A DNA stretch of 64,000 nt from an uncultured Planctomycetota bacterium (GTDB taxonomy: Bacteria; Planctomycetota; Planctomycetia; Isosphaerales; Isosphaeraceae), in the NCBI GenBank assembly GCA_963743925.1, contig CAVURY010000050.1, positions 14,358 through 78,357 on the forward strand, in the 5' to 3' direction. The position numbers were made by a program, and so were the translations under genes. The notes beneath the pieces are model-generated. The model was not told the DNA's origin. It made no database searches and worked only from the letters and a program-made list of their open reading frames with translations. Shown in pieces: positions 1 to 64,000 of this stretch (position 1 is the stretch's first letter; each line of letters opens with the position of its first letter).

Positions 1-1017
1 GAGCCGATCGCCGTACCCCTTGGCGACGTCGGCGGCCTCGACGACCAGGGTGCCCAGGTGAGGCCCGGGGGGGATCTGCAGGACGACAGCCTCGTCGCGC
101 TTCTCGGAGTCCTGGCTGGCCATCTGCTCGTAGCGCTGGAGTCGCGCCCGGTTCTTGGCCACTCTGGCGCGAGGCGACATCCGGACCCACTCCAGCTCGC
201 GTGCAAGCTGCTTGCGACGGCTGCTCTCCTGCTTCTCCTCCAGGGCCAGTCGCGCCTGCTTCTGCTCGAGCCACGAGGAGTAATTCCCCTCCCAGGGGAT
301 GCCCTGGCCACGGTCGAGCTCGAGGATCCACTTGGCGACGTTATCGAGGAAATAGCGGTCGTGTGTGACGCTCACGACGGTCCCGGGGTATTCCTCCAGG
401 TGGCGTTCGAGCCAGGCGACGCTGTCGGCATCGAGGTGGTTAGTCGGCTCGTCGAGGAGTAGCAAGTCGGGGCGTTCCAGGAGGACCTTGCAGAGCGCGA
501 CGCGTCGACGCTCGCCGCCGGAGAGGGTGCTGACCTGGGCATCGCCCGGCGGGAGTCGCATGGCGTCCATGGCGATCTCGACCCGACGGTCGAGGTCCCA
601 TCCTTCGGACGCCTCGATGGCATCCTGGACCTTCGCCTGCTCCTCGAGGAGTGCGTCCATCTCGTCGGCATCGGGACCTTCACCGAGCCGGGCGTTGATC
701 TGGTCGAACCGGGCGAGGTGAGCCCGGATCGGTGCGACGGCGACCTCGACGTTGCCGCGGACGTCGAGCGTCGGATCGAGCATGGGCTCCTGCGGCACGT
801 ATCCGATCGTGATCCCGGAGGCGGGGGCGGCCGAGCCGTGGAAATCGGTCTCGATCCCGGCCATGATCTTCAGGAGCGTGCTCTTACCCGAGCCGTTGCC
901 GCCGATCACGCCGATCTTGGCGCCCGGATAGAACGACAGCCAGATGTTCTTGAGGACTTCTTTCTTGCCGTAAGCTTTGGACAGGCTTTCGATTCGGAAG
1001 ATGTATTGGGCCGCCAT
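1..1017 (-). CDS. ettA: ABC-F ATPase EttA (energy-dependent translational throttle), N-terminal 339 codons; the 3' end lies beyond the left window edge
   Basis: Absent from the ORF track because it runs off the edge. My reverse-strand translation from the ATG at 1017-1015 reads MAAQYIFRIESLSKAYGKKEVLKNIWLSFYPGAKIGVIGGNGSGKSTLLKIMAG...LSGGERRRVALCKVLLERPDLLLLDEPTNHLD...VTHDRYFLDNVAKWILELDRG. This shows Walker A, the ABC signature, Walker B and an EttA-type N-terminus. Confidence 0.85.
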   Translation of the reverse strand, partial: MAAQYIFRIESLSKAYGKKEVLKNIWLSFYPGAKIGVIGGNGSGKSTLLKIMAGIETDFHGSAAPASGITIGYVPQEPMLDPTLDVRGNVEVAVAPIRAHLARFDQINARLGEGPDADEMDALLEEQAKVQDAIEASEGWDLDRRVEIAMDAMRLPPGDAQVSTLSGGERRRVALCKVLLERPDLLLLDEPTNHLDADSVAWLERHLEEYPGTVVSVTHDRYFLDNVAKWILELDRGQGIPWEGNYSSWLEQKQARLALEEKQESSRRKQLARELEWVRMSPRARVAKNRARLQRYEQMASQDSEKRDEAVVLQIPPGPHLGTLVVEAADVAKGYGDRL

Positions 1018-1289
1018 GAGCTCTCGATGGGTCTGGTCGCTTGCTGTGCGATCGGAATGCAACAGCAGGATGCGGGAATGGCCCCAACGACGCCCCGCGA
1101 AAGGGACATCGTCGCCGAGGGCCGAGACAATCGAATCCGACTCCTTTGAGTAGACTCGATCCCCCGTCCGCTGAGAAGAGGGGACGAGAGGCGCCGGGCG
1201 CCGACTTGCAGTCGCGTTGGCCTTCTGGTAGCTTGAACTTGTCGAAGCGAACCACCTTGCGGCCGAGATCGCAAGCCATTCCTTCGTGA

Positions 1290-1363
1290 GCCGGGGTAGC
1301 TCAGCTGGTTAGAGCGGCGGTCTCATAATCCGCAGGTCAGGCGTTCGAGTCGCCTCCCCGGTA
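1290..1363 (+). tRNA. tRNA with CAT anticodon (elongator Met, or Ile2 if lysidine-modified); no encoded CCA
   Basis: A cloverleaf can be folded by hand. Acceptor GCCGGGG/CCCCGGT, D arm GCTC-AGCTGGTTA-GAGC, anticodon loop CTCATAA (CAT at 1324-1326), T arm AGGCG-TTCGAGT-CGCCT, discriminator A. Confidence 0.85.
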
Positions 1364-1800
1364 TTTGCCATAAGTCTTGGCGAAAGTTCAAGTTGGACTA
1401 ACCCATCGGGACGCGATTTTGCGGAACTGAGATCTCAGTGAGACGGTAGTTTACCGGATCATGAGGCGCTCCGGCATGGAATTCGAGACCGCGAACTTCG
1501 CAACCGACTCGCGTATGATGCCGACCTGCCCTGCGCACTCTCCTCTCCGAGCTGGGGCTCACCTCCAGGCCTCGCCCACGAGCGGGTAGCGCGATGACAA
1601 CTCTCGAAACGTCGCGTGCCAGAGGACCCACCTGAGCGCGATACGGGTGAGTTCGTCACCATCCCGTGACGTTCGAGGCTGTGTCGGTGCATCTGACCAC
1701 GCAGGTCTGGAAGGACGCCGACGAGCGTGCTAGCCTTCCATGTCGTGCGAGCAACTTTCCGCCACGACCATGGTCGCGTTGCTTCGTCGGAGATACGAAA

Positions 1801-2043
1801 ATGAATATCGAGATGGCACGCAGCTTCTTCCTGTGGTGTACAATCATCAACTACGGAATGCTCTTGTTGTGGGGATTCCTCTTTCTTTTCGTGCACGACG
1901 GATTTCACCGCCTGTGGTTGAGGTGGGCTCGGATCTCCGTCGAACAGTACGATATGCTCAATCTCGCAGGGATCTCGATCTATAAGATCGGGGTCTTCCT
2001 GTTCAACCTGGTCCCGTGTATTGCTTTGTATATCATCGGGTGA
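1801..2043 (+). CDS. Small (80 aa) two-TM membrane protein of unknown function
   Basis: Internal ATG of ORF 1666..2043. Two hydrophobic helices (FFLWCTIINYGMLLLWGFLFLFV and ISIYKIGVFLFNLVPCIALYIIG). Visibly lower GC than the neighbours. From memory it resembles DUF6868-type small proteins; this is unverified. Confidence 0.5.
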   Translation: MNIEMARSFFLWCTIINYGMLLLWGFLFLFVHDGFHRLWLRWARISVEQYDMLNLAGISIYKIGVFLFNLVPCIALYIIG

Positions 2044-2100
2044 GGATTTGAAAGAAATTGTGAGTCCTTACTCATCTCCGGTTCGCCACGACTATGCTCG

Positions 2101-3565
<1,465 letters not shown>

Positions 3566-3594
<29 letters not shown>

Positions 3595-6500
3595 TCAGTA
3601 ACGCCCGAGCCAGGATCGTCCAGGCCGCTCGCTCGACGGCATCACCGTCGCCGGGACCGGCGAGCCTGGCGGCATCCAGCTCCTTGCGCCCGAGCCGATC
3701 TCTCTGAGCTCGATAGAACTTGACGAGCATGGCCAGCTCGTCGGATCCGGGCTGTCGTGAGAGGCATCGCTGGAACAGGACCGCGGCCCGGTCGTCGACG
3801 GTTCCTCCACGGATGCTTATCATACGCCCGAGCGATTGTGCGGCCTCCTCGAAGACCGGATCGTTGAGCATCGTGAGAGCCTGGAGCGGCGTGTCGGAGA
3901 CCTCCCTCCGCGCGACGCAAACCTCGCCGCTGGGCGCATCGAAGGTCGTGAACATCGCGTAAGGAGCGGTGCGTTTGGTGTAGGTGTAAAGGCCGCGGCG
4001 ATAGGCGTCGCCGCCGTCGCTGGTCTTCCACACCAGGCCACCGTACGCTCCGTCGGTCGTGACGCCGGGGGGTTGCGGAGGGAAGACGCTCGGCCCGCCG
4101 ATCTTCTCCGAGAGCAGGTTGCTGACCCTGAGCGCGGAATCCCGGACCATCTCCGCCTCCAATCGGACGCGAGGGCCTCGCGCCAGCAGTCGGTTCTCCG
4201 GATCCTTCGCCTGTAATTCCGGCGTGACCCGCGACGACTGCCGGTATGTCGCACTCGTGACGATCCTGCGGTGCATCGACTTCAACGACCAGTCATCCTC
4301 GACCAGGCGGGTCGCCAACCAATCGAGTAGCTCGGGGTGAGTGGGAGGCTCGCCTTGATAACCGAAGTCCTCCAGGGTACGCACCAATCCCCTGCCGAAG
4401 AATGCGGCCCACTGCCGGTTCGCGGTCACGCGGCCGGTCAGCGGATTCTGGGACGACACCAGCCATCGGGCCAACTCCAACCGGTTCGCCTGTGAGTCCT
4501 TGGGCAAGGGCGGTAGGAACGAGGGCACGCCCGGCTCGACCCGCTCGGTTGCCTCGAGGAATTCGCCGCGGTTGTGGATGAAAGTCGGCCTGGGATTGGC
4601 CGGCTCGCGCTCGGTCATCACCAGCGTGGTCCGATACGGGGGTAGCTCCTTCCGGAGCCGTTCGATCTCCGCGCGCTCCCTGGCCAGGTCGGGCGCCACG
4701 CTGAGATAGTACCGGCGAAGCTCGTCGACCTGCTCGGGGGTCCGCTTCTCCATCGGGACCGGGACGAGCCGCTCAATCTCGGTTGGGATCGATCGGGCCT
4801 CGATCGGCCGAGGGTCCGCGGTGACCGAGATCCGGAAACGCCCGAGCCCGGCGGCGTGATAGCGATCGAAGAGGAGCTCAATGCCCAGTTCGTTCGCGGC
4901 CCGTAGTGGACCCTCGATGCGGAACACGGCCTGATGCGGCCTCCCCTGCCCTCCGTTGATCGTCCAGCCAGACTGGGGATCGCCGTCAATCGCGAGGGTC
5001 GCCGACTTGGCGTCGGGCCAGCTCGACGTGGCTCCGGCGAATCGGATCGACTTGCCATCGACCGTCGCCCGGACTTCGCTGAGGAAGAAATCGCCCGCCG
5101 GTCCCTCGTAATAGACCCGGCCCGGCCCATGATTGGGCAACCGATCGTCGGGCAGCACCTCGAGCCGGATCGCGGTGATCCCTGCCGGGACGTTGCGAAA
5201 TTGGAGCGTGTACAGATCGCGCTTGCTCTGGTCGCCGCTGACAAAGATCGACCCATCGTGCTGGATGGCCAGGTGCGGCAGATTCGAGCTCGCCTTGACC
5301 GGCGTGAGCGGGGTCCATCGCGCCGTCTCGCTCGCTTGACGAGTCAGCCAGTCGCGAAATCGGGCCTCGAGATTCTGCTTTCGCCTCTCCTTCTCGGGGC
5401 GAGCATCGCCGCTTGCGGGCGGATCGACGGGGAATCGATCGGGGAGCTCGGCGATCAATTTCGCGATCCGGGCTTCGATCTCGCGACGACGTTGGGCGAT
5501 TTCCGGCGACGGCACCTCGAGCTCTGGCTCTTCGGTGTTATTCATCATCGCCATGAATCGGTAATACTCGCGGTGTGGGATGGGGTCGTACTTGTGCGTA
5601 TGACACTGGACGCAACCCATCGTGAGACCAAGCCAGACCGTGGCCGTGGTCGCCACCCGATCCGTCATGGCATAGAAGCGGTATTCGAGCGGGTCGATGC
5701 CACCTTCTTCGTTGAGCATCGTGTTCCGATGGAACCCGGTCGCGATCCTTTGCTCGAGCGTCGCGCCCGGCAACAGATCGCCGGCGATCTGGTCGATCGT
5801 GAAACGCCGGAAGGGGAGATCGGCGTTCAGCGCCCGGATCACCCAATCTCGATACGGCCAGATCGAGCGTGCTCGGTCCTTCTCATATCCGTTCGTGTCG
5901 GCGTAACGCGCCAGGTCGAGCCATCGCCGTGCCCATCGCTCGCCATATCGAGGCGAGGCGAACAGGCGATCCACCAGACGCTCGTAGGCGTCCGGGGAAC
6001 GGTCCTGGACGAACGCTTCGACCTCCTCGGGGGTCGGTGGCAGCCCCAGCAAATCGAGGGTCGCGCGGCGGATCAGCGAGACCCGATCGGCTTCGGGCGA
6101 AGGCCGTAACCCGGCCGCCTCCAAGCGAGCCAGTACGAACGCGTCGATCGGATTGCGAGGCCAGCCACGGTCGGATACGGCGGGCGTTGCCGGACGGACC
6201 GGCTTCTCGAAAGCCCAGTGCACTTCGTACTTCGCACCCTCGGCGATCCATCGCTTGAGGATTTGCCGATCGCGTTCCGAGACGGGCAACTTGGCTTGCG
6301 GAGGAGGCATGAGTTCGCCCTGATCCTCGGAGAAGATCCGGCTCACCATCTCACTCTCGTCGGGCTGGCCCGGGACTATGGGGCTCATCCCGGAGTCCGC
6401 AGCCTTCAGGGCGTCGTCGGGCCGGTCCAGCCGGAGATGAGCCTTCCGGGACTTGTCGTCCGGCCCATGACACTTGAAGCAATGCCGGGCGAGGATCGGG

Positions 6501-6613
6501 CGAACGTCGCGATTGAAGCTGAGTTGCCCTTCGGCGGTGGAACCGGCCTCGGCTGTCGGAAATCCGAGAGCGAGCCCGATCAACGCGATGAGGCTTGTGG
6601 CTCGACGTACCAA
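3566..6613 (-). CDS. PSD1-type protein: planctomycete cytochrome c domain + DUF1549 + DUF1553
   Basis: Contains a [19 protein letters not shown] haem-like motif, then the long DUF1549/DUF1553-type body, including [12 protein letters not shown]. Start set at TTG 6613 ([23 protein letters not shown] signal peptide, GGGAGG 8 nt upstream). The ORF is open up to 6781. It pairs with DUF1501, the classic arrangement. Confidence 0.85.
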
Positions 6614-7166
6614 GGGGGTCACCTCCCGGTGTTGCCGTCGTGCATGGAGTGTCGTGGAGGAATGGGTAGGCGGGGTTGGATCGCCTTCAGCAGCAATCGG
6701 AGGCGATCCATCGGATGGTGCATGTTGAACAGGATCGGTGGAGAATCTCACCACGGTGGGCGGGGAAACGCACGGCTGCAAAGCGCTTGCATCGGGTTGG
6801 AATGGAGCCCGGAATTTCCGCGCGTGAACCGCCCTCGCACGGCATATTGGCTACGCACGCGAGATTCCCTTGAATCTAGAGTAAGGACATTCGCCCTGAG
6901 TTTCAAGATGATGAACCGGCAGCAGCGACGGTCCTATTCCCTTCGATCGCCCCGACAATCGACCGGTCGATGGACGGTGAGGCAAGCCATCTCGCCCGAT
7001 CTCGAATCGGGTCGGAGACAGCGGAGCGACGCCGAAACGGGGCGATCAACGCATTCTGCTTGAGACCGAGACGATACCAACCCGAAGCGTCGGCGATCAT
7101 CCGAGGGAATATTCCTCGCTCGGGCTTCGGGTCGGTTTGGGTGGGCTCAATCCGGGCGCGAGGCGC

Positions 7167-8276
7167 TCAAGCCTTTCCCTTCGACGGGTTCAACAAGACG
7201 GCATACACCGTGCTGTCCTGCGGGTTCGTGGAGACCGCCTCGGCGGCGATCTGTCCCTTGTCGTTGATGGCTGTGGCACTGATGATGGTAAGACCCGAGT
7301 CGGCCGGTATCAACGTATTGAGGTCGGTCATGACTCCGTGGTTGTAGAGGAACGCATGTTGAACGGAGTTGCTCGTTTGTGAGCTACCGACCACCGCTCC
7401 GCTGTCGTTGATCGCGGCCGCAGCCGCCGACGAGCCTCCGAGTGTCCCGATGTCGGCCATGGCTCCGTGGCTGAACAGGAACGCGTGGCTGGCACCACTT
7501 GTGGTGTAAGAGATGCCGACCGCGGCGCCGTGGATATTGATGCTATCCGCCTCGGCGAAGGTGCCGCCGAGCGTCCCCAGGTCGGTCATCTTCCCGTGGT
7601 TGTAGAGGAAGGCGTGCGTGATGGTCGCCGAGCCCGTTCCCGATGTCACGGAGTATCCAACAACCTGCCCCTTGGCGTTCAGGGCCAGGGCCCCGGAACC
7701 CTGCCCTCCCAGCGAACCCAGGTCGATCAGCTTCCCGTGCTGCTGGATCGCCGCGTCCCCGTTGGCCAGAGTAAATCCGATGATCGATCCATGGTCATTG
7801 ATGGCGATGTTGCCCCCGGTGTTGAGGCCGGTATTCAGGGTCCCGATACTCGTCATCGATCCGTGCTTGTACAGGAAAATCTCGGGCTGAGCATTGTTGG
7901 CGGCGGCCGTCGAGACCCCGACGACGGCGCCCTGATCATCGATCCCCAATGCCTCGGCGGATGAACCACCCAGGGTGCCAAGGTCCGTGGTGACACCATG
8001 CATGGCGATGAACGCGTGCTCTGCCGCGTCGTTCGCCGTGTAGGAGACACCGACGACCGCCCCTCGGCTGTTCATGGACAGCGGGATGCTGAACGTACCC
8101 CCGAGCGAGCCCAGGTTGGTTACCGAATAACTCAGGACCCGACGATCTTCCAGGTGTTCGAGTCCGGGCCGTTGCGCGGTGCGGCGGCGCGTCGCTCCTT
8201 GGCGGATCCCGCGTGCTGTACGGCGGTGCCGGAGCCCCGACTGGAGACGCCGAATCCACGACGGTTGTGCGAACAT
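7167..8276 (-). CDS. Secreted HAF-family repeat protein
   Basis: About 7 degenerate repeats of HAF(L/I)y.hG.mtDLGTLGG..s.A.aIN..G.VVG. The Arg-rich N-terminus ends in LEHLEDRRVLS. Confidence 0.8.
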   Translation of the reverse strand: MFAQPSWIRRLQSGLRHRRTARGIRQGATRRRTAQRPGLEHLEDRRVLSYSVTNLGSLGGTFSIPLSMNSRGAVVGVSYTANDAAEHAFIAMHGVTTDLGTLGGSSAEALGIDDQGAVVGVSTAAANNAQPEIFLYKHGSMTSIGTLNTGLNTGGNIAINDHGSIIGFTLANGDAAIQQHGKLIDLGSLGGQGSGALALNAKGQVVGYSVTSGTGSATITHAFLYNHGKMTDLGTLGGTFAEADSINIHGAAVGISYTTSGASHAFLFSHGAMADIGTLGGSSAAAAAINDSGAVVGSSQTSNSVQHAFLYNHGVMTDLNTLIPADSGLTIISATAINDKGQIAAEAVSTNPQDSTVYAVLLNPSKGKA

Positions 8277-8368
8277 GGTGGTACTCCTCCGTGAGTCCAG
8301 ACGATGCGACGGTGAGACTGCGGCTTCCTTATATCATCCGTGGCAAGTCTTGACCAGCGCATATTCGA

Positions 8369-10294
8369 TCAACGGTCGTGCACGCGGATGAAGTGGTCGG
8401 TGAAGGATGAGTGTGGGACCACGCCTTTGACGGATGGCATGTGACACCCTATGCAACCCGAAGTCGGATTCACGGGGCAAGTCGTGTGTGCCGAAACATT
8501 GGTCGTTTCATCCCTCGTCTCCCCGGTCGCCGAAGTCCGCGGCTTCTTGGCGCCCGAATGGCACGACAGGCACCTGGATTCATAGTACGTCGGCGAGGTC
8601 GAGGCGTTGCGATGCGGGTTGTGGCACGTCGTACAATCGAGGGTGTCATTGCTCTCGGTATAGCAACGGCTCCAGGTCAGCGTCGTTCCCTGAAATCGGA
8701 CGGCCCCGGGATCGTCTCGCAAGACTTCCTGCCCGCGAGGGCTGTGGCACTCGGCACAGATTTTCATCACGCGCGAGCCAGAGGTCAGGCTCGGCCGGCC
8801 GATCGCCGCGTCGATCGCGGTCAACTTGGCGTCGGCGGCAAGCAAGTGATTGCCGGCGGGCCCGTGACATTTCTCGCAGCCGATGCCCCGGTCCGCCGCA
8901 CACGCTCCGGACCGATCCAGGATGGCCTTCGGGTCGGTGACGTGGCAGGACAGGCATCGCCGAACCGCATCTTCGGTCAGCGGCTGGCCGAGGAACTCCT
9001 CCGCCTTCGGCGGAATTCGAGGGTGTCCCGCCGTCACATCCCAGCACGCGTCAGGGCCGTCGGGATAGTCGGAGAGTCGCAGCTCGTAGGCTTTCCCTTT
9101 CTCGTTGCGACCCACCAGCGTCAACCCGCGATCGCCCGACCCGAACGCGTACTGGACGACGGCGTCGAGGACCTGGCCGTTGACCCGAGTCTCCAGGTTG
9201 ATTCGCGAGTCGGCTTTGCGTCGGAGTTCGTGCTCGACCTTGCGATCCGCCGGGTCCGAGACCGTCGAGCCGGGCAAGACCAGACCGCCGAGCTCGGAAG
9301 CGCGGAAGAACGTGCGGGCATGCCGCGAGACCTGCTGGGCCTTGGATTCCGCGGGGTGGCATTCGCCGCAGCGCGACGAGCCGACATACGGCGACGGATC
9401 CGGTACCTGTGGATTCTCGTCCCGGAACCCGCTCCCCTTCTTCAAAGCCTCGCGTGCCTCATTCCAGGCCCCTTCCTGGAGAGCGGCGCGGCTCAAGAGC
9501 CAGTAGGCCTCGGGATCGGGCGAATCTCCCAGTACGATGGCCAGTTGATCGCGAGCCTCTCGCGGTCGCGCGACTCGCAGCAAGGCATGGGCCAGCTCCT
9601 TTCGGGGGACGATCGGACTGGGAACCCCCTCGAGGCGCACCTCCTTGCGGCCCAGGGCCCGCTGCCAGAATTCGACGGCACCGGCGGGATCGTTGCGCTC
9701 GAGCTGGATCATGCCGAGGATCGCCTCGGCCCGCGATTCCCATCCCGGCCGGGTCGCCAGAATGCCGGCCAGCGCGGCTGCGGGGTCGAGTCGGTCGTTC
9801 GCGAAATAGGCACGAGTCAGCTCGAAGAGCGTCTCGGAGTGCTCCGGGTCGAGCGACCGGGCGCGCTCCCAGACCTCGGTCGCGGACTTGGTCTTCCCGG
9901 CCCGTGTCATGGCGAGCCCCAGGAGATACAGGTCCTCGGCCTCCATGGCGGACGGCCCGATTCGCTGGTAGAGTCCCGTCGCCGAGGAGTCGCGTCCCAG
10001 CCGGACGGACGCCCGCGCCAGGAGTCGTACCCCATCGAGATCCTCGCTGGCGGCCTTGAGCCGCAGGCGAGCGAGGTTGGCCGCCGTCTCCCAGTCGCCG
10101 AGGGAATAGGCCGCCCGGCCCCGGCTCAACGAATCCGAGCGAGGTCCGTACCGCCACCAACCGAAGCCCCCCGCCAGGAGCGTGGCTCCCAGCAGGATCG
10201 ACGGGATCAACCATCGCCATCGGCCTCGCGTCCCCGGTTGCGGCATTGTATCTCTTGAGTGGTCGGTGGCCAGTCGTTTTGAACCGATCGCCAC
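8369..10294 (-). CDS. TM-anchored TPR protein fused to a heptahaem c-type cytochrome module
   Basis: N-terminal TM helix (WRWLIPSILLGATLLAGGFGWW) and TPR-like helical repeats. Seven CXXCH motifs in the C-terminal half: CGECH, CLSCH, CEKCH, CAECH, CTTCH, CLSCH, CIGCH. Confidence 0.85.
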   Translation of the reverse strand: MAIGSKRLATDHSRDTMPQPGTRGRWRWLIPSILLGATLLAGGFGWWRYGPRSDSLSRGRAAYSLGDWETAANLARLRLKAASEDLDGVRLLARASVRLGRDSSATGLYQRIGPSAMEAEDLYLLGLAMTRAGKTKSATEVWERARSLDPEHSETLFELTRAYFANDRLDPAAALAGILATRPGWESRAEAILGMIQLERNDPAGAVEFWQRALGRKEVRLEGVPSPIVPRKELAHALLRVARPREARDQLAIVLGDSPDPEAYWLLSRAALQEGAWNEAREALKKGSGFRDENPQVPDPSPYVGSSRCGECHPAESKAQQVSRHARTFFRASELGGLVLPGSTVSDPADRKVEHELRRKADSRINLETRVNGQVLDAVVQYAFGSGDRGLTLVGRNEKGKAYELRLSDYPDGPDACWDVTAGHPRIPPKAEEFLGQPLTEDAVRRCLSCHVTDPKAILDRSGACAADRGIGCEKCHGPAGNHLLAADAKLTAIDAAIGRPSLTSGSRVMKICAECHSPRGQEVLRDDPGAVRFQGTTLTWSRCYTESNDTLDCTTCHNPHRNASTSPTYYESRCLSCHSGAKKPRTSATGETRDETTNVSAHTTCPVNPTSGCIGCHMPSVKGVVPHSSFTDHFIRVHDR

Positions 10295-10297
10295 ACC

Positions 10298-11680
10298 TCA
10301 AAGAGAGGCGGCGACGCGGTTCCATCCTTCCGCGACGCGAGACCAGCCCAGAGTCTCGCAGATGGAAGCCAGCCGTTTGACGGCCGCTCGCAATTTCGGA
10401 CCGGGGCCGGCCCCCGGACTCGACGCCTCGGCCAGGGCGAGTCGATACTCCGCGTCGGCTTGCCGCAACTGCGTCTGCGCGTCGCGCAGCGCCTGCCAAC
10501 GCTTGCGGTGCGCGGCGGACTGCTCGCGGAGACCGAGGCGATCCTCGACGATGGCGAGCCGATACTGGGCGTTGAGCAGGTTCGGGTTTCGCTCGAGGGC
10601 TTGACGATAATTCTCGGCGGCGCCCGGCCAGTCGCTTTCCCGTTCCCGGGACTGTCCTCGAAACATCCAGATCTCGGGCTCGATCTCGGCTGCCGCCGGC
10701 ACGCGGGCGAGTGCCTCGTTGAAGGCGTCCAGCTCGCCCAGCGATTGAAGCATGGTCAGGTAGTCCCGCCAGACACGCGGATCATCCGGACGACCCTTGA
10801 GGCAGGCTTGCATGTGCCGGAGCGCCTCGGCGCCTTGGCCGAGCGACAGCTCGGCATTGGCCATGGCGCGGAGCGCCTCGAAATCCTCGGGATCGGCGGC
10901 GACATAGTTCTTCAACAGCTCGACCGATACGGTGGGAGCCATGCGTTCCAGCTCGCATCGCATCCGCATCGACAGCACCATCGGTCGGTCTTCGGGGCTG
11001 CCGCGATCGTACTCCTTCCAGAGGATCACGTGTGCGTCATCCCATCGGTCTTCCATGGCGTAGAGCTTGAGTAGTTCCTGACTGGCGTCGTGGAAGACGG
11101 CCGGATCCGGAGGATGGAGCGGATCGGAATCGATGACGGCCAAGAGCGCCGACTCGGCTTCTCGGGCCCGGTTAAGCATCAGATACGCCTGGGCTTCGCG
11201 ATAGAGCGTCTCGGCCTTCTTCGGCCACCAGAACGGGACCTCGTGCAATTCTTTGGCACACCCCAGGAGGTCGCCGCGGGCGGCCAGCGCTCGAGCCAGG
11301 GTCATGCGAATCTCGCCGTCGTGCGGCGCGCGCCGCAACCGTTCCCGCAAGGCCGCCTCGGCCTGAGTGAATTGCTGCCGGGCGATCAATCCCTCGATGG
11401 TGCGGAGGTCGGCGACCGGACGAGTATCACGCCAGTACCACCAGGCGTTGAACCCGAGTAAGCCCGCAATCGTTGCTGCGGTGAAGAGAATTCGGAGCCC
11501 CGCGAGATGTTTTCGACGCGCCGGCGCAACCGGGGAGGCCTTCGGTTTATCCTCGGATTCAGCCGTCGCTTCAGGGAGCACAATCGTGGCGGCAGCGTCG
11601 GAATCGGTCAGCATGGTCGATTCATTGCGAAGGACCGGGGCAGGTCCGATGTCTTCGGGCTGGCAGTTCGCGACACGCAT
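10298..11680 (-). CDS. TM-anchored TPR repeat protein
   Basis: 460-aa ORF with one TM helix (LRILFTAATIAGLLGFNAWWYW) followed by TPR-like repeats. Its stop lies 3 nt from the downstream start. Confidence 0.75.
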   Translation of the reverse strand: MRVANCQPEDIGPAPVLRNESTMLTDSDAAATIVLPEATAESEDKPKASPVAPARRKHLAGLRILFTAATIAGLLGFNAWWYWRDTRPVADLRTIEGLIARQQFTQAEAALRERLRRAPHDGEIRMTLARALAARGDLLGCAKELHEVPFWWPKKAETLYREAQAYLMLNRAREAESALLAVIDSDPLHPPDPAVFHDASQELLKLYAMEDRWDDAHVILWKEYDRGSPEDRPMVLSMRMRCELERMAPTVSVELLKNYVAADPEDFEALRAMANAELSLGQGAEALRHMQACLKGRPDDPRVWRDYLTMLQSLGELDAFNEALARVPAAAEIEPEIWMFRGQSRERESDWPGAAENYRQALERNPNLLNAQYRLAIVEDRLGLREQSAAHRKRWQALRDAQTQLRQADAEYRLALAEASSPGAGPGPKLRAAVKRLASICETLGWSRVAEGWNRVAASL

Positions 11681-11686
11681 TCCATG

Positions 11687-12937
11687 TTACTTGAGCCGAC
11701 CGAGGGCTGCCAGGCTGATCGCATCCTCCGGAGCGTCGCGGAGGACCAGGCGATGCCAGGCGAGCGCCTCGTCGGGCCGGCCCATCCGCTCTCGCAGGTC
11801 GGCCAGTCTATGGTAAAGATCGGGATGAGGGGCCAGGCCGAGGGTCCGGACCGCCACGGCCTCGTTATAAACCCCGCGCATCCGCTTGAAGGCATCCTGA
11901 AACGATTCGTAAGCCCGATTCACGCGATCGAACTCGGACATTTCCCCGGCCTGGCGGAGTGCGGCACGGAATCGATAAGCGAGGACCCCGTTGTAGGGTT
12001 CCAAAGCGGTCGCGCGGCGATACGCCCGGACCGCCCTCCGCCAATCGCGGGCGTTTTCCGCGATCATCCCCTCGTGCTTGGCGAACCGGGGATCGTCGGC
12101 GAACGTCCGGGGCAACTTCGCGTATTCCTCGGCGAACCGATCGAACTCGTAGGCGCCATAGAGCCCGAAAAGCCAGGCGTCCCACGCTTCGGGCGATTCG
12201 GAATGCCTCTTGAGCGTCCTCTCGAGGACATCGACCCCCTGTGCGCCACGACTGTCGCGGACCAATGAGAGTCCCACGGTGATGGCCAGTGGCAGGTTAT
12301 CGGGCAGCTGTCCGACCAAGGGCTCGAACAACTGGACCTGCGAACCCGGCGAGACCTGATCGATGTCCAGCCGCGACATCTCGAGGAGAATCCGGACACG
12401 ATCGCGAGGATCCGGCTCGACCTGGTGCAGGCGCATGCCGATCCGATGGGCTTCCTCGATCCGCCCCTCCTTGTCGAGCAGGTCGATCAGCGACCAGGCC
12501 GCTTCCGGGACGGCGGGATCCAGGCGGAGGGCCTCCAGCCACGAAGACTCCGCCAGGTCGTAACGACCCTTCTGATAGTTGGCCTTCCCCTCGAAGAAGC
12601 GGAGAAGCGCAGCCTCCTTGGGATCTCTCGGGGGGATCGCGGCGAGATGTTCCAGCGCCAATTCCGGGCTCGGATCGGGCGGCTCCGTGGCGAGTTGTGC
12701 CATCAGGAGATGAGCACGCGTGTCTCCCGGATTGGCCCGAAAGTAGTCTTCCAAGAGCGTGCGTGCCCGCTCGAACTTGCGTTCCCGCGCCAGCGCACGG
12801 ATCTCGTCCAGGTTCGGAAAATTTGTCCTCACGCGGCGGACCGCCAGGGCGCCGCCCACGAGCAAGACCGCGGTCAGCATCACGACCACATAGGGCGTCC
12901 GGCGCGCCCGCGACGCGTCATGCAATTCGAGCTTCAT
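11687..12937 (-). CDS. TM-anchored TPR repeat protein
   Basis: 416-aa ORF with one TM helix (YVVVMLTAVLLVGGALAV) followed by TPR-like repeats. There is a 6-nt gap to the downstream gene. Confidence 0.75.
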   Translation of the reverse strand: MKLELHDASRARRTPYVVVMLTAVLLVGGALAVRRVRTNFPNLDEIRALARERKFERARTLLEDYFRANPGDTRAHLLMAQLATEPPDPSPELALEHLAAIPPRDPKEAALLRFFEGKANYQKGRYDLAESSWLEALRLDPAVPEAAWSLIDLLDKEGRIEEAHRIGMRLHQVEPDPRDRVRILLEMSRLDIDQVSPGSQVQLFEPLVGQLPDNLPLAITVGLSLVRDSRGAQGVDVLERTLKRHSESPEAWDAWLFGLYGAYEFDRFAEEYAKLPRTFADDPRFAKHEGMIAENARDWRRAVRAYRRATALEPYNGVLAYRFRAALRQAGEMSEFDRVNRAYESFQDAFKRMRGVYNEAVAVRTLGLAPHPDLYHRLADLRERMGRPDEALAWHRLVLRDAPEDAISLAALGRLK

Positions 12938-13031
12938 CTCAAGACGGCCATCGAGTTGTACAACCCGTCACCCGGCGCTCGTCCACCGTCACTCCGCTTT
13001 TTAGGTTGACGAATCGAAACGCCATCGCCCC

Positions 13032-15458
13032 TCACAACGCGGCCTTTCGAGCAGGATTCTCCGTCGTCTCGCTCGCAGCCGGCGGTCTCTGAGGATTCTG
13101 GTGAATGGCCTTATACGAACCGGTCCCCTCGGTGATCACGATCAACTGGCTGGAGGCTACGTTTTCGAAGACCTGGCTAGTTCCGCTCGTCGGCCAGGTG
13201 ATCGTCAGACGAGCGATCGAGGATGCGCTCCCCATACCGATCATTTCCGTAAGCGGGTTGCCTCCGAAGCTGCCGTTATTCCCGACGACCCGATGAATCG
13301 ATCGCGATGACCCATCAGGCCCCTTCAGATCGGCCTGAATTCGGGCGCCGATCGCGGAACGATTGGTCCGGGTGCCCACCAGTTTGACCTTGAGCCAGTG
13401 TTGGCCATGACCGGGGTTCTGGAATAACACATTATAAGCCTGGTCCCCCGGAACGCCACCACCGAGCACGGCGAAAAGGTCGAGATCGCCGTCAGAATCC
13501 CAATCGGCGAAGGAGATGCCATGGCCCTTTTGAAGGTGCCCCGTCCGAGATGAGGCAGTGATATCTTCGAATCGCCGCCCCTCGATGTTCTTGACCATGA
13601 CATTCGGGACCAGTCCCGAAAACGACATCTCGCCGGTGCCGAAATAGGCATCGAGGTAGCCGTCATTATCGATGTCGCCGAAATTCGCCCCCATCGCCAG
13701 GATCGGGGCGGTCAAGCCAACCTCCTGACTGACCTCGCGGAAGCCTTGCGGGCCGAGGTTCCGATAGAGGTGGGGGTGGCCCGGGTCGTCCCGCCCCTGA
13801 ACGCCGAGATAATTGGCGACGACATCGGCGACGATCGCATGGTAATCGTTGACGAGGAGATCAAGACGCCCGTCGTTGTCGTAGTCCCAGAACCAGCATG
13901 CGAACGAGCGTTGGTGCGTCGGGCCGGTCACCCCCAGCGCCTTGGCCACGTCGCGAAACCGTCCCCCTCCTTCGTTATGGTAGAGCAAGCATGGCCCATC
14001 CAGGACCGACACGAAGAGATCCAGCCGGCCATCACCGTCGTAGTCGCCCCAGGCCGATCCCTTGGACACCCCATCGCCGGCGATCCCCGCCTCGACCGCG
14101 ACGTCCTTGAAAGTACCGTCGTGCTGGTTGTGGTAGAGCCGTCGGCGCTCGCGAGGTTTGGGATCGTCCGCGTGGGTCTCGCCGCAGACGAACAGGTCGA
14201 GCCAGCCGTCGTTGTCATAGTCGCCCCAGACGGCCGATTCGCTGGAGATCGGCTCGCCCAGCCCGCTGGCGAGCGTGACGTCCTCGAACACGCCACCCCC
14301 TTTATTACGCAACAGCGAGAGCCGAGCCGGCTTCTCCCAGGCCCCGCGCAGCAACACCACGTCGGGATTACCGTCGTTGTCGTAATCGCCGCGGGCGAGG
14401 TTCAGGGCGTAGATCTGCGCGTCGAGTCCCGCTCGCGCCGAGGAATCGTCGAACGTCCCATCACCCCGGTTGAGGAAGAGAGAAGCCCCCCGATCGACGT
14501 CGATCGACGTCGTGAACAGGTCGGGGAGGTCGTCGCCGTTGAAGTCGTCGAAGATGCTCCCTCCCGCGAGGTTCGGCCCCCGGACGCCCAGTCCCACCGC
14601 CGGCGCCACGTTCTCGAACGCACCGACGTCCAGCTTCGAAGCGAATCCTCCGATCGGGACGAGGTATTCGCGCGGGACCCCATTCGGGTACTCTCCCAGA
14701 GTCATGTAGGCGAGGTTCAATAGCCAGCGGAATCGGAGGTCGCCCGGCGACCACTTCAGGTACTCCGAGAACTGCCGGATCGCCTCGCGAGAGCCGTCCT
14801 GCTGGATGTGGACCGCGCGAGGATCGATCGGGAAAATACAACTTGACGGGCCGAGACACTCCAGGCAATTCTCGACCTCACCGCGCCTCAACGCGGCCAG
14901 CCCCAGCAAGGCGTGGAACTCGGCCTGGGCCTCCGCCGGGAATTTGTGCTGATGGCTCATCTCCAGGGCCCGCTTCAGCCACGATTCCGCCTGGCCGAAA
15001 TCCCCTTCGTGCATGTAGAAGAAGGCGACCGAGCGGGCCAGCGGGACCGCCTCGAGCGCTTGCTCGAAAGTCGGACGTGAGCCTATGCGCAGCTTATCGT
15101 AGGTCTCTCTCAGGGCGGCGATCCCTCGTCGTCCCCGAACTCGGATCGCCTCTCGCAAGTCCCCGAGCGAGCTGGGGTCCTTGATGGTCCCCTTATACGA
15201 GAACGCATAGACGCTGATAAATCTGTCCAGTGGGCGCCGGTCGATGCAAATCTGGGACGCCGTTCCGGGAGCGTTGGGGTCGGGATACCAGGAGACGAGC
15301 GGGCTCTCCATCTGCGAGTTGGATGCCGGAAGAGCGCCCCCTTGAGATAACGCGGCGATCCGCAGCCAATCCGTGCCGCCGGTCACCCACGAGACTGCCC
15401 CGATCGCGATCCCCACGCAGAGCAGCCCCGCGAACAAGACCCTGAATGCTCGCCTCAT
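13032..15458 (-). CDS. CRTAC1-family protein (N-terminal TPR, FG-GAP/VCBS repeats, ASPIC/UnbV-type C-terminus)
   Basis: 808-aa ORF with a signal/TM segment (MRRAFRVLFAGLLCVGIAIGAV). Carries repeated calcium-binding-like motifs (GDYDNDGNPDVVL, WGDYDNDGWLDLFV, WGDYDGDGRLDLFV, WDYDNDGRLDLLV, GDIDNDGYLDAYF, ADWDSDGDLDLF). The tail ...NRSAIGARI...VGNNGSFGGNPL is typical of UnbV/ASPIC. Confidence 0.85.
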   Translation of the reverse strand: MRRAFRVLFAGLLCVGIAIGAVSWVTGGTDWLRIAALSQGGALPASNSQMESPLVSWYPDPNAPGTASQICIDRRPLDRFISVYAFSYKGTIKDPSSLGDLREAIRVRGRRGIAALRETYDKLRIGSRPTFEQALEAVPLARSVAFFYMHEGDFGQAESWLKRALEMSHQHKFPAEAQAEFHALLGLAALRRGEVENCLECLGPSSCIFPIDPRAVHIQQDGSREAIRQFSEYLKWSPGDLRFRWLLNLAYMTLGEYPNGVPREYLVPIGGFASKLDVGAFENVAPAVGLGVRGPNLAGGSIFDDFNGDDLPDLFTTSIDVDRGASLFLNRGDGTFDDSSARAGLDAQIYALNLARGDYDNDGNPDVVLLRGAWEKPARLSLLRNKGGGVFEDVTLASGLGEPISSESAVWGDYDNDGWLDLFVCGETHADDPKPRERRRLYHNQHDGTFKDVAVEAGIAGDGVSKGSAWGDYDGDGRLDLFVSVLDGPCLLYHNEGGGRFRDVAKALGVTGPTHQRSFACWFWDYDNDGRLDLLVNDYHAIVADVVANYLGVQGRDDPGHPHLYRNLGPQGFREVSQEVGLTAPILAMGANFGDIDNDGYLDAYFGTGEMSFSGLVPNVMVKNIEGRRFEDITASSRTGHLQKGHGISFADWDSDGDLDLFAVLGGGVPGDQAYNVLFQNPGHGQHWLKVKLVGTRTNRSAIGARIQADLKGPDGSSRSIHRVVGNNGSFGGNPLTEMIGMGSASSIARLTITWPTSGTSQVFENVASSQLIVITEGTGSYKAIHQNPQRPPAASETTENPARKAAL

Positions 15459-15887
15459 CTCCTATCCCCCTCCCGGATTGACCATCGATTCTGGAAAGGC
15501 TCTCCGGCGCGGTGGACTCGAGGAGTTCCGGGGGAGCGTCCCTATCACGCAAACCACGAGCCGGGAACGACGTAGAGAAGGCATAATCCGTTCGTGAAGT
15601 CATCCGAACACTCAAGTTTGACAAATGTAAAACTAAATTCTTGGCCTTTACCTCAATTATCTAGCGTCACATCTCCTGCGTACGGCCTGGCTAAGCTCGA
15701 AAAATTCGTGAATAGTCGGCGTCGTCGCGCGGCCTCCGATCCGTTGGTTGCTGAAGGCGAGCGGATCGAGGGCGAGGGAGCTTGGGAGCTTGTCTGGCTA
15801 TTGTCCGCGGTCGCGAAAAGCTCTATCTTGAACCAGGAACTGCGAGCTCTTCTCGCCTCGAGCATCTCGGAAGGATTGATCGACTCG

Positions 15888-17201
15888 ATGGTCCCAGCCA
15901 TGTCACCTGCCGCGGTCCATACTCGTCGACGGTGGTTGTGGCTCCTGGGGATTCTGCCGCTCGCCGCCGGCTGCATCATCGCGGGGCTCTCGATGCGGCG
16001 GAACCGCCTGGTCGAGCGCGATGCGGAACTCGCCCGGCAGGCGATGGCTTCCGGTCAACTGGAGGAGGCTTCCACGGAGCTGGAGCGCTGGTTGAACGGG
16101 TCACCGGGGTCGGGAGAGGCGCATTATCTCAAGGCCCGGATCGCCTGGGCCCGTGGCGAACTCTCGACCGTCCACGACGAGCTCACTCGGGCGATTTCGC
16201 TGCGATGTCCGAGGCATCTCTGGACCGGACTCCAGGGTCTGATCCTGGTCCGAGCCAACCAGTCGACCGAGGCCGAGCCGCTTCTGCGCGAGGCCTTCGA
16301 ACAGAGTGACCGGACGGATCCGGAGGTCGCCGACGCCCTGGCCCGGATCTATCTCGGATCGTATCGCTTGTCGGAGGCGGGCGTGATCCTCGACCGTTGG
16401 TCGCGCGACGTGCCTGGGGATGCGCGTCCGTACCTCCTACGACCCGAGATCGACACTCGGATGAAGAAAGAGCCCGAACAGATCATCGCGAGTTACCGAG
16501 CGGCATTGGAGCGCGATCCGGGGCTGGATCGGGCCCGGCTCGGCCTGGCCGACCAGCTTCGCATCTATCACCACAATGCCGAGGCCGCGGCCGAATACGC
16601 GAACTATCTCGCTCGCAAGCCCGATGATCTGCTGGGGTCGATCGGGGCGGGACAGAATGCCCTCGAGATGGGAGATGAGCGGGAGGCGATCCGCTCGCTC
16701 GATCATGCCCTCAAGATCGCGCCCGAGGATCCCGTTGCGCTGGGTGCCCGGGCCTCCGTCGAGACCCGGCGAAACCGCTTCGAGTCGGCGCTTTCCTACC
16801 TCGATCGTGCCATGAGAGCGGACCCGTTCGACTACGTCAATCGATCTCAGCGCATGTGGATCCTGGCACGGCTGGGGAGGAAGAGCGAGGCCGATGCCGA
16901 GCGCAAGGCCGTGGAGCGAATCCGGAGCGATCAGGAGGAGTTCGCCCGGATCCACCGCGCCCTCCGGGACTCACCCGGCGACCTGATACTCCGCGGCGAG
17001 GCGGCTCACTGGCTCATGCTGCACGGCCACGAAACCGAAGCGATCGAGTGGGCCAACCTGGTCCTTCGAGCCGAGCCGGCCCATCCCGCCATGAATCGAC
17101 TGCTCGCCGACCACTATCGCAAGAAGGGCCAGCCGGGCCTCGCCAAGTTTTATGAGACCCATGCCGCATCGCCCTCCGAGCAACCCTCGACGAACCCGTG
17201 A
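15888..17201 (+). CDS. TM-anchored TPR repeat protein
   Basis: Internal ATG of ORF 15594..17201, chosen because 15594-15887 is AT-richer and non-protein-like. TM helix WLWLLGILPLAAGCIIAGL followed by TPR-like repeats. Confidence 0.7.
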   Translation: MVPAMSPAAVHTRRRWLWLLGILPLAAGCIIAGLSMRRNRLVERDAELARQAMASGQLEEASTELERWLNGSPGSGEAHYLKARIAWARGELSTVHDELTRAISLRCPRHLWTGLQGLILVRANQSTEAEPLLREAFEQSDRTDPEVADALARIYLGSYRLSEAGVILDRWSRDVPGDARPYLLRPEIDTRMKKEPEQIIASYRAALERDPGLDRARLGLADQLRIYHHNAEAAAEYANYLARKPDDLLGSIGAGQNALEMGDEREAIRSLDHALKIAPEDPVALGARASVETRRNRFESALSYLDRAMRADPFDYVNRSQRMWILARLGRKSEADAERKAVERIRSDQEEFARIHRALRDSPGDLILRGEAAHWLMLHGHETEAIEWANLVLRAEPAHPAMNRLLADHYRKKGQPGLAKFYETHAASPSEQPSTNP

Positions 17202-17363
17202 GATTTGGCCCGCTTTTTTGAACGAGCAAGATTCGCCGGAGCCCCGTCCCATGTAGAGCGATTCGAACTCGAATTGCGCATCCGAGGCCGACGCGCCAGC
17301 GAGCGAATTCCCACGAGGACCATCGATTCACGCGCAGGCGCGTCGGGCTCAAGTCTTGAAGCA

Positions 17364-18431
17364 TCAGAGGGCGTGCCGAGGCCACGGGCTATTGAGCGGA
17401 TGCTTGGCCGAGGCCGACGGCTGACGCAGTTCTTTGATCGCCTCCTGGACGCGATCCGCCTCGGCCGGCTGCCCGAGCTGTCGATAGAGAGAGGCCAGGT
17501 TATAGAGCACGCCGTATTGACGAGGGGCCCGCAATCTGGCCTGATTCAGGTGTTGCAGCGCCTCGTCGCGACGCCGCTCCTGCAAGGCGAGCTTGGCGAG
17601 GCTCAGGTGCGGCGAGTAGCTGTCGGAATCCCAATCCGCAGCCTGACGGAAGCAACGGCGTGCCTCCTCCATCTCCCCCCTGAGGAAATAGGTGTGGCCC
17701 AGCACGTTCATCAATTGGCTGTCGGGTCCATCGGCCAGCCTCCGGGTCAAGTATCGGCCGGCGTCTTCGATCCTGCCGCACCCGATCAGATCCTCGGCGA
17801 GATGATTCCAGAAGAGCCCGCGTGACGCGGGCATCTCGCGAAGATCCGGGTCGAGCTCGAGGACCCGTTCGAACGCCGCCACGGCCTGCTGCGGATTCTT
17901 GTCGTTATGATAGACGACCCCTCGCAGCATCGAGCCGAGCACCTCTCCGCCCGTGGTCTGGCTGAGCCGGTCCGCGAGCTTCAAGAGCTGTTCCTTATCA
18001 TTCTGGGCCAGCAACACCGCGGCGAGCCGACGCATGGCCGCCAGGTTGCCGGGCGAGCGGACCAGGATCTCTTGAAAGGTCGGGATGGCGCGTTCGGGGT
18101 GCGGCCCGCGTACCAGTCCATAGGCGCGAATCTGAAGGTCGTTGAGCGACAATCGGCCGGCACGCTGATAATACGGTTCGGCCTGCTCGGCATAATCCAG
18201 TCGGCTCAGGCACTCCGCAACCAGGAGCGCCGCTTCGCGGCTCCAGGGCCTGCGTTCAAGGTGGTCGAGCGCGTGTTGCAGGCTTCGCGTCAAATCCACG
18301 CGTGAAGAAGCGAGCTGTGCCTCCGCCAACGCATCCGAACGCGTGAGGTTCCAGCCCGTAAGACAGAGCAAGCCGAACACGCTCAGGGCTGAGAATAGCC
18401 TGGATGACCACCATGAAGAGCGGGAACGCAT
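17364..18431 (-). CDS. TM-anchored TPR repeat protein
   Basis: Start at MRSRSSWWSSRLFSALSVFGLLCL (internal ATG of ORF 17364..18530), followed by TPR-like repeats. Confidence 0.7.
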   Translation of the reverse strand: MRSRSSWWSSRLFSALSVFGLLCLTGWNLTRSDALAEAQLASSRVDLTRSLQHALDHLERRPWSREAALLVAECLSRLDYAEQAEPYYQRAGRLSLNDLQIRAYGLVRGPHPERAIPTFQEILVRSPGNLAAMRRLAAVLLAQNDKEQLLKLADRLSQTTGGEVLGSMLRGVVYHNDKNPQQAVAAFERVLELDPDLREMPASRGLFWNHLAEDLIGCGRIEDAGRYLTRRLADGPDSQLMNVLGHTYFLRGEMEEARRCFRQAADWDSDSYSPHLSLAKLALQERRRDEALQHLNQARLRAPRQYGVLYNLASLYRQLGQPAEADRVQEAIKELRQPSASAKHPLNSPWPRHAL

Positions 18432-18605
18432 GATTTCTACTCGTCGGAAAAGAGGACCGATTCCCTGCTGCGCAAAAGGGAACACGGTCGCCCTGCACGC
18501 GAACATGCAGGACGACCGTGTCGTTTTCATCCCAATTCAAACCAATCGATTGAACCGAAGCTCGAGGAAGCCAATCCTATCGGAGTTGGCCTCTCGTCTC
18601 AGCAA

Positions 18606-19754
18606 TCAAAGGGCGTCCGAAGAAACGACTTCGCCGTTGTCCGGGGTCGCGATCGCATACCAGCTTACGTAGTTCACCGAGCTCTTGATGAACCGGACCG
18701 AGCCGTCCATGAACAGCACGTTCACGCCGCCCGGGTGGTTCGAGCTGGGATTGACGCCGGTGATCGTCGCACGGCTGTCCTGATAGGCATTGGCGTAATC
18801 GCACGCGTAGCGATTGGGCGTGTTGGTGTGCGAATAGGTGGACGTGCCGCCGTAGGCCCACCACTCACCCTTCCAGCTCCAGTTCTGCTGGGTCGGGTCC
18901 TGGAAATTGACCTGGCACGCCTGGAGGAACTGGAAATCGGTCCCGTAGGTCGCCACCTGGGCCTTGCCCGAGAAGTAATAGACCATGCCGAGGCCGTTCT
19001 TGGCGCCGGGGACGCCCTGGGCCGGTCCCTTGACCCACTCGCTGAAGATCGCCGTGGTGCTGGTGCCGTCGGTGAAGGAGTTGATGTTGATCTGGCGATG
19101 CCCGATGGCACCGTCCCAGCTCGACAGGACATAGCCGGGCCCATTCTCGATCCAGTTTCCGCTCGAGCCATTACCGCCCGTCGCGCCATTAATCCGACGG
19201 TTCAGGCCGATGTTGGATGGATAATTGAGGGCACCCACCAGTTTGTTGCCCGTGGGGAAGGCGTAGGTTCCCGACGAGCCGGGAGCCTGATCCGATGGGC
19301 AGAGGAAGCTCGAGATCTGCATGCACAACACGGTGTACTGGACCATGCTGTAGCTGCCGCCGGAAGCACCATCCGGGGGATTACTGTCGGCGGGGATGGC
19401 GTAATTGTCGCTCCAGCGGGCACCATAGTTCATGTTCAACGCGTTATACGCGGTTTGCTGCTCGAGGTATGGGAGCAACCGAGCATGCGCGGAGAAATTC
19501 TGGTGTGGCTGCTGGAGGGCATTGTTATTCTGGTCCCACTGCGGGTCGGTGTTATTCGGAGGCACGGAGGTCTGGGCGCTCACATAATTGTGCATCGCCA
19601 GGCCGATCTGCTTCAGATTGTTCGTACACTGCGACCGCCGAGCCGCTTCCCGTGCCGACTGCACGGCGGGCAAGAGCAGGGCGATCAGGACCGCGATGAT
19701 GGCGATGACCACGAGCAGTTCGATCAGGGTAAATCCCCGACGATTGCGGATCAT
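18606..19754 (-). CDS. DUF1559 protein with prepilin-type N-terminal cleavage/methylation domain
   Basis: N-terminus [57 protein letters not shown]. The C-terminal ...[17 protein letters not shown] is the H-X9-DG motif. Confidence 0.9.
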
Positions 19755-19890
19755 GAAATGTCTCCCTCCAAAAATACGGTAAGAAAACGTAAAAAAACCG
19801 AGATTCAGTGGCGCAAGATGGAATAGGTTACGAAGCAACCATGCATCCCGGCCCTATGTTTGAATCGCCGACCGTTCGCCTGCTCGAGGC

Positions 19891-20148
19891 TCACTTCTTC
19901 GCGCCGGGATATTTCGAGTCCTTGGCGTATGGGTTGGGAGCCGCCTGCTTCTGCTTTGCGTAGTCGTCGTAGGTGGGAGTGGGGGCCCCGGCTTCGACCT
20001 TCTTGTCCTTGGGGTTGGGCTCTCCCGGGCTTCCGACGGACTTCTGAATCTTCTCGGCCTCCGTCTCATTGTCAGTCCCGCAGCCCGTCGCTCCAACTAA
20101 GGACAGGCCAAGAAGCGCCAAACTCACGCCCTGTGTGAACCGCTTCAC
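19891..20148 (-). CDS. Small lipoprotein
   Basis: GTG start with GGAGAG 9 nt upstream. Lipobox in VKRFTQGVSLALLGLSLVGATGC, followed by a low-complexity Lys/Pro-rich tail. Confidence 0.6.
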   Translation of the reverse strand: MKRFTQGVSLALLGLSLVGATGCGTDNETEAEKIQKSVGSPGEPNPKDKKVEAGAPTPTYDDYAKQKQAAPNPYAKDSKYPGAKK

Positions 20149-21048
20149 GAGTATCGCTCTCCAATGGTGAACTTCGTAAGGATGAAGGAACCGAACCATC
20201 GATTTCTGGTGTGTAAACCCTCGGATTGGACGCGAGCAAGTCCGCCGTTCATCCCGGTGACTACCATGGCTCGGGCTACGCCGGGCGCGAAAAGCCTATT
20301 ACAACGGAGCGTCACGACCGCGACGACCGGCCGAGATTTCATGACGCCCATCAAATTTAGATAGCCATGAATATGAATGTACGAAATCCCGGTACGGCAC
20401 AACCACGCAATCGCTTCGGTGGAGTTTGAAGGCATGCGACATCGCTTGACCCAATTGCGGCCGCCTCATGCCCCACTGACTTCGCAATACGACGTTGCCT
20501 CAGCCTCACCAAAACGGTCAACCCGACGCACGAAATGGGTCTAACAACCAGGACGTTCGGCCGCCACGGACTCAGGCGACTCCCTCTTGGATCTGCTTAC
20601 TGAGAACGACCCTGGCTCACTCGGCAAATCGAAGGGGACGCGAAAGACGCGAAAAGCCAAACGTTGCCGGCTGATTATGACCGTCCAAGAGTTGGCTCGA
20701 GGAAAAAACCTCCCAGACCGCCCTAACCTTATACGCTACTCCACTCTCGTGTCAAGAGAGTGCCAGGCATTTCGATATCTCCGAATATCTTAGTGGCTGC
20801 CGAACCGTCGCTTTCATTCACGGAACGGATGAGTGACCCATTACCCTCGGCAACGAGCGTGCCGAAGACTAACTAACCTTGTCCAAGAACTTCCCGAGTC
20901 AGAGTTAGGTGCATGAACTGAAGCAATCCAGCCCGTTCTAAGAGTATTGAATTCCTTCCTTGCTTTACCATTAGACGTTTCGGAATTCGTTTGAACTGGC
21001 AGAAGAACGCCATCCTTCGGCTACCGGAGGAGAAATTCAGTCTTAAAA

Positions 21049-21255
21049 ACGAGGTGGAGCTACGCCTTCTGGCTCAGAAATGCGAGCTCTGGGGACGTGG
21101 GAGCCTGTCAGGCCTACCATGTCCGCAAGCTGGCGGATTTGAACTGACCGGGCCAGAGCGAGAAGCCGCCATGGGTCGAGCGAATGGCTTCCCGACCCCG
21201 TAAGACTCTGGTCGTCCGTAAAGAGTGCCACGAGGCCTTGCATCGAGAACGACCC
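21049..21255 (+). pseudogene. Decayed C-terminal (HNH/En zinc-finger) remnant of a group II intron reverse transcriptase/maturase
   Basis: Two frames together read ...ELRLLAQKCELWGRGSLS / AYHVRKLADLN*PGQSEKPPWVERMASRPRKTLVVRKECHEALHRERP. This matches, from memory, the bacterial IEP ending C.LCG...VHH.RKLADL..PG..P.W...M..R.RKTLV.C..CH..IH. It carries a frameshift, an in-frame stop and two lost Cys ligands (C->W, C->R). Confidence 0.6.
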
Positions 21256-21683
21256 AGGCGGCACCGGTTCAAGAAATGGACCACTTGCGAGTTACTCGAG
21301 ATCGAAAGACTTACGAACGCTTGTGAGGAGTCGGATGGAAAAGGACGCAGACGGTTGCCCGTCACTGCCGTTGCATTACGGGCTCACGAACCCCGCACAA
21401 GACTTAGTTCGCCAGCCCCCTGCTCTGTCTCACGTCCAGTTCTGATGGGGCAGGGAAGCAGAAATGCTTCCCCGCCACCCGACTACCCACGATCCATGAC
21501 TGAGCGATCGTTCTTGGTACAAGCGTTCCCGTCATGGACGGCGCGTTTGTCCCTGACACTGATTTCCGCCGATCTCCCGGATGTCGATTCCCATGCGGTC
21601 AGTTCCGTCGGGCGGCTCTTTGATCAAGAGTGGTGCGATTGCTGGATGGGAGCGGCTTCAACCTTTGGCGCAGCGAATACCCC

Positions 21684-23510
21684 TCAGCGACTCTGTTCGC
21701 GATCGAAGAGCTCATCTAGACGCCGCCGCGCGTCTACATGGCCGGGAGCGAGGCGCAGTGCTTCGGTGAACTCCTTGGCTGCCTCGTCGCTCAGTCCCAT
21801 CAGCGCGAGCACGGTGCCAAGACTGACACGAGCCTCGGCGTTTCGGGGTTGGCATCGAACTGCCTCGAGAAGCTGGTACCCAGCCTCTTTGAGCCGTCCT
21901 ATTTTGAGGAGCACCATCCCCAAGTCGTAGTGGGGCTCGAACCGATTCGGTTCGAGCCGAGCCGCGCTCGCGAACTGGGCGATCGCTCCATTGGGGTCGC
22001 CTTGTTTGAGGAGAGCGAGGCCGAGATTTCCACGGGCGTCAACGTTGTTCGGGTCGATCCGAATCGCCTTGTGAAGGTGGGTAAACCCCTCCTTAACATG
22101 GCCGGCAAACACCAGGTCAACGCCAAGATCACTCTCCAGGATGGCGTCACGTCCGGTGCCTATCCGCAGGGCATGCACCCTCAGAGTGTTCGAGTCCCGC
22201 CAAGTCTGGCACTGGGTCCAGCTTAACGTTATTAGAACTCCGACGAGACCGAGCACCGCCGCACAGACTGCTAGAGCGACGGCCCTTGGCCGCCGCGATC
22301 CCGCGATAGCACCAGCTAGCCCCACAGCCACTACCAGATGGAGCGGCATCGTCGCGATGTAGCTGTAGCGATCCGCCACGAGCATGGAGCCATACGAGAT
22401 CAGCCCGCTATTTGGTGTCAGTAGGATCGCGTAGGCCAGCAGCGCCGCCACGATGGCCGGTTGTCGTCGTCGCTGCCGGTAGGCCGCGACGCCCAAGGCC
22501 GTCGCCATCGCGAGGCTCGCCACAAATCGAGGTTCGAACGGGTCAACCGGGTCAGGCCGAAAGTTGTAGGCCGACAAGTCGCTCGGCCAGACCGTCTTCC
22601 GAAGATAATAAACCAGCCCGTACCCTCCCACGGCAACGCGTTCGACGGTCAAACGCGCCGGTCCCGGACGATAATCGGTCAACCTGGGAGGGTCTGTCTT
22701 CGCCCTGACGGCGATTAACGCCACGGCGGTCGCGAGGACGACGTAAGGGAGCTTCTCGACACTGACCCGAAGCACCGATCGCCCCGCACCCGAGCGATTG
22801 AGCACCGAGAAATCCAGGATCACCAGAACTAACGGCAGCCCCACGGGCACCGCCTTGGAGCCGAGCGCCGCGGCGAACAGCACGACCGAGGCGGACAACC
22901 AAGCCAGCCGCCGTCGGTTGTCCTGCCAACCGCGCAGGTAAGTGAGCACTGCCATCAGACTGAAGCCTGCGCAGGGCAAGTATGGCTGACACGACGCCCA
23001 CGCTACGACCTCGACCCGAAGCGGATGTACGGCGAACAACGCCGCAGCCAAGCCTGACGTCAAGGAGATGGCCCACGAACGCCCGGCCTGGATTTCAGGC
23101 AGGGACCGGGAAACGAGGGTTCGGATCAGGAAGTAGAACAAAACGGCATTGATCGCATGCAGTGCGAGACTCGCCAGGTGATAACCCTTGGGGTTGAGTC
23201 CCCAGGCGAGGTATTCGGTCTCCAGGAGGATCCAGGCGAGGGGCTGATAAGCGCCTTGCAAGACGGTCGTGCAGGCCCACCGTATTTGCGACCAACCCAA
23301 GCCCCGAAAGTTCGGGTTTTGGAGAAAGTTGGTTTGGTCGTCCCAATGCTCGGCAAAGCCATTCGAGAGAACCGGTATGAAGGCGACGAGCGACAGCAGC
23401 CCGACCGCAACCGCAACACCGCACTCAACGAAGTCCCAAGCCGGTCGGCGTGTCGATGCGTCGGCCTCAATCCCTCCTGGCATCGGGTCGGCCTGACAAC
23501 CCACCTTCAT
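21684..23510 (-). CDS. Polytopic membrane protein, TMTC/PMT-like (GT-C fold) with C-terminal TPR repeats
   Basis: Multiple TM helices. The N-terminal loop reads ...NGFAEHWDDQTNFLQNPNFRGLGWSQIRWA...YQPLAWILLETEYLAWGLNPKGYHLASLALHAINAVLFY. The C-terminal TPR block reads NLGLALLKQGDPNGAIAQFASAARLEPN.... Start set at MKVGCQ; the ORF is open to 23672. Confidence 0.7.
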   Translation of the reverse strand: MKVGCQADPMPGGIEADASTRRPAWDFVECGVAVAVGLLSLVAFIPVLSNGFAEHWDDQTNFLQNPNFRGLGWSQIRWACTTVLQGAYQPLAWILLETEYLAWGLNPKGYHLASLALHAINAVLFYFLIRTLVSRSLPEIQAGRSWAISLTSGLAAALFAVHPLRVEVVAWASCQPYLPCAGFSLMAVLTYLRGWQDNRRRLAWLSASVVLFAAALGSKAVPVGLPLVLVILDFSVLNRSGAGRSVLRVSVEKLPYVVLATAVALIAVRAKTDPPRLTDYRPGPARLTVERVAVGGYGLVYYLRKTVWPSDLSAYNFRPDPVDPFEPRFVASLAMATALGVAAYRQRRRQPAIVAALLAYAILLTPNSGLISYGSMLVADRYSYIATMPLHLVVAVGLAGAIAGSRRPRAVALAVCAAVLGLVGVLITLSWTQCQTWRDSNTLRVHALRIGTGRDAILESDLGVDLVFAGHVKEGFTHLHKAIRIDPNNVDARGNLGLALLKQGDPNGAIAQFASAARLEPNRFEPHYDLGMVLLKIGRLKEAGYQLLEAVRCQPRNAEARVSLGTVLALMGLSDEAAKEFTEALRLAPGHVDARRRLDELFDREQSR

Positions 23511-23847
23511 ACTACTCCGGACAAAGGAACCGAGGCTCGAATGGGCGTCTACTCTAATCGCCGAACTCGAATGCGTGGAACGGCGGACCAAGCGCGGCGT
23601 GCTCGCCTCCACCCGCTCGGGCGTGAGCCCTAAAGATCCCGACAGTGTATTCCCGTTGACCGCTCCAAACAATACCCGTGCAGCGGGACGAACAAGCCAT
23701 GCGGAGGCAACCCGCGCCAGTCGCCTGCGGGAGGTCGAGACCGGTCGGATTCCGGATAAACAAGTGGCTTCGAGTCGCCAACTTCGATAGACTCATGGTT
23801 GGTTCTCCGTCGGGTATGAGCGTTGCTGGCAAAGCATGCGACTCGTG

Positions 23848-23871
23848 TCCCGTCAACCTTCGATTGACCGG
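23848..23871. promoter_or_regulatory. Dyad motif copy 1: TCCCGTCAA-N7-TTGACCGG
   Basis: Read directly from the sequence. Lies in the divergent intergenic region between 23510 (-) and 23979 (+). A second copy lies 84 nt downstream. Confidence 0.35.
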
Positions 23872-23931
23872 TGGCCCGACGGCCAGGAGAATCGAGAAAA
23901 AGTCTGCTATTCCCGACGACCGAATAAGTCT

Positions 23932-23955
23932 TCCCGTCAATCGACGGTTGACAGG
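23932..23955. promoter_or_regulatory. Dyad motif copy 2: TCCCGTCAA-N7-TTGACAGG
   Basis: Read directly from the sequence. Ends 24 nt upstream of the GTG at 23979. Confidence 0.35.
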
Positions 23956-23978
23956 ACACCGGGGCACTTTCTCGAAAG

Positions 23979-26248
23979 GTGCGGGGCCTTCCCATGGTCG
24001 GGAGTTTCGGACGTAGCCACGCCCCCTTCCTGTCGGTACTGGCCACATTGGGCGTGACGCTTGGCGGCCTGCTCGTGGGCTACGAGCCAATAGGTGGCGA
24101 CCCCGACGGCATGTATCGGCCGATCAAGACAGAGTTGGCACGCGCGCTCCAAAGGGGCGGGTTCCCCTTCTGGAGCGATCGCATCGGGCTCGGAATTCCG
24201 CTCGTGGCCGAGAGCCACGCGGCGGCATTCTATCCACTGAACTGGCTGCTCTACGGGGCGCTGAGCACGTCATTGGCCTACCGATTGGCGATGTGGCTGC
24301 ATTTTGCGGCTACCGGCTTGACCACCTATCTTTACGCGAGGACACTCGGACTGGAGAAGTGGGGTGGGGCGCTCGCGGCGCTGGCCTTCGCACTCTGTGG
24401 GTTTCAGTCCAGCCACGCGGTTCACGAACCGCTTTATCACGCGGTGCCTTTCCTCCCGCTGGCACTCACGCTTGCCGAGCGCCACCTGATCGACGGCCGT
24501 CTGGCCTGGTTGGCGGCGCTCTCGCTGGGATTAGGCGCGGCGATCACGTTGGGACATTTTCAGATCCAGGCGTGGACCGGCGGCCTGGTCGTGCTTACGG
24601 CGCTCTGGCGCGTCTTCGGGGGAGAAACGTCTTGGCGGCGGGCTGTTGGCCTAACTGTGGCCGTGATCTGTGCCGGGGCGGTCTCCGCGCCACAACTTAT
24701 ACTAACCGCGGAACTGGTGAGGTTCGTCGGGTTCAGCCGACCGATCCAGGAGTTGTTTCTCGGTTCCTTTCCGCCGGCGCATTGGGCTCAGATTGTCCTA
24801 CCGAGCCTGTTCCTGAGCTTCCACGGCGGTCCCACCTCGTCGTACTGGGCCTCCCAGTCAACTTCCGGCAGGGAGGCGTGCTTGTACGTGGGGACCGTGA
24901 CGCTGGTCTTCGCCGGGGTAGGTCTCTTCGGCGCAAAGACCGATCGCTGGTCCTCTGGTGCTGGCTCGGCGTGCTCGGCTTGTGTCTAGCGACGATGCCC
25001 CGATTATGGCCTGACGGTTACCGGATTGTCTTGCGCATCCCTGGCCTGAACGTGTTCCGTTGTCCGGGACGGTACACGCTGCTAACCAGTATGGGCCTCT
25101 GCCTGCTGGCCGGCCGGGGATTCGACCGATCGGTGTCGGGGAGGCAATTCTGGTATGGGTTTGCACTGGCGGCGGCCTTCGCGGGGGCAGCGGTGGCCTG
25201 GGTGGTTATCTGGTCGTCGCGCCCCGAGGTCCTCGTAGCATTGAACGACAACGTGCGGACAACCCGGATTGTCGCCGGGGTCGCGGCATGGCTGATCGCG
25301 TTGGGAGTTGTCGCGACCTGGCGTGCAGGCCGGGCCTCTCAATGGGTCCCACTTCTGGTCACCGCGTGTGAGCTCGCGTGGCTTTTCTACGGCGGATACA
25401 CGCGCTGGGACTTGTCGGTGCGTTTGCCCGATGATAGTCCGGTCCTCCGACGTCTGGTACAAGAACCGGGAGTCGGTCTGGTTGCGGGTTGGGTCCAAGA
25501 CCTTCCGGTTCGCATCGGATTGACGACCGGCGATCCTTATCTTGGGATTACTGCCCCCCAGCCGAACAATTTGCTCGAAGCAGCGGCCTTGCCCGAGAGG
25601 GCACCATCGCCTTACCGACTCTTGATGCTCAGGTTTGGCGTCACGCATGGCATATTCGAAGACGATGTGCGGTTGGTGGCCGGGGACGTGCTCTATCGAG
25701 GCAACGATCCGACTCTGGACCTCCTGCTACCTCGAAGAAAGCAGTCCGGACGCAGGATCTGGCGGCTTGAGCGGTATGCCGGCGCACTGCCGGAGGCCCG
25801 AGCGGCAGTCAACGTTCGGGAGGTCCGGGACTGGGCAACGATGGTGTCTGCCACGAGGCACACGCTCGACCCCAACATCGTCTGGTTTCTATCCACTGAC
25901 CGACCTGAAACACCGCCCGGCCCGCGCGGCCACTCGGCTCGCGTTGTCCGCTGGGACGGTCTCTCGGGCGAAATCGAGCACGACGGAACGTGCGACCTGG
26001 TGCTCCGTCGCGCAGCCTATCCCGGCTGGACCGCACAGCTCGACAACGGCCGCGCCGCACTCATCATCCCGGCGGATGGTGGACTTCAATCGATACGACT
26101 CCCCGGATCAGGCCTCACTCGGATCACCCTGAACTATCGCCCGGCCCTGCTCTGGCCCGCGGTGGGCGTTTCGCTCATGAGCGTAGCCGCGTGCGTGACG
26201 GTCCTTTGCGCTTCGGCCGTTCGCCTCGCCCGGAGCCCACGAACCTGA
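23979..26248 (+). pseudogene. YfhO-like polytopic membrane protein (putative GT-C glycosyltransferase), split by one frameshift near 24935-24937
   Basis: ORF 23979..24989 ends ...TLVFAGVGLFGAKTDRW. A second frame (part of ORF 24293..26248) continues ...KDRSLVLWCWLGVLGLCLATMP... to 26248. One extra A in the AAA run restores a single ~755-aa protein. Confidence 0.65.
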
Positions 26249-26507
26249 TGAACGCTCGGCTATCGCGCGGAGGCCATCAGCCGCCGCAAACGGACAATGT
26301 TGTCGCGTCGGTGCGACAAGTTGCTCAGAGACCGGCCCCACGAAAAGGATCAAGTGGGCTCGCCAGTGATTACCTCGAGAGGAATAAGGATGGGATTCGT
26401 TGCGCAGGGCAGACATCGATTGGTGAGGCTACCGTCCCGCGATTTATCAGATGCAGTAAGCACTTCGACTCAATGTGCCTCATTAGTGATGCGATAGTCA
26501 CGATCGA

Positions 26508-29393
26508 TTACGCGGCCTTTATGGCCAGAGGTTTCCGCCGAGCCCAGAAGGCCAGGCCAGCGAGTCCCGCGAGCCCGAGGAGCCCGAACGCGGCCCCAAT
26601 CCGGAACGACGTCGGCTCATAGGTGTAAACCAGTTCATGCGATCCGGAGGACACCGCGGCGGCCCGCATCATCAGATTCGGCGCAAGACGGGCGCGGGCT
26701 CACCATCGATTGTCAGTCGCCAACCAGTGTCATAAGCATCGGCAAGGACAACGATCCCAGGCCGCTGCAACCTTGCTCGGATCACCGCCCGGGTGGAAGT
26801 CTCATATCGGACACTCACCGCCTCAGACCCTTCAGTTATTCCCGCATCACCGGCCAGGTACGGAGCCAGCATCTCCGGTCTTTCGGTCTCAACGTAGGCG
26901 ATCTCACGGAGGAAAGCAGGAATGCGAGGATCCGAGCGTGTTGAATTGTCCGACACGCGGAGCCGGGTCAGCAGCGCGTCTCGTAGAGCGGATTGCGGTG
27001 CGTCGAGCTGGCCGAGGATCCGAAAGTCGTGGACAACCCAGGCGCGGGGGAACGCCGCGCGGTTCCTACGGACCTGCACATCCCGAGAAATGAGCCAATC
27101 CTGGCGATCTCGTAGATGTTCGGGACCCTCGAGCGACTTCGGGTCGGGATAGATCAGATCGGTTTGATCGAGGAAAGCTGCGTAACTGCGATTGTCCCTG
27201 CTCCATTCCCCGGGGTACGACGGGATGACGAAGAAGCGGGCTCCCCAGAGGTCAAACGCCCCGCGAGGATGATAGAGCACCCGCCGGCCCGGCTCGACCC
27301 CCAGCATAGCCGCCATCTCCGGGTCTGCCGCCCGGAACGCCGGCAGGAAGAGGCGCCGGTAGTCGGGATGCCCGGTCTCGCTCTCGTCCGTGAAGACATA
27401 GCTCATCCCACCCAGTAAACCGAAGCCCGGCTGGAGTGTGTCGATCTCCCACTCGACCAGCTCGCCCAGCCGATTCGTTGACGGTCGCTCAGCCCAACCG
27501 ATCGGGACCCAGGACTGGAGCCGGTGAATCCGGAATGGACCCGGGCTAGGGTCGTCCCGATCCGACTCGCGTATGGCTTTCAGGACCGCGGATTCACGCT
27601 CGAAGGACGATTGGGGCATCGTGATGACGAGGGGTGAGCCTGTCACGCTGAGGTCGATCGCCAAGAGGCCGACCGCAGCCAGACCGGCCAGAACGACCCG
27701 ACTCCTCGCCCATCCGAGCACGACGAGGGTCAGGCCCGATGCGATCCCGCCGTGAGCCAGGCCCCGGATTATCTCGGCGAAAGCGGCCTTCGCGTCGAGC
27801 GGTCCGAACACGGCATGCGTAGACTCCCTGGCGGCGATCGCGTCCACGATCCGGACTCGTAGCCACGTTGCTCCAACTAGCGCCAGAGCGCTCAAAGCCA
27901 GTAATCCCGTCGCGATGACAAGAGATCGGCGGTGGCCAACACCGTCAGCGACCCGATCCCAACCGAGACCTGCCAGCGCCGACAGGGCCAGGGATGAAAA
28001 GACCAGGAGTTTGAATGGGAAGCGGAAGAGGCGTAGGACAGGCAGAATTGTGGCGAGCAGGCCGTATAAACTGTCGTCACCGGCATTTGGCGACGGCTCG
28101 CCCGCCGACCAGCTCGCCAGCCCGGCGAATTCGCCGAGGCTTGCCCAGAAACTGAGGACTGCAATGGCGGTCATCCAGGCCCGCCAGGGCGGACCGCCAC
28201 GGAATCCGGCCGCGCCGAGTGCCAGTACGAACGGGAGGGCGCCGGCGTAAAGCGAGAGGGGCGAAGGCCGATGGGCGCCGACCGGGGGTAGGATCGGAAT
28301 CCAGTAATGGTTCCCCGCCGTGAACGTGCCGAAGACGTTGGGCCAGATCCACTCGACGACGCGGTACGGGAGCAGGCTGGAATCATACAGGTTTTCCGGG
28401 CGATCCGCAGCCATTCGCACGCTCGTCGTGATCTGGTCGAGCACCGGGAGCACCTGGGGCGCGGTGAGCAGGAGCGCCAGGATCACTGCGGCGAACAGTC
28501 CCGACAGCAACCCGGCGAGGCGAGCGCGATGTCCGCGGCGACGTCTCACCACGTAGGTCAGTATGCCGACGGCCCATGTCGCCAATAGGATGACCTGCAC
28601 CGACCGTGAACCCGTGCCCTGGATTCTCGGCACCAGCGAGGGTCCTGCCCAGATCCAGACAAACGCGACGATGGCCAGTGCCATCGCCCACGATCCGGGC
28701 CGAGACCACGTACCCATCGACGATTTCGACAGGGCCACAGCATAGCCCAGCGCAGAGCACCGTGAAATAGGCCGACTCCGGATCGCCGCCGAGGACCTGC
28801 ATCGCCAGGATCAAAGACAGCTCGACGAGGGCTGATCGCCGTCCCTGCCGGAGCCAGGCATCGGCCGCCCGAAAGCCCAGAGGGACCCACGCAGCCCCAA
28901 CAAGATAGATGATGTTGAAGTAATCCGAGAGCACCACCCCACCGAAGGCGTAGGACAAGCCCGCGATAATGGCGCCAGTCCAGCTCACGCGCCAGGAGCG
29001 CATCAGGGCCGCCATGGCCCAGAACGCAAGGACCTCGTGCCCGACCGTGTAGAGTCGCAGTCCCCACGCATAAGGCACCAGCGCGAACAGGATCTTGCCG
29101 GGATACAGGACTGCCGCCATGGGGCTGCCGAGCATCGGCATCCCGCCGTTTTCGCCCGGCTCCCAGAGGGGAAGCCGCCCCGCCGACCATTCCTGCTGCA
29201 CGCGCCAGTAGAGCGGATAATAGAAGTGCGCCGAGTCGCGAAAGGCGAACTGGCGGCCGCCGAACAGGACCCCTCCAAAACAGGCGACCACCATGGCCGA
29301 AAGGACCATCAGCCCGAGAACCGGACCCTGTTGAACGAGTACCAACGCCCGGCGCGAAACCAGCCAGGGTTTTCGGCATGCTTCGCGCCTCAT
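26508..29393 (-). pseudogene. Second YfhO-like polytopic membrane protein, split into three frames by two single-base frameshifts (near 28746-28748 and near 26680)
   Basis: ORF 28383..29393 reads ...ESAYFTVLCAGL and continues in ORF 26672..28738 as (G)YAVALSKSSMGTW.... After the apparent stop at 26672, a third frame reads NLMMRAAAVSSGSHELVYTYEPTSFRIGAAFGLLGLAGLAGLAFWARRKPLAIKAA* to 26508. That is the expected C-terminal strand plus TM of this family. Confidence 0.6.
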
Positions 29394-29458
29394 CCGGACT
29401 TTCAGCTAGAGCGATTCACGCTTGGTTTTAGCACAGCCTGACACGCATGTCACTCATA

Positions 29459-29530
29459 CTAACCCGACGCGCCAGCGAGGGGAATGCCGTCGGACCCTCG
29501 CTGGCGCGTCGAGTTAGCATGCATTTTTTT
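29459..29530. repeat. Long near-perfect palindrome (22-23 bp arms, 13-nt loop) followed by T7; REP-like element or terminator
   Basis: The arms are CTAACCCGACGCGCCAGCGAGGG ... CCCTCGCTGGCGCGTCGAGTTAG, followed by GCATGCATTTTTTT. It lies 45 nt beyond the stop of the RND adaptor gene. Confidence 0.6.
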
Positions 29531-29574
29531 GCGCAAACCAAGCGTGCATCGCCCCAGTATCGAATCGCGGTCGG

Positions 29575-30939
29575 TCAGTGACCCTTGGAAGGCACGGTCA
29601 TGATGACCACGTCCTTATCCTTGAATCGATCGAGCCGATCCTGGCCGGGTTGCGAGACCAGGAGGCTACCTTCGGACATGAGCTTGTCTTCGAACATCTG
29701 CTCGAGGATCAGGCTGCCGGTCGTCACGACTTCCTCGCCGGGCTTCAATTCGGGGTGGCCTTCCGCGGGCGCCGCGACGATGACGATATCATTGCTCTCC
29801 TTGGCGGTCAGGATGGATCGTCGTTCGAACACGTTACCCTTGCCGGGCTTGCGGATGAAGACATAATCGGTTCGGTCGACCGAAACCATCGAGGCGCGGG
29901 GGATGACGGTCTGCCCCGTCTTGGGCGGGATCTTCACCTGAACCTTCACGAACGCGCCGGCCTTGACCTTGCCCGAGAGGTTGGGAATCGTCGTACGGAA
30001 CTTCGCCGACCGCGTATCGGGATCGATCGCTTTATCGATGTAATCGATCTTGGCGTTGACCTCACGTTCGGTGGTGGAGAAGGGAAAGATGACCTTCAAG
30101 TCCTGTCCCACCTCAACCTTATCGGCATCGAGCTCGCTGACGTTCCCTCGAACATAGAGCTGGTCGAGCGGGGCGATCACCATCAGCTCGTCCTTGGAAT
30201 CATAGTAGTTGCCGACGACCACCGTCTTCTTCACGACGATCCCATCCCCGCGCGAACGGAGGATCATCTTGGCCTTGAGGGCGCCGTCTTCTTTCGGTGC
30301 GTCGAGGATCTCCTGCTCGGTCAGCCCGTAGACCAGGAGTTTGTCCTTGGCGAGCTTCATCTTGAGCTGGCTCTGCTGCTCATCGTTCTCGACCTCGATC
30401 AACTCTTTCTTGGGAAGGGTGTCATTCTTGGCCAGCGGGGTCTTGTAATCGTAGACCTTCTTGTCGTGTTTGTACTGGCTGCAAGCCACTTCGTAGTCGC
30501 TCTTGGCCGCGGCGAGGTCCGTGCTGAAGAGGTCGATCAGCGGATCGCCCTTCTTGACGATCGAGCCGAGATCCACCAGGACCTTGTTGACCCGGCAATT
30601 ATCGAACTGGGTTCGGACGATCGTCACGGTCGCGGGTACATAATCGGTCACGCCGAAGAGGGGCAAGATCGTCGGATCGGTCTGCTTGAGAACGGGCACC
30701 TTGTCCACGCCGATCGCCCTGACCTCGTCATCCTTGAGGCTGAGAGTGCGGTCCCACTGGTTCTTCGGGGATTTGGTCCAGGACTTATCGGGCTGCGGCT
30801 CCTCGGCATGGGCCGTCGATTGAGAGAGCTGACGGATTACGCCCAGGACATGCCCGCGGGCTTTCTCATTCAGAGTGACCACGGTCGCGCCGGCGATGAT
30901 GACCACCAGGGCTAGCGGAAGTTTCCAGTTCATCTTCAT
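29575..30939 (-). CDS. Efflux RND transporter periplasmic adaptor subunit (HlyD/CzcB-like)
   Basis: 454-aa ORF with an N-terminal TM/signal (MKMNWKLPLALVVIIAGATVV). Shows lipoyl/barrel-type sequence and a coiled-coil segment. Sits 20 nt downstream of the RND pump. Confidence 0.8.
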   Translation of the reverse strand: MKMNWKLPLALVVIIAGATVVTLNEKARGHVLGVIRQLSQSTAHAEEPQPDKSWTKSPKNQWDRTLSLKDDEVRAIGVDKVPVLKQTDPTILPLFGVTDYVPATVTIVRTQFDNCRVNKVLVDLGSIVKKGDPLIDLFSTDLAAAKSDYEVACSQYKHDKKVYDYKTPLAKNDTLPKKELIEVENDEQQSQLKMKLAKDKLLVYGLTEQEILDAPKEDGALKAKMILRSRGDGIVVKKTVVVGNYYDSKDELMVIAPLDQLYVRGNVSELDADKVEVGQDLKVIFPFSTTEREVNAKIDYIDKAIDPDTRSAKFRTTIPNLSGKVKAGAFVKVQVKIPPKTGQTVIPRASMVSVDRTDYVFIRKPGKGNVFERRSILTAKESNDIVIVAAPAEGHPELKPGEEVVTTGSLILEQMFEDKLMSEGSLLVSQPGQDRLDRFKDKDVVIMTVPSKGH

Positions 30940-30959
30940 GGTTCGGTGCCTCCGAAATC

Positions 30960-33900
30960 TCAGTGACCCGGATGGGATGTGTCGTCGGCGTGGTCGCGCG
31001 CGTGGCCGTGATGCGCGGCGCGATGAGCGTCACGCTGGAGGAACTGATCGGTGTAGTGGGAGCCGAGGATCAACTCGGCGTCGCACCGCGAGTGACCGGC
31101 GGGGGCCGGGAAGAAGGAGTACAGCACCGGCATCAAGTACCGGGTCAGGAACAGGGTGCATAACATGGCACCGACCACCACGATAGCCAGGGGCTTCTGG
31201 GCCTGCGAGCCGATCGAGGTCGCCAGGGCTGCCGGCAGCAAGCCCAGGGCGGCGGTCAACGAGGTCATGACGACCGGGCGCACCCGGAGTTCGGCGCCTC
31301 TCATGACCGATTCACGGACCGGCAGACCGGCGGCGCGCAACTGGTTGAAGTAGGAGATCAGCAACACCCCGTCCTGCACGGCCACACCGAAGACCGAGAC
31401 AAATCCCACGGCGGCCGAGATGGAGAACGGCGTCCCAGTGATCCAGAGCGCCAGGATACCGCCCATCGAGGCCTCCACCACGTTCATCATCACCAGGAGC
31501 GAGTCCTTCATCGAGTTGAACGCCGTGTAGAGCAGGCCGAGGATCAGGCCGATCGACAGGGGGACGATCACCATCAGCCGACGGTTCGCTTCCTGCATCT
31601 GCTTGAACTCGCCCGCCCAGTCGATGTCGTACCCCTTTGGGAGCATGGCGCCATACTTGGGATCGCTGACCTTCTTCTCGGCCTCGTTGATGGTCGAGGC
31701 GAGGTCGCGGTCCTGGACGCTGAACTTGATCGGGATGTATCGGCGGTTGTTCTCCCGGTAGATATAGGAAGCACCCGGCTTGTGCGGATCGATGCGTACG
31801 AGCTGGCTGAGTGGGATGCGGGCCCCGGGTTTGCCATCCTGGCCAGGCGCATCGACCGGGATTCGTCCGATGACCTCCGGGTCGTCGCGCTGGTCGATCG
31901 GTAGGCGGAGCACGATGTCGAACTTCTTCTCGCCTTCGACCATCTGAGTGAAGGCCCGCCCGCCGACGGCCACCTGGACCACCGCCTCGACGTCAGCGAC
32001 GTTGATGCCGTATCGGGCACACTCATGACGATCGATCTGGATCTCCAGATTGGGCTGGCCGACGATGTGGAATAGCCCCGGATTCTTGATCCCTCTGACA
32101 CCGTTGAGGATGTTCAGGACGCGCTGGCCGTATTCCTCCAGCTTCGCGAGGTCGGTGCCGAAGAGTTTGATCGAATTGGCCCCCTTCACGCCCGACAGCG
32201 CCTCCTCGACGTTATCGCGGATCAACTGCGAGAAGTTGAAGTTCACCGAGGGGAACTTTTCGAACTTCGCCATCAGCTCGTTCTGGATCTCTTCGCGAGT
32301 GAACTTGCGTTGCCAGAGTTCATGTCCCATGAACTTGACGGGCTTGGTGCGCCATTGCTCCATCGGGGTAAGGGGGGCGTTGAACTCGAGGTTGTAGTAG
32401 CTGGTCACGTCGGTTCCGTCATCGGGACGGCCGACCTGCGACATGACCCCCTTGATCTCGGGGATCGAGCCGATCACCTCGCGGAGCCGCGGCGCCATCC
32501 GGGCCGCTTCCTGGAGCGTCACCGTGCGCGGCAACAGGGCGCGGATCCAGAGGTTGCCTTCTTCCAGCGGAGGCATGAACTCGCCACCCAACTTGGGGAT
32601 GAGGGTGATCGTGAAGATCAGGAGCGACCCCATCGCCGTCAGCAGCATGATCCGGTGATCCAGCATCCGGTTCAGCATGGTCAAATACCGGAGCTTCATG
32701 ATCTTGTCGACGAAGGTCTCTTTCTCTTCCTTCTTGTTGTGGAACAGGTAGGAACAGAGTACCGGAGTCAGCGTCACGGCCAGGAGCAAGGCACCGCAGA
32801 TCGCGAAAGCATAGGTATTGGCCATCGGGCCGAACAAGGCCTTCCGGACCGGTCATCGAAAACAGAGGGATGAACGCACAGACAATAATCAGGGTCGAGA
32901 AGAACAACGCGCGTTCGATCTCATGAGACGCGTCGATGATCCGATCGATCAGCGGCCGGGTTCGATCGGCGTTCTTCGCCGTGATGTGCCGGAACACGTT
33001 TTCGACGATGATCACCGAGCTGTCGACGATGATCCCGAAGTCCACGGCGCCGATGGAGAGCAGGTTGGCGGATTTCCCCTGCATGTAAAGCACCGAGACC
33101 GAGAACAGCAGGGCCAGCGGGATCATCAGTGCCACGATGCCGGCGCAGGTGACGTCGCCCAGGAAGATGAATAGGATCAGGATGACCAGTCCCATGCCGA
33201 CGACCAGGTTATGGATCACGTTCTCGGTCGTCACGTGGACCAGGTCGGTCCGGCGGTTGAACGTGATGATCTTCATCCCCTTGGGGAGCAGGCCGCCGCT
33301 GTTCAACTCCTCGATCTTCTTCTGGACCGCCTCGGACGTCGGCAGCGACTTCTCGTACTTCCGCATCAGGACGATGCCCTGGACGACGTCGTTCTCGCCG
33401 TTGCGTCCCACGATGCCGAGCCGGGGCTGGTAGCCGATGACGACCTTGGCGATCTGCCGCAAGTAGACCGGCATGTTGTTGTACTGGGCGACCACGACAT
33501 CCTGGATGTCCTCGAGCTTCTCGACCTCGATCGAGTAGGCATGTTCGGCCAGGGAGGGGTCGAGCGGGTCGACCGCCTCGCCGAATAGGCCGATCGCGCG
33601 GACATTATGCGACTGCTCGCCGAGCGGGAGGATATCGCCGCCGACGTTCGCATTGGACCCCGAGAGTGCGTCGGTGACATTCTGGAGGGTGATGTCATAC
33701 CGTCGCATGAGCTGGGTATCGAGCAGGACCTGGTATTGCTTGACGGTGCCGCCGAAGCCGGTGACGTCGATGACGCCGGGGACCGTCTTGAAGGCCCGCG
33801 TCAAGACCCAGTCCTGAACCGCCTTGCGGTGATTGAGCGAGTAGCTGTCCCCCTCGAGGACGTAGCGGACGATCTCGCCGATCGGACTCCAGGGCGAGAG

Positions 33901-34281
33901 GCCCGGCGTGACCCCCGTCGGGAGGTTGCTGATCATTCCCAGCCGGTTGATCACCTCCTGTCGGGCCGCCCAGTAATCGGTGCCATATTCGAACTGGCAC
34001 TTGATGTCATTGAGACCGGCGAGCGAGATGCTGCGCAGGTATTTCAAGCCGGGCATCCCATTGAGCGCCGTCTCGATCGGGATGCCGATCAGACGTTCCA
34101 TCTCCTCGGGACTGGCACCGGTATTCTGGGTGATGACTTCGACGAGCGGGGGGGTCGGGTCCGGGTAGGCCTCGACGTTGAGGTTCCGGGCCGAATAAAT
34201 CCCCACCACAATCAGGGCTACCGTCCCGAGCAGGACGATGAATCGATTGTGGAGACTCCACGTGATGAGGGCGCGTACCAT
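30960..34281 (-). pseudogene. CzcA/CusA-family heavy-metal RND efflux pump, split by one frameshift near 32838-32842
   Basis: ORF 32419..34281 reads MVRALITWSLHNRFIVLLG...AVDFGIIVDSSVIIVENVFRH...FIPLFSMTGPEG. ORF 30960..32837 continues LFGPMANTYAFAICGALLLAVTLTPVL... to a His-rich tail (HRAAHHGHARDHADDTSHPGH). Removing one C from GGCC joins them into ~1106 aa. Confidence 0.8.
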
Positions 34282-34375
34282 GAAATATCACTCGGGCCGG
34301 ATTTGAATCGGCAAGAGAGCCTGAACCCGGGTAGTAGTTTGCAATCCGGAGCCGGCGGGATATCGTGGTGATCAA

Positions 34376-34448
<73 letters not shown>

Positions 34449-34609
34449 TCTTGACTCACACGATCATCCTAGGTTAACGATCCGGTCCCGTGAAAGCAAG
34501 GTATCACGACGCTGGACAACCCGGACCGCGGAGCGATCGACTCGCCCCGATCCCGGAACGCCGGGCCGGGATCGCAAATCCCGGCCGACACTCGATTAAG
34601 GACTCGTCC

Positions 34610-35563
34610 ATGATTCGGCGGCGCCACTTCCTCCTGACTTGCCTCGGATTCGCCGCAGCCCTGGCCGTGCTGACCGGGCCGCTGGGAAGCGGTGCGGCGA
34701 GACCGCAGGACGCTCCAAACAGATCCCCGTGGCCTCTTGTCACCTGGAAAGCGATTCCTGACAATCCCGTCTTCACCGGAACCGGCCGAGACACCTGGGA
34801 TCGCAAGATCCGCGAGCGCGGCTTCATCCTGGTCGGAGATGATGGAACCTATCATCTCTGGTACACAGGATATGCGTCCGACAAGCCGACGACCATGTCC
34901 CTCGGGCACGCCACATCGCGTGACGGCATCCATTGGGACCGCGATCCCACAAACCCGATCTTCGACGGTTCGTGGGTGGAGGATGTCTGCGTACTCAATA
35001 AGGACGGGACATTCTTCATGTTCGCCGAGGGCAAGAATGACATCGCTCATCTCTTGACCTCGCCTGACGGGCTCAAGTGGACCGATAAGGGATCGCTCGA
35101 CGTCCGCAAGACCGATGGATCGACGATCGGCCCCGGTCCCTACGGCACGCCCGCCGCCTGGTTGGAAGGCGGAACGTGGTACCTCTTCTACGAACGAGGT
35201 GACCGGGGTGTTTGGTTGGCCACCTCGAGAGACTGCAAAGTCTGGACCAATGTCTCGGACGAACCGGTCATCGCCATGGGCCCCGAACCGTATGATCGGA
35301 CTGCGGTCGCCGTCAATCAGATCGTCAAACGGGATGGCTATTATTACGCCTTCTACCACGCCAACGGCCAGCGACCCTGGAAAGATTGGACAACCTGCGT
35401 GGCCCGATCTCGAGACCTGATTCATTGGGAGAAATATCCCGGGAACCCGATCATCCGGAACAACTGCTCCAGTGCAATCCTTGTACGAACGCCCCAAGGT
35501 TCGGATCGTTTGTATACTATGCATCCGGACGTCAAAGTCTTCGTGCCCGAGTCTACCCCCTAG
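34610..35563 (+). CDS. Secreted five-bladed beta-propeller glycoside hydrolase-like protein (GH43/GH130-like clan)
   Basis: Tat-like start MIRRRHFLLTCLGFAAALAV. Repeated blade motifs (GTYHLWYTGY, LGHATSRDGIHWDRDPTNPI, GTFFMFAEG, GTWYLFYERG, GYYYAFYHAN...SRDLIHWEKYPGNPI). Family assignment is from memory only. Confidence 0.65.
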   Translation: MIRRRHFLLTCLGFAAALAVLTGPLGSGAARPQDAPNRSPWPLVTWKAIPDNPVFTGTGRDTWDRKIRERGFILVGDDGTYHLWYTGYASDKPTTMSLGHATSRDGIHWDRDPTNPIFDGSWVEDVCVLNKDGTFFMFAEGKNDIAHLLTSPDGLKWTDKGSLDVRKTDGSTIGPGPYGTPAAWLEGGTWYLFYERGDRGVWLATSRDCKVWTNVSDEPVIAMGPEPYDRTAVAVNQIVKRDGYYYAFYHANGQRPWKDWTTCVARSRDLIHWEKYPGNPIIRNNCSSAILVRTPQGSDRLYTMHPDVKVFVPESTP

Positions 35564-35588
35564 CCGTATCGCATTGACGAAGATGAAT

Positions 35589-35690
35589 CGCCAAGGACGC
35601 CAAGGACGCCAAGAAACACGGAAGAAGGGACCGGATTATTCCCATTCTCTTCCTGGGTCAGGTCTTCTTGCGTCCTTGGCGTCCTTGGCG
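35589..35690. repeat. Intergenic hairpin built from tandem CGCCAAGGA units (about 26-nt arms, about 50-nt loop) between convergent genes
   Basis: The arms are CGCCAAGGACGCCAAGGACGCCAAGAA ... TTCTTGCGTCCTTGGCGTCCTTGGCG. Translation gives the AKDAKDAK / LASLASLAV-type pseudo-peptides I associate with planctomycete intergenic repeats. Confidence 0.6.
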
Positions 35691-35719
35691 GTTCAATTCT
35701 GAAATTGACGAAAGCTGCC

Positions 35720-36502
35720 CTACTGATATAACACGCCGACGCGCCGGCGGTAGTCATCGTAAGTCTCTTCGAACAGCTCCCTGGCTCGATCGGCTCCGAG
35801 GTGGCACGCCGCGGTGAGGATCTTGGGGGGCGAGCCAGCCTCGGTGAGGAGTCGCGCGACCTCGGCCTTCACGAGGTTGATGATCGCGCAACCGGTGACG
35901 CTCGACAGCGGCGCCACCGGCGTTTCGAGGCCCGTCACCCATACGGCCGAGTCTCCCGCGGGGGCCAGTTGATCAAGCACCAGGTCGGCGACCTCGTGAA
36001 GCTTCTTCCCCGACTCGTGGCGGGACGAAGACGCTGCGGAGTGGGCCAGCGAGGTCAATGCGACCACGGACATCCCGAGACGCTTGGCCTCCAGGGCCAC
36101 GTCGATTGTCACGGCGTTGCAGCCGCTGGTCGATATAGCCAGGAGGACGTCTTCGGGCGACGTCGCGAAATTACGCCAGAGGATCGGCCCGAAACCCTGG
36201 ACATTCTCCAGGAACATGGCCTGCCGCTGGCCATTCGCGCCGACGACCGCGTTGTGATAAGTCATCGAGAGCTCGACGATCGGGTGGAATCCCGGGAACG
36301 AGCCATAACGCGGGAACATCTCCTCGACGGCCATCCTCGAGTGGCCCGTCCCGAAGACGTGGACCAATCGTCGCTTGAGGATCGACTCCGCGAAAAGGAC
36401 GGCCGCCCGTCGGATCGCCGGCAGTTGCGTCGCCTCGATGCCGTCGATCGCCGACCGGACGGCGGCCAGGTACTGGACGAGGACGTCGGGTTGATCGTTC
36501 AT
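35720..36502 (-). CDS. SIS (sugar isomerase) domain protein
   Basis: Start at MNDQPDVLVQY. Contains ...VHVFGTGHSRMAVEE... and ...LLAISTSGCNAVTIDVALEAKRLGMSVVALTS. Its ATG overlaps the stop of the upstream SDR gene (ATGA). Confidence 0.75.
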   Translation of the reverse strand: MNDQPDVLVQYLAAVRSAIDGIEATQLPAIRRAAVLFAESILKRRLVHVFGTGHSRMAVEEMFPRYGSFPGFHPIVELSMTYHNAVVGANGQRQAMFLENVQGFGPILWRNFATSPEDVLLAISTSGCNAVTIDVALEAKRLGMSVVALTSLAHSAASSSRHESGKKLHEVADLVLDQLAPAGDSAVWVTGLETPVAPLSSVTGCAIINLVKAEVARLLTEAGSPPKILTAACHLGADRARELFEETYDDYRRRVGVLYQ

Positions 36503-37398
36503 GGCAGATGACTCGGCTCGGGATGGGTCTCGCCCCCCGGGCAGCCTTCCGAGACACACCAGCCGCCGTCAACGATGAGCTCCGCCCCGGTCACGAAATG
36601 TGAGGCCGGCTCGCAGAGATAGAGCGCGGCCTCGGCCACGTCCCCGGCCGATCCGGGCCCTCCGACAATCGGCTGCTTGGTCGCCAGGTAGGGCCGGATT
36701 CGAGGATCGTTCACCGCGCGGGTCGCCATCGGAGTATCGATCAGTCCGGGGACCAGTAGGTTGAATCGGATTCGATCGGGGGCGTAGCGTGCCGCGGCGG
36801 CCATCGTCATGGCACGGACCGCACCCTTGCTGGCGGCGTAAGCGATCGTCCCGAAATGCGACGGCGAAGGCGATCGCTCCAGGACCGAGCCCACGTTCAC
36901 CACCGTTCCGCGCAGCCCGTCGTCGTCCACGGGTTGCCGGAGCATCTGTCGCACGGCCTCGCGATTCGTGAGGAATGTCCCCAGCGCGTTAACGCTCATC
37001 ACGTGATCCCAACCTGCGTCCGTGCACTCGTGGAGGGGGCCGTCGCCGGACTTTCTTCCGCTGATCCCGGCGATATGCAGCAAGATGTCGAGACGTCCCC
37101 CGAGGAATTTCAGGACCCTCTCGAACAACAGGGTGACTCCCAGGCCGTCGCTCGCGTCCAGCGACCATCCCTCGCAAGGACCGAGCGACTGGAGTGGATC
37201 CAGCAACTCCGGGCCGAGCGGGATCGGATGACCGGTGTTGGGACCCGCACCCTCGCCTTCGCGGCCCGCGACAACGACACGCGCCCCTTCCCGAAGGAAC
37301 CGGCTTGCCGCGGCCAGGCCGATTCCGCCCGTCCCGCCGACGATCAAGCATGTACGGCCGTCGAGTCGGCCAGTTCGTTGCACGGGCACAATTCTCAC
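36499..37398 (-). CDS. SDR-family short-chain dehydrogenase/reductase
   Basis: Contains the TGGIGLA (TGxxxGxG) cofactor motif, and the YAASKGAV (YxxxK) active site. Confidence 0.85.
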   Translation of the reverse strand: MRIVPVQRTGRLDGRTCLIVGGTGGIGLAAASRFLREGARVVVAGREGEGAGPNTGHPIPLGPELLDPLQSLGPCEGWSLDASDGLGVTLLFERVLKFLGGRLDILLHIAGISGRKSGDGPLHECTDAGWDHVMSVNALGTFLTNREAVRQMLRQPVDDDGLRGTVVNVGSVLERSPSPSHFGTIAYAASKGAVRAMTMAAAARYAPDRIRFNLLVPGLIDTPMATRAVNDPRIRPYLATKQPIVGGPGSAGDVAEAALYLCEPASHFVTGAELIVDGGWCVSEGCPGGETHPEPSHLP

Positions 37399-37404
37399 CG
37401 CACC

Positions 37405-37884
37405 TCACTTGACCTCGAAGATGGCCTCGATCTCGACGGCGATCCCACCCGGGAGTGCCCCCATTCCGACCGCGCTCCTCGCCCCGACGCCCGCATCGCC
37501 GAAGACATCCTTCATCAAGTCGGAATACCCGTTGATCACCTTGGGCTGGTCGGCGAAATCCGGGGTTGAGTTGACCATGCCCAACGTCTTGATCAGTCGG
37601 ACGACATTGTCGAGCGAGCCGAGGTGGTGCCTCAACGTGGCGAGGATCGCCAGGCCGGTCTGTTTCGCCGCCGCCTGGCCGCCCGGCACGTCCATGTTGT
37701 CGCCCAGTCGGCCGACGATCAGGCTCCCGTCGGAACGGTACGGGCCATGCCCCGATACATAAAGCAAGTCTCCGTGCCGGATCGCCGTCACATACGTGGC
37801 CACCGGCTTGGGCGCGGGGGCAACTCCAACTTCAACTCGGCCAGGCGGGCCTCGGCTCCCATGGCAATCATCCTCTTCTCGCAT
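37405..37884 (-). CDS. RidA/YjgF-family protein; the true N-terminus is probably MGAEARLAELKLELPP... from 37862 in another frame (frameshift in the G-run 37816-37820)
   Basis: The body reads ...APKPVATYVTAIRHGDLLYVSGHGP...VEIEAIFEVK. The neighbouring frame gives the canonical RidA start MGAEARLAELKLELPP. One extra C in the CCCCC run (coding strand) fuses them. Confidence 0.8.
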   Translation of the reverse strand: MREEDDCHGSRGPPGRVEVGVAPAPKPVATYVTAIRHGDLLYVSGHGPYRSDGSLIVGRLGDNMDVPGGQAAAKQTGLAILATLRHHLGSLDNVVRLIKTLGMVNSTPDFADQPKVINGYSDLMKDVFGDAGVGARSAVGMGALPGGIAVEIEAIFEVK

Positions 37885-38109
37885 ATGGCTTGTTCAGTCA
37901 CGAATCTCCAGACCGACGAGCAGCCAACACTAACGGCTGTCCTCGGCCAAATCAACAGCGAGGGCGGCCGTGAAGCGTCGAGACTTCTCGAGGTTTCGTC
38001 GGAAAGTCTCACGATCGGAGCGCGTCGCGATCACCAACGGCTTGACGGTAACGCTACCATGCTCGATGCTGGTTCGAGCCATCCAGACCTTAGGGGAAAT
38101 CGCGAAGCT

Positions 38110-39000
38110 ATGAGCCGTCCGCCCAGCCCGTTTACCGTCGGCCTGATCCAGATGCGATGCTCCGACGACTCCGCGGACAACCTGAGTCGGGCCGTCGCGA
38201 TGCTGCACACGGCGGCGGAGCGCGGCGTGCAGGTCGCTTGTTTGCCCGAGCTATTCCTCACCCAGTATTTCTGCCAGGTCGAGGACTCCACTCGGTTCGA
38301 CCTGGCCGAGTCGATCCCCGGCCCGACCACCGAGGCGCTGGGCCGGGTCGCACGCGAGACCAAGATGGTCATCGTCGGTTCGATCTTCGAACGACGGGCG
38401 CCGGGGATCTATCACAACACCGCCGTCGTCCTCGAATCCGACGGCTCCCTTCGCGGCATCTATCGCAAGATGCACATCCCTGACGACCCGCTCTATTACG
38501 AGAAATACTACTTCACCCCCGGGGACCTGGGGTTTCAGGCGTTTGAAACCGCCCATGCCCGTGTCGGTACGTTGGTCTGCTGGGACCAGTGGTATCCCGA
38601 GGCGGCGCGGCTGACTGCCCTCCGGGGGGCTGAAATCTTGTTCTATCCAACGGCGATCGGCTGGCATCCCTCGGAGAAGGCCGAGTTCGGCGCGGCCCAG
38701 TCGAGCGCGTGGGAGACGATCCAGCGTTCGCACGCCATCGCCAACGGTGTTTATGTCGCGGCCGTCAACCGGATCGGCCACGAGGGCCCGCCGCAAGGAG
38801 GATTGGAATTCTGGGGCGGATCCTTCCTGGCGGATCCCTTCGGAAGGGTCATCGCCCGCGCCGGGGTCGACTCCGAGGAAATCCTCATCGCCACCTGCGA
38901 CCCCAAACTCCAGGAACAGACCCGCCGCAACTGGCCATTCCTCCGCGATCGCCGGATCGACGCGTATGCCCCCATCACCGAGAGGTTCCTCGACCGTTGA
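38110..39000 (+). CDS. aguB: N-carbamoylputrescine amidase (carbon-nitrogen hydrolase family)
   Basis: Start at MSRPPSPFTVGLIQM. Contains LPELF..YFCQ, YRKMHIPDDPLYYEKYYFTPGD, LVCWDQWYPEAAR (catalytic Cys) and YPTAIGW. The upstream part of ORF 37624..39000 overlaps RidA and is not protein-like. Confidence 0.8.
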   Translation: MSRPPSPFTVGLIQMRCSDDSADNLSRAVAMLHTAAERGVQVACLPELFLTQYFCQVEDSTRFDLAESIPGPTTEALGRVARETKMVIVGSIFERRAPGIYHNTAVVLESDGSLRGIYRKMHIPDDPLYYEKYYFTPGDLGFQAFETAHARVGTLVCWDQWYPEAARLTALRGAEILFYPTAIGWHPSEKAEFGAAQSSAWETIQRSHAIANGVYVAAVNRIGHEGPPQGGLEFWGGSFLADPFGRVIARAGVDSEEILIATCDPKLQEQTRRNWPFLRDRRIDAYAPITERFLDR

Positions 39001-39123
39001 GGAAACCGATCGCGATGGCGAACGATCCACGTCCAGGCTCGGGCGAAATCCAGGGCGCACGGCTTGCTAACCAATTTCAAGTATGCCGACGATAGCTTCG
39101 GCATCGCCCCTTGACCCGTCCGA

Positions 39124-39143
39124 GTAAGTGAGTATATACTTAC
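39124..39143. promoter_or_regulatory. Candidate TetR operator 1: GTAAGT-GAGTATAT-ACTTAC
   Basis: An AT-rich dyad read directly from the sequence, ending 15 nt upstream of the TetR ATG. It overlaps the perfect 10-bp palindrome AGTATATACT. Confidence 0.45.
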
Positions 39144-39157
39144 CGCGAACGAAGTGA

Positions 39158-39871
39158 ATGGAGAAGAGGTCGATGAAATCCACGTCGAAGCTGTCCTGCG
39201 AGGAGCGCCGCGAGGCGATCATCCGCGCGGTCCGGAGGGTCTTCGCGGAAAAGGGGTTTCATGGAACGACCACTCGGGCGTTGGCGGAAGCCTCGGGCGT
39301 CTCGGAGGCCCTGTTATTCAAGCACTTCCCCAACAAGGAAGAGCTGTATCAGGCCATGCAGCGGTTCTGTTGCGACGATCGAGATTCGGAGAAGCTCGAG
39401 CGTGTCAAGGCTCTCGAGGCCTCGACTTCGACCCTCGTGCTGATCGTACACATGATGGTCTCGAAGACCCTGGGGGGGGTTTGCAGCGGGGATGAGGATG
39501 CGCGAATCCAGCATCGCTTGATGTTGCACAGCCTGATGGAGGACGGTGAGTTCGCCAGGATCTTCCTCCAGCGGAGCCTCCCCTGCTGGATGACCAAGGT
39601 GGAAGAATGCCTCAAGGCCGCGGTCGCCTCGGGCGAGGCGACGGTCTCTCCGGTACACCCCCATCTCGGGGCGATTTTCACCAGGCACCTGGCGAGAATC
39701 ATCATGCTTTCCCTGATGCCGGCGACGCCGATCGTGGATTACGGGGCGCCCCTCGACAAGCTCGTCGAGCAGGCCGTCTGGTTCTCGCTCCGCGGCATGG
39801 GCGTCCGCGATGAGGCCATCAGCCGCTATTACAATCCGGAAGCCCTCGCGATCTTATCCGGCCTCGCCTGA
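39158..39871 (+). CDS. TetR/AcrR-family transcriptional regulator
   Basis: The N-terminal HTH reads REAIIRAVRRVFAEKGFHGTTTRALAEASGVSEALLFKHFPNKEELY. Confidence 0.9.
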   Translation: MEKRSMKSTSKLSCEERREAIIRAVRRVFAEKGFHGTTTRALAEASGVSEALLFKHFPNKEELYQAMQRFCCDDRDSEKLERVKALEASTSTLVLIVHMMVSKTLGGVCSGDEDARIQHRLMLHSLMEDGEFARIFLQRSLPCWMTKVEECLKAAVASGEATVSPVHPHLGAIFTRHLARIIMLSLMPATPIVDYGAPLDKLVEQAVWFSLRGMGVRDEAISRYYNPEALAILSGLA

Positions 39872-39971
39872 CCGGATATGGTCTGGTTGGCCCCCTTGCC
39901 CGATCGACGCCCCAATTTCGCGGTGCGCCATCGGAAATTCCAGACAAGCCGACCCTTTTTTTCAATATTTG

Positions 39972-39991
39972 GTAAGTAAGCACGAACTCAC
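39972..39991. promoter_or_regulatory. Candidate TetR operator 2: GTAAGT-AAGCACGA-ACTCAC
   Basis: Has the same half-sites and spacing as 39124-39143. Lies just upstream of the AGGAG and ATG (40008) of the small membrane protein gene. Confidence 0.4.
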
Positions 39992-40007
39992 AACAGGAGT
40001 CTCAACC

Positions 40008-40316
40008 ATGAATCGTCGAAGTCGGAGCAACAGCAAGCAATGGGACCGTTTCTTCTCACGGGTCGTGCCGGTCGTCGGAATCCTGCTGGCCGGCGTGATC
40101 GGATATGAGTTGTCGGGGGTCGATCGGTTGGAAGCCGTGATGATCCCAGGGTTCATGTCCGTGGCCGTGGTCGGAGGCGTATTCGGATTCGCCCGTGTCC
40201 GGACGCGAGGACGCTGGAAAGCGGCCTGGGACGCCTACGCGGCCGAAGAGGGGTCACGAGGCGGCACCGCTCCGTATCAAGAAGAGAAAGGTCTTTCGAT
40301 GGCAACCACCCGTTGA
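40008..40316 (+). CDS. Small two-TM membrane protein, unknown function
   Basis: ATG preceded by AGGAG. Two hydrophobic helices (VVPVVGILLAGVIGYEL and MIPGFMSVAVVGGVFGFA). Confidence 0.55.
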   Translation: MNRRSRSNSKQWDRFFSRVVPVVGILLAGVIGYELSGVDRLEAVMIPGFMSVAVVGGVFGFARVRTRGRWKAAWDAYAAEEGSRGGTAPYQEEKGLSMATTR

Positions 40317-40468
40317 AATCGAAGATCTTCGGGGAATCTCGGATCAGGGCCGCTTTCATGTCGTAAACTTCTTATTGATCGAAGGCCGGATCGACGATTC
40401 ATCGGCCCGAGATCGTATTGCGGGAAAACCAGGACAGATGAGGAGGACCAACCCATGGAGGAACTGCG

Positions 40469-40660
40469 ATGCTCGTCCTCAGCCGCAAGTTAGGTGAACG
40501 CATTATCGTGCCGGATTGCGAGATGTCGGTGACCGTGGTGGCGATCGAAGGCAATACGGTCCGTCTGGGGATCACCGCACCCACGACTGTCGGGATCTAC
40601 CGCGAAGAATTGTGGCGGCGCGTCTGCGCGGAGAAGGAGCAACAATCCCACATCGATTAG
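40469..40660 (+). CDS. csrA: Carbon storage regulator CsrA
   Basis: The sequence MLVLSRKLGERIIVPDCEMSVTVVAIEGNTVRLGITAPTTVGIYREELW is a canonical CsrA. Confidence 0.9.
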   Translation: MLVLSRKLGERIIVPDCEMSVTVVAIEGNTVRLGITAPTTVGIYREELWRRVCAEKEQQSHID

Positions 40661-40763
40661 CACAGGTGAATTCGAACCTGTCGCGTGACCAGGATTTGGG
40701 GCGGCGCCCGGGCGGATAGTGATTGGCCGATGGTTCGCCCGTCAGGCGCCACGGAGGTCGCGG

Positions 40764-41036
40764 ATGTTGTTCATGGTGATTGAACGATTCAAGGGCCGCG
40801 ACCCGTCCCCGGTCTACGACCGACTCCGCGAGCGAGGCCGTGCGCTACCCGCCGGCGTTCGATACGTCGAGAGCTGGGTCGAGGCCAACTTCGACCGTTG
40901 CTTTCAGATCGTGGAATGCGACGACGTGGTGCATCTTCAGCGCTGGGTCCTCCAGTGGAGGGACCTCGTCGAGTTCGAAATCGTGCCCGTCCTCCCGTCG
41001 AAGAGCGTGCAGGAGTTTTTCTCCGCCGAAGTATGA
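40764..41036 (+). CDS. DUF3303-family protein
   Basis: The sequence MLFMVIERFKGRDPSPVYDRLRERGRALPAGVRYVESWVEANFDRCFQIVECDD...FEIVPV. GGAGG lies 5 nt upstream of the ATG. Family assignment is from memory. Confidence 0.7.
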   Translation: MLFMVIERFKGRDPSPVYDRLRERGRALPAGVRYVESWVEANFDRCFQIVECDDVVHLQRWVLQWRDLVEFEIVPVLPSKSVQEFFSAEV

Positions 41037-41240
41037 ACCGGAAATCACCCCTCGCCGCCCGGGATCAGTCCGTTCGCGATCAACGTGATTGACAGTCTAG
41101 AGACGCCCGCCAAGAATCGAAGGAGGATCCTCGGATTCGAGCGTGCGCGGGGCTTCGGTCTGGCTCGGCTGCCGTACGATGATCGCCGAAAGCGGAAAAA
41201 GCGACTGACCCGGATCCGACCGGACCGGAGGGGATCTGCG

Positions 41241-42308
41241 ATGCAACGCCCGCCCATCGACCTGAGATCGGACACGGTCACGAAGCCGACACCCGCCATG
41301 CGTCGGGCGATGGCCGAGGCGGAGGTCGGCGACGACGTCTACGGCGACGACCCGACGGTCCGGGCGCTCGAGGAACGCGTCGCACAGCTCGTCGGCAAGG
41401 AGGCTGCGGTCTTCGTCCCGTCCGGCACGATGGCCAACCAGATCGCCATCGGCGTGAATACGCAACCCGGCGACGAACTCCTCTGCAGCACGACCTCGCA
41501 TGTTTACGTCTGGGAGTCCGGCGGCATCGCCCGGCTCTCGGGGGTGACGGCTCGGACATTCGAGGGCGATGGGGGCCTCCTGTCGCTCGACGAACTTCGA
41601 GACGCAATCCGGCCGGACGATCCCCATTACGTCCGGACGCGGTTGATTTGCCTGGAGAATACGCACAACCGAGGCGGCGGCCGGGTCCACCCGATTAAGA
41701 GCATCGCGGAGATCGGCCGCTGGGTTCGCGAGCATAACCTGGCTATGCACCTGGACGGTGCCCGGCTCATGAATGCGGTCGTCGCCTCGGGCGTCCTTGC
41801 TCGGGATTGGGCCCAGGACTTCAGCACGGTGTCCATGTGCTTCTCCAAGGGGCTCGGCGCACCGGTCGGCTCGGCCCTGGCGGGCTCGGGAGAGGCGGTC
41901 CGCCGGGCGCGTCGGCTCAGGAAGCTGTTCGGGGGAGGGATGCGGCAAGCGGGGATCATCGCGGCCGCGGCACTCTATGCCCTCGACCATCACGTCGACC
42001 GCCTGGCGACAGACCACGCCCACGCCAAGCTCTTGTCGCAAGCATTCGAAGACACCGAAGGATTCGCGATGGAATGCGGCCCGGTCGAGACCAACCTGGT
42101 TTGGATCGTCGTCAACCGCACGTTGGGGACCGCGGCCGAGGTGGCCTCGTATCTCCGCTCGCACGGCATCCTGGTGAGCGTGCTGGGGGCCCAGGTCATT
42201 CGCGCCTGCACCCATCTCGATGTCAGTCGCGAACAGGCCGAATTCGCCGCCAGCGTGATCCGGCAGACCGAGCCCGCGATGATTTCCGCAATGACACTCG
42301 TCTACTGA
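41241..42308 (+). CDS. ltaE: Low-specificity L-threonine aldolase
   Basis: Contains [40 protein letters not shown]...SGTMANQ...[12 protein letters not shown] (PLP lysine region). Confidence 0.85.
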
Positions 42309-42328
42309 ACCGCAAGGAGACGGGCAAG

Positions 42329-43018
42329 TTGGAGTTATCCGGTGATCGGCCGCTGCACTCGTGGGATCTCGACACTTCCGAGGCCCGCGACCTTCAGAAG
42401 AAGCTCGCCGCGCGGGTGGACGCGCATCGCCCGTTACCACCCTATCAGACCATCGGCGGCGCCGACGTCTCGTACAACAAGTGGAGTCCCACCCTCTTCG
42501 CGGCGGTGGTCGTCCTCCGCGCCGACACCCTCGACCTGATCGAGCGGGCCGGAGTCGTGGCCGAGGCCTCTTTCCCGTACGTCCCGGGCCTCCTCAGCTT
42601 CCGCGAGGCGCCCGCCGTGATCGAAGCCTTTGGCAAGCTCACCATCCGTCCGGACGTGCTGATCTGCGACGGCCAGGGGACCGCTCATCCGCGACGACTC
42701 GGGCTGGCCTGCCATCTCGGTTTGTGGTTGGAGATCCCGACGATCGGTTGCGCGAAATCGCACCTGTTCGGCAACTACGAAGAGCCCGGCCCGTCGCGTG
42801 GCGACTGGTCCCCCATGACCGATGGAAACGAGACGATCGGCGCGGTCCTCCGGACGAGGGCGAAGATTAAACCGCTATTCGTCTCGCCCGGTCACCTCTG
42901 CAATCTCGAAGGTGCGATCGCGACCGTCCTGGCAGCCACGCCGAAATACCGGCAGCCGACAACGACCCGTTTGGCTCACAATTATGTCAATGAATTGAGA
43001 GTCAAGGGCGGGGTTTGA
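42329..43018 (+). CDS. nfi: Endonuclease V
   Basis: Contains ...GGADVSY...FPYVPGLLSFREAPAVIEAF...LICDGQGTAHPRRLGLACHLGLWLEIPTIGCAKS...PLFVSPGH. Start assigned to TTG 42329 with AAGGAGA 8 nt upstream. The earlier part of ORF 41807..43018 overlaps ltaE. Confidence 0.8.
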   Translation: MELSGDRPLHSWDLDTSEARDLQKKLAARVDAHRPLPPYQTIGGADVSYNKWSPTLFAAVVVLRADTLDLIERAGVVAEASFPYVPGLLSFREAPAVIEAFGKLTIRPDVLICDGQGTAHPRRLGLACHLGLWLEIPTIGCAKSHLFGNYEEPGPSRGDWSPMTDGNETIGAVLRTRAKIKPLFVSPGHLCNLEGAIATVLAATPKYRQPTTTRLAHNYVNELRVKGGV

Positions 43019-43190
43019 AGGAAACTCGGATCGTAGGGAAAGGTCTTCCACCTCACGCCGAACCTCGCGCCGCGCATCGTGTCCGGATTGGAGTAGCCGA
43101 GGTGCGCCGATCCCGGTCAAGATCGGTGCGACTCCGACCTCGGGTCGAGGAGTGCACGTCCACCCTTTCGCTGTCGCCAAGGCAATTCCC

Positions 43191-43745
43191 ATGGAAATCT
43201 CCGAGGGCGTCTACCTGGTGCCTGACCTGCTCTCGTCGCAGGAGTGCCGCGAGGCCATCGCATCGACCGAGGCTCGGGGATACGAGGCGGCGCCGATCAC
43301 TACGATGGGCGGATTCGAAATGCGCCCCGACATCCGGAACAACACGAGGGTCATCGTCAACGACACCGAGCGCGCCGAGGCACTGTGGCGGCGCAGTCGC
43401 GACGAGATCCCGGGGATCTTCCGAGGACGCCAGGCGATCGGTTTGAATGAACGATTCCGGTTTTATCGCTACGATCCCGGCGAGCGGTTCGCGCCTCATC
43501 GCGACGGCGCCTTCCATCGCGAAAATGGTGAGACGAGCTTGCTGACGTTCTTGATCTACCTGAACGAGGGGTTTGGCGGCGGCGAAACGGTCGTCGAGGG
43601 ACGGTCGATCGTCCCAAGGCAAGGGATGGCTCTGATCTTCGAGCATCAACTGCTGCACGAAGGAGCGGCCGTGACCAGCGGCCGCAAGTACGTCCTGCGG
43701 ACAGACGTCATGTTCGGCCGATTCGGCCAGTTCCGCGGATCATGA
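43191..43745 (+). CDS. 2OG-Fe(II) oxygenase (prolyl 4-hydroxylase-like)
   Basis: Contains RFYRYDPGERFAPHRDG (the HxD motif) and ...MALIFEHQLLHEGAAVTSGRKYVLRTDVMF (distal His and Arg). Confidence 0.8.
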   Translation: MEISEGVYLVPDLLSSQECREAIASTEARGYEAAPITTMGGFEMRPDIRNNTRVIVNDTERAEALWRRSRDEIPGIFRGRQAIGLNERFRFYRYDPGERFAPHRDGAFHRENGETSLLTFLIYLNEGFGGGETVVEGRSIVPRQGMALIFEHQLLHEGAAVTSGRKYVLRTDVMFGRFGQFRGS

Positions 43746-43880
43746 TCGGTTCGGACGGCGACGGGACTATCGAACTCGGCCGCGACGTCGCGCTTCATCT
43801 CTTGAGTCTCTCGAACAAGTCCGAGACTGAGACCGATGCTGCTCGATCCCACCCGTAGAACGACCCCAATCCCAGCCCTC

Positions 43881-45578
43881 TCACCTCGGTGGGTTGATGA
43901 TGGACATCTCTTCGCTGCGAGAGCCGTCCTTGCGCATTCCGTGGCGGAGGGCCCCGTCGAGTGCAAACTTGAGCGATTCGCCCAGACCGCGCTGGCGGAT
44001 CTCGATCAAGCGATCGTGGCAGCGTACATAGGCATCGATCACCAGCGGATCCCACTGAGTACCGGCCCCCTGTCGGAGGATCGCATCGACGCGGTCAGCG
44101 GCCATCGCGACCCTGTAAGGGCGTGTCGTGTTCATCGCATCGAAGCTGTCAGCGACCGCGAGGATGCGTGCAATTAGTGGGATCGCGTCACCCTTCAATC
44201 CTTCGGGATAGCCCCCGCCGTCGTAGCGTTCGTGGTGGTAGAGCACTCCCGGGAGCAAGTGGGCGATGCCGTGGAGGTCGGCCAGGATGCGGTGGCCGAT
44301 GACCGGGTGCTCCTGGATGTGTTTGAACTCTTCGGGCGTCAGGGGGCCGTTCTTCGTGAGGACTTCGTCGCGCACGCCGATCTTGCCGATGTCATGCAAG
44401 AGGCCGGCCAGGTGGATGTCGCTCAATTCGTCCTCCGACAGGCCGAGGGTTCGCCCCAATTCGACGGCGGCGCGCGCCACGCGCTCGCTGTGACCGAACG
44501 TGTACGCGTCCTTGGCGTCGATCGCCGCGGTGAGCGAGCGGGTCAGCCCGACCAGGAGATCTTTGATGTTTTGATAACGCCGGGAGGCTCGCAAGTGGAG
44601 TCCGAGCAGCGAGGCGAAAGGCAGGATGAGCACCGCGTCCGAGCGGCGGAACGGCATGCTGACGGAGGGATCTTTCCCGGACTGGACGCGCGCGGCGCCC
44701 GGACTCGTCCGAACGGCCCGGCCAACTGGACCCCTGACCGATCCTTGCTGCTTGTTGATCGCGAGCACCCATCCCGAAAGCTTCTCTTCCGCGATCGGGA
44801 CCGCCAGCACGTTATGGATCTGCGGGAAGCGCACGGCCCAGGCATTCTCCCGCGCCTGATTGATGAGCACGTAAGGCTGCTCTTCAGGGCCCGGCTGATT
44901 GGCAAGGATGTTGACGAGTTGGCCTCCATCCCACGGCGAGAGGATCCGATCTCCCTCGAAGAGGACCTCCTCCTCGCGTTGCGAGGGGATCCACGCCAGC
45001 AACTGCACCCCCAGCAACGCGCGACAGACGCGGAGGATCCTCCTCCGTTCCCGCGCGGGCTCCTTGTGGAATTTCGCGGAGAGGTGCAGTCGTTCAAGTC
45101 CCATGATCGCCTCCCAGGCTAACCTCGAGCGCTGGTCCTGCTCGAAATGGTTCCTCCGGGAATCGCGGGCGTCGAGGTCGGCCCGGATTCGGTCGTGGAC
45201 CGATCGAGCCCATTTCTGCAACCGGAATTGCTCCCGCGAGGTGTCCCCGGACGACCCGGAGAGCGCGCCCATGACCCCGAGTGCGACCATGCGCGAGAGT
45301 CCGATGCCGGAAAGGGGGAACACGATCTGGTAAGCCCCGCCCGCCAACGGCACAACCATCGGCCTCTCTTCCGATGCCAGTTTGCAGGCCGTCCCACGTT
45401 CTCCCGACACGCCCGGCGACTCGCACTCCGCCTGTCCCTGCACGATCACCCGACTGCCCGTCGCATCGTAGAAGCGGAACGGCGTGTCGAACTCCTCCCG
45501 AAGGACGACGGACAGGGCCTTCAATTCCGGGGGCGTCGCGCGGGGGGATTCTTTCGGCATGGACGGAACGCTGGAGAG
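43881..45578 (-). CDS. HD-GYP domain c-di-GMP phosphodiesterase-type response protein with an uncharacterised N-terminal sensor region
   Basis: Contains ...TFGHSERVA...LHDIGKIGV...HHERYDGGGYPEGL. Start at MLSSVPSMPKE. The 818-aa ORF extension would overlap the kinase gene. Confidence 0.8.
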   Translation of the reverse strand, partial: LSSVPSMPKESPRATPPELKALSVVLREEFDTPFRFYDATGSRVIVQGQAECESPGVSGERGTACKLASEERPMVVPLAGGAYQIVFPLSGIGLSRMVALGVMGALSGSSGDTSREQFRLQKWARSVHDRIRADLDARDSRRNHFEQDQRSRLAWEAIMGLERLHLSAKFHKEPARERRRILRVCRALLGVQLLAWIPSQREEEVLFEGDRILSPWDGGQLVNILANQPGPEEQPYVLINQARENAWAVRFPQIHNVLAVPIAEEKLSGWVLAINKQQGSVRGPVGRAVRTSPGAARVQSGKDPSVSMPFRRSDAVLILPFASLLGLHLRASRRYQNIKDLLVGLTRSLTAAIDAKDAYTFGHSERVARAAVELGRTLGLSEDELSDIHLAGLLHDIGKIGVRDEVLTKNGPLTPEEFKHIQEHPVIGHRILADLHGIAHLLPGVLYHHERYDGGGYPEGLKGDAIPLIARILAVADSFDAMNTTRPYRVAMAADRVDAILRQGAGTQWDPLVIDAYVRCHDRLIEIRQRGLGESLKFALDGALRHGMRKDGSRSEEMSIINPPR

Positions 45579-45651
45579 CATGGATATCGGACTCCACGAA
45601 GTGTTCGGACCTTCCCGCAGAACGGTAGCTGACGCGGGAAGCTTGAGGCCG

Positions 45652-48600
45652 TTAATTCCGGGTCCGGCTCCGGTCTGCCAGGCGACGGAATTGCGCGAGC
45701 GTGCGGACCGCCTCGAAATCGGGATCCTTGTCGGCCTGGGCGGCGTCCGCTCCTTCGGCGAGTGCCCGCTCGAGGAGGTCGATGGACTGGTTGGCGAGGG
45801 CCGTCGTGCCGGCCTTGCCATATGCCCGGGCGGCGACGCAAGCCGCGGCGTATAATGTCGCCGGTGAACGGGGCTCGCGCTCGAGGCACCCATTGATCTC
45901 GCGTGCGGCCGCATCACAGTCACCCCGGCGCGCCAGCAAGATGGCCCGGTAGCGGCGCGCCTCGATGCGCATCGGGTCGGCCGCGATCGCACGGTCGAAA
46001 TCACCGAGAGCCCGCGCTTCTTCGCCTCCAGACATGGCGAGCATGCCGCGCCCGTATAACGCCTGGACGTTGCGAGGGTCGCGACGCAGGACGTCGTCGA
46101 ATGCCTTGCGAGCCCGACCGGGATCGCGTGCGGAGATGGCAAACCCGTAGGACCAGGACAGACGCGCGCGCGTCGAGTCAGGCAGGCCGTCGACATGATC
46201 GAAGCAGACCCGAAATGCGTCATCCGCCTCGTCGTGCCGCCCCAGTCCTTCCAGGGCGACACCACGTCCGGCGGATACGATCGCGTCCCCTCCGCCCAGG
46301 GAGGAAGCCCGATCGAAGTCCGCCAGTGCCGCGGCATGCTGCTTCAGTTCGAGCCGCGCCAGACCGCGATTGACGTACGCCGGCACGAGGCCGGGATCGC
46401 GCGCAATGGCCGCGGTATAGTCCAGGACGGCCGCGGCCTTGTTGCCGGCCCGGTCGAGGACGCATCCGCGATTGAAGTAACCCCAGGCGAATTCCGGCCA
46501 GATTCCGGTGCACTGGCCGAAATCGCTCGACGCCCCCACGAGGTCGCCACCATTCAGGCGGCAGATCCCTCTCTGAACCAGCGACCAGTAATGTTGCGGG
46601 TTAAGTTTGAGGGCTTCGTCCAGTTCGACCATGGCCGCACGGAGCCCTTCCGGTCCGCCTCTCAGCGCCAGGGACGTGGCGACCAGATAGTGATCTCGAA
46701 AGGTCGTGGCCGGGATTTGCTCGGCTTGACGACGGGACCAGGCGGCCAATCGCGCATCGCCTTGCAGCGACCAGTAACCGGCCCGTTCGAGCCATAAAGC
46801 CCGGGAAGGGGGCAGGCCGGGAATCGACTCGGCTCGGTCGAGGATGTCCAGGGCGTCGCGAGCGGCTAGCTTCGTGCCCGCCGACAGTCGCACTCGTCCG
46901 GCGGCGAGGAGCAGGAGCAACTCGCGCCGATCTTCGGCGACCCGTTGACGATCTTCCGAGCCGAGCCGCAGCCAGGCCGGATGTCGGGCCCAGTCGGGAT
47001 CCTCGGGGGCGCCGAAGAGGGCCAGCGTCCGCTCGCAGGCGGCGATCCCTCGACTCAGGTGGTCCTGCATGTCCAGCCGAGTGTTGACCAGGCACAGCGC
47101 CTTCGTGACGCCGGCGTCATGCTCCCGGATCAGGTCGCGAGATCGCGAGTCGGCCAGTTGGGAGCGGGTGGCCGCCAGCGCCCAGCCGACGGCCAGCAAG
47201 ACGAGCGCGGCGGCCGCGGCCACCGTTGACGACGAGGCGAGGCGCGGATGCCGGCGGGCGAACTTCCGGACCCGCTCCACGCGGCTCAGCTCGGGGGCGT
47301 GCTTCAATGGGCGGTCCTCGAGCAGCCGCCGCAGGTCGTCCGCGAGTTGACCCGCGTCCTGATATCGATCGGTCGCATCGGCCGCGAGGCACTTGCGGAC
47401 GATGCTCTCCATGCCCCAGGAAAGATCCGGACGATTCAGACGAACCGATGCGATCGCACGGCTGCGCTCCACGGCCATCGCCTCGATCTGCAAAGGAAGT
47501 GCGGAGTAGCTCCCGCTCTGCTCGAACGGTCGATGGCCCGTGAGCATCTCGCCCAGGACCATCCCCAGCGAGTAGATGTCCGAACGGTGGTCGACCTCCC
47601 GGATCAGCGCGGGCGTGCGACCGACGAGGGCGCGGAGGTGTTCGGGGGCCATGTAGGCGATGGTCCCGCCGATGGTGGCGCGCGACGGGTCGTCTTCCTC
47701 GGCATGGGAAAGGTTGAAGTCCAGGAGCAGCGGCTGACCCTCGGCGCTGATCAGGATGTTCGACGGCTTGATGTCGCGGTGGACGATGCCCCGCTGATGG
47801 GCATGGTGCAGCCCTTCGGCGAGCTGCGCCACGATCAAGGCCGCCACGCGCTCGTAACTCGGATCCCGCAGGGCCGCCAAGGGCGCCGCCAGATCAGGAC
47901 CGGCGAACTCGCTCGGCTCAGGCGACCAATATCCGGATTCCGACGCGCAGACGGCGGCCACCCCCTTGCGGAGACGCTCCGGCCGCGGCGATTCGACCGA
48001 CGCCAGCGCCCGAACGAACTGCTCGCCGGAGACCGCACCGGGCGAATCGGCCCAGAGCCTGGCCAGGATTGCGGAGAGGCTAGCGCCGCCCAGATAGGGC
48101 ATGCAGACGGCCCGAAGGCCCGCGCGGTGATCCTCGTGCAAGGAATAAATCGGGACGATATTGGTGTGCAGGAGCTGGGCGAGCGTCTGCGGCTCGGTCC
48201 CTTCGAGGTCGCTGATCTTCAGGACGACGGGTCGGGCCGCCAGGTCGGCCTCCTCCGCCAGGAAGACGCGGGCGAACGCGCCCTCTCCCAGGGCACGACA
48301 GAGGCGGAAGCCGAAGACCTCGTCCCCCACGTCGGGCAGGCGGAGGGAAGACCCCGCGACGTCGCTCTGCTCGCCCGTGGAGCGGAGCGCGGCCTCCCGC
48401 GCCCGCAGCCCCTCCAACGATCGGGATTGCTCGGGGAAGCGATCCTGGTAATCCGAGAGGCTTGTTGATCGATCCCGACGCCGCCTCTGAAGATAGTCTT
48501 CCAGGAGCAAGCTGGCGGCGTCCGGATCTCTTTTCGGATCGGTGGGCCAGCGGTTCAGCAACTCCTCGGGTCGCTCGGGTCGCTCCTCCATCCAGCCTCT

Positions 48601-48714
48601 TCGCTGCTCTTCGAGGATCGCCCGCTTCCGTGCCCTCACGGTAGAGAATACCGCCTGTGACGTACCACGGCCATCGAGACAATCTCGTTTCCCGTCGTCG
48701 ATTCCGGAGGCCAT
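45652..48714 (-). CDS. Ser/Thr protein kinase with a TM helix and long C-terminal TPR region
   Basis: Kinase motifs GEGAFARVFLA, VVLKI, HRDIKPSNIL, DFNLS and APE. TM helix LASSSTVAAAAALVLLAVGWALAA. Followed by many TPR-like repeats. Confidence 0.9.
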   Translation of the reverse strand: MASGIDDGKRDCLDGRGTSQAVFSTVRARKRAILEEQRRGWMEERPERPEELLNRWPTDPKRDPDAASLLLEDYLQRRRRDRSTSLSDYQDRFPEQSRSLEGLRAREAALRSTGEQSDVAGSSLRLPDVGDEVFGFRLCRALGEGAFARVFLAEEADLAARPVVLKISDLEGTEPQTLAQLLHTNIVPIYSLHEDHRAGLRAVCMPYLGGASLSAILARLWADSPGAVSGEQFVRALASVESPRPERLRKGVAAVCASESGYWSPEPSEFAGPDLAAPLAALRDPSYERVAALIVAQLAEGLHHAHQRGIVHRDIKPSNILISAEGQPLLLDFNLSHAEEDDPSRATIGGTIAYMAPEHLRALVGRTPALIREVDHRSDIYSLGMVLGEMLTGHRPFEQSGSYSALPLQIEAMAVERSRAIASVRLNRPDLSWGMESIVRKCLAADATDRYQDAGQLADDLRRLLEDRPLKHAPELSRVERVRKFARRHPRLASSSTVAAAAALVLLAVGWALAATRSQLADSRSRDLIREHDAGVTKALCLVNTRLDMQDHLSRGIAACERTLALFGAPEDPDWARHPAWLRLGSEDRQRVAEDRRELLLLLAAGRVRLSAGTKLAARDALDILDRAESIPGLPPSRALWLERAGYWSLQGDARLAAWSRRQAEQIPATTFRDHYLVATSLALRGGPEGLRAAMVELDEALKLNPQHYWSLVQRGICRLNGGDLVGASSDFGQCTGIWPEFAWGYFNRGCVLDRAGNKAAAVLDYTAAIARDPGLVPAYVNRGLARLELKQHAAALADFDRASSLGGGDAIVSAGRGVALEGLGRHDEADDAFRVCFDHVDGLPDSTRARLSWSYGFAISARDPGRARKAFDDVLRRDPRNVQALYGRGMLAMSGGEEARALGDFDRAIAADPMRIEARRYRAILLARRGDCDAAAREINGCLEREPRSPATLYAAACVAARAYGKAGTTALANQSIDLLERALAEGADAAQADKDPDFEAVRTLAQFRRLADRSRTRN

Positions 48715-48735
48715 GCGTCCCTCGGGTTCTTGTCG

Positions 48736-51700
48736 TCAGGCGTGCGACGTTCCGCCGGGCATCACCACGGAGCGGGATCGTCGAACCTTCCGATACGGTC
48801 TTCCGCCCTTCGGCGAGATCAGGGTCTCATCGGCGTGCGGCCGTCGAGGTTCGATCGTCTTATCATCCGATCGAACCTGGCTTCCACACGGCCTCTTCCT
48901 CCAGCCTAGGCCACGAACGGCCGATCGCGCCAGATTCATGCTCGAAAGGACCATACCCGTAAACACCGCGCACGCCGTCCAGTCCCACACCGAGGCGACC
49001 TTCACTTTGTCACGGCCGACGCCGACGTCCACGGCCGTCGCGGAAGCGGGGATCGGGGAGACGGCTTGCGAAACGATCCGGCCCCCGGAGTCGTCCGATC
49101 CATCCGGATAGGCGACGCTCTCATAGCCGGGCACGATCAGGTCGATCGGTGACGAGGAACTCACAACGGACGAGAGAACCGCACTGAGCTCGCTGGAAGC
49201 GCCCTTGAAGGGGACGGCCACGTCCTTCTCGAGCGGAACGACCGGCTTATCCATCTCGGCCAACTTCAGGTCGAGAGCCTCGATCGCAACGTTTCCCTGA
49301 CCGCCTTGAGACGAAGGGATTGCCTGGGTCAAGATCACCATGCTCGCGACCAATTGATCGATGGCCCCCGAGGCGGTCTCACCCAGGGCGAGCTGCACTG
49401 GAGCGGCCACCGACCGACCGGCAGCGATTCCCCCCGCTCCGCCGAGCGGACTCATCCCGAGGCTTGCCAGCCCGCTCGTTGAAGAGAGCTGGGCCAGGCT
49501 CGACGCGAGGGGATACGCCACGGAATCGACGGGAGTCATTCCGACACCGGAATTCCCCCCACCGGAGACTCCCGAACCCGGTCCGATTGTGATGGGACCG
49601 TACGTGACGGGACTGCTCGCGATGGGACCGCTTGGACCGTAACCGTTCGAGGGAGAGAAGCCGCTACCTCCGCCGCCGCCGATTCCGTCCAGTTGGATTT
49701 GCAGGGCGGGGGCTGGGCCATCCAGCAGCGGTGGTGCGTTATCCTGTTGTCCGGTAAAACCGATGATCAGGTGGTAGGAGACGGTCGCCGATTGGCCTTT
49801 GGTCCACCCTCCCACAGCGATCGTGTAAGTCCCCGCGTCCAAGGGCGTCGAGAAGAACAGCCCGTTGTTCGAGACGATCAGATTCATCGGCTGACCGGCG
49901 GCGTCCTTGATAGTCACCCCGATCCCGCCGGGAAGATCATCGCCGCTCAACCTGAACGTATAGTTCTGGGCCTGGAGAACCTTGATGACGTAAACGTCAT
50001 CCGTCGCGGAGGATGCCTGAGCCGTGCCGGAATAGGGATAGCGTACGATGGTGACGTTCGCCTGGAGCTCGTCGGGATAGAGGACTCCAATCTGCTGGGG
50101 ACCATCCTGGCCGGCCTGCGAGAGGATCGTGAATCCGCCGAGATCGCTGCCCCATATGCCGCGGTCGGGCCCATACACCACGAAGGGGATCACGTAGTCT
50201 CCGCTCGGAGAGTTGCCCTCGAGCGCGTTGCCTCCGAGGTCGGTCAGACCTCCGGGCCCCGAGAGGTGCAGAGTATATGAGCCATTCCCCAGGCCATCAG
50301 AGCCATTCCCCAGGCCGTCGAGCATCTGGAAGGTCGCCTGGTTCGTCGCTCGATCATACGACAGGAATCGCGGGTAATAGATTGTCCCGTCGGAACTCTG
50401 GATAAAGACCTGGGGGAGCGTCCCTTGATTTTGCGTCTGGAACGCCTCGAAGGCGAGCTGCTGAAGATTCACCGGAGCGGAGAATTGCACCATGATCTGA
50501 GTTGGAGCCTGGTCGAGCACCTGACCGCTCGCGGGCGACGAAGCCACGACAACCGGCGGATTCGGGGACGCCTGGACGAGCAGATTCAGGACGTACGGGC
50601 CGGTGCTCCAGCCGAGTTGGGCGCTGCCGGGCACATTGGGATCGAGGAGGCCGGGGCTGCCGGCCGGCTGGCCTTCCAGCGGACAAGGCGTGTTGGAGGC
50701 ATCGGCCACTGCGAGATAATAGCTTCCGGCCGTCAAGCCGTCAGCCAACTCGGGGTCGGAGAAAAGCGGGATCGACCCGTCGGTGCCCTGCGTGGGATTG
50801 AGTGTGCCATCATTTCCTGCCAGGAAGACGAGCGAGCCATCGCTCGGATCGACTTCGTACAGGCTGAGTCCGGGGTCAAGCGGCGAGCCGATTCGGCCCG
50901 CGAAGACCTCGGCCAGCAAGGTGTACCGACCAGAACCGGTGATCTGGAAGTGATAGAGGTCCACCTGGTTGGCGGGATCGGCAGACAGGATCGGATTGAA
51001 GGCCGGGTCGACGCCGATGGCACCCCTGACCTGCACGAGCCCGACGCCCGTCACGTCGCCCAGAGTTCGGGCCGTGGACGCCGTATCATCCGAGCCGGTC
51101 GCGCCGCCCACGCCGTCGATTCCATCGACTCGGAATGAGTAGGTCACATCGGCGCCAGATGGGTGCGCGCTGTCGAAGCCGAGTGGAACACCGTTTGGAT
51201 CGGCCAGTACGCTCTGGTTCGTGCTCGAATCGCCGAGGAGCCGGACCACATAGTTGCCCGGCGCCAGCGGTGCCAGCGGGAAAAGCTGGAGCTCATTCGC
51301 CGAGGCGGAGAAGTTGACCGAGGCCAGCGTGATTTGACTACTCGTACCATCGTCGAGCGACCCATCCGGGGCGGAGATAAGCTGGACGGTCTGTCCCGGG
51401 ACGACCGTACCGGGATCGATCGGACCGCTCATCTCCAGTCGGATCGCCAGGGGAGAGCTGGTGAGGACCGCTCCCGGCGCGGGATCGGAGGAAAGAACCA
51501 TGGGTCCGTCCCCTGAGAGTCGCAGGTCGGTCGAGGTGATTGTCAACTCATAACTGCCGGTCGCCCCGTCGAATCCGCTCCCCGCGATCACCGGGGAGAA
51601 GTCGAGATTCCCGGCTCCGCTGATGGCCACGAAATAATCGCCAGGCCCGAGATTCTGGTCGTCCTCGGCGACCCCGCTCGTCGCGCTCGTCTCCACCTGG

Positions 51701-52128
51701 GCCAGAAGGCGATGACCGTTGAGATCATACGGATCGCCGTAATCATAGGGATCATCGTTGAACAGAGTGAGCACGCTCGCGAACGGAGCCTTACCTGCCG
51801 GCGTCGTCACCACCAGGTTGACCCGAGCGGAATCGGCCAGGCTGAAATGATACCAGGTGACGTCCGTGGCCCCATTGGGCCCGTTGCCGATGGAGCCCAA
51901 GATGTCCACGGGCTGGCTCAGCGTGCCCAGATTCTGGGATTGGTCGATCGTCTCGTTGGGCTTGATGACCAGCGACACGCCGCTCGGCAACCAGCGACCT
52001 TCGAGCGGCTCGATGGACGGCCGGGCCATGATGGCGCGCCGATTCCTCCGGCGCGACCGCGGCGGAGGAATCGTCTCATATCGACCTGGTTTGATGAGTG
52101 TTGTGGACATCGAGTTGCTCGCGATCAA
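48736..52128 (-). CDS. Giant secreted protein with pre-peptidase-C-terminal-like and Ig-like domains, Gly-rich linker and C-terminal TM anchor
   Basis: 1130-aa ORF. The Arg-rich N-terminus ends in IEPLEGRWLPS. Contains beta-rich repeats, a GGGGGSG... linker and a TM helix near the C-terminus (WTACAVFTGMVLSSM). Confidence 0.75.
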   Translation of the reverse strand: MIASNSMSTTLIKPGRYETIPPPRSRRRNRRAIMARPSIEPLEGRWLPSGVSLVIKPNETIDQSQNLGTLSQPVDILGSIGNGPNGATDVTWYHFSLADSARVNLVVTTPAGKAPFASVLTLFNDDPYDYGDPYDLNGHRLLAQVETSATSGVAEDDQNLGPGDYFVAISGAGNLDFSPVIAGSGFDGATGSYELTITSTDLRLSGDGPMVLSSDPAPGAVLTSSPLAIRLEMSGPIDPGTVVPGQTVQLISAPDGSLDDGTSSQITLASVNFSASANELQLFPLAPLAPGNYVVRLLGDSSTNQSVLADPNGVPLGFDSAHPSGADVTYSFRVDGIDGVGGATGSDDTASTARTLGDVTGVGLVQVRGAIGVDPAFNPILSADPANQVDLYHFQITGSGRYTLLAEVFAGRIGSPLDPGLSLYEVDPSDGSLVFLAGNDGTLNPTQGTDGSIPLFSDPELADGLTAGSYYLAVADASNTPCPLEGQPAGSPGLLDPNVPGSAQLGWSTGPYVLNLLVQASPNPPVVVASSPASGQVLDQAPTQIMVQFSAPVNLQQLAFEAFQTQNQGTLPQVFIQSSDGTIYYPRFLSYDRATNQATFQMLDGLGNGSDGLGNGSYTLHLSGPGGLTDLGGNALEGNSPSGDYVIPFVVYGPDRGIWGSDLGGFTILSQAGQDGPQQIGVLYPDELQANVTIVRYPYSGTAQASSATDDVYVIKVLQAQNYTFRLSGDDLPGGIGVTIKDAAGQPMNLIVSNNGLFFSTPLDAGTYTIAVGGWTKGQSATVSYHLIIGFTGQQDNAPPLLDGPAPALQIQLDGIGGGGGSGFSPSNGYGPSGPIASSPVTYGPITIGPGSGVSGGGNSGVGMTPVDSVAYPLASSLAQLSSTSGLASLGMSPLGGAGGIAAGRSVAAPVQLALGETASGAIDQLVASMVILTQAIPSSQGGQGNVAIEALDLKLAEMDKPVVPLEKDVAVPFKGASSELSAVLSSVVSSSSPIDLIVPGYESVAYPDGSDDSGGRIVSQAVSPIPASATAVDVGVGRDKVKVASVWDWTACAVFTGMVLSSMNLARSAVRGLGWRKRPCGSQVRSDDKTIEPRRPHADETLISPKGGRPYRKVRRSRSVVMPGGTSHA
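50281..50322. repeat. Tandem 2 x 21-nt duplication inside the giant protein gene (encodes GLGNGSD GLGNGS)
   Basis: The two units are gccattccccaggccatcaga and gccattccccaggccgtcgag, read directly from the sequence. Confidence 0.8.
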
Positions 52129-52204
52129 TCGGTCGAGGACGGGAGGTCTCCGCCCGGCTCCTCGACCTCGTCAAGACTTCTTGGACACTCTCGCCTCTGA
52201 GGAT

Positions 52205-54934
52205 TCAGACCTTGACGGTCAGCGCGCTCGACAAGAGGCTCGTGTCGCCAGCGCTGTTGGTCGCTTCCACCATGATTGTGTGCTGTCCCTTGGACAGCGA
52301 GGGCGTGAATTGCCAGGCTCCCGTCGAACTGGCGGTCACGACGCCGAGGATGAGATTTCCATCGACGATCGTGACCAGGCTGCCGGGGGTCGCATTGCCC
52401 GAGAGGATTCCCGAGGCGTACTGGGGCGTCCCCGCGGCCGGCGAGCCTGCGACCTGGGCCTGGGCCGTCGACGCCGCGACGGCATTCATCGTCGGGCTCG
52501 TCCCCGCCGGTACCACGGAGCTGCCGACCTGGACCTGGAGTGCCGCCGAGGACGCGCTGACATTCAGCGACTGGTCCATGGCGACCGCCGAGAATCTGTA
52601 GATGCCGCTTGCCACCGAAGTCGACGGCGGCACATCGTTGTAGCTCCAGGCCCCCTGGCCATTGGCATTGACCGTCCCTTGCAAGGTCCCGTTGAGAGAG
52701 ACCTGGACCGTGCTATTGACCGGACCCGTTCCGACGACGATCAATGCTTGCTGGTTGTTGGGGAGTCCCTGGGCAGGACCGGTGATCAGGCTCGCCCCGG
52801 CGATCACCGGAGGCTGGACCGTCTCGACGGTCAGGTTGAAGTCGGATGACGGATTACTGAGATTACCCGCCAGGTCGGTCGCCACCGCCGTGACTGCATA
52901 GTTGCCGTTGGCGAGAGACATCCCGGTGTTATCGAAAGTCCAGGTGCCGCCGGTCCCGGCCGTCGTGGTCCCCACGAGCCCACCGTTGAGAAAGATCGAG
53001 ACAGAAGTCCCCGCTTGAGACGTCCCCGAGAAGATGAGGTTCTTCGCGGTGGTGATGCCATCGTTGCTCTTCCCGGTGTCGGGCGAGATGCCGGTGACGA
53101 CCGGCGATTGCGGCGGCTGCGTGTCGATGACGACCTTCAGCGTCGCGGAAACAGGGCTCGTCGTGCCGGCGAGGTCCGTCGCGGTTGCCATCACGTTGTA
53201 AGAGCCGTCGCTCCACCCGCCGCCGGGGACGATGTACGTCCATTTCCCCGTGATATCGGCCTGCGTCGTCCCGATGAGGGACGAGTTGCCGACTGGGGCG
53301 CCGTTGTTGCTCGCCTTGTAGAGGTTGATGACGTCGAAAGGCTCCGACATGCCGGAGATCGTGGGATTCTTCGCGTTGGTGATCCCATCCGTCGCGCTGA
53401 TGCCCGTGTCGGGACTGATATCGTTGAGCACGGGCGCGGCCGGCACATGCGTGTCGATCGTCACCATGTAGGGATAGGAGAGCCCCGATTGAAAAGCCGA
53501 CGGGTCGACGGCCATGGCCGTGAAGGAGTAGGTCCCGCTGCTGAGGGTCGTCGAGTCGTTCAGGGTCCAGGTATTGCCACCCTGGGCCTTCGTCGATCCG
53601 ATCGGCACGTTGTTGCAATATACGACGATGGTGTCACCGGCGGGCGCGGAGCCATAGACGGAGATATTCGGGTTGTTGGTGATGCCGTCCAGGCTGCTCG
53701 AGCCGTTGTCGGGCGTGATGCCCAGGATGACCGGATTGCCGATCCCAAACCCGATGCTTCCCGAGTTATTGGCCTGGCCGCCACCGGAGTGTAAGGGATT
53801 GCCGTTCGGCACCGCAACGATCGGAGACGGCTCCAGGGGCGGGGCGGCACCCTTGAAATTAAGGCCCAGTGCATAGTCTCCCGTGCCCATTGCCGTCGTA
53901 GCCGCGCCTTGTGCTAAGACGTAGTATTGCTGACCGGGTGTGACGCCCGAGATGTTCAGGGTAAGCGTCGTGCCGTACAGTCCTGCACCACTGGCGGTCC
54001 CCAGAACGGTCGTGCCGTTCGATGCATAGACCGTCACCTTCGGCGACAGCAGGCTCAGGCCGGCACTCTGCATGTCGACTTCCAGCGTGCTCCCCGATCC
54101 TGACGGCGCCGTGAAGGAGAAATACTCGGATTGGCCGGCGGTCGAGATGTCGAGGTTGGGCACGAGTGCCGTCAAATTCGAGGTGTTGATCAGCGAGTTG
54201 AGTGACGACGCGGTGCTCAGGGTCCCATTCGATGCGCCACCCGTATTGTACACGTCGGCCGAGCGAGGGCCGTTGGCGCTGTAGATGCTTTGGATGCCCG
54301 CGATGTCGTCGCTCGCAAGGCCCGTCTTACGCCCGGTATATGTGCTGTACATGACCGCATTGGCGACGCTGCTCTGATTCAGGCCGAAAGCGTGGCCGAA
54401 CTCGTGCATCGCCACGGTGTACAGGTCGTAAGTCGAGCCGATATTGAAAGCCTGGCCCGTATTGAACGTCATATCCCCGGCGATCGAGAAGTTGTTCACC
54501 GGGGGGGGCATATTGGTCAGCGCCAGCGTGGAACTGCCGAAGTTATAACCTCCGATCCGGATATCTCCGAACTGAGGATCGCCTTGCTGGTAGAGGCCCG
54601 AACCTTCGGGCGCACCGTCGTCAGGAATGACCGTGAGGTTGATGTTGGTCTGCTGTGCCCACGCCTGGGCGGCCTGGATGATGACGTTCTGCCAGCCGTT
54701 CAGGCTGGGCTTGCTGTTGAAGCTGGAGAATAGGTTACTCGAGACAGCACCCAGGCTCGTCCCGTCCGGCATGAAACTGATCGTGATGGCCATGGGATTC
54801 GGCCAGGCATTCCCGGAAGCCGAGTAGAGGACGACCCGCGATTCCAGATCCTCCAATACCGGACAGATGTTGGTCTTTCGCCGGGCCGGTCGGAGATCGT
54901 TTGCACCGCGGTAAAACCGTCGAAAGAGTCTCAT
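52205..54934 (-). CDS. Secreted matrixin-family (M10) zinc metalloprotease with multiple bacterial Ig-like domains
   Basis: Contains the VAMHEFGHAFGLNQSS zinc site. Has repeated ...ISPDTG.S..DGITN... Ig-like modules. The N-terminus reads RRKTNICPVLEDLESRVVLYS. Confidence 0.85.
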   Translation of the reverse strand: MRLFRRFYRGANDLRPARRKTNICPVLEDLESRVVLYSASGNAWPNPMAITISFMPDGTSLGAVSSNLFSSFNSKPSLNGWQNVIIQAAQAWAQQTNINLTVIPDDGAPEGSGLYQQGDPQFGDIRIGGYNFGSSTLALTNMPPPVNNFSIAGDMTFNTGQAFNIGSTYDLYTVAMHEFGHAFGLNQSSVANAVMYSTYTGRKTGLASDDIAGIQSIYSANGPRSADVYNTGGASNGTLSTASSLNSLINTSNLTALVPNLDISTAGQSEYFSFTAPSGSGSTLEVDMQSAGLSLLSPKVTVYASNGTTVLGTASGAGLYGTTLTLNISGVTPGQQYYVLAQGAATTAMGTGDYALGLNFKGAAPPLEPSPIVAVPNGNPLHSGGGQANNSGSIGFGIGNPVILGITPDNGSSSLDGITNNPNISVYGSAPAGDTIVVYCNNVPIGSTKAQGGNTWTLNDSTTLSSGTYSFTAMAVDPSAFQSGLSYPYMVTIDTHVPAAPVLNDISPDTGISATDGITNAKNPTISGMSEPFDVINLYKASNNGAPVGNSSLIGTTQADITGKWTYIVPGGGWSDGSYNVMATATDLAGTTSPVSATLKVVIDTQPPQSPVVTGISPDTGKSNDGITTAKNLIFSGTSQAGTSVSIFLNGGLVGTTTAGTGGTWTFDNTGMSLANGNYAVTAVATDLAGNLSNPSSDFNLTVETVQPPVIAGASLITGPAQGLPNNQQALIVVGTGPVNSTVQVSLNGTLQGTVNANGQGAWSYNDVPPSTSVASGIYRFSAVAMDQSLNVSASSAALQVQVGSSVVPAGTSPTMNAVAASTAQAQVAGSPAAGTPQYASGILSGNATPGSLVTIVDGNLILGVVTASSTGAWQFTPSLSKGQHTIMVEATNSAGDTSLLSSALTVKV

Positions 54935-55859
54935 GACGTCAAACCTCTTTAATCAAGAATTCACAAGCGTGAATCTGGAATGAGCTTGATCCACTCGTTC
55001 CCACCGATGTTTCGCGATCTTCGAGGAGTTATTCGGTACCCACTCCTGTGGCCCGTCCTTGCGAAGCGGTCTTGCACCGCGGAAGGTCGAAGCTTCCCGA
55101 TCAGCGGCCTGGCTCATCGGATTTCTCTATTAGTCTCTTAGCTCTTTGCTCGAGCGTTTTCTCCTTCTGTCGAAAATTTGCAACGATGCGGGGACGTGTT
55201 GCCTGGACACGAACTCACAACGATCGCGTACGTCAGGCCCGGTTAGAACTCAGAGGACCGGGAAAGAAAATCGAGATGTGTGTCAAGACTGCCGAGTGCG
55301 AATGGCTTCAGCGCCCAGATTCTCAGAAACTAAACCGAAGTGGCGTCACGGGATCCGTCAGATCGCGTCTTCCATGCGCTTCGCGTTAGACTCGGAAGCC
55401 CGAGCGACCCTCTTGGATCCCGGAGCCAGGAGTTCATCGTCCCTCGACTTAAAGGATGAGGGAGATTGGTCCAGAGCTCTCCACGATCCGATCGATGGGC
55501 GAAGAAAGGCTGTGTCGGAGAACCTCCTATCCATAGGAGCCGAGTTCAACCCATCCCCTTTTGCTGGCGCGGTATCGGCAGCGAGCTCAGGGCCGCTGGC
55601 GGACATGCCCGCGGAGCACACCTGCGCTCGTCGAGGGTACTTCAGACTGGATCGTTGAGAGGAGGCCGGTAGAGGCCGTAGGGAATGACTCACACGGCAT
55701 TTCCTCGACCGAATCGATCCGGTGTACGGCGACGCACCTGCCTGTGTTCGCGGCGGCGGCTCGACCGTTTTGGGAGGGAGCGATCGTCGTCGGCGCTATG
55801 TCGGCGTTAGCCCTCGAACCGGCCCGAGATGTGACGCGGCTGGCGGGGGCAAGGAACGG

Positions 55860-55910
55860 AAAAAGGCCGGGGACTCGTGGACCTCGTGCGGTCGCATCGG
55901 ACTCCCGGCC
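55860..55910 (-). terminator. Possible intrinsic terminator of katE
   Basis: On the minus strand, the GGCCGGG...CCCGGCC stem (7 bp, ~32-nt loop with an inner GACC/GGTC pair) is followed by TTTTT. It starts 13 nt after the katE stop. Confidence 0.4.
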
Positions 55911-55922
55911 CTGGGGATCAGA

Positions 55923-58037
55923 TTAACGCTCGGCCGCGGCGCGGTCCCAGAAGCGGAGTTTCCGGCAGGCCGCCACGAATCCATCGCAATCGGTCGGGGC
56001 GTTGAGGAGCAAGAAGCCCTCATCGAGACTCCCGGCGACGCCAGCCTTCTCCAGGAGGGGCACGGCGGCGCCGATGTAGCCGATATATTTTCGGTGCGCG
56101 GCCGCGTCGGCGACGAAGTCTCGGGCCGCGGGAAGCGTGGTGAGCAGCGACGCGCCATCCTTGGAGGGGAGGATGGCGACCGCGTCGAAGAGGACGGAAG
56201 GGCCCCCTTCCACTTTTTCATCGGCGTCGTGCCAGCCGCCTGAGGAGTCCTTCACGCCACCGACTTCCGGTGCGACGAGCTTGAGCATCGCCCCTTCGGC
56301 CTTCAAGGCTTTGGCGAGTGCCGCGAGGATGCCGGCGTCGACGCCATCGGTGACGAGGGCCCCGACCGTGCGCCCGGCGAAGCTCTTGGGCCCGTTCTTG
56401 AGGATGCTCAGGGCCGTGGACGGTTTCAGGTCCTGTCGCGTCGGACGCGCGGCCGTGGCCGGTTTGGGCATCTCCTTCAGCCGCAGCCCCTTGGCCACGG
56501 TCTCTGCGAGTTCCGGGTCGATATTCAGCAGGTGCGAGACCATCCGCGATCGGATCGCGGGAGTCATGACCTTGCTCAGCTCGAACATGAGCGCGTTCGC
56601 GATATGCCTCTGCTCGGGCGGGGTCTGGCTGATGTAGAACTGCCGGGCCTGACTGTAATGGTCGGCGAACGTCTCGGAACGGGCACGGACCTTCGGCGAC
56701 TCCATCGGCTCGGGATAAGACCGATATCCCGCCTCCGGGCTCTCACGAGGACCGCCATCCCCGCCCCAGGAGTTCGGCTCGTAATTGGCCCGGCCCTTCG
56801 GGTTGTGCATCGCCATGTGGCCGTCCTGCTGGAAGTGCGAGAACGGGCATTTTGGCGCGTTGATCGGGATATGCGTGAAGTTGGGGCTGCCGAGCCGCTT
56901 GATCTGAGTGTCCAGGTAGGAGAAGTTGCGCCCTTGCAGGAGCGGGTCATTGCTGAAGTCGATCCCGGGGACGACGTTCTGCGTGCAGAACGCAACCTGT
57001 TCGGTCTCGGCGAAGAAGTTATCCACCCGGCGATCGAGGACCATCCGGCCGACGCGACGGATCGGGACCTGCTCCTCGGGGATCAGCTTGGTGGCATCGA
57101 GGATGTCGAACTCGAACTTCCGGGCGAAATCCTCGTCGAAGAGTTGAAAGCCCAGCTCCCACTCGGGGTAATTGCCGGACTCGATGGCCGACCAGAGGTC
57201 GCGGCGGTGGAAATCCGGGTCGGCACCGTTGATCTTGACCGCCTCGTTCCAGACGACCGACTGCATCCCCTGCTTCGGCTTCCAGTGGAACTTGACGAAG
57301 GTCGACTTGCCCTCGGCGTTCACGAGCCGGAAGGTGTGGACCCCGAATCCTTCCATGAAACGCAAGGACCGCGGGATCGTCCGGTCCGACATGATCCACA
57401 TCACCATGTGCATGCTCTCGGGCGAGAGCGAGATGAAGTCCCAGAAGTTGTCGTGGGCGGTCTGGGCCTGGGGGAAGTCCCGGTCCGGTTCCGGCTTGGC
57501 GGCGTGGATCAGGTCGGGGAACTTGATCGCGTCCTGGATGAAGAAGACCGGGATGTTGTTGCCGACGAGGTCCCAGTTCCCCTGCTTCGTGTAGAACTTC
57601 ACGGCGAAGCCGCGGACGTCACGGGCGAGGTCCGGCGAGCCCTTGCTGCCGGCGACGGTCGAGAAGCGGACGAAAACCGGGGTCTTCTCCCCGGCGCGCT
57701 GAAAGAGGTCGGCTCGTGTGAGATCGGCGAGCGCCCCATAGTTCTCGAAATAGCCGTGGGCCCCGTAACCTCGAGCATGGACAACCCGTTCGGGAATCCG
57801 TTCGTGGTCGAAATGGAAGATCTTCTCCCGGAAGTGGAAATCCTCCAGGAGCGTCGGGCCGCGGGAGCCGGCCCTGAGCGAGTTCTGATCGTCGGCTACG
57901 GGAACTCCTTGCTGGGTGGTCAACGCCTGCCCGTCGGTGCCGGCAGTCTGGTGCGTCTCGCCGCCTTGTCCGGTCATCACCTTTGCGTCGCCGTATTGTG
58001 CGGTCTTGCGCACGTCGTCTCTCGGCTCGGCCATCAT
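55923..58037 (-). CDS. katE: Large-subunit catalase (HPII type)
   Basis: Contains ...[25 protein letters not shown]...RFSTV...FAVKFYT... plus the C-terminal flavodoxin/DJ-1-like domain. Start at MMAEPRDD; the ORF is open to 58238. Confidence 0.9.
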
Positions 58038-58179
58038 CCCCCTCCGCGGTGGGTCAATCTCAGGATGTCTGATTCTGCGGACGGGACTGATGTAGCAACC
58101 CTCGTACCGAACATGTCCCTCCGGACGAGTCTTCATGCAAGGTTCTGGACCGTATTGGCCATACGGACGGCGTCGCGGA

Positions 58180-58680
58180 TCACCCCAGCTCCGCCGCCTT
58201 GGCCTTGACCAGGCGTTCGATCTCCGCGATGGCCGCATCGGTTTCTTCCTGGACCCGGCGCAGCGAACCCCGACCGGAGATCTCGATCTGCTTGCGTGAC
58301 TGCTGTCGGATCGCCCGGATCGCGACCTTGGCTTCCTCGCCCAGCTTCTTGACGTGCCGTCCGATCTCGCCTCGCTGCTCCACGCTCATGGTTGGTACGC
58401 TGACGCTGACGGTCGTCGGGTTGAGGGCGTACGCGCTCAGCCGGCAATCGTTGAGCGCCTTGACCATCGCCGGAAGATTGGCCCGATCGAAGGGAGTGAT
58501 CAGGATGCGGTCGCCCTGCATCTTTGCAACCCCGAGTCGATTGATCGGCGCCAGGTTACCCTCGCACGAGACCCGGACCGTCTCGATCAACCCGATGCTG
58601 ATCGTGCCGGTCCGGATACCGCGAAGCTGATCCGCGAAGAGCCGGACCGTCTTCTCCATCTTCGGCTTCCAGTCGTTCAT
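58180..58680 (-). CDS. frr: Ribosome recycling factor homolog (short, divergent)
   Basis: 166 aa. The sequence [30 protein letters not shown]...[19 protein letters not shown]...[38 protein letters not shown] aligns by eye to the RRF consensus. Confidence 0.75.
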
Positions 58681-58790
58681 GACGCGCCCCGCCCTGCCCC
58701 GATCGATCGAGCGATCCGACGAACCTCGTCACCAGCCCGCGCATCCGTGACAACATCCGAGTCGGTGAAATCACGCAGGAGTCAGCCGGA

Positions 58791-59693
58791 ATGAGCACGT
58801 TGCAAAGACTGACCGACCGCGGCCTGATCAGGCCGCCGAGATGGCTGCCCGGCGGCGTCCAGTACGAGACCATCATGGGTTCGATGGCTTACGGCGTCTC
58901 GTCCGACTCGAGCGACCTGGACGTCTACGGATGGGCGATTCCGCCACGGGATGACGTCTTCCCCCACCTCAGGGGCGAGATCCCCGGCTTCGGCACCCCG
59001 AAACCCCAGTTCCAACAATACCAGGAGCATCACGTCGTTGACCACGATGCGCTCGCCGGTCGCGGGCGCACGTTCGACCTGAACATCTACGGCATCGTCA
59101 AGTTCTTCAACCTGGCGATGCAGAACAACCCGAACATCATCGACTCGCTGTTCACCCCGGTAAACTGCGTCATGCATAGCACCCGAGTCGGCGATCTCGT
59201 GCGCGAGAATCGCAAACTGTTCCTCCACAAGGGGGCCTGGTCGAGGTTCAAAAATTACGCATATGCGCAGTTACATAAATTGTCGACCAAGGTCGCCCAG
59301 GGTAAGCGGGCCGAGCTCGTGGCCGCCCACGGCTTCGACACGAAGTTCGCGTATCATGTCGTGCGACTCATCCTGGAAGTCGAGCAAATCCTCGTCGAGG
59401 GCGACATCGACCTCCAGCGCAACAACGAGCAGCTCAAGGCGATCCGCCGCGGGGATTGGACCGAGGCGTATCTCCGCGAGTGGTTCTCCGCCAAACAGTC
59501 GGAGCTGGAGAAACTCTACGCCGAGAGCAAGCTCAGGCCCGAGGCCGATGAAGAACGGATCCGATCGCTCTTGCTCAACTGCCTCGAGGATCACTATGGC
59601 CGACTGGAAAACTGCGTCGTCGACCCCGACCGGGCTGTCGCGGCCCTTCGCAACGTCCAGGCGGAGCTCGAGAAAGTGAGGGATCTCCTGTGA
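58791..59693 (+). CDS. Pol-beta-superfamily nucleotidyltransferase, RlaP/PF10127-like (paralog 1)
   Basis: NTase motif IMGSMAYGVSSDSSDLDVYGW (GS...DxD). Also contains NPNIIDSLFTP and GFDTKFAYHVVRLILE. Family assignment is from memory. Confidence 0.7.
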   Translation: MSTLQRLTDRGLIRPPRWLPGGVQYETIMGSMAYGVSSDSSDLDVYGWAIPPRDDVFPHLRGEIPGFGTPKPQFQQYQEHHVVDHDALAGRGRTFDLNIYGIVKFFNLAMQNNPNIIDSLFTPVNCVMHSTRVGDLVRENRKLFLHKGAWSRFKNYAYAQLHKLSTKVAQGKRAELVAAHGFDTKFAYHVVRLILEVEQILVEGDIDLQRNNEQLKAIRRGDWTEAYLREWFSAKQSELEKLYAESKLRPEADEERIRSLLLNCLEDHYGRLENCVVDPDRAVAALRNVQAELEKVRDLL

Positions 59694-60517
59694 GCCATCC
59701 AGATACGAACGATCCGACGACCGACGACCGGCTCCATGCCGTGTTATCGCGACAACCTTACGCGTTGATCTTCGTCACGATCAGCGGGGCTCATCTCTAT
59801 GGATTCCCTTCGCCCGATTCGGATTACGACCTGCGGGGCTGCCACCTCCTCCCCGTCGAGGAAGCCGTGGGCCTCGATGCTGGCCGAGAGACGATCGAGT
59901 CGACCCGAGACGAGGCCGGCGTCGAGGTCAACCTGGTGACGCACGATGCCCGGATGTTCTTCGGGATGATGCTCAAGAAAAACAGCCACGTGCTGGAGCA
60001 ATTGTATTCGCCGCTGGTCGTCCGGACGACGGTCGAGCACGAGGAGCTGAAAGACATCGGGCGCGGCTGCATCACCCGGTACCATAACCACCATTACCGG
60101 GGATTCGCCGAGGCCCAGTGGCGGCTCTTCGAGCGAGATCGCCCAGCGCGCGTCAAGCCGTTGCTCTACGTGTATCGCGTCCTGCTGACGGGCATCCACC
60201 TGATCCGCACCGGCGAGATCGAGGCCAACCTCCTAAGGCTCAACGAAACGGCGCGGCTTGCTCACGTCGACGACTTGATCGCCCGCAAGCTCGCGGGCCC
60301 GGAGTCGGCGCTCCTCGATCAGGGCGACCTGGATTTCCACCGGCGCGAGTATGGGCGCCTTCAGGCCGAGCTCGAGGCCGCCCATCAAGAAAGCCGGCTT
60401 CCGGAAGGTCCGACCGCCCGGCCGGCTCTCAACGACCTGCTGATCCGCCTCCGGCTGACTCCTCGAAAGTTCGAGCGACCCTTGCCAACAGGAACGGAAG
60501 TGCGAGAGCCCAGGTAG
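59690..60517 (+). CDS. Pol-beta-superfamily nucleotidyltransferase, RlaP/PF10127-like (paralog 2)
   Basis: NTase motif ISGAHLYGFPSPDSDYDLRG. Also contains ...NSHVLEQLYSP and ...VKPLLYVYRVLLTGIHLIRTGE. Its GTG overlaps the upstream stop (GTGA at 59690-59693). Confidence 0.7.
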   Translation: MSHPDTNDPTTDDRLHAVLSRQPYALIFVTISGAHLYGFPSPDSDYDLRGCHLLPVEEAVGLDAGRETIESTRDEAGVEVNLVTHDARMFFGMMLKKNSHVLEQLYSPLVVRTTVEHEELKDIGRGCITRYHNHHYRGFAEAQWRLFERDRPARVKPLLYVYRVLLTGIHLIRTGEIEANLLRLNETARLAHVDDLIARKLAGPESALLDQGDLDFHRREYGRLQAELEAAHQESRLPEGPTARPALNDLLIRLRLTPRKFERPLPTGTEVREPR

Positions 60518-60642
60518 GGACGGCCGTGCCGGACGGACACCCGTGGCAGCGAAACCGCAGAAAGGGAAGGAAACACCCGGTCCAGTCCCGCCGTCGCTGT
60601 CGGCCCGACTCTCGTTGTCGAATACGGGCCTCTCGCAATCGC

Positions 60643-61620
60643 TCAATAAGCATCGGCCGAGACGATCTCTCCTCCGCTGCGGGTGCCCAGCGCCTGGAAG
60701 ATCAGGCTCGATGGCGAATAGATCGTCGAGCCATCGGGACGAACGCCCGAGTTCCGCAGGATACTCTTGAGAAACTTGACGGAACCGTCGCCGAACACGA
60801 AATTGGCTCCGCCCGGATGGAAGCTCGAGTAATCGTCGAGCCCTCCGTCGGGATCGGTGTCGGTGTTCAGGACATTGCAATGGGCCTGGACCAGGGTCGG
60901 GGCCAGGTAAAACAGGGCGCCCGTCGCGGGACAAGGGTTCATCGGCCCGCGACGGATGACTCCGCTCGTCACGACTCCCGGCCAGATCCCTTCGTTAATC
61001 GACCAGGCTCTCTCGCCGGCCAGGATCGTGTTGCTCATCCCGTCGGTGATGTCCGCGACCCGAACCCGGCTGTTGCGAAACATGACGCCGTTGCCCAATC
61101 CATCGTTGTTGAGGCCCGTGGTGGTATCCGCCTGGTCATTTCCGACGCACGCGGCATAGCTCGTCGGAGCGATCGTTGCCATCGTATTCGCATTGGCATT
61201 CGTGACCGCGAACGGCCCGGCCACTGCGGGATCGGACGGGCAGAGATAACCGGCGATCTGCGTGCGGACGCCGGTCCCATTCGAGGGATTTTCGACGGGA
61301 AGACCGACGTTGATCGAACTGTAAATCGGGGCTTGATCCAGATGCGGCAAGATCATCGACGCCCAACCCCAGCCGGGCGCCGTGTCGTCGGCTCCGTTAA
61401 TGAAGCGGCTCCGTGCGAGATAGCTCGGCGGGAACGACCCGAGCGCATCGTGGTAATCGTGCAGGGCCAGGCCCATCTGCTTCAGGTTATTCACGCACTG
61501 GATTCGCCGCGCCGCCTCCCGAGCCGATTGAACGGCCGGAAGGAGGAGCGCGATCAACACAGCAATGATCGCGATGACCACGAGGAGCTCGATCAAGGTG
61601 AATCCACGTTTCGACTTCAT
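60643..61620 (-). CDS. DUF1559 protein with prepilin-type N-terminal cleavage/methylation domain
   Basis: N-terminus [56 protein letters not shown]. The C-terminal [17 protein letters not shown] is the H-X9-DG motif. Confidence 0.9.
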
Positions 61621-61829
61621 GAGGAAAACCTCTCCAGGGCAAACTTCGGGCAAAGGGCGAGTCCACCCTTTCGCAATGCCCGTGCCCGCCCTGGAAGAAG
61701 CCGTATCTGCTTCACTGATTGAAGATTATGACTCAGTCGCGGCTGGCTCTTCATGGACATCAGGGTGAAGACATCGCCGCTAATGGCGAGGGATTGTCCA
61801 CCGTAAAAAGCCTCCCGCCGGGACGATGA

Positions 61830-62340
61830 CCTCCCAGGACCCAGGGCTCATCGCGATTCTCCAGGTATGCGTGCCGTCGGGAATGATGATCTAACCGGAG
61901 GCATCATCTGGCCGAGCTGAGGTCATGATCGAGGCATCCCTTATCCCAGCCCGTCGCGGCCCAACAGTCCCGCTGCGAGCTTGGCCATTACGATGTGCGT
62001 TACCTCGAAGGAGAGCTTGACCCGACTCATGTGGTCGGAACCCCAGGGGCGCTCAAGAAGATGATCAAGGGGATGGCGCGCTGGCCGCTGTTCCTCTCCG
62101 AGCGGGGAAGCCCGATGACCAAGTCCCCATGCGCCAAGCTGATAGAGCGGGCCGGGAGGCTGGCGGGCTTGGAATTGTAAGGTCCGCGCATACATGCTAC
62201 GGCACGCTTGCGGGTGCGAGCCGGCCAAGCAGGGGCGGGCCATTCAGTCCATCTAGGACTACCTCGGACGCAGAAATATTGAGCACACGTTCGAGTAGAC
62301 CAAAGTCGCCTCGGGCCGCTTCGAAGGGTTCTTGAGGACT
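61830..62340 (+). pseudogene. Degraded tyrosine recombinase/integrase (FimB/XerC-like)
   Basis: The pieces lie in several frames: ...LFLSERGSPMTKSPCAKLIERAGRLAGLEL* / KVRAYMLRHACGCEPAKQGRAIQSI*DYLGRRNIEHTFE*TKVASGRFEGF. The box II pattern HxLRHxxG...LGH..I..T..Y is recognisable. The catalytic Tyr codon is replaced by TAG, and there are extra stops, a frameshift and a small deletion. The left boundary is approximate. Confidence 0.65.
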
Positions 62341-62463
62341 GAGGTTGCGTCCCTACATCACGTGCAAATGGGTTGGGTGCACCCATTGATCCCGGGATAT
62401 CCCGGGGATATACTAAAACCGTGGAGGCCGGCGGTGCGGCGTCGTGCAGCTCGAGAGGGGCCG

Positions 62464-63374
62464 ATGACGACCGAGGATGCGGACGAGACCGTGATCGCCG
62501 CGGGGAGGCTGTTTCTCGCGGACGGGATCGAAGAACATGTCGTCTGGGCCGAGCGGATATCCCCCCGCATCCAACAGTTCCCCGAGAACGTCCGGAGTAT
62601 CTGCGAGTACGGTTTCACCGAGATCCTGAACAATGCGATCGACCATTCCGAGGGGACTTTCGTCGATTTCAGGGCCACGCTGATCGGTGAGAGTAATATC
62701 CGTTTTTTCATCGGCGACGATGGCATCGGGATCTTCGAAAAGATCAAGTCGCACTTTGGCCTGGAAGACCATCGGCGGGCGATCCTGGAACTCTCGAAGG
62801 GAAAATTAACGACCGACGAGACGAGGCACAGCGGGGAGGGCATTTTCTTCACGTCGCGAACATTCGATTCATGGTGATCGCCAATGAGCTGACGTTCACC
62901 CACACGCTTGCGCACGGCGATTGGCTCATCGGGCCGGATACCAGGGAGGTCCCCCTGCACGAAACGTTGCTCTCCGGGACCACGGTCCTGATGGAGCTCT
63001 CCCTGGATTCCGGTAGGACAATGAAGGAGGTCTACGACATGTTTGCGAATCCCGAGCTCGACGACTATTCGTTCTCGAAGACTCACGTTCCCCTGACGCT
63101 GGCAAAATTGGGGTCGGGGCCATTGACGTCCCGCTCGGTGGCCAAGAGGGTCCTCTCCCGGGTCGAGGGTTTCAGGGAGGTGCTGCTCGACTTCTCGGGC
63201 ATCGATTGGATCGGCCAGGGGTTCGCCGACGAGATATTCCGCGTCTTCCAGCGGGCCCATCCCGACGTCAAGATCATCGCCCTTTACGCTAACGACGCGG
63301 TCCGGCAGATGATCAACCGCGCCTTATCGCATGATGCCGACCATGCGGGCGATGGCCATAAGGCGGAGGCTTGA
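62464..63374 (+). pseudogene. GHKL-type ATPase fused to a STAS-like (DUF4325-type) domain, split by one frameshift near 62868-62871
   Basis: The first part reads MTTEDADE...EILNNAIDHSEG...FFIGDDGIGIFEKI...TRHSGEGIFFTSRTFDSW* (Bergerat-fold N, G1 and G2 boxes). It continues in the next frame as MVIANELTF...EVLLDFSGIDWIGQGFADEIFRVFQRAHPDVKI. One extra T would restore one ~300-aa protein. Confidence 0.65.
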
Positions 63375-63377
63375 ATC

Positions 63378-63599
63378 ATGCCCGAGGCCAAGCCCCACGC
63401 CCGCAACACGGAACGGGTCCTGATCTCGCTCTTGCCCGACGACCTGCTCGCCCTAGATGCTATCGCTGCGGAGATCGCCGAGCCCGGAATGGTGCCCAAT
63501 CGATCGGCCGCCGTCCGCGAGATGATCCGCGACCGCATGGCGGTCAAATCGGGGCTCGCCCCGGGCCGACGCAAGCCGGGCGCGCGGACCGGCCGATAA
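63378..63599 (+). CDS. Ribbon-helix-helix (CopG/Arc-like) DNA-binding protein
   Basis: The pattern ERVLISLLPDDLLALDAIAAEI...NRSAAVREMIRDRM fits a beta-strand/helix/helix fold. Starts 4 nt after the upstream stop. Confidence 0.55.
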   Translation: MPEAKPHARNTERVLISLLPDDLLALDAIAAEIAEPGMVPNRSAAVREMIRDRMAVKSGLAPGRRKPGARTGR

Positions 63600-63703
63600 G
63601 ATCGTTGACCGATCCGATGCCGCGCCTCGTACATCTCCGGGCGTTGTCGCTCCGGGGCCCTTTCGGCGCGGAAAACCCCAACACACGAGCGGACAGAGCA
63701 CCG

Positions 63704-64000
63704 GTGACAAGCAACCCCGAAGGTAGAGGTGCGGAAACCCCACGAGGGTCATCGAACGGAGTTAGCGAATCGGGCATCCCCTCGAGCCTGAATCGCTATC
63801 CTGGCCGGGGTGGCCGCCGTTATGCGCTCGTCATCGTGCTTTTGGTAATCCTCGTGCCATCAACCGTCGCCGCCTGGCGGTGGTTCCGGTGGACGAGGAC
63901 CGACGTTTACCAGTTCCAGCGCGTCGACGCCGAGGCATCGGCATTGATCCCTGAATTGCAAGGATGGGATGGGACCGACCGCTGGATCGCGCCTGACGGC
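63704..64000 (+). CDS. N-terminal part of a membrane-anchored protein, continuing beyond the right window edge
   Basis: My translation shows an open frame to the edge: ...RYPGRGGRRYALVIVLLVILVPSTVAAWRWFRWTRTDVYQFQRVDAEASALIPELQGWDGTDRWIAPDG. The GTG start at 63704 is a guess. Confidence 0.3.
   Translation, partial: MTSNPEGRGAETPRGSSNGVSESGIPSSLNRYPGRGGRRYALVIVLLVILVPSTVAAWRWFRWTRTDVYQFQRVDAEASALIPELQGWDGTDRWIAPDG

Follow-up and report, generated by a model that had tools for sequence, protein, structure and literature searches.

A heptahaem cytochrome gene in a multi-copy cluster with TPR, DUF1559 and CRTAC1-like genes in Isosphaeraceae-type planctomycetes

The window analysed here is a 64,000-nt stretch of contig CAVURY010000050.1 (GCA_963743925.1; positions 14,358-78,357 of the forward strand) from an uncultured Planctomycetota bacterium, assigned by GTDB to Isosphaerales; Isosphaeraceae. 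The original prediction had singled out four minus-strand ORFs, here named A, B, C and D (Table 1) and lying 94, 6 and 3 nt apart, as a very probable operon. The ORF coordinates agree with this layout, and no terminator-like site was found in the gaps, where the scan did no better than on shuffled sequence. A HAF-repeat gene was also present as described, on the same strand 92 nt downstream of D. No HAF gene lay near the D-family genes at any of 82 loci (0/82), so it is not conserved with the cluster. The upstream DUF1559 gene and two further TM-TPR genes, up388 and up535, had been overlooked. Some listed start codons are probably not the true ones: alignment with homologues suggests that D starts at Met17 (coordinate 10246), and the true starts of C and up535 probably lie downstream of the listed codons, near 15.89 kb for the latter. 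The small ORF upstream of the DUF1559 gene may conceivably belong to the syntenic block described below.

Table 1. Features of the cluster and its flanks, in window coordinates.
Feature	Coordinates	Strand	Remarks
HAF-repeat gene	7167-8276	-	HAF_rpt E=3e-52
D, TM + TPR + heptahaem c-type cytochrome domain	8369..10294	-	641 aa ORF
D, heptahaem domain	8372-9397	-	
D, TPR superhelix	9416-10132	-	
D, TM	10157-10213	-	
C, TM + TPR, paralogue of B	10298..11680	-	460 aa ORF
B, TM + TPR	11687..12937	-	416 aa
A, CRTAC1-like	13032..15458	-	808 aa
A, UnbV_ASPIC domain	13143-13355	-	Pfam
A, seven-blade FG-GAP Ca2+ propeller	~13464-14576	-	
up535, divergent TM + TPR protein	15594..17201	+	Pfam TPR
up388, TM + TPR protein	17364..18530	-	388 aa; Pfam TPR families
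DUF1559 / prepilin-type N-terminal methylation-motif protein	18606..19838	-	410 aa; Pfam
Small ORF upstream of DUF1559 gene	19891..20199	-	102 aa; ~34% identity L087/L004, 36% L007

A hydrophobicity check gave one N-terminal hydrophobic segment in each protein of the cluster. In B, where it covers residues 15-33, and in C it is accompanied by TPR families only, as searched in Pfam, in keeping with the predicted architecture of a single TM helix plus TPR repeats. B and C are paralogues (mutual match E=1e-17). The TM helix of up535 spans residues 115-133 of the listed ORF.

The TPR, FG-GAP and UnbV_ASPIC content proposed for A was recovered by Pfam: FG-GAP_3 matched in six stretches (E=2.8e-45), the C-terminal UnbV_ASPIC domain (PF07593) scored 41.5 bits where 23.4 are required, and the TPR match was weak. 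A motif scan located seven Dx[DN]x[DN]G..D Ca2+ motifs. Residues 346-772 aligned with residues 80-493 of human CRTAC1 (PDB 9etn; phmmer, E=1.6e-14), and judged by this alignment A is a true homologue of CRTAC1. The FG-GAP Ca2+ propeller with UnbV_ASPIC is common to A, vertebrate CRTAC1 and the bacterial CRTAC1 / ASPIC-UnbV proteins; A differs by its N-terminal anchor and TPR/CxxC domain and by the lack of an EGF-like domain. The N-terminal part of A consists of a signal or anchor segment and a short TPR-like domain; the latter contains a CxxCx5C motif (CLECLGPSSC) that is kept within the close subfamily. Conservation among A-like proteins falls on Gly, Asp, Asn and Phe, with no conserved Cys, His or Met; together with the seven Ca2+ motifs, this speaks against a redox centre in A. 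It is the only A-like gene in the whole window. We know of no bacterial CRTAC1 family member with an established function.

The product of D has the predicted TM and TPR front half joined to a domain with exactly seven CXXCH motifs (residues 309, 447, 473, 513, 554, 575 and 614). Pfam returned TPR and weak multihaem families. All seven motifs were invariant in alignments of 60 homologues and then of 101 sequences, and exactly seven were counted in 415/415 full-length family members examined. Full-length homologues of D number more than 314, and at E<=1e-30 the heptahaem family comprises 1217 representatives at 50% identity. H325, H483, H561, H634, M619, C544 and C606 are also invariant in the family and Tyr571 is near-invariant, while D-type proteins have four further near-invariant histidines (H355, H424, H628 and H639). 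In the AF2 model (pLDDT 79.8) TPR helices occupy residues 55-293, and a beta-sheet (residues 354-420) sits inside the haem domain between haems 1 and 2. No curated family for the TPR-heptahaem protein was found in Pfam or NCBIfam, and literature searches returned nothing on the heptahaem family; the statement that such a protein has no assigned pathway therefore stands. Nor was a close solved structure found for the heptahaem domain, the best match being OcwA (TM 0.29).

The conserved cluster begins with the DUF1559 gene, whose product matched both models that define the DUF1559 / H-X9-DG prepilin-like family, SBP_bac_10 (E=1.4e-43) and N_methyl (E=3e-9). DUF1559 genes were present at 48/85 D-family loci, an enrichment that is only modest because the family is so abundant in planctomycetes, with 68 paralogues in P. 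limnophila (PMC10632474).

In the nearest relatives, in which D is 53-71% identical, the conserved same-strand cluster reads DUF1559 - TM-TPR (up388) - B - C - D, without A. This order is kept in L087, L004 and L007, the last with a TM-TPR gene, a 58% identical homologue of up535, between B and C. The same three loci carry DUF1559 orthologues (67-71% identical) at the same position and up388 orthologues (60-71%) directly upstream of those of B. L058 and L072 keep TPR-B-C-D; L017 has the same genes, with a segment that carries a transposase separating B from the upstream TPR gene. The B-C-D orthologues (65-71% identical for B, and 58-64% for C directly upstream of D) are thus syntenic in L087, L004, L017, L058 and L072, and in L007 apart from the inserted gene. 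The neighbourhood check on the original prediction therefore upholds B-C-D and fails for A-B-C-D as a conserved unit, since the orthologous clusters of L087, L004, L017 and L007 lack A. At this position A is kept only in L088, a 99%-identical second assembly that possibly represents the same population. A and the divergent up535 are a two-gene insertion into the cluster in this lineage.

One alternative takes A as an incidental arrival that came in together with the divergent TM-TPR gene at a junction prone to rearrangement and does not work with B, C and D, the unit being the DUF1559-TPR-TPR-TPR-heptahaem core only. The orthologous clusters without A fit this account, as does a Tn5-type transposase in L017 at exactly the junction that A occupies in the window, and A stands 94 nt from B, far more than the spacing within B-C-D. 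We nevertheless consider it unlikely. L088 has the same arrangement, although it may be the same population, and A-like genes adjoin D paralogues elsewhere far above chance. When 85 loci with D-family genes were surveyed, counting genes at <500 bp as immediate neighbours, CRTAC1-like genes adjoined D-like genes in 15/85 and TM-TPR genes in 16/85 (p ~2e-6 and ~3e-7, respectively, under a model with 2/16 gene slots adjacent). In L071, L060 and L066 the closest homologues of A (609-1001 bits) are immediate neighbours of other D paralogues, and in L049 a homologue at 1394 bits is ~4 kb from one. Homologues of up535 are found directly downstream of other D paralogues at five loci (L032, L051, L061, L062 and L064).

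The same domains are also fused in different orders: TPR-7haem in D, 7haem-TPR in L011, and TPR-FG-GAP-UnbV in proteins of ~1000 aa in L010, L015 and L039. On a single strand, L010 reads DUF1559, TPR-FG-GAP-UnbV and TPR-7haem. In L085 a further [7haem][FG-GAP/UnbV] pair comes straight after the set [7haem][FG-GAP/UnbV][TPR][DUF1559]. At 23/85 loci no partner gene lay within 10 kb, and two short-form D-family loci adjoin 2-oxoglutarate dehydrogenase genes instead. The proposed link between heptahaem, TPR and CRTAC1-like propeller is no local accident: many paralogous loci show it, and so do the domain fusions.

The four genes belong to a large multi-copy module of Isosphaeraceae-type planctomycetes. 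The module is most likely a periplasmic electron-transfer complex anchored in the cytoplasmic membrane. We read the locus as one copy of a multi-paralogue Isosphaerales envelope module forming a TPR-scaffolded periplasmic redox complex, with a probability of about 0.45. Seven proteins (DUF1559, four TM-TPR proteins including the divergent one, A and D) would each be held by one N-terminal helix and are predicted to face the periplasm. Haem of the c type is attached in the periplasm, and the TPR domain of D lies between anchor and haem domain, so this domain should be periplasmic too. The seven haems of D would form a short electron-transfer chain. TPR domains, fused in D and A and free in B, C and the two upstream proteins, would hold the cytochrome together with its partners, and the Ca2+-binding CRTAC1-like propeller would act as a partner- or ligand-binding component, not as a redox enzyme. 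Each genome carries many paralogous copies, which probably differ in the substrate or partner that they serve.

Another reading, also unlikely in our view, assigns catalysis to D, as a multihaem oxidoreductase of the NrfA / octahaem tetrathionate reductase (OTR) / MccA / OcwA type. A haem that is open or has unusual ligands would turn over a small substrate, inorganic or soluble, and the TPR and CRTAC1-like neighbours would be accessory or unrelated. The best structure and sequence matches of the haem domain were OcwA of Thermincola potens (6i5b; Foldseek E=7e-3, prob 0.98) and OmhA (6qvm; E=4.8e-8), along with MccA, cytochrome c554 and NrfA. D has 'GIxCExCHGPGxxH' type haem-pair motifs in common with OcwA and OmhA, within the NrfA/c554-related multihaem superfamily. 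Only five universally conserved candidates (four His and one Met) are available as sixth ligands for seven haems, the invariant C544/C606 pair and Tyr571 are possible unusual ligands, and the beta-sheet domain between haems 1 and 2 is conserved. The matches are, however, weak and largely at the level of motifs. OcwA and OmhA serve Gram-positive extracellular electron transfer as terminal multihaem reductases at the cell surface of monoderm bacteria; they have nine and eleven haems and lack a TM-TPR front half. All seven motifs of D are canonical CXXCH, with neither CXXCK nor a long-spacer motif among them, and with the four further near-invariant histidines of D-type proteins the ligands would suffice for all-bis-His ligation. 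Catalysis by D would also leave the recurrent fusions and adjacency unexplained. Within the preferred reading of an electron-transfer complex, D may still contain a catalytic open haem, given the five distal-ligand candidates.

A further alternative, which we consider improbable, takes the free TM-TPR proteins as dedicated chaperones that mature or assemble the heptahaem apoprotein rather than as subunits of a working complex. They share a TM helix and periplasmic TPR with CcmI/CycH and NrfG, which likewise stand beside a c-type cytochrome gene, B-C-D linkage is tight, and B, C, D, up388 and up535 match PF23914 (TPR_CcmH_CycH). These matches, however, reach only 18-28 bits, below the 42-bit cut-off, and many unrelated TPR families in Pfam and NCBIfam match equally well. 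It would be unusual for one cytochrome to need three to four chaperones, and TPR is also fused to CRTAC1-like proteins that have no haem motif. No ccm, nrf or ccs genes were found among the annotated neighbours in the cluster, and membership of B, C and the upstream TPR proteins in the CcmI/CycH/NrfG group was rejected.

Other known systems were compared with the proposed redox complex. The quinol dehydrogenases NapC/NirT/NrfH/CymA resemble D in having a single N-terminal membrane helix and then a periplasmic multihaem domain, but they carry 4-5 haems with haem 1 by the membrane, whereas D has seven, 250 TPR residues between helix and haem 1, and no match to Pfam Cytochrom_NNT; D was not assigned to this type. 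An MtrCAB-type conduit, which pairs a decahaem cytochrome gene with one for an outer-membrane beta-barrel porin, was likewise rejected: D has seven haems, the DmsE/MtrA-type models score 28.6 bits, far below their cut-off of 192, and the annotated neighbours include no porin-like gene. In the Geobacter pseudopilus-dependent export of cytochrome nanowires, a pilin-like protein is reportedly linked genetically to multihaem cytochromes, as here, but DUF1559 is not PilA, and neither filament-forming cytochromes nor secretion is indicated in this module. The only published case that we found of a bacterial CRTAC1-family gene among genes for periplasmic c-type haem proteins is that of hydrazine-synthase-like clusters in non-anammox bacteria including planctomycetes, where a CRTAC1-family FG-GAP gene lies between two haem-protein genes (PMC12758564). 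Those haem proteins (HZS alpha-like and beta-gamma/CCP-like, with 2 or 2+8 haems) belong to other families than D, and TPR or DUF1559 components were not reported.

A more far-reaching version, which we regard as improbable, is that a pilin-like DUF1559 protein and several membrane-anchored TPR proteins build a periplasm-spanning scaffold. It would place the heptahaem 'wire' against a substrate or partner held by the CRTAC1-like Ca2+ propeller, with electrons passing either way and each paralogous copy tuned to a different substrate, as a previously unrecognised piece of planctomycetal envelope machinery. If true, it would for the first time assign functions to three large orphan families, namely DUF1559, the largest planctomycete paralogue family and one with no known function (PMC10632474), the bacterial CRTAC1/ASPIC-UnbV proteins, and the heptahaem family, for which we found no curated model, close structure or paper despite its more than 1000 representatives at 50% identity. 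The network of genes and fusions that links these families to TPR scaffolds leads to testable hypotheses on complex formation, haem content and redox partners. Through these, part of the little-understood planctomycetal envelope, with its electron-transfer capacity in soils and peat, could become accessible.

The four minus-strand open reading frames of the window locus are separated by gaps of 94, 6 and 3 nt, and a HAF-repeat ORF lies 92 nt downstream of the last, as in the original prediction. Pfam and NCBIfam searches agree with a TPR, FG-GAP and UnbV_ASPIC make-up for A, the CRTAC1-like protein. B and C match TPR families only, with one hydrophobic segment each, and a single such segment was found at the N-terminus of each of the proteins. 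D combines TPR repeats with exactly seven CXXCH motifs. Its alignment with homologues places the probable start at Met17. Scanning 7-19 kb of the window for promoters and terminators gave no more sites than shuffled sequence, and so says nothing about the operon.

Coordinates of features in the window, with ORF calls or profile matches where available
Feature	Position	Strand	Remarks
A	13032-15458	-	808 aa (ORF table)
B	11687-12937	-	416 aa (ORF table)
C	10298-11680	-	460 aa (ORF table)
D	8369-10294	-	641 aa (ORF table)
HAF-repeat gene	7167-8276		HAF_rpt, E=3e-52 (Pfam/NCBIfam)
up535, TM-TPR gene	15594-17201	+	divergent
up388, TM-TPR gene	17364-18530	-	upstream
DUF1559/prepilin-motif gene	18606-19838	-	upstream
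Second DUF1559-like gene	60643-61653	-	120 bits to first
DUF1501 gene	2101-3594	-	E=1.6e-156
PSCyt1/PSCyt2/PSD1 gene	3566-6781	-	1071 aa; monohaem 'planctomycete cytochrome C' domain
Cys pair, Met and Tyr of D	~8480-8665		C544, C606, M619, Tyr571
CxxCx5C motif of A	~14838-14867		ENCLECLGPSSCIFPI, residues 198-207
Region missing from L087, L004, L007	~20300-26600		
TPR protein	21684-23672		662 aa
YfhO-like ORFs	23979-24989, 24293-26248		
HlyD-type membrane-fusion gene	29575-30939		
AcrB-type ORF	30960-32837	-	profile positions 459-1020 only
AcrB-type ORF	32419-34281	-	
Three large genes in a row	45652-54934	-	1020, 1130 and 909 aa

Orthologues of D with 71%, 67% and 53% identity were found in three relatives (L087, L004 and L007, respectively). 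These share a same-strand order of a ~960-aa protein, a small ORF, a DUF1559 gene (67-71% identical to the window copy), the up388 orthologue, B, C and D; the sole difference of L007 is an up535 homologue that separates B from C. Between up388 and B, two extra genes are present in the window, namely the divergent TM-TPR gene and A, an arrangement repeated in a 99%-identical assembly (L088). Of the predicted four-gene operon, B, C and D are kept in these orthologous clusters, and A is missing there. The conserved orthologous core consists of DUF1559, three TM-TPR proteins and the TPR-heptahaem protein. Since the shared order lacks A, the core excludes it, and A is a lineage-specific addition.

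At the junction where the window holds up535 and A, a further D-family locus (L017) carries a Tn5-type transposase (5777-7174, + strand; Tnp_DNA_bind, DDE_Tnp_1, Dimer_Tnp_Tn5) between its up388 and B orthologues. Homologues of the genes in the region missing from the three syntenic relatives lie downstream of D in L017; that region has therefore been rearranged.

No HAF-like ORF was found in 82 related loci. This rules out the HAF-repeat gene as a component of the system and makes it a neighbour. Just downstream of it, on the same strand, are the DUF1501 and PSCyt1/PSCyt2/PSD1 genes, a typical planctomycete pair with a 29-nt overlap; a paralogue of D (L002/L005) adjoins a 1718-aa PSCyt1+WD40 protein. 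Elsewhere in the window, an AcrB-type RND transporter is apparently split into two overlapping ORFs in different frames; a frameshift, a pseudogene or a fault in the assembly might account for this. The three large genes encode a Ser/Thr kinase with C-terminal TPRs, a CopC/Big_5 protein and a matrixin-type metalloprotease with Big_13 repeats.

To assess how heptahaem genes associate with their partners, 85 non-redundant loci were taken, each with a D-family gene at its centre, and an immediate neighbour was defined as lying within less than 500 bp. A CRTAC1-like ORF occurs at most 10 kb away in 32 loci and is the immediate neighbour in 15, while a free-standing TM-TPR gene is the immediate neighbour in 16. 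Under a null model that makes 2 of 16 gene slots adjacent, the p values are ~2e-6 for CRTAC1-like and ~3e-7 for TM-TPR immediate neighbours. The nearest CRTAC1-like gene is within 300 bp in 10 of 29 cases, and the 64-kb window contains only one such gene. The closest homologues of A elsewhere (609-1394 bits) lie beside other D paralogues in L071, L060 and L066, and ~4 kb away in L049. A is no random neighbour of heptahaem genes. Its absence from the orthologous clusters would suit a reading in which A is incidental at the window locus; set against the recurrent adjacency, this is unlikely.

A DUF1559 gene directly adjoins the CRTAC1-like gene in 7/85 loci and is directly upstream on the same strand in L010, L015, L031, L071 and L076. 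DUF1559 was counted as meaningful only as an orthologous copy (>400 bits, syntenic) or in a same-strand DUF1559 to A-like pair, because the family is so abundant that its general enrichment is weak evidence. In Planctopirus limnophila it is described as the biggest of the paralogue families, with 68 copies, two of them essential, and unknown function (PMC10632474). The second DUF1559-like gene in the window shows its high background density.

Domain fusions also tie the parts of the module together. Besides the TPR-heptahaem order of D, the reverse order occurs in a 708-aa protein of L011, and TPR-FG-GAP-UnbV fusions of ~1000 aa occur in L010, L015 and L039. In L010, DUF1559, TPR-FG-GAP-UnbV and TPR-heptahaem genes are consecutive on one strand. 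L085 holds heptahaem, FG-GAP/UnbV, TPR and DUF1559 genes, directly followed by a second heptahaem and FG-GAP/UnbV pair. The association is not obligatory: no partner genes were found at 23 of the 85 loci, and two loci of the short form adjoin 2-oxoglutarate dehydrogenase genes. Pairs of heptahaem and CRTAC1-like genes were also seen on contigs labelled as a Ca. Kuenenia stuttgartiensis MAG (L077, plus a DUF1559 gene) and an Actinomycetota MAG (L082), which may reflect wider distribution or mis-binning.

D matches TPR families and, marginally, the generic multihaem models Cytochrome_C7, Cytochrom_c3_2 and Paired_CXXCH_1. Every one of the 415 full-length family members retrieved has seven CXXCH motifs, no more and no fewer, and D contains no CXXCK or long-spacer haem motif. 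The only other candidate ligands conserved throughout the TPR-fused and short proteins are H325, H483, H561, H634 and M619, with near-invariant H355, H424, H628 and H639 additional in D-type proteins. In both types, Met619 directly follows the last CXXCH (CHMP motif), C544 and C606 are invariant and Tyr571 is 99% conserved. A disulfide, or a role as unusual haem ligands, is conceivable for these residues.

The AlphaFold2 model of D (pLDDT 79.8, pTM 0.79) has a confident TPR superhelix (residues 55-293); in its haem domain, haems 1 and 2 are separated by a beta-sheet of six strands (residues 354-420). Foldseek with the full-length model returned TPR proteins only, and the haem domain was re-modelled alone before the search was repeated. 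The best fold match was then OcwA (E=7e-3, TM 0.29), followed by MccA; sequence profiles matched OmhA (6qvm, 4.8e-8), OcwA, a 333-aa chain of 6r2q, cytochrome c554 and NrfA. Both sets are weak and largely motif-level, and the fold matches therefore give no structural assignment. NapC/NirT-like quinol dehydrogenase, MtrA/DmsE decahaem conduit and 'UshA-like selenoprotein' models all scored far under cut-off, with haem motifs alone aligned. The domain is an uncharacterised family inside the broad NrfA/c554/OcwA-type multihaem superfamily and appears to belong to no characterised enzyme family; the refuting case named in the original prediction, a known enzyme family whose usual context accounts for the module, does not apply. 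That D is itself a catalytic multihaem enzyme is less probable than the electron-transfer reading given below.

D belongs to a large, multi-copy family. A word-indexed search gave >314 full-length homologues, and GTDB species genomes contain 566 confirmed stretches; nearly all are from Isosphaeraceae/Isosphaerales, and one MAG has five copies or more. Tundrisphaera lichenicola P12, a member of the Isosphaerales, also has a D-family gene (L032). The haem domain alone has 1217 representatives at 50% identity (E<=1e-30). The short form (TM helix plus heptahaem domain, ~400 aa; 'multiheme c-type cytochrome' at NCBI) makes up 3552 or more clusters when grouped at 90% identity.

The name CRTAC1-like is justified for A by its match to human CRTAC1, for which a solved structure exists (9etn, E=1.6e-14), and seven calcium motifs, Dx[DN]x[DN]G..D. 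FG-GAP_3 matches over six stretches (E=2.8e-45), UnbV_ASPIC scores 41.5 bits against a cut-off of 23.4, and TPR matches are weak, around residues 145-196. Conserved residues are structural Gly, Asp, Asn and Phe. No Cys, His or Met is conserved across 17 A-like proteins, which argues against a redox centre or redox cofactor in the propeller. A CxxCx5C motif inside the N-terminal TPR-like domain is limited to the close subfamily (L049, L071, L066 and two L060 copies); it is lost or replaced in L060 7467-9848 and absent from the ~1000-aa TPR-FG-GAP-UnbV proteins.

Because c-type haem is attached in the periplasm, D is predicted to be N-in/C-out, with its TPR domain in that compartment too; the other proteins share this single-anchor layout, and the DUF1559 protein resembles pilins. 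The simplest interpretation is a periplasmic complex anchored in the cytoplasmic membrane, whose function we infer: the TPR domains would mediate complex assembly, the heptahaem domain would move electrons and the Ca2+ propeller would bind a partner or substrate. That the free TM-TPR proteins are instead maturation factors resembling CcmI/NrfG is more doubtful still than the other alternatives, their matches to these chaperone profiles being sub-threshold only.

Literature searches on CRTAC1, UnbV/ASPIC, FG-GAP, multihaem/heptahaem, TPR, Isosphaeraceae and DUF1559 found no published description of this module, and the conserved link between multihaem module, TPR scaffolds and CRTAC1-like propellers appears to be undescribed, as suspected. 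The nearest precedent, and the sole relevant paper for CRTAC1/multihaem/TPR combinations, reports a CRTAC1-family FG-GAP gene flanked by genes for hydrazine-synthase-like haem proteins in non-anammox bacteria, planctomycetes among them (PMC12758564). The original prediction was correct in its observation and partly right in its interpretation. The unit is wider, as DUF1559 and further TM-TPR genes also belong to it, and looser: A is not part of the cluster shared by the orthologous loci, and the HAF-repeat gene is unrelated. Far from being a singular system, the window module is one member of a big family of paralogous copies, and its broader kind, membrane-anchored periplasmic multihaem systems, is already known.
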